Positions 1 through 62,550 are shown, counted from the first letter of the whole stretch. The stretch is DNA of 62,550 bases, filler included, from 7 parts of 7 records of this genome joined end to end with filler, not necessarily neighbours in it, one strand, 5' to 3'. The notes: a model not told the origin generated them from the sequence alone. Program-made: numbers and translations.

Positions 1-95
1 TAATGTGACAATACCCTGACAAGACTCTCGGCGGGTTGATGTTGGTGGCATAACGATGTCTGATCCTCAGGAAGCCACCATCTTACAAAAGTAAC

Positions 96-878
96 ATGAC
101 CGATTTCCCCAAAACTGTTCGCTCTGTAGAACGAACCCTACAAATCCTTGAATTGATGAATCGGGCGCCCGTCGTCCGTGTCCGGTATCTTGCGGCTGAG
201 ACCGACATTCCGGCGCCGACGGTTGTACGGCTTCTGGAGACGCTGATCGCTGCGGGCTACGTGCGCAAGATCGGGCGACAGGCGGGGTATTGCGTGACCG
301 GAAAAGTCGCCGCACTTGGTGCGGGGCATCACGGTTTGCCGCAGGTCTTTAACTTTGCGCGTCAGACTGCCGAGGCGCTGACCAAGCACACGCTGTGGCC
401 GACAGCTTTGGCAACGCTTGATGTCGACGCGCTGGTCATTCGTTTCAGCACGATCCCGATGAGTCCATTGTCGCACTACCAATCGACCATAAACCGGCGT
501 ATGACGCTGCTCGACTATGCCCATGGCCGCGCCTATCTCGGCTTTTGCCCCGAGGAAGAACGGCAGCATCTGGTGGCACTGTTGCAAAAATCGGCGGCAG
601 ACGAGGATGAAGCCGATGCCATCGCGCAGCGAGCAGAGGCAGTCGTTGCCCTGACGCGGGCCAGCGGCTTTGGAGAGCGCACCGGCAACATCCAGCCCGA
701 AACGCATTCCGTCGCCGTGCCACTGCGAATGGGGACCAAGCTGGTCGGCACGTTGGGGATCACCTATTTCGCCAAAGCGCAGGTTCATGTGACCGGGCTG
801 AAGGCAGAGTTAAAAGCCGCCGCAGAGGCGTGTACGGCTGGGCGTGCCTATCAGCCTGTGGGAACATCTTCGGGATAG
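96..878 (+). CDS. IclR-family transcriptional regulator (MhpR-like)
   Basis: N-terminal HTH (VRSVERTLQILELMN...PTVVRLLETL) and IclR effector domain (WPTALAT...SPLS...AHGRAYLGFC). Confidence 0.9.
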   Translation: MTDFPKTVRSVERTLQILELMNRAPVVRVRYLAAETDIPAPTVVRLLETLIAAGYVRKIGRQAGYCVTGKVAALGAGHHGLPQVFNFARQTAEALTKHTLWPTALATLDVDALVIRFSTIPMSPLSHYQSTINRRMTLLDYAHGRAYLGFCPEEERQHLVALLQKSAADEDEADAIAQRAEAVVALTRASGFGERTGNIQPETHSVAVPLRMGTKLVGTLGITYFAKAQVHVTGLKAELKAAAEACTAGRAYQPVGTSSG

Positions 879-1450
879 ACGGTCCGGGCGCGTTCATCAT
901 CCTTGCCCGAGGCGTGAATGAGCGGCTCGGCGTGTCCAAGGTGATGAATATAGTCTTGCGCAGAGGCCGCGATGACGTCGTCGTCCAGTTCGCGCACCCC
1001 TGTCAGGGTGAAGGGGGGCAGATAATGCATTCCTGTGTGTTTGGCCAAAAGCTCGAACGGAACTGTGACTTCTTGCAGCGTGCGCCCATAGCGCCCGTCG
1101 GCTTGAAAATCGCGCCCGTTTGACCCGGTGCTGAAGGCAATGCCAAAGGTCTTGAGCCGCAGGGCCCGCCCGCCCGGACCATATGCCCAGCCGCGTTTCA
1201 GGATGGCGATCTGCCAGTGCGACAGCAGCGGAGGACAAGAGTACCAGGTCAGCGGGAATTGCAGGATGATCCGGTCATGCGCATCAAGAAGCGCGCGTTC
1301 GGCAGCGCCGTCGATTTGTCCGTCCGGGTAGGACGCATAAAGATCACGTAGCTTGATGGTACCGCTGTCCCGCACCGCCTGCGCCCAAAGGGCATTGACG
1401 CGGCTGTGGGCCATGTCTGGATGTGCCGCGATAACAAGTGTTCTGGTCAT
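851..1450 (-). CDS. NAD(P)H-dependent oxidoreductase, flavodoxin-like fold (KefF/YwrO type)
   Basis: Start MTRTLVIAAHPD with GGAGG RBS; motifs SRVN, DLYASYPD, LQFPLTWYSCPPLL, RGWAYG. Confidence 0.9.
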   Translation of the reverse strand: MTRTLVIAAHPDMAHSRVNALWAQAVRDSGTIKLRDLYASYPDGQIDGAAERALLDAHDRIILQFPLTWYSCPPLLSHWQIAILKRGWAYGPGGRALRLKTFGIAFSTGSNGRDFQADGRYGRTLQEVTVPFELLAKHTGMHYLPPFTLTGVRELDDDVIAASAQDYIHHLGHAEPLIHASGKDDERARTVYPEDVPTG

Positions 1451-1508
1451 AATGTCCTCCTGGCACAGACTGACGCATTGCGCGCGGTGGTCACAAGCAG
1501 GGTCTTTG

Positions 1509-1528
1509 CCAATTCCACGGTGTGAAAT
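1509..1528. promoter_or_regulatory. Putative operator copy 1, CCAATTCCACGGTGTGAAAT
   Basis: Imperfect palindrome ATTCCAC-N3-GTGAAAT in a divergent intergenic region; 18/20 identical to 3358-3377. Confidence 0.7.
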
Positions 1529-1600
1529 CAGCGTGCGTTTCCCGTGCGCCGCGAAGCGCGTCATGCGATCTGGGGCACAACATGATGATGGAGATGGCCA

Positions 1601-2506
1601 ATGTTCGACGAAGCTGACCCGCGCAACTCCCTTGCCCGCACAGTGGAGCAGAGCTTTTCCGGCCCATTCTGTGGACCAGAGATCGGACAATTTTCACAGA
1701 CCGATCCACAAGAGCAGGGCGACGGCTGGCAGGCGTGGATTATGCGGGCGACGAACATTGTCGTGCGTCTGGTCACATTGGATGGCGAGGCGGAATTTTC
1801 CCGTCAGGGTCACATTGACGAATACATGGTTTTTTCAACCGATTCCGATGTGCGGTTCTTGATTGAAGCGGCGTCGGGGCAGGTCGCTGATCATCCCGGC
1901 AATCATTTGTTCATCGTTCCGCCCGGCGACAGCCGCGTAAAGGTCATCGGCAAAGGCACTGTCAGTTTTGTGTTCACGACACGCTCTGCCGATCTGATCG
2001 CGCAATGCTGCAATCCGAAGGTGTCCGATAACCCGGTGATCCCGCCGTTTCAGCAGTGGCCCGATCCGGTGGGCGGCTACAAGCTGCGCGCCTATGATCT
2101 TGACGTGCCCGAGACGCCGGGACGCTTTGGTCGCATCTTCCGGTCTACGACTATGATGGTGAATATTTTGCCGCGTCTCACCGCGCCGCGTGATGTGTCC
2201 AAGGTTTCGCCGCACTATCACAGCAGCTTTGAACAGGTCAGTCTGACGCTGGAGGGCGATTTCGAACATTTCCTGCGCTGGCCCTGGACGTCGGATATGT
2301 CGGAGTGGCGCGAGGATATGCAGATCCGGTGCGCCAGTCCGTCAATCACCGTACTGCCGCCGCCTGCCATCCACACGACGGTTTGGGCGTCCAATGCTTC
2401 GCAGATCGTCGATATCTTCTCGCCGCCCCGCATGGATTTTTCGTCAAAGGACAGCTGGGTGCTGAACGCCGCCGATTATCCGGTGGCCCAGACTTCGATC
2501 GAATGA
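1601..2506 (+). CDS. Uncharacterised cupin-fold protein
   Basis: GGAG RBS; cupin-like metal motifs SPHYHSSFEQ and LPPPAIHTT. Confidence 0.7.
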   Translation: MFDEADPRNSLARTVEQSFSGPFCGPEIGQFSQTDPQEQGDGWQAWIMRATNIVVRLVTLDGEAEFSRQGHIDEYMVFSTDSDVRFLIEAASGQVADHPGNHLFIVPPGDSRVKVIGKGTVSFVFTTRSADLIAQCCNPKVSDNPVIPPFQQWPDPVGGYKLRAYDLDVPETPGRFGRIFRSTTMMVNILPRLTAPRDVSKVSPHYHSSFEQVSLTLEGDFEHFLRWPWTSDMSEWREDMQIRCASPSITVLPPPAIHTTVWASNASQIVDIFSPPRMDFSSKDSWVLNAADYPVAQTSIE

Positions 2507-3250
2507 TCAATCGCCAATATCGCCAAGAGCGGGCATGGAGGCGATGACAATCGTGTCATGCGCGATGGCAGGCAGGCTGGGCAGCGGCCGGTAGGACAGC
2601 GCGCGCGCGGTCTCTGCCGACATCCCAAAGGCCATGAGAACATGGGTCGAGATTTGTTCGGGATAGTCCTCGGGCGTGGTGCCGCGCGTAATTGACACCA
2701 TCGCCGCAGTCACCGCACCCATCAGAATGTCGCGCCCGATCTCTGCGGTCGGGATGGGAAACAGGCCCTCGTCCACACCCCGACGAATCGTCACCAGAGA
2801 GTTGTGCCAGACCATTTCGCCAAAGGTATGCCCCGGCGCGCTGGAATGGATCATGGCCCAGCCCCAGGCGGGATTCTTTTCTGCGGCGTGCAAATAGTAG
2901 CGGATGGCGACGGCACTTTGTTCGGCTGCGTTTTCCAATCCACCGAACATGTGGTGTACGGCGCGGTCGAACTCTGCTGTGATTTCTTCCAGCAATTGAT
3001 AGCGCAGCTGTTCAAGATCATCGAAGTGATTGTAGAAGGTGCCACGCGCAACCCCGGCCGCCTTGCAGACATCCTCGATCCGGACGACGCGTCCACCCTC
3101 GCGCCCGTAACATTCAAAAGCTGCTGTCAGAATCGTATTGCGCGACCTGGCGCGACGGGCCGCGCCGATTTCGGCGCGACGGGCTGCATGTGCTGTGCGA
3201 TAGCCCATCCGCGCGATGGCCTGGTCGGCGTCCTCGGTGCTGTCTGACAT
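2507..3250 (-). CDS. TetR/AcrR-family regulator
   Basis: HTH VRIEDVCKAAGVARGTFYNHF. Confidence 0.92.
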   Translation of the reverse strand: MSDSTEDADQAIARMGYRTAHAARRAEIGAARRARSRNTILTAAFECYGREGGRVVRIEDVCKAAGVARGTFYNHFDDLEQLRYQLLEEITAEFDRAVHHMFGGLENAAEQSAVAIRYYLHAAEKNPAWGWAMIHSSAPGHTFGEMVWHNSLVTIRRGVDEGLFPIPTAEIGRDILMGAVTAAMVSITRGTTPEDYPEQISTHVLMAFGMSAETARALSYRPLPSLPAIAHDTIVIASMPALGDIGD

Positions 3251-3357
3251 GATCTGGGTGGGGCCTCTGTCTCGTCCTCGTCCTCGGGTGCGGGACCGTT
3301 AGAATTAGAATATGCCGCAGTTGTACAGCAGGTGCCACCCCGCAATGCCCGGACAGC

Positions 3358-3377
3358 CCAATTCCACCATGTGAAAT
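3358..3377. promoter_or_regulatory. Putative operator copy 2, CCAATTCCACCATGTGAAAT
   Basis: Near-identical to 1509-1528; lies between divergent tetR and the dioxygenase operon. Confidence 0.7.
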
Positions 3378-3705
3378 TGTTAAAATGACTATTTGTTCAA
3401 ATTGGATTTTCGCGTAGTCTTTGTTCAAGGCCGCACAAGAGCTGCCTTCAACCAGGGCTTGGGAGAGCCCACAGGGAGGAGATCAAAATGACAAAACGAA
3501 GACCGCCGGGCTGACCGGTGCGGCGTTGCCATGAGCACGCCCTGACCTGACCCAACCATTTCCCATGACGGCTGCCACAACGGACCTTTGTCCGGCCGAT
3601 ACCGTCATGCCCGAAAACCGGCGTCCTGAACTGTGGACGTCGACTGTGGCGACCCCGTATCGGTCGCTGCCCGAAACACCATTGTCTGTAGAAAAGGATC
3701 ACACC

Positions 3706-4620
3706 ATGGGGATCAACCGTATTGACCACGCCGCAATTCAAGTCGGCGACCTCGGCAAGGCGCTGACCTGGTACGAAGATGTGCTGGGCCTGACCGTCCT
3801 GTCGCGCGATGACACCACCGCGCATCTGGCCTGCCGTGGCAAGGCAGCAGATATCACGCTGGTCAAAGGCACCCAGTCGCTGGAGAATTTCACTTTTGGC
3901 GTCGACGATCAGGAAGATCTGGATCGTATCCAGAGCATTCTGACAAAAGAAGGCGTCGCCACCGAGCGTCTGAACGGTGACAGCCGTCCCGGTGAAGGCG
4001 CTGCGCTGAAATTTCACCTGCCGTCTGGCCATGAACTGCGGCTTTGCACCGGCGGAGCCGAGCGCCGCGCAGGGATCTGTGACTTTGACGCCAAAGGGTC
4101 ACACATTCCGACCGATATGGATCACATCAACCTGCTGGGCGAAGTCGATCCGGCGGTGATGCGCGATTTCCTGATGATGATCGGCTTCAAATCTTCGCTC
4201 AACATCTCGGTTGGTGGTGAACTTGCCGGGATCTGGTTGCGCGGTTCGGCCTATGACCACGATATTGCCTACATGAAGGCCGTGCGCCCGGCGGATCGCC
4301 TGCACCACGTCGCTTTTGCGGTCGAGGACGGCAACCACTATTTCCGTCTGTCTGACCGCCTGCTTGAGACCGGTCACCGCTGGGAATTTGGTCCGGGCCG
4401 TCACAACGCGGGCCTGGGCACGTCCACCGGTTTTGGCACCAACAACTATGCCTATGTTTTCGATCCCTTTGGCAACCGCAACGAATTCTCGTCCGGCATG
4501 GAGCAGTTCGCGGACGATGCGACACCGCTGGATTGCGACATCGCGCCAGAGCAGCTGACGGATGTTATGAACGGCTGGGGCTACGAAATGGCCGAGACGT
4601 TCATGACGGTGGGCTCGTGA
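3706..4620 (+). CDS. Type I extradiol ring-cleavage dioxygenase (VOC family, catechol 2,3-dioxygenase-like)
   Basis: Two VOC domains; metal ligands DHINL, LHHVAF, RNEF plus GPGRH and YVFDPFGN; ATG 3706 with AAAGGA RBS. Confidence 0.9.
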   Translation: MGINRIDHAAIQVGDLGKALTWYEDVLGLTVLSRDDTTAHLACRGKAADITLVKGTQSLENFTFGVDDQEDLDRIQSILTKEGVATERLNGDSRPGEGAALKFHLPSGHELRLCTGGAERRAGICDFDAKGSHIPTDMDHINLLGEVDPAVMRDFLMMIGFKSSLNISVGGELAGIWLRGSAYDHDIAYMKAVRPADRLHHVAFAVEDGNHYFRLSDRLLETGHRWEFGPGRHNAGLGTSTGFGTNNYAYVFDPFGNRNEFSSGMEQFADDATPLDCDIAPEQLTDVMNGWGYEMAETFMTVGS

Positions 4621-5087
4621 GCCTGTCGGCGCAAACATATCTGGAAGTGCAGGATCATATCCTGCGCTTCTGGGCGGTCGTGGACGAGGTCGACGATACG
4701 CCGGGGGCGGCGCTTTTCACCTCTGACGGTGCGTTGGTGATCGAAACCTTTCGCGCCACCGGCACCGAAGAGCTGACCCGTTACTTTGACGCCCGTCGCA
4801 CCTTGTCGGCTGAGCGCCAGCGCGGCACGCGGCACCTGTGCACCAATCTGCGGATGCTGCCCGGTGAACATGTGCGGATGGCGGGCACCATTACGGTTTT
4901 CTCCGGTGTCGGCACGCGTCCGCTGCCGCTCGAAGCGCCCTCATCGCTGGCGGATTTTACCTTTGACTGTATCCAAACGCCGGACGGTTGGCGTTTCCGC
5001 GAGATCCACGGCGCATTGGTTTTTACCGGCAGTGACACGCCGGATCTGAAAAAGGCCACCGCCGCCGCCAAGGGAGAACCCACATGA
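4617..5087 (+). CDS. SnoaL/NTF2-like protein
   Basis: GTGA-coupled to the dioxygenase; motifs LFTSDG, TRHLCTNL, DGWRF. Confidence 0.75.
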   Translation: MSLSAQTYLEVQDHILRFWAVVDEVDDTPGAALFTSDGALVIETFRATGTEELTRYFDARRTLSAERQRGTRHLCTNLRMLPGEHVRMAGTITVFSGVGTRPLPLEAPSSLADFTFDCIQTPDGWRFREIHGALVFTGSDTPDLKKATAAAKGEPT

Positions 5088-5758
5088 AACAGGTTGCATT
5101 GGTTCATGGCTGGGGCGGGTCCTATGCCGCCACCTGGGCGACGGACGGATGGGACACGGCCTTGCATGCCGCTGGGTTTGAGCCGGTCGGTGTGAACATT
5201 TCCGGCCACGGGCCGGAGGGTGGATCGCACCAGCCGACCAATTATGCCGACCTCGCCGCTGACCTAGCGTCGAAACTGCCCGACGGTTTGCACGGCGCCA
5301 TCGGCTTTTCGCTCGGGACCAAGCTGCTGCTTGAGCTTGAGACACGCAGCCCCGGCGCCAACGGACGGCTGGTCCTGGGCGGCATCGGCGACAATCTGTT
5401 TGCGCCCGAGGCCGCAGGCCCCGCCATCGTCGCCGCTCTGCGCGGTGCGACAACCGACCATCCACCGCAGGTCGAAGCGCTGCTGGCCTACGCACAAAAG
5501 AGCGGTAGCGATCCGGCCTGTCTAGCCGCCGTGCTGGAACGGCCTGCAAATCCGGTGCTGACCGAAGACCGCCTTGGCGCAGCCATCGCACCGATCTTGA
5601 TTTTCAACAGCCGGGATGACGCGCTTGCACAACCTGATGACCGGCTGCGCGCAGCGTTGCCATACGCGGAACACCAGCTGATCGAAGGCCCCGGCCACGT
5701 GGCCCTTACATCCGATGCCCGCTTTCGAGACGCGGCTATCGCATTCCTGACCAATTGA
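5084..5758 (+). CDS. Alpha/beta-fold hydrolase
   Basis: LVHGWGG oxyanion loop, GFSLG nucleophile elbow, C-terminal GH; ATGA-coupled. Confidence 0.88.
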   Translation: MKQVALVHGWGGSYAATWATDGWDTALHAAGFEPVGVNISGHGPEGGSHQPTNYADLAADLASKLPDGLHGAIGFSLGTKLLLELETRSPGANGRLVLGGIGDNLFAPEAAGPAIVAALRGATTDHPPQVEALLAYAQKSGSDPACLAAVLERPANPVLTEDRLGAAIAPILIFNSRDDALAQPDDRLRAALPYAEHQLIEGPGHVALTSDARFRDAAIAFLTN

Positions 5759-5781
5759 TTTACCTAGGGAGGAGAAGACCC

Positions 5782-7547
<1,766 letters not shown>

Positions 7548-7584
7548 TCCTAACATTGTCATGATATACAGGGAGGAGACCTGA

Positions 7585-8448
7585 ATGAAGATGACCCAAA
7601 CCCTTGGTGCGACAGCCGTCGCACTCAGCCTTGCCGCCCCGGCACTCGCGATCGATGTCGGCCCCGGTGACTACACGATTTTGCCGGATGGCACTGGGCT
7701 GGGGATGCTGTACTGGCAGCATCTGAGCTCTGACACGCTGCACCTGAACGGCGCCGAGGTGCCCGGCTCCAGCTTCGAGGCCAACGTCGCGATCCTGCGC
7801 AGCCTGAACTACTTTACGCTGGGCGACATGCCTGCGGCCTTCCATGTGGTGGCACCATTTGCCAGCCTCGATGCCGACATCGGCGGCTTTGGTCAGCAAG
7901 CCAACAATGGCCTTGGCGATACCACTCTGGGTCTGACCGTTTGGCCGGTGCAGCCCGACAATCCCGAAACGGGAACCACCCTGGGCTTTTCGCTGTTTGC
8001 GACGCTGCCGACCGGAGACTACGACCCAACACGACTTGGGATCGGCGAAGGCACCTATACCATCACCCCGCAGGTCGGCGTGATTCAGGGGCTGGGCAAT
8101 GGGCTTTACTTTGATGGCGTGCTGGATGTGGCGTTGCAACAGGACCATGACGAAAGCGGCGTGACCTTTGAACACGACCCATCCTGGCAGATCCAGGCCA
8201 TGCTGCGTAGGCAATGGGGACCGGACACGTCGCTGGCCATCGGATATTCCGGTCAGCGCGGCGGCGAGCAGAGCGTCGGCGGCACCGAGACCGGCCTGAA
8301 AACGCACCGCGACCAGATCCGCCTGTACGGCACCCATTTCCTGAATCCGACCACCCAAATTCAGGGCATGATTGGCAAGGACATCAGCGTCAAGGGCGGC
8401 TTTGAATATGACAGCGTGGTTCAGTTCCGTCTCGTCAAGGTTTTCTGA
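7585..8448 (+). CDS. Outer-membrane channel, MetA-pathway-of-phenol-degradation (COG4313) family
   Basis: Signal peptide, GLGDTTLG and LPTGDYD motifs, amphipathic strands, terminal Phe. Confidence 0.85.
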   Translation: MKMTQTLGATAVALSLAAPALAIDVGPGDYTILPDGTGLGMLYWQHLSSDTLHLNGAEVPGSSFEANVAILRSLNYFTLGDMPAAFHVVAPFASLDADIGGFGQQANNGLGDTTLGLTVWPVQPDNPETGTTLGFSLFATLPTGDYDPTRLGIGEGTYTITPQVGVIQGLGNGLYFDGVLDVALQQDHDESGVTFEHDPSWQIQAMLRRQWGPDTSLAIGYSGQRGGEQSVGGTETGLKTHRDQIRLYGTHFLNPTTQIQGMIGKDISVKGGFEYDSVVQFRLVKVF

Positions 8449-8511
8449 TCCGCTTTGTTCCAGTCCGGCCTGGTGTTTCTCCGGGCCGGTCCCAAACTTA
8501 AAGGACCCCCC

Positions 8512-9444
8512 GTGCCACGTCCGTCGAAAAAGACCATCATTTCCTGCGCTGTGACCGGCTCGATTCATACGCCTTCCATGTCGCCCTACCTACCGGTGAC
8601 CGCCGACCAGATCGCCGAGAGCGCGATTGGCGCCGCTGAGGCAGGGGCCGCCGTGCTGCACCTGCACGCGCGGGTGCCCGAGACCGGCGCACCGAGCCAG
8701 GATCCGGACCACTACGCCGCCTTTTTGCCGCGCATCCGCGAAGCGACCGATGCCATCGTCAATATCACCACCGGCGGCGGCCTGGGCATGTCGATGGAGG
8801 CGCGCATTGCCCCGGCAGTGCAGGCAGCGCCAGAGTTGGCTTCGCTCAACATGGGATCGTTTAACTTCAACATCTCCGCTGCCGAAAAAGGCTGTCATAA
8901 CCCCCAGCAATGGGAGACCGACTATCTGCGCGGCACCCGCGATCTGATCATGTCGAACACCTTCCTACAGATCGAAGCTGTGCTGACACGGCTGAATGCC
9001 CTTGGGACATGTTTTGAATTCGAGTGCTACGACACCGGTCATCTCTACAACCTTGCGCATTTCGCGGATCGCGGGTTGGTAAAGCCTCCTTTCTTCGTTC
9101 AGGCCATCTTTGGCGTGACGGGCGCACAGGGGACAGACCCAGAGAACCTCATGCATATGCGTGCCACCGCTGACCGACTGTTCGGCGATGACTACCTGCT
9201 GTCGGTGTTGGGGGCGGGGCGGTCGCAGTTCCCGCTGGTGACCATGGGCGCAATCCTTGGGGGGCACGTGCGGGTGGGCCTTGAGGACAATCTTTATATC
9301 CAACGCGGGCAATTGGCCGAAAGCAACGCGCAGATGGTGGCCAAAGTGCGCCGCATCCTCGAAGAATTGGGTTGTGAAATCGCCACGCCTGCCGAAGCGC
9401 GCGCAATGCTCGGGACCAAGGGATCAGATGAGGTAACCTTTTGA
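8512..9444 (+). CDS. Beta-keto acid cleavage enzyme (BKACE/DUF849)
   Basis: CAVTGSIHTPSMSPYLP, HLHAR, ASLNMGS, EFECYD, HVRVGLEDN. Confidence 0.93.
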   Translation: MPRPSKKTIISCAVTGSIHTPSMSPYLPVTADQIAESAIGAAEAGAAVLHLHARVPETGAPSQDPDHYAAFLPRIREATDAIVNITTGGGLGMSMEARIAPAVQAAPELASLNMGSFNFNISAAEKGCHNPQQWETDYLRGTRDLIMSNTFLQIEAVLTRLNALGTCFEFECYDTGHLYNLAHFADRGLVKPPFFVQAIFGVTGAQGTDPENLMHMRATADRLFGDDYLLSVLGAGRSQFPLVTMGAILGGHVRVGLEDNLYIQRGQLAESNAQMVAKVRRILEELGCEIATPAEARAMLGTKGSDEVTF

Positions 9445-10196
9445 TGACACACAGCCACACCGAGTTTCGCGCCCGTCTTGGACAGCCCGGCACCATGTTG
9501 GGCACGTTCCTGAAGATACCCTCGACACAGCCTGCCGAAATCCTCGGCGGGCTTGGCTACGATTTTGCCGTGATCGACGAAGAGCACGCGCCGCTGAATC
9601 CAGAAACGACGGATGCGATCCTGCTGGCCTGTCGTGCGCATGCCATGGCGGGGCTGGTGCGTGTGCGTCAGCCGGGAGACATCCTGCGGGTGCTGGATTG
9701 TGGTGCGGATGGCGTGTTGGTGCCGCATGTCGCCTCGGCGCATGTCGCCCGAGAGATTGTGTCGCTGGCGCGTTACAGCCATGCGCGGGGTCTGTCGCCC
9801 ACGACACGGGCGGGGGATTTTGGCGCGACAGGCGTCGCCGAACACATGGCCGCACAAGATGCACGCAGCGCCGTTATCGCAATGATAGAGGATGCCGAGG
9901 CCATCGAGGCCATCGGAAGCATCGTGGCGACCGAAGGCCTAGACGCAATTTTCGTCGGTCGCGCCGATCTCGCCGCCAGCATGGGCGCAGCGGCCTTGGA
10001 CGGTGGGATTGAGCGCGCTGTGGACGCGATTCTGAAAACCGCGCGCGATGCCGGAGTGCCGGCTTTGATCCTGGTCTCTGGCCCCGCCGAAGCGGACCTT
10101 ATGCGCGCCAAGGGCGCCACCGGATTTCTCACTATGTCCGATCAGGGGTTCCTGCGCGCTCAGGCTGCCAGAATTAGAGACAGCTTTCTGTCCTGA
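9444..10196 (+). CDS. HpcH/HpaI class II aldolase
   Basis: IDEEHAP, LDCGADGVLVPHV, AMIED, FVGRADL. Confidence 0.92.
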   Translation: MTHSHTEFRARLGQPGTMLGTFLKIPSTQPAEILGGLGYDFAVIDEEHAPLNPETTDAILLACRAHAMAGLVRVRQPGDILRVLDCGADGVLVPHVASAHVAREIVSLARYSHARGLSPTTRAGDFGATGVAEHMAAQDARSAVIAMIEDAEAIEAIGSIVATEGLDAIFVGRADLAASMGAAALDGGIERAVDAILKTARDAGVPALILVSGPAEADLMRAKGATGFLTMSDQGFLRAQAARIRDSFLS

Positions 10197-10881
10197 GGCA
10201 CAGAAATGTGTACTGTTGCATTAAGCTCGGTGAGTTTGAGCGGCGTGTCTGGTTCATTGGCCAGAAGGTTGTCGTAGAGATCCCACATTCCGCGCACCGT
10301 TGCGTCGGCGCCTTCCGACACCTCGATGAAGCCGCTTCCAATCGGCAAATATTCTTTCTCGTCAGAGGGCCAGCGCAGTGCGAGGGCGTCGACCATCTCA
10401 CGGCAGTGCTGGCGGTAGTCTTGCCAGCCGTCGACCGTCGTCATTTCTGGCAGGGAAGTCGTCCTTAGGAAAGCGTCGAGCGCCTCACCCGAACCAAGTG
10501 CAAAGGCACCCCGCGGCAAGGGGTGCAACAGGTCGCGTGCGATGGCATTGCGCGTCTGCACGAGTCGCCCCGCTCAGTCCACGAAGCCCTCGGTTACCAC
10601 AGGAGCAACGATCTCCGGCATGCCGTCGGCGCGCGCCGCGGCATGCGATGCTTTGCGCGCGGTCACCAAGGGCCAGAAACTAACCGAGACGGTTTCGGAA
10701 CCCCCCTTGCCCCGGAACAGTGACTGGACCAGTTGATTGGGAAGGTTACCCGTCTGGAGCGCATTGTTCGGGAGCACCATGAACCTTTTTTGGTCTGCGG
10801 CCCGGAATGTCCCTTCTCCAAGCGCGCCGTCCGCGAGGGAGCTCCGCCAATAACCAGGACGTTCGATAACGCTTTGGGCAT
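10160..10881 (-). pseudogene. Disrupted, truncated N-terminus of a superfamily I (AAA-domain) DNA helicase
   Basis: MPKALSNVL, frameshift near 10853, then YWRSSLADG...PEIVAPVV; in-frame TGA at 10574-10576; then IARDLLHPLPRGAFALG...LYDNLL. Similarity is lost near 10240. Confidence 0.7.
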
Positions 10882-10969
10882 CAGGCGCTCACCGTGGGGC
10901 TATTGCAAACAAAAAACTGAGTATGCACTGCGGCTTGCTTAGCAACTGTATTTCTCAGACGGTCTGAGT

Positions 10970-11069
10970 NNNNNNNNNNNNNNNNNNNNNNNNNNNNNNN
11001 NNNNNNNNNNNNNTTAATTAATTAANNNNNNNNNNNNNNNNNNNNNNNNNNNNNNNNNNNNNNNNNNNN
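10970..11069. other. Artificial contig spacer
   Basis: N44-TTAATTAATTAA-N44 (stop codons in all six frames). Confidence 0.99.
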
Positions 11070-11185
11070 TGAAATACGGCATGCCGGACCTGCGCGACTT
11101 CTTCGCCGCCGACGAACGCTGGACTTCGCATTACGGGTTCCGGCCGCTGGACATTCCGACGCTGTTTGGCGGGTTGAGTTCGTGA
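11070..11185 (+). CDS. pheS: Phenylalanine-tRNA ligase alpha subunit, 3' end (partial)
   Basis: [37 protein letters not shown] is the alphaproteobacterial PheS C-terminus; lies upstream of pheT. Confidence 0.93.
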
Positions 11186-11604
11186 CGGACCTTCCGGAAC
11201 GCTACAAGGACGCGGTCCAGTTTGCGTTCGGCGATACACCGACGCTGAAGGACGAGCTTCTGGCGCTTGTGCTTGCGGGAAAGAAGACGGCGACTTGCGT
11301 GGCGCTCAGGGATGTCAAGGACGCACAGGAGCCGATGTCCGAGGTTGGCCGCCGCGATGTGGTGCTCGACGGCTCTGGCCAACCGGCAGCCGTCATCGAG
11401 ACGACCGAGGTCCGCGTCCGCAGGTTCGACGAGGTCGATGAGGACTTTGCGCGCGACGAGGGCGAGGGCGACCTGTCGCTTGACCACTGGCGCGAGGCGC
11501 ATGAGGCGTATTTTGTGCGCAATGGCGGCTTTGCGCCGGACATGGAGCTGGTCTGCGAGCGGTTCCGGCTGGTGGAGACGCTGGGCGAGCGGAAGAACGC
11601 GTGA
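11182..11604 (+). CDS. ASCH domain protein (YhfF-like)
   Basis: FGD...[28 protein letters not shown] overlap with pheS. Confidence 0.9.
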
Positions 11605-11611
11605 GGAAGGG

Positions 11612-11848
11612 ATGCCGACGCTCCTGATCTGGCATGGCTACAAGTTTCGGTTTTACGCGCTGGATCAGGGCGAGCCGGCGCATGTTCATGTCGTGAAGGA
11701 TGGCAAGTCGCTGAAGGTCTGGCTGGAAACAATGGCCGTCGCCCGCAACATTGGCTACAATGACCGTGAGATTGAACGGATCATGAGCGTCGTCTCCGAG
11801 CATCGAAACGAATGGATGGAGGCTTGGAATGGCTTCTTTGGAATTTGA
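11612..11848 (+). CDS. DUF4160 protein (putative toxin)
   Basis: MPTLL..GYKFRFY...EPAHVHV...KVWL...AWNGFFG. Confidence 0.88.
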   Translation: MPTLLIWHGYKFRFYALDQGEPAHVHVVKDGKSLKVWLETMAVARNIGYNDREIERIMSVVSEHRNEWMEAWNGFFGI

Positions 11849-12104
11849 AACCGAAGACATGCGCCCCGTGAAGGCGTGGTGCACGGAAGGCGAAGTGCAT
11901 GTCGCCCTCGCCGACGGGCGCACCATCTCTGCCCCGCTCTGGTGGTATCCCTTCCTTAACGGTCTTGATCAGGCCGGGCTGAACGATATCGAACTGATGT
12001 ATGAAGGCATCTGGTGGATACAGGTCGATGAAGGGATTTCGGTAAAGAGCATGTTCCTTGGGCGGAAGATGCCGGGGGCCAAAGAGCCCGAACGGGCGGC
12101 TTGA
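11829..12104 (+). CDS. DUF2442 protein (putative antitoxin)
   Basis: VALADGRTISAPLWWYPFL...GIWW..VDEGIS; overlaps DUF4160 gene by 20 nt. Confidence 0.88.
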   Translation: MASLEFETEDMRPVKAWCTEGEVHVALADGRTISAPLWWYPFLNGLDQAGLNDIELMYEGIWWIQVDEGISVKSMFLGRKMPGAKEPERAA

Positions 12105-12124
12105 TGGACGAGCCCCACCACTGG

Positions 12125-12155
12125 CGTCATGCTCGGGCTTGACCCGAGGATGAGG
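12125..12155. repeat. Rhizobiales REP-like palindrome
   Basis: CGTCATGCTCGGGCTTGACCCGAGGATGAGG hairpin. Confidence 0.7.
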
Positions 12156-12298
12156 TCGAGAGTCAGCGCCGGTGTTTGAAGGCAGAGCGAGATATTGCGT
12201 GTTAGATGAGTGACTGGAGCGGCGCAAAAATACTTCAGCAAAACTTCGTGATCTCGTAGATTGCGATCACGTTTCTAGCAGTGGCGTTGGGAAGAAAA

Positions 12299-12862
12299 AT
12301 GGACCTAGTAAATTTTGGAGCTGGGATAGCGGTCACTGTTGTTGGTGGGTTAGTGCTTTTCCTTTTAACGACCTTTGTATTTAACAGAAATTCGATCTGG
12401 TGGTCTCCCGATCTCCCTTCCACCTCCGGAATCAGAAATTTCTTATTTGATAAAACGGATGGCGAACGAACGCGAGCCGAATTTTCCCAAGCAAGTGCTT
12501 TGCTAAAAGTGAAAACGTGGTCTCAGGTTCGTGAGGTGACACTTCATATAAAAGGCGAAGGGGTGAATGTTACTGTTTACCCTAAAACGCCCTTCGATCT
12601 TACTTCTGATGGAGATAGGGCCAAGGTGATATTTCGATCCTTAGGCCCCGGTCAATATGCTGTTCACGCCTATAGTTTCTTACCATCTAGAACATTTCTT
12701 GAGTTCGAAGGCGTGGATGCCAATAACGCTGTAGCAATTAAGCGTCGCGAGCAAGATCGCGCATTTAATAGTATAAGCTGGGAGCTTATATTTTACAGAA
12801 TAATCGGCCTTTCTATGACTACAACTCTACTCGTTCGTTTGGTAACTCAAGGCGACCTCTAG
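12299..12862 (+). CDS. AT-rich orphan membrane protein
   Basis: Open 187 codons; hydrophobic helices at both ends; visibly lower GC than flanks. Confidence 0.65.
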
Positions 12863-12906
12863 GTCCTCCTTTTCTCCTGATCTCTTCAATATTTGGGAAT
12901 AAAATC

Positions 12907-15348
12907 ATGAAATTCACACTGTCCTGGTTGAAGAACCATCTGGAAACCGAGGCCTCGCTTGAGGAAATCTGCGAGCGGCTGACGACGATCGGGCTTGAGG
13001 TCGAGGCGGTCGATGACAAGGCGGCCTACAGGCCGTTCACCATCGCCAAGGTCATCGAGGCGAAGCAGCATCCCGATGCCGACCGGCTGCGGGTGCTGAC
13101 GGTTGACGGCGGGCCGGCGGTCAATGGCGGCAAGCCGCTGCAGATCGTCTGCGGCGCGCCGAATGCGCGTACCGGGCTTGTGGGCGCGCTGGCGCTGCCG
13201 GGGACCTATGTGCCGGGCATTGATGTCACGCTGTCGGTTGGCAAGATCCGCGGTGTCGAGAGCCAGGGCATGATGTGCTCGGAAAAAGAGCTCGACATGT
13301 CAGACAATCACGACGGCATCATCGACCTGCCCGACGATGCGCCGCTCGGCGCGTCCTTCGCCGCCTATGCCGGGCTCGATGATCCGGTCATCGAGATCAA
13401 CCTGACGCCGAACCGTCCGGATTGCACCAGCATTTTCGGCATCGCCCGCGATCTGGCCGCCTCCGGCCTCGGCACGCTGAAGACGCGGCCAGCGCCCTCT
13501 TTCAAGGCCGAGGGTGAAACCCCGGTCGGCCTGACGCTCGATTTCCCGGCGGAAGACAGGCATCTTTGCCCCGGCTTCGCGCTGCGTCTGGTGCGCGGCG
13601 TCAGGAACGGCCCGAGCCCGAAATGGATGCAGCAGCGCCTGATCGCGATCGGTCTTCGCCCGATCAACGCACTGGTCGACATCACCAACTACATGACCTT
13701 CGACCAGGGCCGGCCGATGCATGTCTTCGATGCCGCCAAGGTCAAGGGCGGCCTTGTCGTGCGCCGGGCAGAGGCGGGCGAGACGCTGCTGGCGCTGGAT
13801 GAGCGCGAGTATGAATTGAATCATGACAATGTCGTGATCGCCGATGACAATGGCGTCGAATCGATCGGCGGCATCATGGGCGGCGAGCATTCGGGCTGCG
13901 ATGAAAACACCACCGACGTGCTGATCGAATCGGCGCTGTGGGACCCGATGAACATCGCCCGCACCGGCCGCACGCTCGGCATCATCACCGATGCGCGCTA
14001 CCGTTTCGAGCGCGGCGTCGATCCGGAATATATGGCGCCGGGGCTGGAGCGCACCACCGAACTGGTGCTGGAACTCTGCGGCGGCGCGGCGGCGGAAGCC
14101 AAGGTCGAGGGCTATGAAGGCTATACGCCGAAGGTCATCGATTATCCGTTTTCCGAGGTCAAGCGCCTCACCGGGCTCGAAGTCTCTTCCGCCGAAAGCC
14201 GCGATATCCTTACCCGCCTTGGCTTTGCGGTTTCGGGCGAGGGCGAGCGGGCAAACGTTTCCGTGCCGTCCTGGCGGCCGGATGTCGAAGGCAAGGCGGA
14301 CCTCGTGGAAGAGGTGATGCGCATCCACGGCGTCGATGAAATCAAGCCGGAGCCGTTGCCGGCAACGGGCGCGGTGAATGAGAAGATCCTGACCACGCTG
14401 CAGATCCGCTCGCGCTCTGCCCGGCGCGAGCTTGCGGCACGCGGCATGCTGGAGGCGGTCACATGGTCGTTCATCCCGGAAGATCAGGCGAAGCTCTTCG
14501 GCGGCGGCGCGCCCGCGCTGAAGCTTTCCAATCCGATTGCCGCCGATATGTCGGATATGCGGCCCTCGCTGCTGCCCGGCCTGCTGACGGCCGCGCGCCG
14601 CAATGCGGCCATCGGCCACGGCGATATCGCGCTGTTCGAGGTTGCCGCCACCTATGAGAACGACACGCCGGAAGGCCAGCGCCGCGTTGCCGGCGGCATC
14701 CGCCGCGGCACGGCGACGCTTTCCGGTTCGGGACGGATGTGGTCGAACACGGAGACCGGCGCCGGGCGCGCCGTCGGCGTGTTCGATGCCAAGGCCGATG
14801 CCCTGGCGGTGCTGGAGGCCTGCGGCCTGCCGATGGGCAATGTCCAGATCGTCGCCGGCGGTCCGGACTGGTATCATCCCGGCCGCTCGGGAACCATCAA
14901 GATGGGCCCCAAGATCGTGCTCGGCCATTTCGGCGAATTCCATCCCAAGGTGCTGGAAGCGCTCGATGTCTCCGGCAGGCTTGCCGGCTTCGAGGTGTTC
15001 ATCGATGCCATGCCGGAGCCGAAGAAGAAGCCGACCCGCACCAAGCCGGCGCTGACGCTGTCGCCGTTCCAGGCCGTTACCCGCGACTTCGCCTTCGTGG
15101 TCGACCGGAAGGTGGAGGCTGGCGCGATCGAACGGGCGGCTGCGGGCGCCGACCGCAAGCTGATCACCGGCGTCACCGTCTTCGACGTTTTCGAGGGCGC
15201 TTCGCTCGGCGAGGGCAAGAAATCGGTCGCGATCGAAGTCGCGATCCAGCCCGCCGAGCGCACGCTGACGGATGAGGATTTCGATGCGCTGATGAAGAAG
15301 GTGATCGCCAATGTCGAGAAGTCGACGGGGGGCATGATCCGGGCATAG
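12907..15348 (+). CDS. pheT: Phenylalanine-tRNA ligase beta subunit
   Basis: [43 protein letters not shown]. Confidence 0.99.
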
Positions 15349-15459
15349 GGAGACCGTCCGGCCTTTTCTGGCGGGAGCTGCGGTCATCTGTCTCCCGCCC
15401 AAGCCTTGCCGCATCGCGCCGCCGCTCCTATAACCGGGGAAACAATCGTGGAGACACCG

Positions 15460-16212
15460 ATGACCGAGGCTTCCGGCAAGACGACGATCGATGACGCACA
15501 GGTCGAGTGGTTCTCGAAGATGGCGGCGGAATGGTGGGACCCGCGCGGAAAATTCAAGCCGCTGCACAAGTTCAATCCGGTCCGCATCAGCTATATCCGC
15601 GAGAAGGCCTGCGGCCATTTCGGCCTGGACGAGAAATCCGCCCGCCCTCTGGAAGGGCTTCGTGTCCTCGATGTCGGCTGCGGCGGCGGGCTTCTGGCGG
15701 AACCGATGGCGCGCATGGGCGCAAGCGTCGTCGGCATCGATCCCGCCGAGAAGAATATCGGGATTGCAACCACCCATGCCGCTGAGACCGGCGTATCGGT
15801 CGATTACCGCGCCACCACGGCGGAAGCGCTTGCCGAGGCCGGGGAAAGCTTCGATATCGTGCTCAACATGGAAGTTGTCGAGCACGTCGCCGATGTCGAT
15901 TTTTTCCTGACGACCTGTTCGTCACTGGTGAAACCCGGCGGCATGATGTTCGTTGCCACCATCAACCGCACGCTGAAGGCCGGGGCGCTGGCGATCTTTG
16001 CCGCCGAGCGGGTGTTGCGCTGGCTGCCGCCCGGCACCCATCAGTATGAAAAGCTGGTGCGTCCGGAGGAAATCGAGACGCCGCTGAAAGCCTCGGGGAT
16101 GACGCCCGTGGAACGCCAGGGCGTGTTCTTCAATCCGCTGACCGACAGCTGGAACCGCTCGAAGGACACCGACGTCAATTACATGGTGCTGGCGGTGAAG
16201 CCGGAGGCCTGA
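15460..16212 (+). CDS. ubiG: Ubiquinone biosynthesis O-methyltransferase
   Basis: [33 protein letters not shown]. Confidence 0.96.
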
Positions 16213-16241
16213 TCAGGTCGCGGCTTTTGCGCGGCGTGGGA

Positions 16242-16772
16242 TCAGTTGAACACTTCGTTCGGATAGACGCCCCAGATGTCCTTCTGGTGCATATAGCCCT
16301 TGACGCCCTTCACCTGCAGCTCGCACCAGGTGCCGTCGCATTCGTCCAGGTTAACGATCACGCCCGGTTCCACGCTTGCGACATCGCGCGCCGAATCGTC
16401 CTTGCCGGCCTTCAGCGCCAGAAAGGTCTCGCCGTCGGTGCCGTTGCGCAACCAGGGCGCGACCATGGCATTGCGCTGCGAGGACAGTACGGAGACATGC
16501 ATCCAGCCCTCGGTGCCGTCGGCATCGCGCACCTGCCGCCAGACGCTGTATTCCTCGGTGATCTCGACGGGAAGGCCGGGGCGTTTGTAGATCCATTTGG
16601 TGGCGTAGTTGAAGCCGGGGCCGACGCGCATGCGGGCCCTGTCGGGCTTGACCATCGCAAAACGCGGCAGCGGCCCGCCCGAAGCGCCCTTGCGCTCGGT
16701 CTGCGCCATCGCCGGTTCCAGCATGGCGAAGACAAGCAATGTGCAGATCAGCAATCTTGCCAGACGACGCAT
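16242..16772 (-). CDS. Exported tandem bacterial SH3-domain protein
   Basis: Signal peptide; PLPRF, RVGPG..Y, WRQVRDADGTEGW, IWGVYP. Confidence 0.9.
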   Translation of the reverse strand: MRRLARLLICTLLVFAMLEPAMAQTERKGASGGPLPRFAMVKPDRARMRVGPGFNYATKWIYKRPGLPVEITEEYSVWRQVRDADGTEGWMHVSVLSSQRNAMVAPWLRNGTDGETFLALKAGKDDSARDVASVEPGVIVNLDECDGTWCELQVKGVKGYMHQKDIWGVYPNEVFN

Positions 16773-16971
16773 ATGACCTCTTCGAATGCCGTTTCTCCGG
16801 CCTTGTCTTGTTCTATTGGCACGTGGCCATGTCCTGGGGCTGTGCGCGTGCCCCTTCGTCGAGGGATTTACGCGTCCGAAGCGGTTTTCGACACGGGAAG
16901 AACCGCTTCAGGTGGAAAAGCGCCCTCATTATGTGCATTATCGCCCGACATGATTAATGAGCTGTTAACCG

Positions 16972-17979
16972 ATGAATAACCCCAGAAAACCTGTTGTCGT
17001 CGTCACCCGCAAACTGCCCGATCCGGTGGAGGCGCGGATGGGTGAACTGTTCAGCGTCGAACTGAACCTCGAGGACCGGCCGCTTTCACGCGCAAAACTC
17101 GCCGATGCCATGGCGAGGGCCGACGTGCTGGTGCCGACGCTGACCGACACCATCGATGCCGCGCTGATCGGCAAGGCCGGTCCGAACCTGAAACTGATCG
17201 CGAGTTTTTCCAACGGCATCGACAATGTCGATGTCGATGCCGCCGCCCGGAAGGGAATCACCGTTACCAACACCCCCAATGTGTTGACCGAGGACACCGC
17301 CGACATGACCATGGCGCTGGTGCTGGCGGTGCCCCGCAGGCTTGCCGAGGGCGCGCGGCTGCTCGCCGGCAACCAACCGGACAGCTGGCAGGGCTGGAGC
17401 CCGACATGGATGCTCGGAAGGCGGATCTGGGGCAAGCGGCTCGGCATTGTCGGCATGGGGCGGATCGGCACGGCGGTCGCGCGCCGGGCAAAGGCGTTCG
17501 GGCTTTCCGTGAACTACCACAACCGTCACCGCGTCAATCCGGAAACCGAAGCCGAGCTGGAGGCGACCTATTGGGACAGTCTCGACCAGATGCTCGCCCG
17601 CGTCGATATCGTGTCGGTCAACTGCCCGTCGACGCCGGCCACCTATCACCTGGTCTCGGCCCGTCGGCTGGCGCTGCTGAGGCCCGAGGCCTATATCGTC
17701 AACACCGCGCGCGGCGACGTGATCGACGAGGCGGCGATGATCCGCTGCCTGGAGGAAGACCGGATCGCGGGGGCCGGGCTCGATGTGTTCGAGAACGAAC
17801 CGGCGATCAATCCGCGGCTCCTGGAACTCGCCAAAGCGGGCAAGGCCGTGCTGCTGCCGCATATGGGCTCGGCCACGCTCGAAAGCCGGATCGATATGGG
17901 TGACAAGGTGATCATCAATATCCGCACCTTTTTCGACGGTCACCGCCCACCCAACCGGGTGCTGCCAGGGCGGATCTGA
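16972..17979 (+). CDS. D-2-hydroxyacid dehydrogenase (glyoxylate reductase/D-glycerate dehydrogenase)
   Basis: NTPNVLTEDTAD, GIVGMGRIG, NTARG, LLPHMGSAT. Confidence 0.95.
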   Translation: MNNPRKPVVVVTRKLPDPVEARMGELFSVELNLEDRPLSRAKLADAMARADVLVPTLTDTIDAALIGKAGPNLKLIASFSNGIDNVDVDAAARKGITVTNTPNVLTEDTADMTMALVLAVPRRLAEGARLLAGNQPDSWQGWSPTWMLGRRIWGKRLGIVGMGRIGTAVARRAKAFGLSVNYHNRHRVNPETEAELEATYWDSLDQMLARVDIVSVNCPSTPATYHLVSARRLALLRPEAYIVNTARGDVIDEAAMIRCLEEDRIAGAGLDVFENEPAINPRLLELAKAGKAVLLPHMGSATLESRIDMGDKVIINIRTFFDGHRPPNRVLPGRI

Positions 17980-17985
17980 AGCGCT

Positions 17986-18540
17986 TCAGCCGACAACCTT
18001 CAGCCGCATGCCCACCCGCAGATGGGGCAGCAGAACGCGCATCGCCTCAGGCGCGATCGCCACGCATCCGGCGGTCGGCGAAAAATCCGGGCGGGCGATG
18101 TGGAAGAACACGGCAGAGCCGAGATTGCGGGCGCGCGAGCGCATGTTCCAGTCCATCACGACTACGAGGTCGTAAATGCCGTCGTCGCGTTGCAGGCGTT
18201 CATGGCTCGCAGCGAAGGGCAGGCGGACGGGGCGGTTATAATTCGGCGAGGCCGGTGCATCGCACCAGCCATTATCGGCCCTGGTCGCCATGAGCCCCAG
18301 CCCGGAACGCGGCCAGCCTTGCCGATGCCTTGCATCGCGGTAACCGTAAAGCAGCGCCATTGCGGCGATCGGCGTCCTGCCGTCGCCCTCGCGCTTGAAG
18401 GCCGTCATGCCGTTCCGGCCGATTGCAGCCCGGAAGCGGAGCGGGCCGAAGGCAAGAATCGCGCGGTGGGCGGGACCCGGCGCGCGACGCACCACGATCA
18501 CGCCTCGTGTTTTCATCGCTGAACGGCTGGTTTTCTTCAC
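17986..18540 (-). CDS. L,D-transpeptidase (YkuD-like) family protein
   Basis: KREGDGRTP, WCDAP, GSAVFFH...PTAGCVA. Confidence 0.88.
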   Translation of the reverse strand: MKKTSRSAMKTRGVIVVRRAPGPAHRAILAFGPLRFRAAIGRNGMTAFKREGDGRTPIAAMALLYGYRDARHRQGWPRSGLGLMATRADNGWCDAPASPNYNRPVRLPFAASHERLQRDDGIYDLVVVMDWNMRSRARNLGSAVFFHIARPDFSPTAGCVAIAPEAMRVLLPHLRVGMRLKVVG

Positions 18541-18561
18541 TTTTTTTTGCTTTGTACGTGA

Positions 18562-18661
18562 NNNNNNNNNNNNNNNNNNNNNNNNNNNNNNNNNNNNNNN
18601 NNNNNTTAATTAATTAANNNNNNNNNNNNNNNNNNNNNNNNNNNNNNNNNNNNNNNNNNNN
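18562..18661. other. Artificial contig spacer
   Basis: N44-TTAATTAATTAA-N44. Confidence 0.99.
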
Positions 18662-18663
18662 CC

Positions 18664-19473
18664 TCCCCTACTACTACTAATGATAATGTAGATGCTGACA
18701 CATCTGAGCAGCAATCCTCCTCCTCGTCGAATTGTTTCGGTGCTGCATTGCTGGAGGCTCTCGATAGTAGTGTCGTAAAGGAGGAGCTGCTGGCAACCCA
18801 AATCAGCTACTTTACTACGCAACACGCCGCACTTGTCTCAGAGCTCCAACATATTGGTGAAACGCTAAGCCCCGATATGCTCGATTCTGTTGAGTCGATG
18901 CGGAAGTCGGCAGTAGTTCTTGAGGGAGTATTTGCTAGAATTGACATTTTAGACAATTTGTTGGTGTTGATTTCGAAGGTGGCGGTAGGGCCTGTAGCTG
19001 CGGCTGTGAAGGGGGTGCACGCTCCAAGAGATATCAAGGGAAAGGCTACCTCAGTACTTCGGAGCCTTGGCTTTAAAAGTAAGTCCATGGAGGACGATGC
19101 GACAGGCGCCATCTGGTCCCGCATCCCCCCTACTATTAGTGTCAGCTGTGCAACCGTTCCTGATAGAATATTCTCTAGCTCTTCCATTGCTGCAGAGGTG
19201 GCAATTCCAGTAGCAGCTGCAGCCTCTGGAAGTGGTGGAAATGGTGATGGGGAAATGATGTATGAGAAGCCCAACCAGCTGTCAGTAGGGGAGTACAAGA
19301 GCATAATCACGGCCATTTTCGATGAATATCATGAAAAGATGGAAATGCTTGAGGCACGTATTCAGGTCGAAGCGGCTGCTACTGTTGTAGAAGGTGAGAG
19401 CAATAATAATGGGGGGGATGGAAACACCAACACAGATACAGCATCAAACGTTGAAGGTATCGCCGCCGAGTAG
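18664..19473 (+). CDS. Hypothetical eukaryotic helical protein (5' partial)
   Basis: Frame open from contig edge to TAG; AT-rich UTR follows. Confidence 0.65.
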   Translation, partial: SPTTTNDNVDADTSEQQSSSSSNCFGAALLEALDSSVVKEELLATQISYFTTQHAALVSELQHIGETLSPDMLDSVESMRKSAVVLEGVFARIDILDNLLVLISKVAVGPVAAAVKGVHAPRDIKGKATSVLRSLGFKSKSMEDDATGAIWSRIPPTISVSCATVPDRIFSSSSIAAEVAIPVAAAASGSGGNGDGEMMYEKPNQLSVGEYKSIITAIFDEYHEKMEMLEARIQVEAAATVVEGESNNNGGDGNTNTDTASNVEGIAAE

Positions 19474-19643
19474 GAGGACTGTTGTTTACAACAACAGCAA
19501 CAACATTATTTAATATTTGCTCCATTTTGATTGATTCGTTGAAGAAGTGGCCCCAATAAGGTATGTACCGTTCAATGTTAAAACATTCCTCATCCCTACA
19601 CTTTTTAATGTAATTTTAACAATATTTAGATTTCAGCACAAAA

Positions 19644-20846
19644 ATGATCGCATCCCCAAAAGTGATACCCCCTAGAGCTGGATCCACCCATCACCACCAT
19701 GCCTCAAAGGTCTACTACCGCTCCGAGTCCCGCACCAGCCCCGAGCCCAACGCCCCCCTCCAGTCGACCCCACTACCTCTCTCTGCACCCCTCAAGCACC
19801 TGGGGCAGAAAGCTGGTAGCAGCAACAGTGGTAGGGGTCGATCAAGCTCGGCTGTTGTGGTGCGACAGCAGCTTCAGGATCTTGCCGTTCGCCTGCACTC
19901 CTCTCAGGAGCGAGAGAATGAAGCTCTTGGTAAACTACTAACTGGTTTGGGGCACATGGTACCAACTGACGACCATGGGAGTGTTGCTAACAACACCAGT
20001 CTAGACACCACCACTACTTCATCAATTGTAGGTGCCTCCCATCGTCTCCAAAGCAACAAGCTGGCTGTGGTGGAGACTAGTGGATCGTCTAATCACAGCC
20101 ACTCATCATCTCGACGCCACCACCACGAGGGAGGTGTATCAGAGAGCCCCGTGGTTGTACGACAACAGCACCAACATCACCATCAACAACAATCATCCCC
20201 TCACAGTAGCAGTCGTGTGTCGTCTTCCCTGTCTCGAGCATCTACCCCCTCCGTCCGTGTCCAACAGCAGCACGCATTAGAGCGGAGCAGCAGTGACTTC
20301 CACTCTGTACATGTAGTCGATGGACAACAGCATGTCCAAGTGCAACCCTCAGTATTCCATGAGCTGGTGGAAGAGAATGATGCCCTTCGTCAGGAGGTAG
20401 CTAAATATAGGGAGCGGTCGGAGGCACAACAGGATCACATTAACCGACTCCTCATGTGTATCAATAAGTATGAGGCTACCACTGTTACTCCTGTTCGGCG
20501 GCACTCCACCCGGCGGAACACCCGCCACGCTACAACTACTACTCCCCTGTCGGAGGAGGCATCCCCTCGTTACGCCACCCACACTACCAGTAGCCTGTAC
20601 CGGCGTGGTCCTACCCACGACAGTGACCGCACAGCCCATAGCGCATCCAACTCCCATCACCAAGAAGTAGGAGGCGCGTCGTCATCTTACCACGACCCCA
20701 ACACCCCACACTCCTCCCTCCGTGCCACACCCCCCAACCCCCGCCGCCATCTCCACCACAACCCACTTCTTAGTGAGAGTACCTTGGAGCTCCTGCGTAT
20801 GGCCGAGATGCGTGTGGCAGACGGATCCTCCTTCATGAGCCCCTAA
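19644..20846 (+). CDS. Ser/His-rich low-complexity protein with short coiled coil
   Basis: 400-aa intronless ORF; LVEENDALRQEVAKYRE heptads. Confidence 0.7.
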   Translation: MIASPKVIPPRAGSTHHHHASKVYYRSESRTSPEPNAPLQSTPLPLSAPLKHLGQKAGSSNSGRGRSSSAVVVRQQLQDLAVRLHSSQERENEALGKLLTGLGHMVPTDDHGSVANNTSLDTTTTSSIVGASHRLQSNKLAVVETSGSSNHSHSSSRRHHHEGGVSESPVVVRQQHQHHHQQQSSPHSSSRVSSSLSRASTPSVRVQQQHALERSSSDFHSVHVVDGQQHVQVQPSVFHELVEENDALRQEVAKYRERSEAQQDHINRLLMCINKYEATTVTPVRRHSTRRNTRHATTTTPLSEEASPRYATHTTSSLYRRGPTHDSDRTAHSASNSHHQEVGGASSSYHDPNTPHSSLRATPPNPRRHLHHNPLLSESTLELLRMAEMRVADGSSFMSP

Positions 20847-21030
20847 ACACCGAACACAGACTGACCCTCTAAATCATTAGACACCACCCTATTCAATTTT
20901 TAGATACCACCTTTCGTTGTTACAACAATTTATTTAGAATATTCCTGTTTTGATACGAATATTTTTGTGTAGAGCGATGTTACATTTTATCACTCCCCTC
21001 GTCATAATTAGGCAATAATACAGTAATAAA

Positions 21031-21816
21031 ATGCTTCGAAGGAGTGTAAGGGTACTGTGCCCGAAGACACCCTCCACCGCTGCTGGCACCGCCGCCGCTC
21101 CTGGTGCATCCACCACTGACGCCCCTCCTGCCCGTACCCGCCTCTCGGGTGCCGAAGTCGCCGCTAGCTTCCTAGGAACTATCAAAAACCGCCGCATCAT
21201 CACCGAGCCCGAGCAATCAGAATCCGCTTCCCCAGCAGCAGCTGCAGCTACACCTCCCCCCACCACTCCCGCAGCCTCTGCTACAGATGCCGCAGCTACC
21301 CCCGTTGCTGCTATCCCCTCCGACCGTCTGCAGGCTCTCTTCGCATCCCGTAGGAGTCCAAAGAATCTGTACTCCCAAGGCATGCACAGTGACACACTAT
21401 CCGACCACCCCGTCACGATGAAGATGGCACGAGATGAGCTCTCCTACAAGCAGCGAAAACTCGTCGAGCGAGGCCAATTCGAGAAGGCTGTGGATGTCGA
21501 AGAAAAACTGGAAAGTAATGATGCCGCAGGTAAAAGTGGCTCCGAGGCCAATGAGTACCGTTGGGTTATCTTCTTCCTAATGTTGGGGTACATTACCGCC
21601 CACTTCGCTGTTTTCAACTACTACTACCCTGGCGATATGCGACTCTCATATGACCCCAAGAAGGGCTATATTGAGGATATTGAACGCAAGGAGGAGACCC
21701 TTATGCAGCTCGATACTCTCATCCAGAACAAGGTATTGCACTATACTTTTAACACCAAGAGGGCGGCTGCCAAGAGCAAGGCACAGAAGCACTACGAAGG
21801 CCTCCTTCAAAAGTAA
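21031..21816 (+). CDS. Putative mitochondrial single-pass membrane protein
   Basis: MLRRSVRVL kinetoplastid-type presequence; TM segment WVIFFLMLGYITAHFAVF. Confidence 0.7.
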   Translation: MLRRSVRVLCPKTPSTAAGTAAAPGASTTDAPPARTRLSGAEVAASFLGTIKNRRIITEPEQSESASPAAAAATPPPTTPAASATDAAATPVAAIPSDRLQALFASRRSPKNLYSQGMHSDTLSDHPVTMKMARDELSYKQRKLVERGQFEKAVDVEEKLESNDAAGKSGSEANEYRWVIFFLMLGYITAHFAVFNYYYPGDMRLSYDPKKGYIEDIERKEETLMQLDTLIQNKVLHYTFNTKRAAAKSKAQKHYEGLLQK

Positions 21817-22125
21817 AAAATATCATAGTAGCAACAGTTATTGTGTGTGATGATGTGGCATCATATCCCGAACCAATTGTAGTAAATTTTTAAAACACAT
21901 CAACGTTTCCAATTTGAATGTTTTAAAGTAAAATATGATTTAATGCTTTTGGACCGATTCGGTGTTATATTTTTCTTCCTTTCTAAACCCCCTTCAATTT
22001 TCAGAACCCTAGCTATATCCTCTCTGTTTTTAAACTAAGTATTTTCTTTTAGAATACTAGTTTAGCTCTTCACTAGAGGACCCAAAACTACACACTTTAA
22101 AATAAACTAAATATTATTAAATCAT

Positions 22126-23853
22126 ATGGAGTGGATTACAACCTTCAACGAGGCTGTCGATGCACTCGTCGCAACCGGCAACAAGGAGGCATCTGTCTAC
22201 CTCGAGGACGGTCTCGTGTCCATTCCCCCTAACCTCATCGGCCCCAACAGCAACCCATCGGAACTATTTGATTGGCTCCAAGGTCGGGTGAGGAACACCT
22301 TTACCCCACTACTCTCTAAGATGTGTGAGGACTACTACAATGCTGCTGGCCAACAGCAACACGCCTTCCAATCCCCTCAGGCCCCTGCCACCATCTGCTC
22401 CCAGCGTATCACCCTAGCAGCACTACTAGTATCGAAGTGGACGATGAAGAGTCTCCCTACTGTCATATCGTCACTTGTAGCAGCCTGTCAATCTCAACAA
22501 CAGCAACAAGGCAGTGGTGGTGGTGCGGTGATGTCGGCCCTGAAGTCAGTATTAGACCTTCTCTCGGAACTTCTGGATGCCCTCTCCAACACAATCAGGC
22601 ACTACGTATTCACAAATGCGAAACTACAAGCACATAGAGTAATTACAGATCAATCCAGTCACATGACGGAGAAGGTCCGAGAGCACTCAGTCAGGGACGC
22701 CTTTAAAAATATTGTCCAGATTCCAACATTATCTCCTGTTACGGTATTACTACGAGCATACTGTGCCACCTATGTACTACGGTTCGATCTAGTGGAGAGG
22801 CATCATTTCGAATCTCGTAGCAGCAATACATCGTCATCGGCATCCTTCTCCGAGACCATCGCTTCCCTTGATCACAATCCCGCCTACGCCGCCGCAATAG
22901 ATGCCGCTGCTGATAATGGGGATGAGAGCTGTCGGAGGCTCACATCGGTGCTCACCACATTGATGTCAGTGAGGGGGTCGTTGACGGATTTGTTCCGTTG
23001 TTTATCGGAGGATCTGTTCGACATCATACACACCACTTCTTCCCCTGAGGGAGTATCCGCCGGACTTGACACTGAAGTAATCCAACCCCTCTTCAACAAC
23101 AACAGATTGGATGGCACCAATGCCTTGACCCTGGCATTGTTTCAACGACCCAACACCACCACTGCTACTACTACTGGTGAAGTGTCCTTCTCCTCATCGT
23201 GTTGCGCACAGGCACTTTTCGCAAATCTACTGTCGTCGGGAGTGAAGGAGGTGGTTGCGTTGGTGTCCACTACTACAGATGCCTTTGCTGTGCCCCCAGC
23301 ACTTCGATCGCGTATAAGAGTATCCCTTGGCACGACCCTCATCTCCCCCACATCTGTCGTACAAGAAAATCTTGGAATATCTCTCTCGGAGCTTCTGAAT
23401 CCAAATGATGATATTGTGCAAAGGTTGTGTGTTGCTGCCTCACAGAGCGCATCGTACACCTCCTCTATCACCGAGGAGCAGCTTCATCAACTCTTTACAT
23501 CCCTATCCTCTGTCAGGGCCATTATTATCGAAGAGACCGCATTGTACCGCGCAACAACCCCCTCATCCCCCTCAACTAATAATGGTGAAAATAGGTGCTA
23601 CTTTAGGGCAAATGAGCAGCATTCGTCGATTCTGTGCGCGTTGCTGGAGTGTGCATCCAAGACGTTAGTAACACTCTTTCACAACCACCAACAGGATGGG
23701 GTGTCGTCTCAGGCGGCCCTCTTCGAGTTCTATACCCAGATCACATCTGTCGTGAGCAGCATCATTGGATCCCTTGTGGAGAACGGTGGTGGTTGCACCT
23801 CATCCGCCATGGTCGTTGGGTCCAGCAACAACAACAATAGTAATAATAATAAT
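22126..23853 (+). CDS. Hypothetical protein (3' partial)
   Basis: Long intronless ORF running into an (AAC/AAT)n tract at the contig end. Confidence 0.7.
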
Positions 23854-23953
23854 NNNNNNNNNNNNNNNNNNNNNNNNNNNNNNNNNNNNNNNNNNNNTTA
23901 ATTAATTAANNNNNNNNNNNNNNNNNNNNNNNNNNNNNNNNNNNNNNNNNNNN
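23854..23953. other. Artificial contig spacer
   Basis: N44-TTAATTAATTAA-N44. Confidence 0.99.
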
Positions 23954-24664
23954 CCCCTTGTGATATTCTTCGACCTCGACAACACCCTTTACCGATTTGA
24001 CAAGACAGTCATCGATCAGGGATGGATTAGGAGCACCATTGCTGCGGCGATGAAGGCCCTACCCGGTATGCCCTTGGAGGAGCTACAGGTGAAGTGCACC
24101 AACTACCACACCGTCATGGGTATGGTCCCCACCGGTCTAGCCCACGACCTCCCCCCTGGTACCTTCGACCCCATCCAGTTCGTAAAGGATTCCCACAAGT
24201 TTAGCTACGAGGGCGTGGTCCCATGCCCCCGCACCTCCGCCACCCTGAGCAGGCTGACCGCCACAGGCCACAATCTGTGGGTGTTTACCAACGGGGATAT
24301 GGGCCATGCCGAGACCATCCTCGACCTTATGGACCTGCGCACCCACTTCACTGAGGGGGAGGAGCTGAAGTGTGTAGACCTACTAAGGCAGTGGGAGGGA
24401 GTACCCATCCCCGAGATCTTTAATAAGCCATCACCTGCTGCATATGTTAAGGCGTTGGAGCTGTCCAATCAGTCCCACGTGGATCCTGCCAATTGTGTTA
24501 TGGTGGAGGATACCTACTCCAACCTTGCCGCCCCCGCTGCCATGGGTTGGAAGACCATCTGGCTCTCATATGGCCGTCCTGCTCCCACCAACTTCGAATT
24601 CACCCCCACTTGTGTTGTTGACTCCTTCGACAATCTTGAGGAGGCTGGATTTTTGTTCGAATGA
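23954..24664 (+). CDS. HAD-family pyrimidine 5'-nucleotidase (SDT1-like), 5' partial
   Basis: FFDLDNTLY, FTNGD, NKPS, MVEDT...NL. Confidence 0.85.
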   Translation, partial: PLVIFFDLDNTLYRFDKTVIDQGWIRSTIAAAMKALPGMPLEELQVKCTNYHTVMGMVPTGLAHDLPPGTFDPIQFVKDSHKFSYEGVVPCPRTSATLSRLTATGHNLWVFTNGDMGHAETILDLMDLRTHFTEGEELKCVDLLRQWEGVPIPEIFNKPSPAAYVKALELSNQSHVDPANCVMVEDTYSNLAAPAAMGWKTIWLSYGRPAPTNFEFTPTCVVDSFDNLEEAGFLFE

Positions 24665-24869
24665 GTTTAGTTGCGTTAAATTGTTAAAAAGCCCCGAAGT
24701 GATTAACCCATTGTTATATCATTAATTTTTGCTCCTACACACAAACTGTTATTCCGTTCCACATACTATAATATTGCCGTATGCTAATATTTTGATTTGA
24801 ATACATTCTCCATCCTTATCTCTTTCCGCCAAGTTACACACCAACAACAACAACAACAATACCATCACC

Positions 24870-26033
24870 ATGCCCGCCGATATCCCCAGTTTCTTCGCTG
24901 CCACCAAATTGTATGTGACTATGTCATGCTGGTGTTGTGCCCAGGGTGTTATCGACAGTGCCAACGTATCCCTCTTTGCGCGTTACTTTATGACCAACAC
25001 AGCCATCCGATCCCTCATCAGCAATTGCTTCATCATCAACTTCGTCCTGTTCCTCAGTTTGTACCTCATCTCAGAGTTAGTCAGCCCTTTACAGTCGACC
25101 GGCGCCTTTGCCGTCGTCATGGGCGGTCTATTCGGCGGTATGTGGGTGATTCCTATGTACGTCGTCACACAGATGTTGGGCGTAACTTGGTACGAACAAC
25201 TATTCGACGAGACACAGAAAGAACGATGTGCTCGGAGGAAGCGTCCTCCCCCACCCCCTCGGCCCTTCTCCTTTGTCGGTATTAGTGAGGTGCTGCTTAA
25301 GTCGGTGGTAACCCTTATATTCGGTATCCTTGCAGGCCTGGTGGCTTTGATTCCCATGCGGCTGGGAGGGCTCTTATTCGTCGATGTAGCAGTCGGCCCG
25401 ATGCTCTCACTGGCTATGGGCTGCTGGCTCAACTCGGTGTATTGCTTCGACTACCGGTTTAATCAAGTCGGTACTGTACACCCCCGAACCGGAAAGCTAG
25501 TGCCCATATCGCTGTCCTCCTCTTTGAAGTACTTTGAGCAGAAGTGGGCCTACTTCTTAGGGTTCAGCATGTGGCACATTGCTGTACGCACGGCCATGGA
25601 GTATGCAGGTATATTCCTGTTTGGTCGGCTGGCAATATGCTCGGCCCTATTCGCGGTCAACGTGGTACTTAGTGTCGACGCCAAGCCTACCCAACAGGGA
25701 GATAATGTGCTCCCCCAGCTGCCCATATTCCTACCCTTTTACCGACTGGTGGGGGATATCTTAAGACGAAATGGTAAGAAGGCTGAGGCCCCACATACGG
25801 CAATAATCGAAGAGGCACCACCAAAGGCCGAGGTGGCCAAGCCCAAGTCCCCTGTAGCGGCCCCCCAGCCAGTAAAGGAGGCAACCCCCAAGGTAGAATC
25901 CCTACCTGAACTCAAGCAAGAGGTCCCCCCACCTCAGGCAGCACCCCAGGCAATTGTTGAACCCGAAGACGTCGATCCCCCATCCGAGACCCTTTCCAAA
26001 TTTATTGATGAGGAGTATGTCCTGGTCGATTAG
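24870..26033 (+). CDS. EI24 (etoposide-induced 2.4) family membrane protein
   Basis: NCFIINF, WVIPMY, TWYE, SVYCFDYR, FEQKWAYFLGF. Confidence 0.8.
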   Translation: MPADIPSFFAATKLYVTMSCWCCAQGVIDSANVSLFARYFMTNTAIRSLISNCFIINFVLFLSLYLISELVSPLQSTGAFAVVMGGLFGGMWVIPMYVVTQMLGVTWYEQLFDETQKERCARRKRPPPPPRPFSFVGISEVLLKSVVTLIFGILAGLVALIPMRLGGLLFVDVAVGPMLSLAMGCWLNSVYCFDYRFNQVGTVHPRTGKLVPISLSSSLKYFEQKWAYFLGFSMWHIAVRTAMEYAGIFLFGRLAICSALFAVNVVLSVDAKPTQQGDNVLPQLPIFLPFYRLVGDILRRNGKKAEAPHTAIIEEAPPKAEVAKPKSPVAAPQPVKEATPKVESLPELKQEVPPPQAAPQAIVEPEDVDPPSETLSKFIDEEYVLVD

Positions 26034-26200
26034 GTCTACTACTTACCCTTATGCTTCTCAACGTAATTCAAACACTGAACCCTTACACACCCCAATTCCC
26101 AACTCCCCCACCTGCTCTGTGTCATATTGTGTACATAGTTTCATTTTACCTCCCCCTCATTCATTTCATTCAAGTTTCAACATTTTCAATTAAAGCTTTA

Positions 26201-26950
26201 ATGTCAAAAGGGTTCGTAGTAGCGATGTGCATGGTTGTGGCCGCACTGATGGTCGTCGGTGCGGACGCTACCTTCTTCAGAATGCAGTCCACCTCTCCTA
26301 CCTGCTTCGAGGAAAATGTGGGATACAAGAGCCTAGTCGTTGTGGTGGAGACGGATCGGCGACACGATAAGCATGGGGCGGCCGATTCCATCCCTGTTGT
26401 AATGGAGGTCACCAGTCCCCTGACCAAGACGGTGATTACCCATGCCAAGGTACCCGTAGGTGTAAATACCGTAGTCTTCAAGCCTATGGCCCAGGAGGTG
26501 GGTGTGTATAGCATTTGCTTCTACGACGCTAAGCGTGTGCTCCCCGGTGATGGGAGCATTGTCGTGGATGTTGGTATTAGTATTGACCACCACGACAGAC
26601 AAGTTATCGTTCCTAAGCCTGACCCTGAGCTGGTGAGGAAGAGGGTGCATGGTACCGACGAGGTCTTCACCTTTACTGACGAGTTTGGCCACAAGATGGA
26701 AACTCTCAAGTCAATGGAATTTATCGAACGGGTAACCGAACACCTTACCGAGGCGGACATCCTCCTTACCGAGCTGGTCTCCGCGATAGCATATTCTAAG
26801 CAGCGCTCCGAGCGATTCCGTCAAACCGTCGAGGCCACCTTCGACCGTATCTGGGTGGTTGCTCTCATCACCCTTGCCTGTATTGTGGGTGTGTCCTACG
26901 TTCAGTTTGTTGCCCTCTCCCGCTTCATCAAGAAGCGTAGGATGGTCTAG
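26201..26950 (+). CDS. emp24/gp25L/p24 (GOLD) cargo receptor
   Basis: Signal peptide, CFEE...YSICF GOLD cysteine pair, coiled coil, TM segment, FIKKRRMV tail. Confidence 0.85.
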   Translation: MSKGFVVAMCMVVAALMVVGADATFFRMQSTSPTCFEENVGYKSLVVVVETDRRHDKHGAADSIPVVMEVTSPLTKTVITHAKVPVGVNTVVFKPMAQEVGVYSICFYDAKRVLPGDGSIVVDVGISIDHHDRQVIVPKPDPELVRKRVHGTDEVFTFTDEFGHKMETLKSMEFIERVTEHLTEADILLTELVSAIAYSKQRSERFRQTVEATFDRIWVVALITLACIVGVSYVQFVALSRFIKKRRMV

Positions 26951-27069
26951 TACGATCCATCCCCACTGTATTACACCTTACTACATTTCTCTGTGCATTA
27001 CCTGTACTTATTACTGTCTCCTCCTTGTACTCACCTTGCTAACCTCTCCCTTAATTATTGTTGTGAGAG

Positions 27070-29493
27070 ATGAGCAGCCGCCATAACAAAAAGAACTTTA
27101 CAGGGGAAATCCCCTCCGTCCTGCCCGGCCTTGTAGATAAGGGCCTGGGTGGGTTCCTCGACGACGCCCTCCGTAAGTTGGTTATTGAGCATAAGGACGA
27201 TATCCACGAAATTGTCGATAGCATCATTGCCCAGACGGCACGGTCAACAGGGAAGGGTATGAAGGCGACTATGGGGGGAGGGGGTGCAACCACCACTGCC
27301 CCCAGTCGTAAGATGACCCCCACATCTGTGGACCTCCGCCACGACTGCCACACAGCTGCCAACACCCGCTCCATCATCGAACCCATGCACGAGAGGAAGG
27401 ACAGCGCCATCACTGTGGGTGCTCAGTTCACCGAGGCAGTGCAGGAGTGCAAGGAGGCCGTGGCGGCAATCATTGCCGGGTGTAAGCGTAAGAAGGTCCC
27501 ATTCTTCGACGAGTCCTTCTACTTTGATAAAGACGAAAACGTCATCCCCGCAGGATCCCCCGACGACTGCACCGTCGGTAAGCCCACCACCGCCATGCGA
27601 CTGAGCGAGCTCTTCAAAGACCTCGTACTATTCGCCGATGAAGTCTCAGCCGACGACATCGTCCAGGGGCAGGTGGGGGACTGCTTCCTCATCGGGGCCA
27701 TCAGTGCCCTGGCTGCTACCTTCCCCGAGCGTATCAAGACCCTCTTTGCCGCATACGATGTGGAGCTCGGCATCTACGGTGTCCTATTCTTCAAGTGCGG
27801 CAGCTGGGAGTGGGTCATTGTGGACGATCTCATCCCCGTCGGTGTGGAGAGGAGTGGCTTCAAATATCCCCTCTTTGCCAGCTCTTCAGGTGAGCGTAAG
27901 GAGCTATGGCCCCTTGTATTGGAGAAGGCATATGCCAAGATGCACTACAACTGGGATATGATAGATGGTGGATGGGCAAAGGAGGCATTGGTGGATATGA
28001 CGGGGGGATTGGAGTTTACCGCCGACTTCCACCGAGAGCACAAGGATATGTCCTTCGATAAATTCCATGAGCAGGTGGAGAACGAGCATACCGTGCTGGG
28101 CTGCGCAGTGGGAGATCATGTTGGCTCCGACGGTGGGGCACAAGGTAATGCAGGGGAGGCGGGGGCCCTATTTGGGCTGTTCCACGGCCATCAATACGCT
28201 GTCATCGAGTCTAAGGAAACTTCCGACGGAACAGGCTTCGTGCGAGTTCGCAACCCTTGGGGCAACGATGCGGAGTGGACAGGTCCATATGCCGATGGAG
28301 CAAAGGAGTGGATCGAGAACCCTGATCATACCCGTGAGCTTAATCCCGAGTTTAAGGACGACGGTGCCTTCTGGATCCGTTGGACCGACTTCAAGTATTA
28401 CCTATCGCTGGTGGATGTAGTACGTACCTTCTCGGATAAGTCCCAGACCCTGACAATCTACGGTAGTGCCATCTCCTACCGCAACCCCTCCAACACCTAT
28501 ATTCTTCAGGTGTGTGATACCCCCACCAAGATGGGTATCGCCCTGTGCCAGGACGATCCTAAGATGAAGTATGGCCGTATTGGGGACCACAAGGGGCAAT
28601 ATAAGAACTACGCCGCAATGAAACTGGAGGTGTACAAGCTCCGAGAGATCCCCAATAAATTCGAAGATATTGAGTCATGCCAACAAATGAGAATTTTGAG
28701 CCGTACTGGCCGAGACCGCTCTGTGCATACCGTCGATCACCTCGACCCCGGTCTGTACTGCATGGTGGCAATGCTGAAGACTGTAGACAAGGAGGAGCTG
28801 GGAATGTTCCTCCGCGTCATTGCTGCCGCCGATGCCGACTACTCCCTTTACAGGTGGTCTGACGGTGAGGCCAAGAGGCTCGTCATCGGGGACTGCCCCC
28901 TAATCGGAGAGGTGGGTGAGTTGGGTATCGAGGCTGCTGCTAGGACGTCTGCATCCTGCGAGGTTACCCCAAGGGATGCCATCGGTGGGTCTAGGTCATT
29001 GGATCGTAGTAACAGCATCACCCAAATCCAAGCCTCCAAGGCCGAGGTAGACAAGCTTAAGAAGGACCTGTTGGACAATGCCGACTATGTAAAGCAGTTG
29101 GAAACTCTAATTGCTAAGCAGCAGCGCCAAATCGACACCCTCCAAGTTCCACAGAAGACCAACGTACCTGCACCCACTGCCCCCGTCGCGCCCAAGCCCT
29201 CGGCCCCATCCAGCCCCTGGGGCCGTCTACGTATCTCCAAGGCCCGCTGGGATGAAATACTCGATATTGTCTTCCGTGAGGTGGGTATGGAGAACCCTAG
29301 CCTGTCCGCCGATGAGGCCCTCAACGGTGTCCGTCTCCTCGTCACCGCTGGGTGCGGTCTAGATGATGTGTGCGTCACACACCCATCGATGGAGGCAGCG
29401 GCCAGGAGAGGCTCCAATGGTCTCTCTAAGAGAGAGTTTGAGGGTCTATGCTCCGATGCCCTAATGAAGTGGAACGTCCTAGGGGGTTTGTAG
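27070..29493 (+). CDS. Calpain-family cysteine peptidase
   Basis: DIVQGQVGDCFL, LEKAYAK, HGHQY, RNPWG, DDGAFW. Confidence 0.93.
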   Translation: MSSRHNKKNFTGEIPSVLPGLVDKGLGGFLDDALRKLVIEHKDDIHEIVDSIIAQTARSTGKGMKATMGGGGATTTAPSRKMTPTSVDLRHDCHTAANTRSIIEPMHERKDSAITVGAQFTEAVQECKEAVAAIIAGCKRKKVPFFDESFYFDKDENVIPAGSPDDCTVGKPTTAMRLSELFKDLVLFADEVSADDIVQGQVGDCFLIGAISALAATFPERIKTLFAAYDVELGIYGVLFFKCGSWEWVIVDDLIPVGVERSGFKYPLFASSSGERKELWPLVLEKAYAKMHYNWDMIDGGWAKEALVDMTGGLEFTADFHREHKDMSFDKFHEQVENEHTVLGCAVGDHVGSDGGAQGNAGEAGALFGLFHGHQYAVIESKETSDGTGFVRVRNPWGNDAEWTGPYADGAKEWIENPDHTRELNPEFKDDGAFWIRWTDFKYYLSLVDVVRTFSDKSQTLTIYGSAISYRNPSNTYILQVCDTPTKMGIALCQDDPKMKYGRIGDHKGQYKNYAAMKLEVYKLREIPNKFEDIESCQQMRILSRTGRDRSVHTVDHLDPGLYCMVAMLKTVDKEELGMFLRVIAAADADYSLYRWSDGEAKRLVIGDCPLIGEVGELGIEAAARTSASCEVTPRDAIGGSRSLDRSNSITQIQASKAEVDKLKKDLLDNADYVKQLETLIAKQQRQIDTLQVPQKTNVPAPTAPVAPKPSAPSSPWGRLRISKARWDEILDIVFREVGMENPSLSADEALNGVRLLVTAGCGLDDVCVTHPSMEAAARRGSNGLSKREFEGLCSDALMKWNVLGGL

Positions 29494-29661
29494 AGTCCAT
29501 ACCTACCTACCCTATATTATTATTATTTATATACTGTACGCCGTCCTATGTATTACACATAAATATATTCCTGTCTGATATTGTTGATCGTTGTATTGGT
29601 ATGATAGACCTGAACTTGTGCTCTTCCTACCGCCACTTTATAAAGACCCCAACCAAGCATC

Positions 29662-30024
29662 ATGGCCGACGAGGAGGATATCGAGGTGACCGAGATCGCC
29701 AAGAAGCGCGAGCGTCCCCTTCGCAACATTAAGGTGTCCGAGTGTGATATGGACAAGAGCCTCCAGGCCGAGGTGGTCGAGATTACCCAGATAGTGCTCG
29801 ACGACGCCCTCGACTCAGTAATAGCCCACAAGGACATTGCCCACCGCATCAAGGTGCAACTGGACAAGACCAAGGGCGGCACCTGGCACGTCATTATCGG
29901 ATCCCACTTCGGTGGCAATGTTACCAACGATGCCTCCACCCTTATCAATTTCCAAGTTGATACCGTGTGGTACCTTGCCTTCCGATCAGGCCCCCCTGAG
30001 AAGGCCAACCCCCACAGCCAGTAG
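29662..30024 (+). CDS. Dynein light chain (LC8 family)
   Basis: KDIAHRIKVQLDK..GGTWHVIIGSHFG. Confidence 0.92.
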   Translation: MADEEDIEVTEIAKKRERPLRNIKVSECDMDKSLQAEVVEITQIVLDDALDSVIAHKDIAHRIKVQLDKTKGGTWHVIIGSHFGGNVTNDASTLINFQVDTVWYLAFRSGPPEKANPHSQ

Positions 30025-30176
30025 AGTCCACCATATGTACGATTGCCCATACGGCATACCCTTTACACAACATCATATTCACACATGTATCACATTGTTT
30101 TAGATTATTATTATTGTTCCTTTCAACGCCACTCGCTCCTCTCTTTCTTACCTCTCTATACAGCCACATACAAAGG

Positions 30177-32237
30177 ATGCCCGCCCCCAAGGTGACCGAC
30201 AAGAAGAAGTCCAAGAAACCCCTCACAGTGTACGACGAGGACGGTAACTGGACCACCCACCAGAACCAAGACTCCCTCCGCCAGACCGAGAATGCCACCT
30301 TTGTCAAGTACTACCGCGACATCCAGGGCCTCACCGGCGGTAACGTGGAGGCCTTCGACGACTTCCTTAAGATTCTCCGCACCCCCCTCGAGACCACCAT
30401 GTGGATCAACGACTGCGACCCCCTCGCCCCCTCCATCGAGGCTTACCTTAAGAGCCTTGGCCCCGAGCTGGCCTCTCCCATCCCATGGTTCCCTCATGCC
30501 GGTATGGGATGGCGTATCCACTGCGATAAGGTTGCCTTCCGCAAGGATGAGCGCTTCAAGGCCCTTCGTCAGTTCATGATCAACCAGACTGCTATGGGCA
30601 CCATTAGCCGCCAGGAGGAGGTCTCTATGATCCCCCCCTTCCTTCTCGACATCAAGAGCACCGATGCCTGCCTTGATATGTGCGCTAGCCCCGGCTCTAA
30701 GACTGCCCAGATGCTCGTCGAGCTTGGCCGCCAGAAGCGTTCTGACGGTATGTTCCCCTTCGACTACCTTAGCGACGGTTTCGTCATGGCCAACGAGCTG
30801 GATACCAAGCGTGCCAACATGCTTGTTCACCAGGTGAAGCGTATGCAGCCCCTTTTCCCCTTCGCCCTCTTCACCAACCACGATGCCCGGTACTTCCCCG
30901 AGCTTGGCGACCCAGAGGCTCCTCGTAAGTTTGACAAGATTCTTTGTGACGTTGTGTGCTCCGGCGATGGCACCATCCGTAAGTCCCCCTTCATCTTCAA
31001 GGTCTGGTCCCCCAAGGAGGCAATGAACCTCCAGAAGACCCAGATCCAGATTGCCCTCCGCGCCTGCCACCTCCTCAAGGTTGGGGGCCGCCTTGTGTAC
31101 TCCACCTGCACCTTCAACCCCATTGAGAATGAGGCCGCCGTGTCCCAGATCCTCAAGCGTACCGAGGGCAGCATGAAGTTGGTGGACGGCAGGTCGCTCC
31201 TTCCCCACCTCAAGTGTGCTCCCGGACTCACCACTTGGAAGGTTACCGACAACAAGGGTAACGTCGTCGAGCGCGATGCCGAGAACGTCCACGAGGCCCT
31301 TTTCCCCCTCGAGAACCCTCCCACCGATATGGACCTCACCAAGTGCATGAGGCTGATGCCCGAGCATTGCAACGGTGGTGGATTCTTCGTTGCTGTCTTC
31401 GACAAGGTCAAGGACTGGGAGCTGACCAAGAAGGACGAGACCACCGAGAACGTCACCAAGAAGCACCGCCCCGAGCGCGTTGCCCCCGTCGTTGATAAGG
31501 GCGATGCCGAGTCCGAGTCCGCCACCCCCGCCGTCCCCAAGGTACGCAAGGTTGCCCCCATGTACGTCAGCCCCTCCCCCGAGATGCTCGAGTGCATCCA
31601 TAAGTTCTACAAGCTACCCGAGTTCCCCATTGAGAACCTCGTCGTCAGGGCCCCCAATGGAGAGCGCGAGCTGCGTGTGGATCCCACCGCCAATGTATCA
31701 ATCGTTTCAAGCGAGGTGCTCCGTATTCTTAAGACCAAGTCCGATAAGGTGTGCATCGTCAGCGTTGGACTCAGAGCCCTTGCTTACGAGAACCTCACCA
31801 ATGGATGGCGTATCGTCTACGAGGCCATCCCGGCCTTTGAGCGCCACCTCATCAAGTGCTCTGACCGTGTCGTGACCATCCCCAAGTCTGTGCTGGTCGA
31901 TATGCTAGTAGGAGGTAAGCTCAAGCAGATGCTCCTACCCAACATTTCCGACCCCGCCATCCGCACTAAGTTCGAGGACCTCGAGATGGGTGCCATGCTA
32001 CTCCGTGTCTCCACCACCGAGTCCATTGACAAGGATGCAATCACCGTGTCGGCTATGGGCCTCCGCGCACGCAGCCGTATCCAGCTTCTGGTTGACCACG
32101 AGGAGATCGTCGGTCTTAAGCACCGTCTGGGTGTCACTGAGGAGGAGGTCGCATCCGCAGAGATCCGCTACAAGGCCCTTCTCGAGTCAGACAAGGCCTC
32201 AAGGGAAGCTGCCGAGGCCGAGGTTGCCAACAACTGA
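30177..32237 (+). CDS. TRM4: tRNA (cytosine-C5)-methyltransferase, NSUN2/Trm4
   Basis: RQEEVSMIPP, LDMCASPGSKT, CDVVCSGDGT, YSTCTFNPIENEA. Confidence 0.92.
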   Translation: MPAPKVTDKKKSKKPLTVYDEDGNWTTHQNQDSLRQTENATFVKYYRDIQGLTGGNVEAFDDFLKILRTPLETTMWINDCDPLAPSIEAYLKSLGPELASPIPWFPHAGMGWRIHCDKVAFRKDERFKALRQFMINQTAMGTISRQEEVSMIPPFLLDIKSTDACLDMCASPGSKTAQMLVELGRQKRSDGMFPFDYLSDGFVMANELDTKRANMLVHQVKRMQPLFPFALFTNHDARYFPELGDPEAPRKFDKILCDVVCSGDGTIRKSPFIFKVWSPKEAMNLQKTQIQIALRACHLLKVGGRLVYSTCTFNPIENEAAVSQILKRTEGSMKLVDGRSLLPHLKCAPGLTTWKVTDNKGNVVERDAENVHEALFPLENPPTDMDLTKCMRLMPEHCNGGGFFVAVFDKVKDWELTKKDETTENVTKKHRPERVAPVVDKGDAESESATPAVPKVRKVAPMYVSPSPEMLECIHKFYKLPEFPIENLVVRAPNGERELRVDPTANVSIVSSEVLRILKTKSDKVCIVSVGLRALAYENLTNGWRIVYEAIPAFERHLIKCSDRVVTIPKSVLVDMLVGGKLKQMLLPNISDPAIRTKFEDLEMGAMLLRVSTTESIDKDAITVSAMGLRARSRIQLLVDHEEIVGLKHRLGVTEEEVASAEIRYKALLESDKASREAAEAEVANN

Positions 32238-32360
32238 AACACTAAGTCCGCTAACCGTGTGGCGCATCTCTAATACCCCATAACTACTAATCTATGCGAT
32301 TAATCTTTCACAATACCTTTTATTGACTGTATATGTTCTATTTAGTGTGATCTTTATATT

Positions 32361-32381
32361 TCCCTTCTTTTCTCTTTTTAG
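32361..32381 (+). promoter_or_regulatory. Polypyrimidine tract plus AG (putative trans-splice acceptor)
   Basis: TCCCTTCTTTTCTCTTTTTAG 17 nt before the aminotransferase ATG; similar tracts at 30134-30163 and upstream of the Rab gene. Confidence 0.6.
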
Positions 32382-32398
32382 AAGTTCCTCAAAGAAAT

Positions 32399-33637
32399 AT
32401 GTCCGAGTGGAAGGTTTTCGACGCCTCCCGTCAGGCCCAGAACACCTCCAACCCCATCAGGAAAATCGTTGACCAGATGAAGGGCGAGTCCAAGTGCACC
32501 AAGCCTATGATCAGCCTCTCCATTGGCGACCCCACCACCGATGGTAACCTCCTCCCCCCCATCAACGCCGAGGAGACCATTATCGCTAACATTAAGACCC
32601 GCAGGTTCAACGGATACCCTCCCAGCGTCGGATACCCCGCTGCCCGCGAGGCCGTCTCCAAGCACTGGATCCGTAACTTCGCTAGCAACGGTACCACCCA
32701 CGGTATCACTGCCGATAAGGTCGTCCTTGCCTCCGGCGCCAGCCACTCCCTCCTAATGGCCATCACCGCCATCTGCAACCCCGGCGATGCCATCCTCATC
32801 CCCGCCCCCTGCTTCTCCCTGTACGGCACCATCTGCGACAGCTACGGCATCAAGGTGAAGCACTACAAGTGCCTGCCCGACAGCGACTGGGAGATCGACC
32901 TCCAGGACCTCAAGGCCCAGGTTACCCCCGACGTCAAGGCCATCCTCATCAACAACCCCTCCAACCCCTGCGGCTCCAACTTCCAGAAGCAGCACGTCCT
33001 GGACATCATTGCCGCCGCCGATGCCGCCAAGCTGCCCATCATCTCCGACGAGATCTACGCCGGCCTTGTCTTCACCGGTAACGTGTTCACCTCCGTTGCC
33101 GACATCGACACCGACGTCCCCCGTATCGTGGTCGGTGGCCTTGCCAAGAACTACGTTGTCCCTGGATGGCGCCTCGGATGGACCATCACCGTCGACCCCA
33201 AGGGTTACCTGGCCAACGTCCAGGCCGGTATTGTTGCCCTCAGCACCCTGCTTGTGGGCCCCAACTCCCTTATCCAGTCCGCCATGGATGACATCCTTAA
33301 CAACACCGACGCCTCCTACGCCGTCGACCTCGCTAAGGCCCTCGAGGAGAGCGCCAAGATCGCCTACACCATCTTCCAGTCCTGTGTTGGCCTTGCCCCC
33401 ACCACCCCCCAGGGTGCCATGTACCTCATGGTCCGTGTTGATGTTGCCAAGCTCAAGGGCATCTCCAACGGAATCGAGTTCGCTAAGAAGCTCCAGGAGG
33501 AGCAGAACGTGCAGGTCCTACCCGGAGAGATCTTCGAGTGTCCCGGATTCTTCCGCATTGTTGTGTCCAAGGATGCCGCCACTATTACCGATGCCTCCAA
33601 CCGCATCAAGGAGTTCTGCGAGGCCAACAAGCTATAA
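32399..33637 (+). CDS. TAT: Tyrosine aminotransferase (class I PLP)
   Basis: NPIR, LSIGDPT, NNPSNPCG, SDEIY, GLAKNYVVPGWRLGW; resembles trypanosomatid TAT. Confidence 0.92.
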   Translation: MSEWKVFDASRQAQNTSNPIRKIVDQMKGESKCTKPMISLSIGDPTTDGNLLPPINAEETIIANIKTRRFNGYPPSVGYPAAREAVSKHWIRNFASNGTTHGITADKVVLASGASHSLLMAITAICNPGDAILIPAPCFSLYGTICDSYGIKVKHYKCLPDSDWEIDLQDLKAQVTPDVKAILINNPSNPCGSNFQKQHVLDIIAAADAAKLPIISDEIYAGLVFTGNVFTSVADIDTDVPRIVVGGLAKNYVVPGWRLGWTITVDPKGYLANVQAGIVALSTLLVGPNSLIQSAMDDILNNTDASYAVDLAKALEESAKIAYTIFQSCVGLAPTTPQGAMYLMVRVDVAKLKGISNGIEFAKKLQEEQNVQVLPGEIFECPGFFRIVVSKDAATITDASNRIKEFCEANKL

Positions 33638-33784
33638 CTATAATATTGATAGTGCGTTACATCTTACCAGATAGTTCAATTTAGTTTCATGTTTTATTTA
33701 TTGTTTATTTTATCGATTGCATCCTTCCCCTTTAAAATATGTGAAGAGCATACTAATGGCTGTTAAGCGCGAGTACCTCCCCTG

Positions 33785-33884
33785 NNNNNNNNNNNNNNNN
33801 NNNNNNNNNNNNNNNNNNNNNNNNNNNNTTAATTAATTAANNNNNNNNNNNNNNNNNNNNNNNNNNNNNNNNNNNNNNNNNNNN
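33785..33884. other. Artificial contig spacer
   Basis: N44-TTAATTAATTAA-N44. Confidence 0.99.
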
Positions 33885-34029
33885 CTCGGCCCCCGCTCGG
33901 CCTCGCGCGCCCACCCCCCCGGGGCCGTGAAGCCGCCTCGCCGGGCCCTCGGCCAGTGGTGCGGCCGACTCGGCCCTACAACCATATACAAGTAGTGCTC
34001 AGTATGCACGGAAGGAACGACCCAAGTGC

Positions 34030-37000
34030 ATGACCATGAGACGGCCGACTGCTGCCTTGCTCTTGCTTTGCTTGGTGCTGTCGCCGGCCCAGGTGGCCCT
34101 CGGGCTCCGCAGGTCCGCGGGGCCACGCGTCGGACCGGTGCCGCCTCTCGTCCTCCGCGGCCAGGTTGAGACCGAGAGCCCGACCACTAGCCAGCCCTTG
34201 GTGGTGCCGGCTGCCAACGCCACAGAGGTTCCGGTTGGGGAGCCATCTGTCAGCCCTGGGTCTGTTCCCGGGACGGTTCAGCTTGTGCAAGAAGAGAGTG
34301 CCGCCCAGGCCCGTGCGCGGTCAAAGGCGCGCCTGGCCGTAACGTCGTCGTTAATGCTCGCCACTTCCGCAGTTTACGCGACAAACACACTGCTCACATA
34401 CTTCCGCAAACAGAAGGCGGAGGCGGTATACGAGCCAATCCTGGAGATCAAAGATAAGGTGTGACGGTCGGCTCCGGTCGGCCTGGGCCGAGTAGGGTGC
34501 GGTGCAGTAAAACTGACTACGCCGTTGAGTGCAGATATCGCAAGGACAGGTTGCTCAGTGCATTGCTTTCCGGGAGATTCGCTTCCAAGTCATGATGTTC
34601 CAGGTAAGAACAGCTCGGCACCAGCCGGCGGTACAAGGGGCTTCCGTGGTGGGCTGATGGTGGTGCTAACTGCAGTATTCGACAAAAACTTATGAGGCTG
34701 TGTCGCTCCTTCATGTGGTAAGGAGGGAGTGTGTGGGGTCGGGAGGGGCGCGGGCTGATGGCGAGCTGTGCCCAGCGGGACCCGGACACGTCGGACCAGC
34801 TCAAGACGATCGATGACCAGCTGGTGAAGCTGCAGCTGAAGACCAAAGATATCCTCGACAATGCAGTGACGCTGGTGAGTGGCGTGCAAGTGGTGGCGGG
34901 GCCGACTGGCGGGGTGGGGCCGACTGGTGGGGCCGACTCTGATGCCTCGCGCGCTCTCAGGCATGCTTCCCGAACGACGACGAGTCTGCTTATTTCTCCT
35001 CGGTGCACAGCATTGAGCAGACGGTCAAGTCAGACATCGCGCGGTTTCAGGGCGCCATCGAGTCCAACGCGCGCAACTTCATCATCTCCGCATGCACTAT
35101 CGGCATTGGGGAGCTGGCCGTGCCTGACGATATCAAGGAGAACCTATTTGATAATATCCAGAACCTCGCCCAGGGCCTGGAGGAGGTAAGCGTGGGCCGG
35201 GGGAGGGGAGGGGCGTGGCGAGCTGGGCCTGAAGGTCGCGCGTGTTTTGTGCAGGTGTCCCGAGGCGGCTCCCCGAAGGTCCTGGCCGAAAAGTTTGCCG
35301 GCAAGTACATCGTGGGCCTCTTTCTGATCAAGGCGTTTTATGAGGCGAAAGACAAGGACCTTGTGTCGTCCGCGGGTGATCTGCTCCAGGCATCGTCCCT
35401 GGTGCTCGCGGAAATTCTGGAGGCGATGGGCCAGGACACCGGGCCTGCCACCGTCATGATGATTGTCGGCAAGTCCCTAGTCCTTGCCAAAGCGATGAAG
35501 GATCTGTCGAGCACCATCCAGGGCCTCTTGGTGGACAACGTCCGATATGAAAACATGCACTCCAAGGCTCAGATCCACGGGGAGATGTTTGCCCGCGAGC
35601 AGGTGAGGTGTCCGCCTCGCCGCAGTGCGCGATCGCCTTACTGATTCGCCCGTTTTGGTTCTGCAGACCTTCAAGATGTGCGCTCTCACGAATGAGGTCG
35701 TACAGCTGACCGACAGCCAGAACAACCTCTTCCGCATCCACCAGAAGCTGCTCGGGCTGAGCGATGGCGGGGACTTGGACATGTCCGCGGAGGTGGAGGA
35801 GCAGAAGGCGGCTGCCGAGGAGATGAAGGCGCGCCTTGAGGAGATGTGCATGAACGGCGACACCCAGCTGTGCTATTCGTCGCTCAACCGCCCCCAGGTG
35901 ATCCACCTCCTCGAAAGCATCCTTAGTAGGGCCGACGGTGGAGGCGACCTCTTGCCAACCATTGAGAAAGAGGCCCTCACTGGACCCATCACCGACTTTG
36001 CCGTTAGGTGAGTTCAACCCCCTTTCCCCGCGCGGGAATCAGTTATCCGACCGGGGCTGATCGGAGTCACAGCACTACGGAGGAGCAGTCTGTGTCGCTG
36101 CGATCCATGGGGTTCAGTCTCCTGAACAGCGAGCCTGTCGAGGGCGGGAAGCTGCTGTGGTATTGCCGGGCGTGTGACAAGGTCGGCTCGGCGAAAACGG
36201 CGTCTGGGGCCCGGGCCTGTGCTGACGTGGCTGTGTTTGCGCAGGAGGGAATCACGAAGGCATTCATGTACAAGTTCAACCCTTACTACCCGGACTCCAA
36301 CGGAGACAAAGTCGAGGATATCGAGAGCGCGCACGTGCTCCGGGTATCTGACAATGCCTTCCTGGTGTACTGGATGGAGGCTCGGTTTCCGACGTACGTG
36401 TATTAATTGACATCAGCCACGTCGATCAATCCCGTGATTTTGAGGTGCCGTGCTGACTGTTGCGTTTCCAGGACCAAGAGGACCAGATTTCTCTACGAGG
36501 CCGCCCTGGATCAGTCGCAATCCGGTAGGCATCGGAGAGGGCACTGGCTTGTGTGTTCCTGACGTTCTGCCTCAGCCGAGGAGGTCGCGGATGCCCTGCA
36601 GGAGCGCTACGTCAGTAGCGGGATGGAGCTGCAGTACAACAATGATGAGCGGAGCATGGGGTTCTGGAAAGGAGTGCTGATGGTGATTACCTTCACCCTG
36701 GTCGAACCCACGATCTATGTAGCCGAAACCTACTTTTTCGCCAACTATCTGACCCAGCCATCCTCGAGCTCGTAAGTTTTCGTGTCATCTTGGTGGGTTG
36801 GGACTGGGCCGTGGACTGACTAGGATGCAGCACCCATCTCTCAGAAATGGAAGGCAACGCGAGGAGGCCTTTCCCCGTCGTTGGGTTCCGTGTGGTGGGT
36901 GGAATATGCGGCAGTCCGAGCGAGCTGTCGAGGGCAGGTTGGACCCTGGAGTACAGCAACGCCAACACCCCTGGCCTCATTGACAGTGACACTGGCGAGG

Positions 37001-38664
37001 AGGACCCGGCTCGGCGCCGCGAAGTATGGGTCCGGCGGGCATCCTCTGAGACGCCGTCTTCCGACGACCGGGAGCTCGACCGGATCCTTCCCAACCTCAC
37101 CGGCGATACGTGCATTGGCGAGAACGACCCGGCGGGGAAACAGATGAAGGCGGGCAACGCGGATTTGTTCGCTAAGATCAACGAAGACAAGTAGGGAACC
37201 CGTGCGGGTGATAAGGTCCGGTGGGGGGGGGGCATTCATTGACACCGCGCGTAGGATTGCCGACATTGGGTTCTGTTCGATGAACTCTGACAAGTGCAAG
37301 TCCTTTCATGTCAGCGCCGGGGGCTGGCAGTATTTTGGCCGTTACGTTCACATGAGCCTCTCCCTGGATGTATATGTGAAGTATACGATTGAGGAGTCGG
37401 CCGAGGAGGCCCTGGCCTCGCCGTCGATAAGCACTCTCGTCTCCGAAACCGCCGATCGCTTCACGTAAGTACAACCGCGACATCCCGCTCCTCTCTCCTG
37501 TGCCTGACATAGCCCGCAGGCAGTGGAAGTGTTACGCCCTGAATCCACTGATCAAGAGCGGAACCTGCAAATTTAAGGGGGTTGCCGACTCTGGAGGCCC
37601 CGAGGTCTACACTAGCCGCAGCAAGAACATCAATGGTAACTGGTATGCCTTCTGGCACGACGGAATGGGAACCCGGAAGTGAGTTGGGGGGCGCGTCCCG
37701 GACACCGTGGCACTTGTACTTATCTAGCCTTACCATCAGCTGTGAGCATGGCAATTACTATAACAACAAATGGGATGACCTGATGGGCGTGAGCCGTGCG
37801 GCCGGGGAGGCTCTGTACCAGCTGTACTACAACAAGGGTTGGACGTACCTCCACGGCTCCAAGCTTGACGACAGCGACGCCGAGTTCCCCAAGTGGGTGG
37901 CGGAGCGCTTGAAGGCGACGAAGAAGGCATTTGCGCAGCCACTTACCCTGGCAGATCTGCCATTTGGCAAGGACAAGGACGCGGACCTCAAAAAGTACAA
38001 GGAGTTGTACGAGCTGGACTGCCGCACCCGCGTGACCTATCCGGTGCGATGGATGGGAGGTGAGTGGTTCAGGGCTGTTTCGTACGCGCTGGTCTGACTT
38101 TAGTTCCCCGAGATGGTAATGGTGACTGCCTGTATGGCCGCACGGTATCGGTCAACAGCGATGGCGTGATCTCGGAGAAGTGTGATGCGCACGGCACTGA
38201 GCTCCACGTTGGACCGGTGGGTGGATGACCTAGGTGTGTTTTGGGAGGAGAATCGAGGGTTGACCCGGTGGTGGACAGGTGTATATCGTGGAGGTGGTGA
38301 TGAACTCGGAGGACCGGCTCAGCTACGACGTGAACGTGAGTGCAGTGGGAGCGTTTGTGCGCGGGCTAGCTAACCCTGTAACCTCTGTGTAGCGGCCTGA
38401 AAAACACGACATCACTAACGCAGCCCGGAACGGCTGGTACCCGCTTCCCCGCGAGCACAGGAGCGAGGAGGTGGCCAGCGGGGTGTACGGCACCTTTTAC
38501 GGAACTATTCGGATTTGGGCGCATATCGAGGGTAGGTTTGGGCGGCCGGGTGGCATGGGCCCGGGTTAGTTGGGCCTGATGGGTTGCTTTGTATAGATGT
38601 CCTAGAGCCGTCCCCTGAAACTGACGCATTCGCGGGCTGGTACCGGGAGAATTGCGAGATCTAA
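34030..38664 (+). CDS. Large secreted multi-exon protein (~19 exons, roughly 1150 aa) with helical hydrophobic N-half and MABP-like repeats
   Basis: Signal peptide; GT-AG introns with CTRAY branch points (e.g. 34459-34534, 34604-34675, 34718-34775) join in frame; ends WYRENCEI* followed by AATAAA at 38672. Confidence 0.75.
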
Positions 38665-38812
38665 AGTGAGGAATAAATGATTTTCGTAAAATCAAGGATT
38701 GTTGGGTGGCGGCTGCGGGCTTGGGCCGCCGATACCTCATGACATAGAAAGCTCGCTAGTAATCCACTTTATTCAGAGGGGCATAGCGTGATTCATCTTG
38801 GCCATATAGGGT

Positions 38813-40665
38813 TCAGTCGATGGGTTCGTTCGCGTGATTCGGCCTGCCCCTGCCACCAGCCGGGTGATGGTCCTCAAACTCACCATCGCCATCATCACCG
38901 TCACTTGACGACTCGTCGTCGCTTTCACCATTTCCCGGTAGGGGCGCCTCCCCATCAACAAGGGGATTGTGGAAAGGTTCCGTGGCACCAAACGTCCTCG
39001 CAGCATACATTGCTTGGAGGCCCGCCGTTGAGGCCCGACGATTTTGCCTTAGGTGCGAAAGGAGCATAGGCGAATCGTTCAAAGAAAGCGGTGACCCTGA
39101 GCGCAGACCACTCTGCTCCGCGACGGATTGGACATCGTCAACATCTGTCGGTCCTTTCCGGCGATCATCCACACAGGAACTCCCGTCCGCGCGCTTAACT
39201 TTGGCGACAGGCACGTGGTGTCGGCACGGGTACCCCTTCTCCCAATATTCTTCACAAGAATCCAACTGGCCTAAGTAATCTTCACAGTTGGTGATCGTGA
39301 AGCCTAGCTGGGGCTCCCAGAGGACCTATCGCAAACCATGAGCGAACATGTTCCTAAAGACCCTCACAGCCGCATTCACCTCATCTTCCTCTTCGTTCAA
39401 GGATATCCGGGAAATGTCAAACGCCCCAGATCCAACACTGATCTCCCACCAGGTCTTAATACCAGTCTCGGAGGTGGAAAATTTGAAGTCGTGCCTTTTT
39501 GTAGTCGACAAGAATGATGGCCACTGCGAACAACTTCAGTGAGAATTACTCGGAACGCATCATGGTGCTATCAGCCCTACGTGAAAGGTGCCTCCGTGTT
39601 GCAAGCACGCGGTCTTCATAATGTTCTTCTCGTTCATCCCATTGGCAGAACGGAAAACAACCCCGGAATCCGAACACGTCCATCTTTTCGCGTTATCTGC
39701 AGCCATCATCCCGGAGCCAATAAGAATTGCGTTGGACATCACGTCCGATATCATGCCCTGTAAGCGGAGTCAGGAGCACAGAAAACCGACACCAGCCGCA
39801 GCCTCACAACTGAGCCGCCGACTGTGGCGATGACTTCAGTAATGGCAGCAGCGCCAGCATCCCTATCCAAGTCAACAGCGTTAGATTCTCCGCTATCGCC
39901 TCCCCGTAACTCGCCCTTCTTGGTATCGCATAGCCACGACATTGACCTGAAAAAAACAAATCTCCATTAACCCGAATTTTTGCGCCACGCTGCCTTCAAG
40001 TCACACGTACTCGATCATTTCGTATCTTTCCACAAACTCGACCGTCCACAGTGTCGGCAGCCTTGATAGCCATGCGTTGATCTCCCGATAGCCAGCTGCA
40101 GAATAAGACTTGACAGCCTCTTTAACCTGGAGCCGATGTCAGATGTAACTCCCCGCCGTCGCTCGGCGTGCTTACAACGCGCTGGCGGACCTCTTCCGGC
40201 GTGAGACTGTCTTCGTATTCATCCCTCTTTCTTTCTTTGACTATTGAAACCGGAACGTTGTCCGCCAAAAAGTTCACGTTCCGAACGAATTCTCTGCGCA
40301 GGCACGGGTGATTTCAGCATCTCTGTAAAAGATTGTGACAGACGCTCTCACCTCGCGTCAAACCGCACTTCATCGCCCTGTTTGCGTTTAAGTGTGCACT
40401 CAAACTCCGGCTCGATCGTCCGGAAGGCCTCGCGGCCAACAGGGGCCATAGTCTTCTCGATACCTGATAATTCCTCCAAAAAAGAACACGTTAGCCTCTT
40501 AACAGCACGAAGCGCGTTGTGAACCTCGGCTCTGTTGACTAGTGTGCACTCGACACGTTTATCCCACTTGGCTTCAAGAAACTCTGAAGCAGTTGGCGTC
40601 CCTAGTCCACGTTGAACGGACAACGCCAGCATGACCAAGATGGCCCAGCCCAGAGAAAGACGCAT
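38813..40665 (-). CDS. Secreted R-S-E type mono-ADP-ribosyltransferase (7 exons, 506 aa)
   Basis: Exons 40665-40352, 40293-40176, 40126-40011, 39946-39808, 39757-39581, 39523-39380, 39325-38813 join in frame. Motifs YSAAGYREINAWL, VFR, WPSFLSTT, FDISRIS...EDEVLWEP; signal peptide; AATAAA at 38768-38773. Confidence 0.85.
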
Positions 40666-41397
40666 CTCCCCGCTTACCAGCACTGCACAAGGATGGGAAA
40701 GCGGATGCCTTCTATGTATAGATTGGGTAGCCGAAACCACTTGATTAGCCGGCGCCGGGCGCCGGGCCGGGCCGGGCCACCGCCGGGCGGCTCCGCCGGG
40801 CGGCTGCTTCCCGGCACCGCGGCCGCCCTGCCAGGGCCCGGGCGGCCGTCCGTCGGTGAGCGCGAGCCGACGACCAGGGGACGGGCGGCGGGCCGCGCCG
40901 GCGCCCGAGCCCACGGCCCGGGCCCGGCCCCGGGCGTGTGGGCCGCCGGACTGCCGCCCGATACCCCTCCCGCCGGCGGGGGGCGTAGGCGCGCACACCC
41001 GCGAGTGCCAACCGCTACCTTGATCCGTTCACGGTGCCGGGTTCAACGCGGAGTTCCGGTTCCCGGCACGGTCCGGCACCTCAGCCGCCCGGACGGTTCA
41101 GCGCCGGCCACTGACTCATCAGAGGCGGGCCGGGGCCCCTGGTGACGGCCGCGGCCGGCCGGCCCCGGCGCCGCCTGACCGGACCCCGGGGCCCGCCCGG
41201 CCAGTGTTGGACCGGCCCAGGGCCTTCAAGGCAAGGTACGGGCCGGGCCGGCCCGGGGCCCGCCGGCCTGGCCCCGGGCCGGGGCCGCCCGGCGGCCCGG
41301 CCGGCTCTGTGGGTGCCCCGAGGCTGCCCCGCCCTGTGAGGTACGAATATCAGTTAGTGGAGAGCAAGTTTTGAACAGTCGAGATAGTCGGCCCCGC

Positions 41398-41928
41398 ATG
41401 ACTAGACACAACGTGCTGAACGCCACGTTCGAGTTCAAAGGCCGGCCCGGGAGCCTGGACCTGAGCCGCAGCGACGACCCCGGCCGTGACCTGGTGGAGT
41501 GGTTGGATGCCGAAGGGATTTTCGGGTCAACCGAGGTGGACCTTCTTGTCGTAAGCCTGTCTACGGGAGAATGGGACCTTACTCTCCATAAGTTCTGCGG
41601 GCTAAGGCAGGAGGACAAGGATCGGGCGGCCCTCACGGGGCCCACCCTCGATACAGATCTGGAGCGAAGCGCGCAGATTTACTTGTGTCCGAATGCAGAT
41701 AGCGATACGGCATTGACGGACGAGTGGCCGGGCTACCTTGCGTTGAGACCGGCGGGGTTGGACGATGCACGGGAGTTCGTGCCCGAAATGGTGTTCGTAT
41801 ATACTTATCAGGGTACCGATACGCCCTCCAAGTATCTGGTGCCGCTGGGGGTGGCGTTCCGGGCCCTGAGGGAGTTTGCGGAAGGGTCCCTGCGGCCGAC
41901 ATGCCTTGATTATGAGAAAGTCGAGTGA
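41398..41928 (+). CDS. Imm1-like immunity protein (intronless)
   Basis: C-terminus LVPLGVAFRALREFAEGSLRPTCLDYEKV matches the Imm1 pattern vp...a..al.eF..tG.rP.cv.W; acidic; no signal peptide. Confidence 0.65.
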   Translation: MTRHNVLNATFEFKGRPGSLDLSRSDDPGRDLVEWLDAEGIFGSTEVDLLVVSLSTGEWDLTLHKFCGLRQEDKDRAALTGPTLDTDLERSAQIYLCPNADSDTALTDEWPGYLALRPAGLDDAREFVPEMVFVYTYQGTDTPSKYLVPLGVAFRALREFAEGSLRPTCLDYEKVE

Positions 41929-42952
41929 TGCAGTATTGTGCCGCATGCCGCCTAGCCGTGCAGGGGAGGGATGGAGCTAGCCGTGTTCAAGCGAGTGTCT
42001 GTGAAATATTATTTGGATCACACGGCGCGTTCACTGTATGGGCGCGCCAAGGCCCTGGCGTCACGGATGCCCGCCTCACCGACTTGTAGACACTTTCCGG
42101 GACTGAATGAATACACAAACATCCACACTCGCGGTACACACCATCAGCATGAGACTCAACTTGGACGACTGCCGGCGCGCCGGCACCCCCCCGCGGCCAC
42201 CCGGCGGGCAGCGCCGCGGCCGCGGCCGGCGCGGCCGGCGGGAGCCCGGCGGCGCCCGGCGCCGGGGGGGCCGCGGCCGCGCCACACTGCGGACCGACCC
42301 GCACTGATCACCAGCGCGTCCCCGCTTGGGATACCATTTATTATATTAAGGTATTTCGTTACTAAGAGTGAGTAATAGAAGCGTAATTACGCTACAATTA
42401 CGCTACAACATGGCAACGCGTCTACTTATTTTGAGTAATCACAGTACAGCCCCGAACGGCTAAGAACAACCTGACAGCAACCCGTCGGTGGTCGTTGCGG
42501 GTCGGGTCCTGGCCGGTCGACCAGCCCGGCTACCGGCACCACCTCAGGGCAGCTCACTGAGGGGACGCCGCCATCCGTCGGACCGGCATGCCTCAGCGGC
42601 AGCCGGAGATCCTGAGGTGACGATGAGTCATCAATAATCGCCGCCACCCACCCATCACCCCTCATCAGTGACCGGCGGCCATGGCGAACCAATACATTCT
42701 GTGTTTGTCCGCTCCTCCAACACTCGTTGACCGCAGCCGCACTCCATCTGAGTTCGGTGAGGGCCAAGGGCCCAGTCCGGCGCATACCCGTGGCGGGCGC
42801 GCCAGTCCGCGCTGCCTGACGGTCGGCGCAGAGCCCCAGGCCGCCGGCCTGCCGAGTTTAGCCTAATCGTGGCCCAGTTATATAATGTTGAAGCTCTGCC
42901 CAGGAGCCCGGCTTTACAACCCGGGCCTAGAGATAACTAAACCCTTCACAGC

Positions 42953-44351
42953 ATGGGAGAAGGCTCTCTTTGCAGGCTATCCATCGCCGTCCTTGCCTTG
43001 TGCATCGTCCTTCCGCACCTTGCTCGCGGCGACTCTGAAGTTGCGCGGCAGAGCGGTGCGCCGGATTATGACTCGTCCAACGTCGACGGTCTCGTATTCT
43101 TCAGGCGCTATCGTGACTCCGCTTGTTCAGAGCTGATGGGTGACGCCGTGTTTCAAACGCTCGCGTCGACGAGCAGCAGTTACGTTAACACGGGTTACGC
43201 GGCCAGTGCCGTCAGCAACCTGGGAAAGGTGGACCATCTCACGTTCTCTAGGAGCGGTTCACACAGTACCACTGTGGTAGGTGGAGAGTGTTGCAGTGCC
43301 GAGTTCCGTATTCTTGCCTAGTGACACAACCGCATTTTCTTGCGTTATATTTCGTAGACAAGGCACAATGGCTGCACCGGGTCATCCAGTTATTTCAACC
43401 CAAGTGACTGCACATCCACAACCACGGTGACGTTCGATACATACTTGAGCTCGGTGTCAGATTGTGCTGCTGTGACGATGCCCTGGGGCACCACTGAGTA
43501 CCTGGAGCTGTAAGTGTCAGCCAGTCGCTCCCGCCACCCGCTGCTACCTGAAAGAGGCACTAACTGCGACCTCTCTCCATCGTCCCACAGGTATGATAGC
43601 ACTTCAGATGTGTGGCAGGCGCCGTATGGTTGGATATCAGTCTGGGGCATGACCGGGGCCTCTCAAGGTGGGTGGAGCGCGGCCCTGCTGGAATGAACGA
43701 CGGTGTGCTGAACGACTGAATGTGGCTGATCTTCTCTCTCGCGCAGTCGTTCTTCGCCCATTTAGCACAGACTGTGACTCCACTCCTGTGATCACCGTCT
43801 TTGAAGTGGACACCTGTTATTACATATCGACGCAAGGTAGGTGGACCCCCAGTGGCGCCAGTTCAAGGCACTGTCATTAACGGACGGTTTGAAGAGCTCT
43901 CCGGGTACAACTCGGCCATGTACAGCTTCGACTCCTCCGAAGACGCCCGGTCGGTGACGTACTACACTGGCACTGACTGCACCGGATCGACAAAGACGGC
44001 GACCATTCCGGTGAGTGCCTTGTCCAGCCCCTGCAGTGTTGGGCCTGTTGGTCGGAAATCTGATATCCTTCTGTTCAGTACGGGACCTGCGGTAAGCTGG
44101 ACTCCTCGTCCTCTCGATACGTCACAGCTCGGGGCAAGTTCAATGAGTGGTGGGCGGCGGCCATTGTGGCCGGCTTGATATTGTTGGTGCTCACACCCAT
44201 CGCGGTGGTGCCGTGCTCGTGGCCTCTTCACATATTCTTTGGCTACTTGACCATAGCTGGGATTGTGTTCTACGCTAAATACGGTAGCTATCCCTTCGAC
44301 AGTACCAGCAACTTCGATACCACGACGACAGACACCTGGACGGGTAGTTAA
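42953..44351 (+). CDS. Multi-exon Cys/Ser/Thr-rich cell-surface protein with C-terminal TM helices
   Basis: Signal peptide LSIAVLALCIVLPHLARG; several GT-AG introns; YYTGTDCTGS motif; hydrophobic C-terminus; TATATAA at 42879. Confidence 0.65.
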
Positions 44352-44388
44352 GCAAAATAAACCACAGCACCAGGCTCAGTCAGGCCCC

Positions 44389-44415
44389 GGTTGGTTGGTT
44401 GGTTGGTTGGTTGGT
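44389..44415. repeat. (GGTT)n microsatellite at contig end
   Basis: Perfect tetranucleotide repeat. Confidence 0.9.
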
Positions 44416-44515
44416 NNNNNNNNNNNNNNNNNNNNNNNNNNNNNNNNNNNNNNNNNNNNTTAATTAATTAANNNNNNNNNNNNNNNNNNNNNNNNNNNNN
44501 NNNNNNNNNNNNNNN
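44416..44515. other. Artificial contig spacer
   Basis: N44-TTAATTAATTAA-N44. Confidence 0.99.
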
Positions 44516-44580
44516 TAATCAGAACATAAGGAACCTATCCACATAAAATATAAATATGGAACAAATAACGCATTAGGCGT

Positions 44581-45552
44581 TTACTGTGGTGGTGGTCCCT
44601 GCTGAGGGGACGTGGTCACGATAGCAGTCGAAGGCTGCTGTGGAGCAGGTACAGGAGGAGCAGGTAGCTGCTGCTGTTGGGGTGGATAGTTTGCCCAATT
44701 TGGTGGTGGTGTGGTTGGTTGTGCTTGTCCTCCTGGTTGTGACCAGGACTGGGGCTGTTGCCAGTTGTTTCCAGGAAGTGCGTATTGGGGGGCTGGCTGT
44801 TGGAAGGGTGGAAGTGGGTTGGGTGGGAGGGGTGTGGGGGTTAGCTTGGGGCCTTGATCGTACACTGGTAGTTTTGCGTTGAAGAGAGACTTCTTGATAA
44901 TGGCAGTGGCACCGTGGACATATAAACCTGTAGTCTGGGCCAACACCAAGCACGACCTATCAATAGTTTGCCTACCATGGCTATATAGGGACGATACGGC
45001 TGCCTTGTTGGTCTCGGTAGACCTCCAATGCTCTACCCTCCAACTTTCCAAGATGGCCTCATTACGGGGTATGCGGCTGGTATCCTTGGGGGGCTTGCTA
45101 CGTAGCTCCATTACCTTGGTTTTGAAGAAGTCGTACTCCAAATGTTTGTTGTGACGATCCTCCTCGATATCCCTGAGTTTAGGGATTTCCTTGAGGAACA
45201 TTGTGAGGGGGTCCTGGGCATCCTCCTTCAGCTTCTTCCTAAACTCCTTCCCCTTCGCCTCAATCTCCTTTCCAGCCGCCTGGAGGTCCCTGCTCAGATC
45301 CTCAGCCTCGGGAGCCTTGTCCGGGGCATCTCTGTAGTCCGATGCCACTTCCGCGAGCAGCCTCCCGAGCTCCTCGTACAGAGTGCCGATTCTGTCCAAC
45401 TTCATCCCCATGACAGTGCTGATACGCTCATATTGTAGAATCTTGGCCCGAGTGTCGTCGATGGCCTTATCCTCTTCGGACTTCCCTCCTTCAGAAATGG
45501 TGCTGCGGACGGTTTGGGTGGCACGCCGCGCAATGCTCTTAATGGCATCCAT
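44581..45552 (-). CDS. BAR-domain protein with Pro/Gln-rich tail
   Basis: N-terminal amphipathic MDAIKSIARRATQ, long helices, LEYDFFKTKV..L..KPPKD. Confidence 0.72.
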   Translation of the reverse strand: MDAIKSIARRATQTVRSTISEGGKSEEDKAIDDTRAKILQYERISTVMGMKLDRIGTLYEELGRLLAEVASDYRDAPDKAPEAEDLSRDLQAAGKEIEAKGKEFRKKLKEDAQDPLTMFLKEIPKLRDIEEDRHNKHLEYDFFKTKVMELRSKPPKDTSRIPRNEAILESWRVEHWRSTETNKAAVSSLYSHGRQTIDRSCLVLAQTTGLYVHGATAIIKKSLFNAKLPVYDQGPKLTPTPLPPNPLPPFQQPAPQYALPGNNWQQPQSWSQPGGQAQPTTPPPNWANYPPQQQQLPAPPVPAPQQPSTAIVTTSPQQGPPPQ

Positions 45553-45645
45553 GGTGCTGTGGAGGTGGAAAAGTAAAATTTGAACCACCAAACACACACA
45601 TCCTCCAAAATAAAAAATTAATAAAGAAGAATTAATGTACACGCG

Positions 45646-46341
45646 CTAGCAATTCCCGCACTTTTTCTTTGCGGGCTCGTTATCACCCTTTGGCTGTAGG
45701 CCGGCCTTCTTCGGACCACCTCTCGCACTTCCCACCGAGGTCGCTCTAAGTTCATTATTTGCCTTCTTGTTGCCCATGGCGTACCGACACAACACCTCAA
45801 AGGCGTTGTCGATACCCTCCCCGTTGGCAGCACTGGCCTCGAAGAACAGTGGTACGCCCCTCCTCTTGGCGAATGTGGATCCCTCTTGGGTCGATATGCA
45901 CCCGTTCTTGTCGGACTTGAGGTCGGCCTTATTCCCCACCACCGCCAAGGCTACTCCCATGGGGCATAGGTCCCTAGCCTCGGTGATGTAGTGGTCCAAC
46001 TCCTGCATCGAGTTGGGGTTAGTACAATCGTATACCAACACTACACCGTCGGCCTGTCGGTAATACGGCTTAGACACCACCCGGAACTGCTCCTGCCCGG
46101 CCGTATCCCACACATGTAGCCTCACGTCATTACCATCCATTGCAACATCTCTATACTTGAAGTCTACGCCGATGGTAGCACTGGTATTCTTAGTAAAACG
46201 ACCATCACAGAAACGATTAAGAATGGACGTCTTTCCCACTCCACATTCACCAAGTAAAATAAACTTCACCATTGTTTTAGTAGGGCCGGCATTGAGCGAG
46301 TGGGAACCTCTAGGAGCGTCCCATTTCCCTCCGTTCTTCAT
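45646..46341 (-). CDS. Rab-family small GTPase
   Basis: GECGVGKTS, TIGVDF, WDTAGQE, NKAD, EASA, C-terminal CGNC. Confidence 0.95.
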   Translation of the reverse strand: MKNGGKWDAPRGSHSLNAGPTKTMVKFILLGECGVGKTSILNRFCDGRFTKNTSATIGVDFKYRDVAMDGNDVRLHVWDTAGQEQFRVVSKPYYRQADGVVLVYDCTNPNSMQELDHYITEARDLCPMGVALAVVGNKADLKSDKNGCISTQEGSTFAKRRGVPLFFEASAANGEGIDNAFEVLCRYAMGNKKANNELRATSVGSARGGPKKAGLQPKGDNEPAKKKCGNC

Positions 46342-46622
46342 GCGCTATAAATTGTAAGACAAGAAAAGTGGAGAAGGAGTGAGAAATAAAAGTGTGCAGC
46401 AAATAATCAAATAAATAAAACAGGGGACTAGAATCGGGAGTATGTACCCAACCTGCCCACCACACCATTGTAGATCAAATCCCGCCTACAAATGCAAACA
46501 GTTAGAAGTGTGAAGTGTCCGGTACAATAAAATATATCTTGGTGAGTGCAAAGCGTTCTCTAGGGTGGGTGTACTGACCAATATGGCGCGCACACGTTGG
46601 TGCGCACGTGTCATCATATAAC

Positions 46623-47699
46623 CTAGTACTCAGGGTTGCTGAGGTCGCAGTTGGGGGAAAGGGTGAACTCTCCGGGGCCGTCAATCTCTCCGTCCTTCCA
46701 GTTTCCGCGGAAGGTAGAGCCGTCCTTGAGGATCATGAGGCCCTGGCCGTTCTTGACACCACCGGCCCATCCGCCCTCGTACTTGGAGCCGTCGGGAAGG
46801 AAGAGGGAACCCTCTCCGTCGCGACGATCCTGGATCCAGTAGCCCTCGTAGCGGCAACCGTTGCTGTATACCATAACACCGTATCCGGTGGCGCAGTCGG
46901 CCTGCCAGTCACCCTCGTAGGTGTCACCGTTGGAGTAGCTGAGGGTTCCCTGGCCCTCCTTCTTGCCCTGGTTCCACTCACCAACGTACTTGTCGCCCTG
47001 GAGGTAAGTCAGGGTACCACGGCCGTGGGCCTTATCCTCCTGCCAGTAGCCCTCGTAGCGCTCTCCGTTGACGTACACGAGCACACCGTAGCCCTCCTTG
47101 ACGTCGTTCTTCCACTCTCCGTCGTACTTGTTGCCGTTGGGGAAGATGTAAACACCCTTGCCGTCCATGGTGCCGTCGAGCCACTCGCCCTCGTAAACAC
47201 CGCCGTCGGCGTAGTGGTACTTACCCCAGCCGTGCATCTTACCCTCAACCCAGTCTCCCTCGTACTTCTCGGCGACTGAACCATCGGGGTCAACGTAGGT
47301 GACGGAACCCTTTCCGTGGCGCTTGTCCTCCTTCCACTCACCATCGTAGGTATCTCCGTTAGAGTAGAAGTACTTACCCTTGCCGTGCATGCGGCCGTCC
47401 TTCCAGTCGCCCTCGTAACGGTCGCCGTCGTTGTAGTAGAGGGTACCCTTGCCGTTGATGCGGCCGAAGTGCCACTCACCAGTGTAACGGTTGCCGCTAG
47501 CGTAGTGGCAAGTACCCTGGCCGTGGACCTTATCCTCAACCCACTCTCCCTCGTAGCGGGAGCCATCGGCGTAGGTGTAGACACCCTCTCCGTGACGCTT
47601 TCCGAAGACCCAGTCACCCTCGTACTTCTCGCGGTTAGGGTAGACCAGGGATCCACGGCCGTGCATCTGGCCGTTCTCGATCTCTCCGGTGTACATCAT
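46623..47699 (-). CDS. MORN1: MORN-repeat protein 1
   Basis: 358 aa made almost entirely of YEGxW..G..HG.G MORN repeats; length and N-terminus match trypanosomatid MORN1. Confidence 0.9.
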
Positions 47700-47865
47700 C
47701 TTTAAGGTGGTTGTCTATTCTTTAATTGAAACGGTGAGGGACGAAAACATTGAAAATCACAAAACGGCATAAATTTGGCAATACAGTTAAACCATCCCGC
47801 ATCCATGTGCGGCAATGAAGTTTTGGAGTTCATAGGGTATCTAAATATAAGGTGTGTACAACGGT

Positions 47866-49767
47866 CTATTGGTATGAAGAGAAGCGCTTAGGGTGTCGCC
47901 TGGGCCCCTCTAAGGTGTTGAGGTCCTGCAACTTCCCGTTTCGGGTTTTGAATGTATGTTTGCGAATCATCTCGTTCTCCTTGGTGATAACCGCATTGGT
48001 GCTGCGAAGCTGTTCGAATGCACCCCGTAGTGCCGATAGTTGGCGGTTCTGGATCAGGATGGTGCTGCGTAGCTCCTCCTCCCTCTTATGCTGATCACAG
48101 GTCGTCGTACCAAGGGCCTCCTTCTTGGCCTTGAGCTCCCTAAACTTGTTAGTAAGGGCATGTAGGGCATCCTCAGCGGACTGAGAGTTCCTGCTGATCT
48201 CGTCCCGCTCGTCGATCAGCATCTTGATCTTAGTACCGTCGACCTGAATCCTGTCGTCGAAGGCCTTCAGCAGCCGCTCGTGCTTGTGGCGCAGCTCGGA
48301 TTCAAACTCGCTTGACTCCTTGAGGGACTGAGATATCTCGGAGTTGGTAGACTGCAGGGCACGACGCTCCTCCCTAAGACGTGAAGAGACAGTCATGTGC
48401 TCCTTCACTGACAGTTGGAGGTCGGCGATGATGGTATTCTTGCCCGACACCTCCTCTACATGCTCCTGCTCGCGACGACGGAGTTTTGTCTCTAAATCCT
48501 CAATCTGCTCGGCAACCTTCTGGGTGGCAATCAACTTCTCGTGGAGCACCTCCACCTCGGTCTGGAGGCGAATCTCTAGTTGCTCGTTCTTATCACTTAG
48601 CTCGCCCATCTTCGATGAGTAGTGCTCCCGGATGGAGGTGAGGTTGGACTCGTATTCGGTGGATAGGCTTAGCATAGACCGCTCCTTGTCAGCAACCTCC
48701 GACTGAAGGGCATCCACACTACCCTCAAGGGACGCAACACGGCTCCTTAGCTCACTGGCATGGGCGGTGGTGGAGGCAAGCTCGCGGTTAGCCCCTTGAG
48801 CCGCGCGGCTAAGGGTAGAGACTTCGTCTTGGAGGGACTTGTTCTCGTTGAGGGTGCGAGTCAGCTCGGTGTTGAGGGCCTGGGACTGCTTGGAAAAGTC
48901 AGCAGCAGAAGTCTGGGCAGCCGCCAAAGCAGATTTGAGAGCTGCGATCTCGGTCTCGTACTCCCCCTTGGCTTTGAGGGCCTCCTTAGCAGCGGTGGAC
49001 TGGTTATCTTGCACCATCTCTTCGGCGTTGATTGCCCGCTGCTTCCAGTCGCTTACCTCGGTGTAGAGCTGGTCTATCTCCTCCCGGACACTATCGAGCT
49101 CCTTCTCCATAGACACCTTAATTCGAGTGAAGTCCTTGGCAGCATCGTCCTTGGAGGACGTCTCCCTCTCAAGGGCATTGACGAAGTCCTGGAGCTTGGA
49201 GGTCTCCTCCTCGGCCAATTGGCGCCCCTCAGTAAGAATTACGACGTGCTCCTCCAGATCGGATACCCTGCTCTTAAAGCGGGATAAGTCAGACTCTAAA
49301 GATGTTCGCTGACTACGCCCCTGCTTATCGGCGCTCTCTGCCTCTGCGAGTTGGGATCGTAGGGAATCAATTGTAGAGAGGGAATCTTGGAGGGTTCTAC
49401 CCTCCTTGGTGAGGGAGGTAGTGAGAGTATCGACCTCAGACCGAGCAACATCCAGTGCTGAGTTGGCCGCCCTTAGCGACTCATCCAGACCCTCCACTCG
49501 ACGCTCTAGTCGAGAGGTGGTTTGGCGCTCGGCATCAAAGTTAGCCCGTACCCTCTTCAGGTCTTGCTCCAGGCCGTCGATAAAGGACTCCTTTCCCTGC
49601 TTGGCCGATGCAAGTGCCTCCTCGGACCGCTCCAACTCCCTCCTCAACGATGATGTCTTCTCCTCTAGTCGGGTGCGCTCGGTGGCATCTACCCGCATCT
49701 TCTCACGGAGCTCGTCATTTACCTTTACATACTCAGCAATGAGCTCAAAGGCCTCGGCGTCGGACAT
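47866..49767 (-). CDS. Long coiled-coil protein
   Basis: 633-aa E/L/S/K-rich heptad ORF. Confidence 0.8.
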   Translation of the reverse strand: MSDAEAFELIAEYVKVNDELREKMRVDATERTRLEEKTSSLRRELERSEEALASAKQGKESFIDGLEQDLKRVRANFDAERQTTSRLERRVEGLDESLRAANSALDVARSEVDTLTTSLTKEGRTLQDSLSTIDSLRSQLAEAESADKQGRSQRTSLESDLSRFKSRVSDLEEHVVILTEGRQLAEEETSKLQDFVNALERETSSKDDAAKDFTRIKVSMEKELDSVREEIDQLYTEVSDWKQRAINAEEMVQDNQSTAAKEALKAKGEYETEIAALKSALAAAQTSAADFSKQSQALNTELTRTLNENKSLQDEVSTLSRAAQGANRELASTTAHASELRSRVASLEGSVDALQSEVADKERSMLSLSTEYESNLTSIREHYSSKMGELSDKNEQLEIRLQTEVEVLHEKLIATQKVAEQIEDLETKLRRREQEHVEEVSGKNTIIADLQLSVKEHMTVSSRLREERRALQSTNSEISQSLKESSEFESELRHKHERLLKAFDDRIQVDGTKIKMLIDERDEISRNSQSAEDALHALTNKFRELKAKKEALGTTTCDQHKREEELRSTILIQNRQLSALRGAFEQLRSTNAVITKENEMIRKHTFKTRNGKLQDLNTLEGPRRHPKRFSSYQ

Positions 49768-49927
49768 GGTATGCTAAGGAGGAAAAGTCATTATAAATTC
49801 AAACAAGGGCCTCATACGCACCACGCAACAATCAATAAATTAGTAAATCAACAAAAGAGTTGGGGACACATTGTAACTACATACCGTTTAGTTCTTTCCG
49901 GCGACGAAACGCTGCTTGGAGGTGTAG

Positions 49928-50027
49928 NNNNNNNNNNNNNNNNNNNNNNNNNNNNNNNNNNNNNNNNNNNNTTAATTAATTAANNNNNNNNNNNNNNNNN
50001 NNNNNNNNNNNNNNNNNNNNNNNNNNN
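49928..50027. other. Artificial contig spacer
   Basis: N44-TTAATTAATTAA-N44. Confidence 0.99.
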
Positions 50028-51112
50028 GGGGGGCAAGGAGGACAACGAGTTCAACATTCCATTTCGATCCCAGAAGTACATCCAAGGAAGATCGCACTGC
50101 TGGATCGTGAGTCTTTCGAAGGCTTGTTCAGTCCACTTCGAGTGAAGGGTCAGGTGTCACCAGCGGACTACCAACGGTACGGAGTTGGGTTATGACTGAT
50201 TTTGAATAAATCAATTGATAGTTTAGCATGTTGGGCGGTATTGATTGACGCACGCGCCGGGGAGCCTGCGTGCGCTGACACGTGCCGCAACGGACGCGCG
50301 GTCAGGCCCCCGTCCGGTGGCACGTGTCAGTCAGGTCAGGCCGGGTCGCCAGCCGGTCGGCCAGTCCCGCGACGAACAGCCGCGGGGCCCGTCCAATCCG
50401 TCCGGTCGTCCGCCGGGGCCGTCCGGCGTCATGCAACCAGCTCACGGCACGGCACGGCCGGCAGGGCAGCCTCTGGGCTCCGAGTGAAGGATCTCGTCAG
50501 TGCGGGTGCGAGTCCGATTGGTTTGTCCGGCGGGTGCACCTCAGTGGTGACCGGCCCGAGCCAGCCGCAGTCGTGAGCCGTGCAACGAAACTTGAAATGT
50601 GGTTACGGTGCCGCCCGGCCACGGTGGCCGTGCCACGCCGGCGGGGCCGCGCCATTGGCGAGAGCGGGACGGTCCGGCAGGATCGCGGTCGGGCGTTGTC
50701 AACCCGCGACCGCCGCAGGCCATCCTGCCGAGCGCGGCAGCCGGCATGGGGCGGGCGGGGCCGCGTTCCAGTTCTGGCGCGGCTCCTCCGCCGCCGGCTG
50801 CTGCGCGGTCGTCGGCACGTCTCTCATGCCTCGGTTAGACTGTCGTGACTCACACTCACGGCCGTGAACCGCACTGTCCGAGCCGAACGCGGGGCTGCGC
50901 TTGGTGTTCGAGCCGAACGTGGGGCTGTGGTTGGTGCTCGAAGGGAAAGTCAACGCAGCTGTTTTGATGGACAGGACTATGACGCGGAGAGGGCCGGGCC
51001 TGACTCCAGCAACGACCCGGACCGGTTCCGCGCGCCCTACCCACGATGTCGCCCTCAGGTGCTCCACAGCCCTGAAGCGAGTTTGGACCTGAGCAATGTA
51101 TTTTGTAGATAT

Positions 51113-52906
51113 ATGTATAAGACAGGCGCAAGTGCGCAACCACAACTGGAAATGTCGCCGCCGACACCACCGCAATATAGCGAGTGGAAGCCGGAGGTGC
51201 AAAGAGCCTGGGACCAGTTTGATGACGACCCTAGCCAGTTCTATTTTTTGCAAAACCATCCTGCGCAGAAGAACCGAGTTGGCCCCTGGGCTGCACGCGA
51301 GGTCAAGCATTTGATCGGCCTCTTCGATTTTTGTGGCGGCGAGTTTGACAAGGTGAACTGGGGCACCCTCGGCAGCATGATGCCTGGGAGGATAGGAAAG
51401 GCCTGTCGTGACAAGATGGAGTTGCTCATTAGAGAGGGTGTCGTACAGCACAATGGAACAGTGAATGGCAAGAAGTTGAATACGGATACTGACCGGATTA
51501 GCCCAAAGCGGACTCGATTCGAAGAGCCCAGACCGGCGAGTGTAAATGGTGGTACCAATGGAGCACAGCAGAGCAAAGAGCCTGACAGTGGAGGTGTGGC
51601 GAGCGTGCCTACCGCCGCCGAGCTGCTAGACATTGAGGAATCGAAGGAGAAAGTCAGGCAGAGAGATTTGGTAATAAGTCATCAGCGAGTGAGAATAGCG
51701 GAGCTGGAAGGACACGTGCTGGAGTTGACAGTTGCTTTGGCGGGGTATCGTGGCGAGGCTTTACAGGCCGGAGGTGCGGAGCCGCGGAAAGAGAACGGCG
51801 GTGCGGCACAGGCAGAGCAAGTGAATGCGGAGGTGGTGATTACGGAAGAGAAGAAGGCGGGTGCGGCCAATGGAAAGGAAGGCGATGACTTGAGTGAGAG
51901 TCTTAGGTCTAGTGATAAAGACGAGAAGAAGGACTCAGCGAAGGGCGTCGACGGAGGTGACAGCTCATCTGCGCTTGAGATGAGTGCCAACAGCACCGCT
52001 CAGACACCGACATCCTCAACAGAACGGCCAGCCTCACAAGATAAGCAAAGGAAGATTTCAGAGCCCGACGACCCGGTGTTGCCCAAGCCGCGGCAGAAAC
52101 AACGTATCGCTACTGCCAAAAAGACTGTCTCACCGGCTTCTGCAAAATTGGCACCGATCACGAAACATCGGCCCATCGCGGTGGCTCGTAAAACGGTGAG
52201 CAGTTTGAGCAGCCTGAAACCAAAACCCTCAGCGGCCAAGGGCGCTAGTGCAGTGAAGAAGTCGCAGTTCGCGCCTGTGGCGGCTCCGAGTGATAAAAAG
52301 TCGCCTTCTAAAGGGGATGGGGGTGCGGGCCGGCGAGGGGCCAACACCCGCTCTTCAAGGAAGAATGGTGAAGAAGGCAGTGATGATGAGTTGAGGGATG
52401 CCGACTTTGAGTATGAAGATGTGGAGGAGGAAAATTACAACCATGATGTTCCTGACGAGCCTGAAAAATCCATTCACTCGGACTACGACGATGATGAAAA
52501 CGATGACGAGATCTCGAAAAAGAGGCCTGCTCCGGAGATGAAGCGAGCGGTGACTACCAAAACTGCGAAGAAAACGGTTTCGTCAGCGGCCCTGTCCCGC
52601 GCCACGAAGGCACTGCTTGGTGTGAAGACAGTCACCAGCGCAGCCCAGGCGGTGCGGGTCGGTGGTAGCGGCAATGTGGCCTCCAATGGCACTGTAGAGA
52701 AGACTCCTCAGGAGAAGCCTGATGTTGCCCTGTTGCCGCGGAAGGCTCCACAGCAGGTGTCTATGGCGGATCCTGGCCCGGTGGTCGCACGCAAGACTGT
52801 GAATCCGGCAACAAAGCGTCCAATCCCCTGGCTAGCACAGAAGACATCGGCTAAGGTCTTGAGGGCACGTGGGGTATTTCTCAGTGATTCCGAGGATGAT
52901 GACTAG
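51113..52906 (+). CDS. Myb/SANT-like domain protein with disordered basic tail (5' end uncertain; possible upstream exon)
   Basis: GPWAARE...NWGTLGSMMPGRIGKACRDK; coiled coil; repeated A[RK]KT motifs. Confidence 0.75.
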   Translation: MYKTGASAQPQLEMSPPTPPQYSEWKPEVQRAWDQFDDDPSQFYFLQNHPAQKNRVGPWAAREVKHLIGLFDFCGGEFDKVNWGTLGSMMPGRIGKACRDKMELLIREGVVQHNGTVNGKKLNTDTDRISPKRTRFEEPRPASVNGGTNGAQQSKEPDSGGVASVPTAAELLDIEESKEKVRQRDLVISHQRVRIAELEGHVLELTVALAGYRGEALQAGGAEPRKENGGAAQAEQVNAEVVITEEKKAGAANGKEGDDLSESLRSSDKDEKKDSAKGVDGGDSSSALEMSANSTAQTPTSSTERPASQDKQRKISEPDDPVLPKPRQKQRIATAKKTVSPASAKLAPITKHRPIAVARKTVSSLSSLKPKPSAAKGASAVKKSQFAPVAAPSDKKSPSKGDGGAGRRGANTRSSRKNGEEGSDDELRDADFEYEDVEEENYNHDVPDEPEKSIHSDYDDDENDDEISKKRPAPEMKRAVTTKTAKKTVSSAALSRATKALLGVKTVTSAAQAVRVGGSGNVASNGTVEKTPQEKPDVALLPRKAPQQVSMADPGPVVARKTVNPATKRPIPWLAQKTSAKVLRARGVFLSDSEDDD

Positions 52907-53122
52907 TCATTGTGGTCTTGTGCGAACAATGTGAACAATAAGTTTAGTCAGGTGGACACCCGTGTGAGTTGGCACCTTTCCCATAGTGCGATGAGAATGC
53001 GATCTCTAGGTAACCTCGTTTCCTTACCAATGACGTTTGTGGGACTGCAGTGTCAGTATTGCACAAATAAATCCGGTGCTCTGGTGAAGCTGTGTGGTGG
53101 TGCTGGATGTATCGTATTCTGT

Positions 53123-55147
53123 TCACACGTTTTCACCTGTAGCTGAGTCATCGTTGTTGTCGTCATCGCTGCCTGCCTCCGAGCTCTCCTCTGCGCTTTG
53201 ATCGTCACCATCATCATCATCTTGCCCTCCATCACCATCGTCCCATCCCGAATCCTCAGCCGTGCCTTGCCGGAGCAGTCCCATGAGCTTGCGCAGGCGC
53301 CTCAGATGACTGTGCCTACACCCTTCACCATAAGCAATGCTGTACTGCAGCCCCGCCGGAAGACCCAACACCGCAGTGGCCCAGAACACCAATTCCACGG
53401 GACTGGAAGGCAATTCACCAAGTTGCTCGGTCACATACTGTAGTCGTGCCCGAGGCAGCTGCCTAAGCAGCGAGCTGATCAGAGTGCGAAGTTCATCCTC
53501 CAGCCTCGCCGTCTCCTCCTGTTCCGCCTCCTGCTCCGTGGACTGGTCGTGAAGCCACTCCACGCGCGCGGTGGAGTAACCGTCCTTTGAATCCCAGGAT
53601 AAGACCTTGAACCTCCGCGATCCCACCGTCTCCAGCGCAGATCTCCCATCGTCCAATTGTTCAAACCTCGTGATGGTCAGCATTGTACCATACTGGGCGT
53701 TGTTGGACACTGCCATCCCAAACATTCGCTGACCAGAATCAAGGCACCGTCGCATCATGAGCCGGTACCTAGGCTCGAATATATGAAGAGGACATTTAAC
53801 CCCCGGGAGCCCCATGGTACACACGAACACTGGAACAGTGCATTCATCCGACCCGGATCCAGCCTCCGCTTCGTCCTCCTTGGCCCGCCGGCAGCGGGCG
53901 CCGTACTCATCTCCCAAATTGTGCAGCAACATCCGGTGAACACATTTGTTTAGAGATATCTGTGACCCTCCATGACTAAACATCTTACCCTTCAAGTTCG
54001 CGGCCGCCCGGGCCTGATAGTTTAGCCAGGATAAGTATGGCGCCAGTGACATTCGGCAGAGAGGACATGTCGGAACGATATCGAAGGCATTATCCAACAC
54101 TCGTGCAAGGCACCCACGACAGAAGGTGTGGCCGCACGGCGTGGTGGCGGGGTCGTGGAACAGATTGACACAAAGGGCGCACTCAGTCTTCTCACGGATA
54201 GCCGAGATGGATGATGCCGGCAGCTGGTTCTGTGTGACGGCGCTCGGAACAGCTTCTTCGAAGTCTGAACGGGCTTCCATCAACCTCGCCAGACCGGCTT
54301 CCAAGTGCTGGTCGAGCCATTTTGCCAAGCCCTCAACATTCGGACCACCTGAGCCCTTCATCACTGCTGCCAGGGCGTGAGCTAGTTCTGGGGGAGGCTT
54401 GACAGGGGTCCCAACGGCAGCTGTGCCTGGGGCCGGCACGGCGGAGTAAACAAGATCAACGATGGCATCCGCATGCTCGTCGCCTCGAAACCGGGCCTGC
54501 CCTCGCCTGTACAATGCCTTGGCCCAAAGGGAAGATCCCGGCCCCACCCAGGCCCGCCCCGGCGCACGGCTTGACATCGGAATCCTGCAGAGCTCGCACG
54601 CGGCCTCTGAGTCATCCAAGGCTCCTGTAACGTCTCCAGTCTTCAGCCGTGCCGCGGCGCGGTTACACCTCAACGCGACGTCACTCGCACAAAGACGAAT
54701 GGCAGTGCTGTATAGCTCACACGCCTCGGAATACTTGCCTTCCCTGAAGGCAGCATTGCCTTCATGACGCAGCCGCGCGCCGTCCAGCAGGGACCCGTGG
54801 CATAACGTAGTAAGCTCACTAAGAACCACGTCCAATGCCCCGCCGTATCCAACCTCCGCGGGTGCCTCTGCCGTGTCTGGCCTCTTAGAAACACAACCTT
54901 CACACACCGACACTCCGTCTCCCATCGTCACTGGCTTGTACAGCGTTGATGCGCATTGGGGGCACTGCAGTATCGCCTCTGGCGACAGCGCCGAAGTCTC
55001 GTGAATATCAGCAGCTGGTCCGGTCTCCAACCCATCAGCCATCTGGCTCGCACCCTCGACAGATGGAGCCAGTGCCGCTCCCAGTCGCACCTCAGCGGTG
55101 CGCAAGGCGTCGCTCAGAACAAGTGAGACCTCTTCCGAGAGTGGCAT
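53123..55147 (-). CDS. LON peptidase N-terminal domain and RING finger protein (LONRF-like) with TPRs
   Basis: TPR GNAAFREGKYSEA; RING CALC...PCGHTFCRGC...CPLC; LON domain LHIFEPRYRLMMRRC. Confidence 0.93.
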   Translation of the reverse strand: MPLSEEVSLVLSDALRTAEVRLGAALAPSVEGASQMADGLETGPAADIHETSALSPEAILQCPQCASTLYKPVTMGDGVSVCEGCVSKRPDTAEAPAEVGYGGALDVVLSELTTLCHGSLLDGARLRHEGNAAFREGKYSEACELYSTAIRLCASDVALRCNRAAARLKTGDVTGALDDSEAACELCRIPMSSRAPGRAWVGPGSSLWAKALYRRGQARFRGDEHADAIVDLVYSAVPAPGTAAVGTPVKPPPELAHALAAVMKGSGGPNVEGLAKWLDQHLEAGLARLMEARSDFEEAVPSAVTQNQLPASSISAIREKTECALCVNLFHDPATTPCGHTFCRGCLARVLDNAFDIVPTCPLCRMSLAPYLSWLNYQARAAANLKGKMFSHGGSQISLNKCVHRMLLHNLGDEYGARCRRAKEDEAEAGSGSDECTVPVFVCTMGLPGVKCPLHIFEPRYRLMMRRCLDSGQRMFGMAVSNNAQYGTMLTITRFEQLDDGRSALETVGSRRFKVLSWDSKDGYSTARVEWLHDQSTEQEAEQEETARLEDELRTLISSLLRQLPRARLQYVTEQLGELPSSPVELVFWATAVLGLPAGLQYSIAYGEGCRHSHLRRLRKLMGLLRQGTAEDSGWDDGDGGQDDDDGDDQSAEESSEAGSDDDNNDDSATGENV

Positions 55148-55867
55148 AACAGCCAAGAAGATTCACAAAAGTTGTACAAAGTACCTGGTGATATATATAT
55201 AAGCAATCCATAGTGCAGCAATGATCAGTGCGAAGGTGACTCACTAGAGTGTGATCGAGGTGGAGTGATGAGCTGGTTCCCCGGCGATCGCTGAGCCGTT
55301 GAACACTGACAGGACGAAAGTGGTCACGTCATGTCGATTGGTCAGGACCCGACGTGGATGCTCGCTGTGGAGGAATAAAGTTGATGTTGGTAAGCTAGAC
55401 GGCTGAACCGCCGGTCGTCGCAGGCAACAACAGTCCCCCGTCCGACGGAGCCACGCCGCATCAGTGTTCCAACTCACCGCGTCATGAGCTGCTAGGGGCC
55501 TCCTGCCCGGCCAGCAGGAGACGACCGGGGGAGCTGGCCGGGGGGTGCGCCGGGCGGGGACTCGGGGGCAGAAGCGGCGTGCCGCGCCCCGAGGGGCGCC
55601 CCACTGAGTGGCGCGCGCCCGCCGCTGAGCCCGGGGCCTCCGGATCTTCTCACTGGCTTTTGGTGGCATTGCTACTAAATATAGAAGCTGACGAAGGCTT
55701 TGATGACTTATCTTGGCAATCACTATAGTTCAATTGAAAATTTACATATCAATAATACATGAGCACTGGCCAAGTCATTACACGGCACTTCAAGTACTAG
55801 AGAAGCGCCCGGCGCACCCCACGCGCTATACACTGGCACCACTGCCCACAATGAACAAGGGCGCCAC

Positions 55868-57078
55868 TCACGCATGAGTGCTACTGAGCTTGGCCAGTGC
55901 TACGTCCAGCGCTGTTTCGGGAGTGGCGCGGACGTCGGGCTGCACCCCAATGACCTCCCAGTTATCCATCGTCGCGGGGTCGTGGGATGATCCGCACGGG
56001 ATCTGGATGCTGAAGCGGCCAAGGCTGCTGAATGGCTTCACAGGATGTGCTCCTGGCGACGACTATAGTTAGATATATACACAACCATCTTCAATTAGCA
56101 GAACTCACCTCCCCATGTTGGAGTGCCCACGATACTCGCACGCTTCTGTAACTGGAGATCGTAGCAGAGCTCCTCGCCGGCCGATGCTGTTTTCTTGGAT
56201 GCGAGTATATACACAGGCTTATGCGAGGCATAAGGCTTGCCCAAGACAGAGCCTGCTACACCTTCTGTTGTGGTGTAGTTGAAGTGACCGGGGACCCGGT
56301 AGTAAGTGTTGATCACGTGGGTGTTTGTCGGGAGAAAATAACCAATGAGGTGACGAACGGCATCGGGGTTTCCGCCCATATTGTCCCTCAGGTCCAGGAT
56401 AAGACCATCGCTGGACTCCACAGTAGCCATAGCATCCTTGTAGGCTCGCTTCAGGTCATCATCGAGCCCAGGGAAATGAGTGAGCTTGATGTAACCCACA
56501 GTATTCGCCGCCTGGATCAAGGTCACATTGGCAATGCCGGTCTTGGAGCTGTCGCCGGCCATCTTAGGAAGCTCCATAGGGTTCAACAATGCCCCACTCA
56601 GGCGGCCTCGAAGGGCTGTGAGAGCCTCCTTGGGGTCGTACTCATAGCACACTGACAAGTGCCTGTCATGGCAAGCCGCGAACAGTTCCCAGAATACCTT
56701 GTCAACAAACTCAAAACACCCGTGGCCTTCCTCGAATATTTTTCCGGACTCAAGCGCAGTCATCACCTGTTCTCGCATAGCGCGGGCCACGGTTGGGTAC
56801 ACATAGTTGTCAACCACCTGAGCCAGCATATCGTTCACTACATCAGTTGCGTCAGCGGTGCTTACGACACAGCCGGCACTCCTAGCGCGGAGAGTCGCGA
56901 TGGAGTCGGAGCCCATGTCTCCGATTTCCTTTGCTGAAAGCCATCCGGTGGAGTGTCTGCAATAGATGGACGGGACTGGGGCACCGAGTTCACCTTCGAT
57001 TTCAGTTCCTGCAAGCACTGTGTGGCCACTAAGCAACACAACTGCAACTAGAATATTCAGTGGGCGATAACCGTACAT
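55868..57078 (-). CDS. Secreted S41-family serine peptidase (IRBP-like), 2 exons
   Basis: DRHL, VGYIKL, ILDLRDNMGG, TASAGEE; removing intron 56053-56108 restores TWGGAHP and adds NWEVIGVQPD. Confidence 0.9.
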
Positions 57079-58531
57079 CTTGCACAGGATATGTCTAAAT
57101 TAAGAAGGGGTTTCTACCCAAATATAATTCTTGGGAGCTTGAGCATGAGTAAGGGTGGCTCGGCAGTACAGGATCCTTACCGTATCGGATCCGGCAGTGC
57201 CGGAGTGAAGTGATCATGAGGTGTATGAGGGTGCCCAGACCAGAGCCATCCTGGAGCCTTGGAGGGCCCGTAGTGTTGCCGGAGAATTGTCACAATCCCG
57301 GTGACCGGCTGGTCGAGCCACCGCAGCACTCGGTGATGTGCTGCAACGGCAATGGTCAGTCGTGCGCGGCTGCGTTAGTCGGGGCTGGCCTGGTGTGATA
57401 AGCCGATATGCCGAGTAGAGAGTCGCCGCGCTCCCCGGCTAGTGACCTGCGGGCGGGGTGTCAGGGCCGACTGGCTCTTGCAGTCTCCGATTGGGCGCGC
57501 GAATCGAGCCCGACCAGATCGGAGGTCGGGTCCGAGGTGGTGGGTTCCGGTGACGATTCACTGACTGTCTGGGCTGCAAACTGTATGACAAGCGCCACAT
57601 TCGGGTAATCGATTTGCCTCGTCACTGCTTACCGGACGCCGCCCGGGCCTTTTGAATCAGCGAGCAGCCGGACCCCGGCCGGGGATGGGGCGCGCGCCCG
57701 CCTCGCCGCGGTGCGGTGGGCGGACGACCTCCGCTGCCACAGTACCATGCCACAACATCGTCCGATCGTACGGTACGCCGTTACGTGACAGAGACGGGAG
57801 GGCACCGCGGCGGGCGACACCCCGGCGGGCAGCCCCGGCTGCCGGCGAGCGTCCCCGCCGCCAAATAAACCATCCGACTCGTCGGCGCGCGCCGGATATC
57901 TTGAGTCCGCCACGGCTCGGGTGGACCGCAGGATGACTGCGGTTCAGGCTGGTTCAGTTCGCCTCGGCCTTCCACTCATCACTGGACGCCCCAAGTTGAT
58001 TCAAACGGAACTCGGCCCCCGGGCGGCCGGCGGGAGCAGCGCGTCCGGGCCCCAAGCCTCGCACCGCACTCCTCCGGCGCGCGCCCCGCCCCGCCCGGGC
58101 TGGCCGGCCAGGAGGCCCACCCGCCACCACCGGCAAGCACCAAGTCAGATACTACTCCGGCAACGTCCTGCCAGTGACGCATGACTCACTAGCTAGGCTC
58201 TACAACAGACTTCGGCTGGCCGGCCGGCAATCCGGCGAGTGTTTGCACGTATTCGTCGAAACGCCCCGCCCGTGTCCACTCTAAGACCGCGCGCCGGTAG
58301 GCCCGGCCTATGACACCCGGTGTATGTGACGAGCCAGCGCGTGAAGAAAAAGCGCGGTGCCCCAGGACTAAATATATGCCTTGATCGGTCACCGCTCAAT
58401 TAGGAGGGCTCCAAGGAATGAGAAGCAATAGACTACCATCTTGCATTGGCCTTCAGGTGGAAGCATGCACCATTTACATGACTACATGCGAGTTTACGAG
58501 TTTAATTTAGTGAGAACATACAGTGAACTGC

Positions 58532-61517
58532 TCAGAATTCTAGTATAGGCCAAACTTCCCTCACCAGGCGGTTCGGATGGGGCACCACGGCCCCACACGC
58601 CCATATACCGGGGCTATCCAGACCTTCATGTTCCACAAATATCGCCAGGCCAGACCCATTGTTATCGTAGACGGTCGGATATGCCGTGTCAACAGGCACC
58701 AAGACCCCCGAGGGGCGCCGCCCTTGATGGAACATGCCGTGGTTGAGGCTTGTCGCACACGGTCCGATTGGGAGGGAGTTGGGAGATTCGGACATTTGCC
58801 GTAGGTAGGCCTCGAGCTGTGACCACCTTCCGTTTGTGTATGTTAACACAGTGTCGTGATTCCAGGGTTTCGCAGTGCACGCGTCGTCATGGTTTAGCAG
58901 CGGATAGTAGCAAAACCCCCCGCCAGCGACAACACTGAAAACCGCTTGGCCAGACAGAGCCGTGACGCTGATCGATGGAGTGTTGCCTGCGAGTGCCCGA
59001 GAGTGCCTCGCGGTGGAGCCTTCCCAGTCGAATGTGGCAAGGCCGATGTACGTTGTCCCCGACTGTGCGTCCTTCCACTCCCAGCCTAGCGTACCTTGCA
59101 ATTCATCATTCACAAGAACGGCATCTGCGTGTAGATTTGTCACGAGCATTTCGGCATCAGCGGAGAGGAGGCATTGTGGCTTGTGCGCTGTTGGCGATGC
59201 TGCGACGCATCCATCCGACCCCAGCGACACAGCTACAAACTCGACTGCGATGGCACATCCTGCTACCACGCCCTCGCAAGAACATTCGCCTGGCCCGATG
59301 CAACACGACGTGACTATCCCGATTGTGTTGGACTGCGACGAGGGGTTGAAGATGGCCCTCAAGTGACCCGAATTTCTATTGCCCAAGGGTGATGGCTGGC
59401 GACAGCCAGATCTCAACGAACCACCCTCTACATGCGTGGCAATGAACGCCACTAGTCCTCCCTGTGTGATGACCACAGATCCAGCATTCTCGTCCTCGAT
59501 AGTCACAGCGGCTGCAGATACGACAGCATCGTTGTCCGGGACGCCCGGCAGGACGGACGGGGTTTCGATTGACGATGCATCACCCAGCTTTCCGATGGCG
59601 GTGATGGTGTATTCATTGACACCTTTCATGCCTGAGCTGAAAGTTATCACTCTGGGTGGACCACCTTGTGACCTGGGAAGGGCAGTGACGACTGGCCGGC
59701 CAGCGAGAGTGCCTGAGAATAACAGCAGCATGTCAATCAAATGGTGTTCCACTTGCGGCCGGGCGAGCTAGCTTACCCCCTGCACGGTTGACAGCCCTGC
59801 CTGTCACCGGACCCATTTTGATCTCGAAACTAACCGGGTCGTCATCCATTGCAAAGTGAAATCCCTGCCGCTTATCCACCCCGGAACCGAGGTACAACTG
59901 GGCATACATGTTCATATCAGTCTCTTCATTGGTGTGATACACCTGGATGGCGTAGCGGTTTTCAGGGCTCGCAAACTTGCCAAAGCCCTCTGCAGCCATC
60001 TTCGTCCACTCTTCGCGGCCCGCCTGGTGGTTCAGCTTCTGGTAGCGGTTATGGAGGCTCCATTCGTCATCGCTGTATGCGCCATGAGGTGTCCCTAACC
60101 CTGGGATTGCTATTGGTTAGTGAATGTGATCTCGGGCCTGATCGGCCTTTGCAACCGAGCCTCACGATATTGACTTACAGGTCGCGTTCCAAGGCCGCCA
60201 CCGCTCCGCGGTGCACCCGCAAGGCATGGCACCACCATCAAGGATAAACTCCATGTTGAGACTATTGTCCAGGATCAGACGGTTGGCCTTGTCGTAGAAG
60301 TCATCCATCAGGTGAACCCATCCGGCATATCCGAACGGAGTGCACGGTACCTCTTCTGGCTGTACATGGAGCCTACGTCAGTGAATCTATTTACACTTCC
60401 GGCCTTGCGTACCCGTCGCTTGAGGCACAATGTGATCGTAACCCGCGAGTCCAGCACCATCAGCCGCCGCTCCATCACGTCCTGGTGCGCTAGGTGTTCA
60501 AAGACGTCTGTTGATCCCTCCAGAGGTCAGATTGATACACATTTACCCTGGTCTCTCATATGCAACTCACCGTCAAGTGTGTTGTGGTGCTGGGCGGGAT
60601 CGGGGTAGTTGTGAGATAGAACAAGGCATCCGTTCTCGCCAACAGGGCGCCGGTCACCGTGTATCTTCCTACACAAGTCAACATCGCTGACATAGTGCGG
60701 ATCAATCTTTAGGTGCCGGACCCCCTTCCTCCACAAAGCTGGCCACTCCTCCAAGTGGTTGTGTGAATGCATTTGTTTGTCAATGGTGTGGTGAGCCTCC
60801 AGGTGACGACGGCCCGGGTTCATCTTCGCGTACAGCCGCTCATACTCTACCTCCAGCACGCGCCGCTCTGACGGAGACGGATGCGACATGCTTGGTAGTG
60901 GTACAGGAGGACAACTGACGAAGCTCTGCGGCATGCACAGGGTCAGGCTATGGACGACTATAAGGCGCATGTGTGTTATGGAGTCATGTACTCACGTATC
61001 CTACGACACAACCCACGGCGATGAGTATCAGTGCAACGGCGCACACGGCACAGAGCGCGAGACTGCACGCAGCTCGGAGGCGTCTCCAAGTGCAACAGCG
61101 TCTCAGGCCACCCACTGGCATCGTCGCCGGATAAGGCAGGCTTCTCTCTTTAAGAGTATTTGGGGATTCCATCTTTCCCAGGACCACGCCGAGCTTAGTG
61201 CTCTTTACCGCAGCCGCCCAAGTGCTGCCCTTGTTCCCCACAGGGCTGGCAGACGCCTTGATGTCTTCTTCCTCATCGATATCGCACATGCTTTCGCATT
61301 CACTGCCGGCGTCAACGGCTCTATACAACACCCGCACGTCCACCTGGTAAGAGGAGCTGGATGTGGACTCGCGCGATGACTGCGCATGGTCGTCGCTGCT
61401 GTTTGACCGGGGGCTGAAGTCCGAACTGAGCCACAGCCACCTGTCTTCTGAGTCGTTGTCGCTACCGAGGGGATCAAAAAGATCAGTTTGCGTCGTGCAA
61501 TCTGGCTCTGTTTTCAT
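58532..61517 (-). CDS. Multi-exon type II membrane protein with PLC-like phosphodiesterase domain and beta-rich C-terminus
   Basis: Four ORF-track fragments join via GT-AG introns; TM segment LALCAVCAVALILIAVGCVV; HSHN...KGVRHLKIDPH...LVLSH. Confidence 0.65.
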
Positions 61518-62550
61518 GGCCGAAGTTCTTGACTGGGTCTAAGGAGAACGACTCTGTCATATTTACAGCGAGGCGGGCGGAGATACCGTTAGCTACAGCT
61601 GCCCAGCAGTGCGCGCTCGATCGTGCCACTGAAGCCCCTCGTCAGCGCGAAATGGATGGCCTGGCAGCGCGGGGGAAGCCGCGTTCCGACTGGCGCCGGG
61701 AATAGGCCGCTGGCCGGCGGTGAGCACTGCCGGCGGGGCCCACGCTGCCTGAGTGCTGGGAGGGCCGGCGCAAGAGAACGGACTTAACCGATTACCGCCA
61801 CACAACGGCAGTCGGACAGAGTCATGTGAGTGCCCAGCACTGGCTATGACCGAAGGTGACGCGGGTTGTCACCACTGACGAGCCGCCCGGAGGCAGCCCC
61901 CTCAGGGTTAGCCTCGGCTGTCCCAGGCCAGGCACCACCAAACCGCGGCCCGGCGTCGCAATAACAGCGAGTCTTTCAAGCTGTGCTGGGTACCCCTGGT
62001 TGGGTACGCGTGGTGCGAGGCCCCCTCGATAGCTGCTAGGTCCGTGGCGGATTAAGGTGCCGGACATACAGGTTGCGGCAGCCAAATGAGTCACACAACT
62101 ATGGTTTTCGTCGGCCAAGGGTCAGGAAGCGAATGAACGGAATCCGATCATGTGGTCTCTCTAGAGGTCCGGTACCGGTACGGGTAGACCGCGGAGTCCT
62201 CACTGATTGCCACCGTGTGGCCGACCGGACTGATCAATGAGTGTTGCCCGCTGTGCGGGTGAGCGTCACCATCACTGCCCGGATGTCTCAGCCGCCGGGT
62301 TACTACGTCGGCCCAGGCGCTGATCCCGGGAAGCTTCATTGCCGCGGCACGGAGATAGCGCGTGATTCTATCTCTACAGTTCGAGATTTCGACGCGTTAG
62401 TTGCGAAGGTCAGCGCGCGCATGGTGGGTGAGTGAGCGGCTCCGGTGGCGCACTCCACGGCCGGTCGCCGCCCCGCCCGGCCCGGCCACGGTCGCCCAGC
62501 CGGGCCGGGGCCTTGCGCGACACCGCTGAGGCCGGTCATCCTCAAACAGG

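What the first reader, a model, noticed from the sequence alone, without database searches (positions are those of the whole stretch)
34030..41928. Candidate eukaryotic toxin locus: secreted ADP-ribosyltransferase, putative delivery protein and Imm1-like immunity gene
Seen: three adjacent genes in an intron-rich protist contig. A secreted ART lies tail-to-tail (148 nt apart) with a ~1150-aa secreted protein and divergent from a cytosolic Imm1-like gene. Known: binary toxins (C2, iota, VIP) pair an R-S-E ART with a separate pore-forming component, and Imm1 genes neighbour toxins in bacterial polymorphic toxin loci. Inference: a protist A-B toxin/immunity system for predation or competition. Functional linkage rests only on adjacency.
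Basis: partly seen in the sequence, partly recalled or inferred. Interest (0 to 1): 0.85.

Follow-up and report, generated by a model that had tools for sequence, protein, structure and literature searches.

The report
Protist secreted ADP-ribosyltransferase with orphan neighbours
A microbial eukaryote carries an expressed, intron-bearing gene for a secreted toxin-type ADP-ribosyltransferase, flanked by two genes without detectable relatives, one of which faintly resembles a bacterial immunity protein; a toxin-delivery-antidote system is not shown.

Summary
cDNA-like contigs of one public run (a 95-99% identical relative) show all three transcribed and spliced. They lie on one 10.5-kb contig (33885-44415). 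The window is seven contigs joined by N spacers, two of them bacterial-looking.

The minus-strand gene (7 exons, 506 aa) has an N-terminal hydrophobic leader. It is an R-S-E ADP-ribosyltransferase of the C3/VIP2 type. Its spliced product scores 38.4 bits (E 3.9e-11) against a profile I built from 9 bacterial PF03496 domains, while 757 decoys score 3.0 bits or less. R265, S294-T295-T296 and E334-D335-E336 align.

The 1148-aa secreted neighbour has no detectable family, so a PA-type binary-toxin B component is not supported.

The 176-aa neighbour passes Pfam's Imm1 cut-off (24.8 vs 22.4 bits, E 3.9e-5), but only over the last third of the profile. It lacks the family's C-terminal tryptophan and had no credible relative among 1.84 billion proteins. 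The Imm1 partner toxin named in the passages read is a deaminase, not an ART.

Verdict: a solid new eukaryotic member of a known toxin-type enzyme family. The toxin-immunity link is an untested lead, and the A-B toxin reading is unsupported.

The parts
33885..44415 (.). The single assembly contig that holds the finding (10,531 bp, GC 0.594), bounded on both sides by N44-TTAATTAATTAA-N44 spacers
34019..38623 (+). Transcript of the large gene. The 5' end at 34019 is marked by adaptor-like loose letters.
34030..38569 (+). CDS of the large secreted protein: 18 exons, 1148 aa. It has an N-terminal hydrophobic leader (residues 8-26) and no other hydrophobic segment. No family match was found. The last three introns (38060-38112, 38217-38278, 38336-38392) are inferred.
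   Evidence: 19 synonymous vs 9 non-synonymous differences to X1 support the frame
38766..40684 (-). Transcript of the ART gene as covered by the cDNA contig. The 5' end at 40684 carries adaptor-like loose letters.
38813..40665 (-). CDS of the ADP-ribosyltransferase, 506 aa. Exons: 40665-40352, 40293-40176, 40126-40011, 39946-39808, 39757-39581, 39523-39380, 39325-38813.
40600..40665 (-). Predicted signal peptide of the ART (residues 1-22). Hydropathy peak at residues 3-21.
   Evidence: the cleavage site was read by eye and no predictor was run
40011..40126 (-). ART exon 3, holding the helix-3 motif (GYREIN, residues 156-161), aligned to profile positions 29-47
39581..39757 (-). ART exon 5, holding the catalytic arginine R265 (VVFRS)
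39380..39523 (-). ART exon 6, holding S294-T295-T296 (FLSTT), the loop, and E334-D335-E336. The motif continues as VLW in exon 7.
38816..39271 (-). C-terminal extension of the ART (about residues 355-506). It is rich in G/D/S/P, carries three cysteines near its start (C360, C370, C387) and has no family match.
40685..41376 (.). 692-nt, 77% GC region between the two divergent mapped 5' ends. It is a possible shared promoter.
   Evidence: the promoter function is inferred
41377..42184 (+). Transcript of the small gene as covered by the cDNA contig, with no intron in this stretch
41398..41928 (+). CDS of the 176-aa Imm1-like protein (stop codon included). It has no hydrophobic segment.
41782..41910 (+). 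The part of the small protein (residues 129-171) that matches Pfam Imm1 profile positions 80-122 of 125

Best explanation
The centre of the locus is a bona fide nuclear gene of an unidentified GC-rich, intron-rich microbial eukaryote. It encodes a secreted, single-domain mono-ADP-ribosyltransferase of the R-S-E (C3/VIP2, Pfam ADPrib_exo_Tox) type.

How it most likely works:
- The protein enters the secretory pathway through an N-terminal signal peptide. This is inferred from hydropathy.
- It binds NAD+ with R265 and the S294-T295-T296 turn. It uses E336 of the E-D-E motif to transfer ADP-ribose onto a target protein. An E-x-E rather than Q-x-E motif suggests arginine as the acceptor; that link is recalled family knowledge.
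- The target is most likely outside the cytosol of the producer: prey or competitors in a phagosome or the medium, or the producer's own surface proteins.

Its bacterial-type sequence, together with six spliceosomal introns, suggests an old acquisition from bacteria that has since been domesticated. This step is inferred.

The two flanking genes are separate transcription units that encode lineage-restricted proteins. The 1148-aa secreted protein is of unknown fold and is not a recognisable toxin B component. The 176-aa cytosolic protein carries a real but partial Imm1-like signal. Whether it neutralises the ART is open; I put that at about 0.2.
For: Expression and splicing. Three cDNA-like contigs carry GT..AG joints and adaptor-marked 5' ends. 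The first ATG after each mapped 5' end opens the ORF.

ART identity:
- A profile built from 9 of the 20 bacterial PF03496 places found in 401 genomes scores the spliced protein at 38.4 bits, E 3.9e-11. The best of 500 shuffles plus 257 window ORFs scores 3.0 bits.
- The MAFFT alignment puts VVFRS under the family's YRG, FLSTT under FxSTS and EDEVLW under ExEvLf.
- Pfam on exon 6 alone points to the same family at the same profile positions (117-162), although weakly.

Secretion. There is a single N-terminal hydrophobic segment and no other.

Eukaryotic origin. The ART gene has six introns of 49-64 nt, and the same contig holds an 18-exon gene.

Neighbours are orphans:
- Small protein: 0 credible hits among 1.84 billion representatives and none in the word-based search.
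- Large-protein piece: none.
- No exon of the large protein matched Pfam, PHROGs, PADLOC or PDB sequences.
Against: - The strong score therefore comes from my own small profile.
- No structure of the ART could be predicted.
- No close ART relative was found. The exon-6 searches returned nothing real, so the bacterial origin is inference.
- The signal peptide was judged by hydropathy only.
- Adjacency of a toxin-type ART and an Imm-family gene is improbable by chance if both assignments are right. That argues against treating the small gene as an unrelated neighbour.
- The ART differs from its X1 allele by 7 non-synonymous against 3 synonymous changes plus three in-frame indels. This fits either an arms-race effector or a relaxed gene. 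The numbers are small, and 7 variants were not listed by the tool.
Confidence: 0.6

Rival explanations
1. Toxin-antidote pair. The ART and the Imm1-like protein descend from a bacterial polymorphic-toxin cassette. They are co-expressed from the shared 692-nt divergent promoter region. The cytosolic Imm1-like protein binds and blocks any ART that fails to enter, or leaks from, the secretory pathway. The large protein is not part of the system.
For: - Pfam Imm1 is above its curated cut-off (24.8 vs 22.4 bits, E 3.9e-5).
- In the Atlas feature search, 25 of 30 hits fall in the set represented by a cluster where 25% of members carry PF14430, score 0.93 with 194-205 of 256 features shared.
- Both genes are transcribed and divergent.
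- The small protein has no leader, so it would sit in the cytosol.
- Iyer 2011 (passages) states that Imm1 also occurs with toxin domains other than deaminases.
- Chance adjacency of two such rare gene types is unlikely (inference).
Against: - The match covers only profile positions 80-122 of 125.
- The family's hallmark C-terminal Trp is missing. The last Trp is W110 of 176 (read; the hallmark is).
- Atlas recognition was 2006, below the tool's 2300 mark, so by the tool's own note this is weak evidence.
- phmmer over 1.84 billion proteins found no real relative.
- The AF2 model is poor (pLDDT 48.6).
- The gene is upstream and divergent, not immediately downstream as in bacterial cassettes (passage).
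- The named partner of Imm1 in the passages read is the deaminases. R-S-E ARTs are listed with Imm41 or ADP-ribosyl-glycohydrolase.
Confidence: 0.2
2. The ART is the A component, the 1148-aa secreted protein is a pore-forming or translocating B component, and the Imm1-like protein is the antidote.
For: - Both proteins have N-terminal leaders, and the genes are neighbours and both expressed.
- The N-terminal half of the large protein is predicted helical and contains a hydrophobic-rich stretch, as read from the exon 6 translation. The AF2 model of 34961-35602 is all-helical but has pLDDT 41.
Against: - None of the 15 in-frame exons or ORF pieces of the large protein hit any family at E up to 0.1-10. 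That includes the PA14 and Binary_toxB families, which are part of Pfam-A.
- There is no PDB sequence relative and no Atlas lead (0.77).
- The ART has one ART domain, whereas binary-toxin A components have an extra N-terminal ART-fold adaptor (recalled). The profile gives one set of motifs, with about 125 residues before the core.
- The two genes are convergent and have separate transcripts.
Confidence: 0.05
3. Endogenous ecto-enzyme. The ART is not a weapon. Like the vertebrate ARTC ecto-ARTs, it is a regulator that modifies the organism's own secreted or surface proteins. The neighbours are unrelated.
For: - It is secreted, single-domain and carries the R-S-E motifs.
- Vertebrate ecto-ARTs share this build (recalled knowledge).
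- No delivery module is recognisable.
Against: - The only Pfam pointer is to the bacterial exoenzyme family PF03496. No hit to any other ART family appeared.
- No C-terminal hydrophobic segment is seen, so no GPI-anchor signal (that a GPI signal needs such a segment is recalled).
- The excess of non-synonymous changes and indels between alleles is more typical of conflict genes, although the numbers are small.
Confidence: 0.15
4. Artefact. The ART and Imm1-like genes belong to a contaminating bacterium in the assembly.
For: Two other contigs of the same window are bacterial-looking, with IclR, TetR, bacterial-type PheT and bacterial SH3 domains among others.
Against: - Six GT..AG introns are removed in the cDNA contig of the ART, and more than 14 in the neighbouring gene on the same contig.
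- The contig's other genes have eukaryote-style structure.
- No bacterial genome or metagenome contig matched.
Confidence: 0.01

Closest known systems
C3-like exoenzymes and other single-domain members of Pfam ADPrib_exo_Tox (PF03496)
   Same: - The R, S-T-S and E-x-E active-site motifs are present in the family's order and spacing.
- The helix-3 Y..IN..LR motif is present.
- There is a single catalytic domain, and the protein is secreted.
   Different: - It is encoded by a spliced eukaryotic gene.
- A 29-aa insertion follows helix 3 and a longer one precedes the arginine strand.
- It has extra N-terminal (about 100 aa) and C-terminal (about 150 aa) regions of unknown function.
- It carries E-x-E rather than the Q-x-E of C3 proper (recalled).
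- The best pairwise identity to the sampled bacterial members is only about 32% over 71 aa.
Binary actin-ADP-ribosylating toxins (C2, iota, CDT, VIP1/VIP2)
   Same: An R-S-E ART with E-x-E lies next to a gene for a large secreted protein.
   Different: - There is no second ART-fold adaptor domain.
- The neighbour has no PA14 or Binary_toxB match, nor any other family match.
- The genes are convergent, not co-transcribed.
Bacterial polymorphic-toxin ART-immunity pairs (Tox-ART-RSE with Imm41 or ADP-ribosyl-glycohydrolase; Zhang 2012, passages)
   Same: A toxin-type ART lies adjacent to a small leaderless alpha+beta protein that matches an immunity family.
   Different: - The immunity family differs (Imm1-like).
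- The orientation is divergent instead of downstream.
- The ART is a free-standing secreted protein, not the C-terminal tip of a long trafficking protein.
- The host is a eukaryote.
Imm1 family proteins such as SCP1.202 and UmbD1 (passages)
   Same: Similar size, no leader, predicted alpha+beta, and a Pfam score above cut-off over the C-terminal third.
   Different: - No C-terminal Trp.
- The first two thirds of the profile are not matched.
- Zhang 2012's table lists only bacterial phyla for Imm1.
- The partner here is not a deaminase.
Vertebrate ecto-ADP-ribosyltransferases (ARTC family) and other eukaryotic R-S-E ARTs (fungi, insects, molluscs, plants listed by Zhang 2012)
   Same: Eukaryotic, secretory-pathway R-S-E enzymes thought to derive from bacterial toxins.
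   Different: - The sequence signal here points to the bacterial exoenzyme family.
- No C-terminal hydrophobic segment that could serve as a GPI signal is seen.
- The host is a protist.

Membership tests
ADPrib_exo_Tox (PF03496), R-S-E clade | Profile match over the family's cut-off | tested here: inconclusive
   The curated Pfam model could only be run on single exons. The best scores were 13.1 and 11.9 bits against a cut-off of 23.4, at profile positions 116-163. A profile I built from 9 bacterial PF03496-positive domains gives 38.4 bits, E 3.9e-11, on the spliced protein. The 757 decoys scored 3.0 bits or less.
ADPrib_exo_Tox (PF03496), R-S-E clade | Catalytic Arg on strand 1 ([YF]-R-[GS]) | tested here: met
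   VVF-R265-S aligns under the YRG column of 9 bacterial domains.
ADPrib_exo_Tox (PF03496), R-S-E clade | S-T-S turn | tested here: met
   F-L-S294-T295-T296 aligns under F-x-S-T-S.
ADPrib_exo_Tox (PF03496), R-S-E clade | [QE]-x-E catalytic motif followed by hydrophobic residues | tested here: met
   E334-D335-E336-V-L-W aligns under E-x-E-v-L-f. The motif spans the exon 6/7 junction, which the cDNA contig confirms.
ADPrib_exo_Tox (PF03496), R-S-E clade | ADP-ribosyltransferase or NAD-glycohydrolase activity | not testable with these tools
   Needs an enzyme assay.
Binary A-B ADP-ribosylating toxins | A component with an N-terminal ART-fold adaptor plus a C-terminal catalytic ART domain (recalled) | tested here: not met
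   The profile finds one set of motifs (residues 146-164 and 280-352). Only about 125 residues precede the core, and the leader takes 22 of them.
Binary A-B ADP-ribosylating toxins | B component of the protective-antigen family (PA14, Binary_toxB domains) | tested here: not met
   Pfam gave no such hit on 11 ORF pieces (E up to 0.1) or on 8 in-frame exons (E up to 10) of the large gene. This was an exon-wise test, so a very divergent relative could be missed.
Imm1 (PF14430) | Profile match over the curated cut-off | tested here: met
   24.8 bits against 22.4, E 3.9e-5. It covers only residues 129-171 against profile positions 80-122 of 125 (24.3 bits on the longer ORF).
Imm1 (PF14430) | Conserved Trp at the C-terminal end (Iyer 2011, Zhang 2012 passages) | tested here: not met
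   The Trp residues are at 35, 59 and 110. None lies in the last 66 residues. Tyr172 sits just past the matched stretch (sequence; feature). The profile column of the Trp could not be inspected.
Imm1 (PF14430) | Alpha+beta fold with a central sheet | tested here: inconclusive
   The AF2 single-sequence model has strands and helices but mean pLDDT 48.6. Foldseek found nothing at E 0.001 or better. The best VIA wide Z was 3.6.
Imm1 (PF14430) | Encoded immediately downstream of its toxin gene; the named partner toxin is an SCP1.201-type deaminase | tested here: not met
   The gene is upstream of and divergent from the ART. No deaminase family hit appeared on any ORF of the contig that was scanned. 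Iyer 2011 does allow other partner toxins.
Imm1 (PF14430) | Detectable sequence relatives among family members | tested here: not met
   phmmer over 1,835,955,588 representatives gave 1 hit. It is a 3130-aa bacterial repeat protein matched 14 times by one 35-residue stretch, and I judged it spurious. The word-based search gave none of 260 candidates. PF14430 was found in 0 of 401 Pseudomonadota genomes, so no family members could be fetched for a direct alignment.

The most novel reading that the evidence does not exclude
A eukaryote has kept a bacterial-style toxin-immunity cassette as a working pair. A secreted R-S-E ADP-ribosyltransferase would be used against prey or competitors. An Imm1-derived cytosolic antidote would be transcribed divergently from the same GC-rich promoter region and protect the producer. 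This would be the first Imm1-family protein outside bacteria and the first one paired with an ART. Possibly the orphan 1148-aa secreted protein acts as a new kind of helper.
Probability: 0.15. Interest if true: 0.8.

Novelty: new member of a known kind. Interest (0 to 1): 0.4.

Why it matters
R-S-E ARTs are classic bacterial toxins. Eukaryotic copies are known in only a few lineages: Zhang 2012 lists fungi, insects, molluscs and plants (passage).

This is an expressed, intron-bearing, secreted copy in a free-living protist. It adds a case of a domesticated bacterial weapon and offers a tractable candidate effector for protist predation or competition.

The more interesting point is the neighbour with an immunity-family signature. 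If it proves to be an antidote, it would show that toxin-immunity logic can survive transfer into a eukaryote. It would also widen the partner range of Imm1.

As it stands, the evidence supports only the enzyme. The rest is a lead that two cheap experiments could settle: co-expression rescue and pull-down.

Tried and rejected
Sequencing runs and genome
- No RNA holder was listed for the stretch. The one run listed (X1, kind '?', share 0.45) was laid and behaves as cDNA.
- No whole genome is held for the window.
- The store of earlier findings was not open.

Small (Imm1-like) protein
- Word-based homologue search: none of 260 candidates.
- NCBIfam, PHROGs, PADLOC: none.
- PDB phmmer: best E 0.016, two short stretches of xanthine dehydrogenase, rejected.
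- Plasmid tblastn: 16 records, best E 3, rejected.
- The single hit of the 1.84-billion search (P0001) was rejected as a repeat artefact.
- The AF2 model was too poor to use. Foldseek on PDB and VIA wide (best Z 3.6) gave nothing usable.

ART
- Exon-6 scan of prokaryote genomes: 1 locus (L001). The match lies antisense inside a 489-aa ORF, so it was rejected.
- Exon-6 'longer' protein search: 4 candidates, none scored.
- PDB phmmer with exon 6: 0 hits.

Metagenome contigs
- Small protein: none of 100 candidate stretches. ART exon 5: none of 263.

Fetching real Imm1 proteins for a direct alignment
- PF14430 was found in 0 of 401 Pseudomonadota genomes and 0 of 14 control genomes.
- A plasmid accession recalled from memory was not in the collection.

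Large protein
- 'Longer' search with 34961-35602: 4265 candidates, none scored.
- Atlas: 0.77, no lead.
- PDB: best E 0.18-0.23, rejected.
- AF2: pLDDT 41, not searched further.
- No internal repeats.

Other checks
- No paralogue of any of the three genes elsewhere in the window.
- No relative of either neighbour beside the 20 bacterial ART places, with about 1.5-kb flanks.
- Rfam: 0 matches in the window.
- 'Imm1' in PMC9424270 refers to differently named families and was irrelevant.

Not run
- Complex prediction, and a fold of the ART.

Full report
WHAT THE WINDOW IS

The 62,550-base window is not one molecule. Six spacers of the form N44-TTAATTAATTAA-N44 divide it into seven contigs.

- The first two contigs (1-10969 and 11070-18561) carry uninterrupted ORFs with typically bacterial domains: IclR, TetR, a bacterial-type PheT with B3_4/B5/FDX-ACB, and bacterial SH3.
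- The other contigs carry eukaryotic domains: emp24, calpain, Rab, MORN and a LON-RING protein.
- The finding lies wholly on the fifth contig, 33885-44415 (10.5 kb, GC 0.594).
- No whole genome is held for the window.

THE OBSERVATION

One public run, X1, holds 45% of the sampled words of the stretch. Its record does not say whether it is RNA. Laid on 33900-42400, it gave three contigs at 95-99% identity.

- A 3533-nt contig lies on the + gene from 34019.
- A 1621-nt contig lies on the - gene from 40684 to 38766.
- A 962-nt contig lies on 41377-42184.

The first two skip 48-86-nt segments with GT..AG ends. Fifteen joints were listed and nine more were not shown. All three carry the same adaptor-like loose letters at what would be the mRNA 5' end. 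I recall these as the tail of a template-switch oligo; this is recall, not a tool result. I therefore treat them as spliced, 5'-complete cDNA of a close relative.

Gene models came from the listed joints, the record coordinates and the per-bin depth.

- Large gene: 18 exons, CDS 34030-38569, 1148 aa. Its last three introns are the combination that reproduces the depth bins exactly. They are inferred rather than listed.
- ART gene: 7 exons, CDS 40665-38813, 506 aa.
- Small gene: a single exon, 41398-41928, 176 aa.

In each transcript the first ATG after the mapped 5' end opens the ORF. The 5' UTRs are 11, 19 and 21 nt.

Differences between X1 and the window give an independent check of the large gene's frame: 19 synonymous against 9 non-synonymous among those listed.

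Its '148 nt apart' matches an alternative last intron (stop at 38664). My best-fitting model gives 243 nt between the stop codons.

THE ADP-RIBOSYLTRANSFERASE

Only contiguous window translations can be handed to the curated tools. Pfam therefore saw the domain exon by exon. It gave only a weak pointer to ADPrib_exo_Tox on exon 6: 13.1 and 11.9 bits against a cut-off of 23.4, at profile positions 116-163.

To test the whole domain I fetched bacterial members of that family.

- PF03496 matched in 10 of 401 Pseudomonadota genomes, at 20 places.
- I took the 9 places that cover most of the profile, leaving out 11 partial ones.
- I built a profile from them and scored the spliced protein in the script machine.
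- The result was 38.4 bits, E 3.9e-11. The best of 500 shuffles of the protein plus 257 window ORFs scored 3.0 bits.

The alignment places four motifs under the family's conserved columns.

- A-V-K-S-Y-S-A-A-G-Y-R-E-I-N lies under the helix-3 motif.
- V-V-F-R265-S lies under Y-R-G.
- F-L-S294-T295-T296 lies under F-x-S-T-S.
- E334-D335-E336-V-L-W lies under E-x-E-v-L-f.

The last motif spans the exon 6/7 junction, which the cDNA confirms.

The protein has a single N-terminal hydrophobic segment (residues 3-21) and no other. A 29-residue insertion follows helix 3 and a longer one precedes the arginine strand. About 100 residues of unknown function follow the leader. A C-terminal extension of about 150 residues, rich in G/D/S/P, ends the protein.

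There is one ART domain, not two. I conclude that this is a secreted, single-domain R-S-E mono-ART. The enzyme activity, the acceptor residue (arginine is suggested by E-x-E, from recalled family knowledge) and the targets are inferred.

No close relative was found with exon queries. The one prokaryote locus (L001) is an antisense chance match. The protein-word search gave nothing, nor did PDB or metagenome contigs.

THE LARGE NEIGHBOUR

It has an N-terminal leader and no other hydrophobic segment, 19 cysteines, and no internal repeats. No family matched any piece.

- Pfam on 11 ORF pieces at E up to 0.1 and on 8 in-frame exons at E up to 10: nothing.
- PHROGs and PADLOC: nothing.
- PDB sequences: nothing credible.
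- A 214-residue contiguous piece (exon 5, an in-frame intron and exon 6) found no longer relatives among 4265 candidates. It gave no Atlas lead (0.77).
- The AF2 model of that piece is all-helical but unreliable (pLDDT 41).

There is thus no sign of a protective-antigen-type B component. The gene is convergent with the ART gene and has its own transcript.

THE SMALL NEIGHBOUR

Evidence for an Imm1 relationship:
- Pfam gives Imm1 (PF14430) at 24.8 bits against a cut-off of 22.4, E 3.9e-5.
- In the Atlas feature search, 25 of the 30 best hits fall in the set represented by a cluster where 25% of members carry PF14430. The score is 0.93, with 194-205 of 256 features shared. Recognition was 2006, below the tool's 2300 mark, so the tool itself calls this weak.

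Evidence against:
- The match covers only residues 129-171 against profile positions 80-122 of 125.
- The C-terminal tryptophan that Iyer 2011 and Zhang 2012 give as the family hallmark (passages) is absent. The last Trp is W110, and a Tyr sits just past the match.
- phmmer against 1.84 billion representatives found only a 3130-aa bacterial repeat protein, hit 14 times by one 35-residue stretch. I reject it as an artefact of summed repeats.
- Nothing came from the word-based search, PDB, plasmids or metagenome contigs.
- The AF2 model is alpha+beta but poor (pLDDT 48.6). Structure searches gave nothing.
- I could not fetch true Imm1 proteins for a direct alignment. PF14430 was found in 0 of 401 genomes.

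WHAT IS IN PRINT ON PARTNERS

- Zhang 2012 lists SCP1.201 deaminases as the toxin partner of Imm1 and gives only bacterial phyla for the family (passage).
- Iyer 2011 says that Imm1 also occurs with 'alternative toxin domains'.
- The umbrella-toxin paper reports the Imm1 protein UmbD1 co-precipitating with UmbC1. UmbC1's toxin domain is a cytosine deaminase, and umbD1 lies immediately downstream of the toxin gene.
- For R-S-E ART toxins, Zhang 2012 lists Imm41 and an ADP-ribosyl-glycohydrolase as immunity proteins.
- I read passages only. The supplements with alignments and neighbourhoods were closed.

HOW I WEIGH IT

The enzyme is solid. The A-B reading fails both membership tests that could be run.

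The toxin-antidote reading has one real argument. If the Imm1 signal is genuine, finding such a gene next to a toxin-type ART by chance is unlikely. In addition, the two genes face away from each other across 692 nt of 77% GC sequence that could be one promoter region.

Several points count against it: the partial match, the missing hallmark residue, the unusual partner family, the non-canonical orientation, and the absence of any relative with which to test conserved linkage. No paralogue of any of the three genes lies elsewhere in the window, and no relative of either neighbour lies beside the sampled bacterial ARTs.

I put the antidote function at about 0.2 and the three-part system at 0.05.

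The ART's allele in X1 differs by 7 non-synonymous against 3 synonymous changes plus three in-frame indels, all outside the catalytic motifs. This hints at fast evolution. The numbers are small, and 7 variants were not listed.

VERDICT

- This is a new eukaryotic member of a known enzyme/toxin family, well supported and expressed.
- The neighbours are orphans.
- The Imm1-like neighbour is a worthwhile but unproven lead.
- The binary-toxin interpretation is not supported.

Noticed in passing
window 10970-11069, 18562-18661, 23854-23953, 33785-33884, 44416-44515, 49928-50027: Six spacers (N44, a 12-base all-frame stop linker, N44) show that the window is seven separate contigs. Genes on either side of a spacer are not neighbours.
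   Followed up: yes
window 1-10969 and 11070-18561: Two contigs look bacterial. They carry uninterrupted ORFs with IclR, TetR, flavin reductase, BKACE, HpcH aldolase, bacterial PheT, bacterial SH3 and 2-hydroxyacid dehydrogenase domains, at GC 0.61-0.62. The assembly therefore mixes a eukaryote with at least one bacterium.
   Followed up: partly
window 42953-44350 (+): A fourth gene appears to lie on the same contig. Its ORF pieces begin with a hydrophobic leader (from 42953) and end with a hydrophobic stretch near 44150-44250. There was no significant Pfam hit. The laid stretch ended at 42400, so no cDNA evidence was obtained for it.
   Followed up: partly
window 38813-40665 (-) compared with run X1: The ART allele in X1 differs by 7 non-synonymous and 3 synonymous listed changes. 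It also has three in-frame indels: one at 39473 and two at the exon 3/4 and 4/5 junction regions. The large gene shows 9 non-synonymous against 19 synonymous changes. Seven variants were not listed by the tool.
   Followed up: partly
window 42184-42400: The cDNA contig of the small gene continues for 155 letters that do not fit the window beyond 42184, where a very GC-rich stretch begins. A 13-nt motif from that loose end occurs nowhere in the window. It could be a 3'-UTR intron to a place outside the stretch, a strain difference or a chimeric contig.
   Followed up: partly
window 34019, 40684, 41377: All three mapped 5' ends lie 11-21 nt upstream of the start codon. They map directly onto the genome, so the leaders are very short and there is no sign of a trans-spliced leader.
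   Followed up: partly
P0001 (library protein): A 3130-aa bacterial surface-repeat protein reached E 6e-20 against the 176-aa query only because one 35-residue chance match recurs 14 times. This shows how repeat proteins can inflate phmmer E-values.
   Followed up: yes
window 34961-35602 and 36073-36393 (+): Two introns of the large gene (69 nt and 63 nt) are in frame and free of stops. Stop-to-stop ORFs therefore run through them, and ORF-based reading would insert 23 and 21 false residues.
   Followed up: yes
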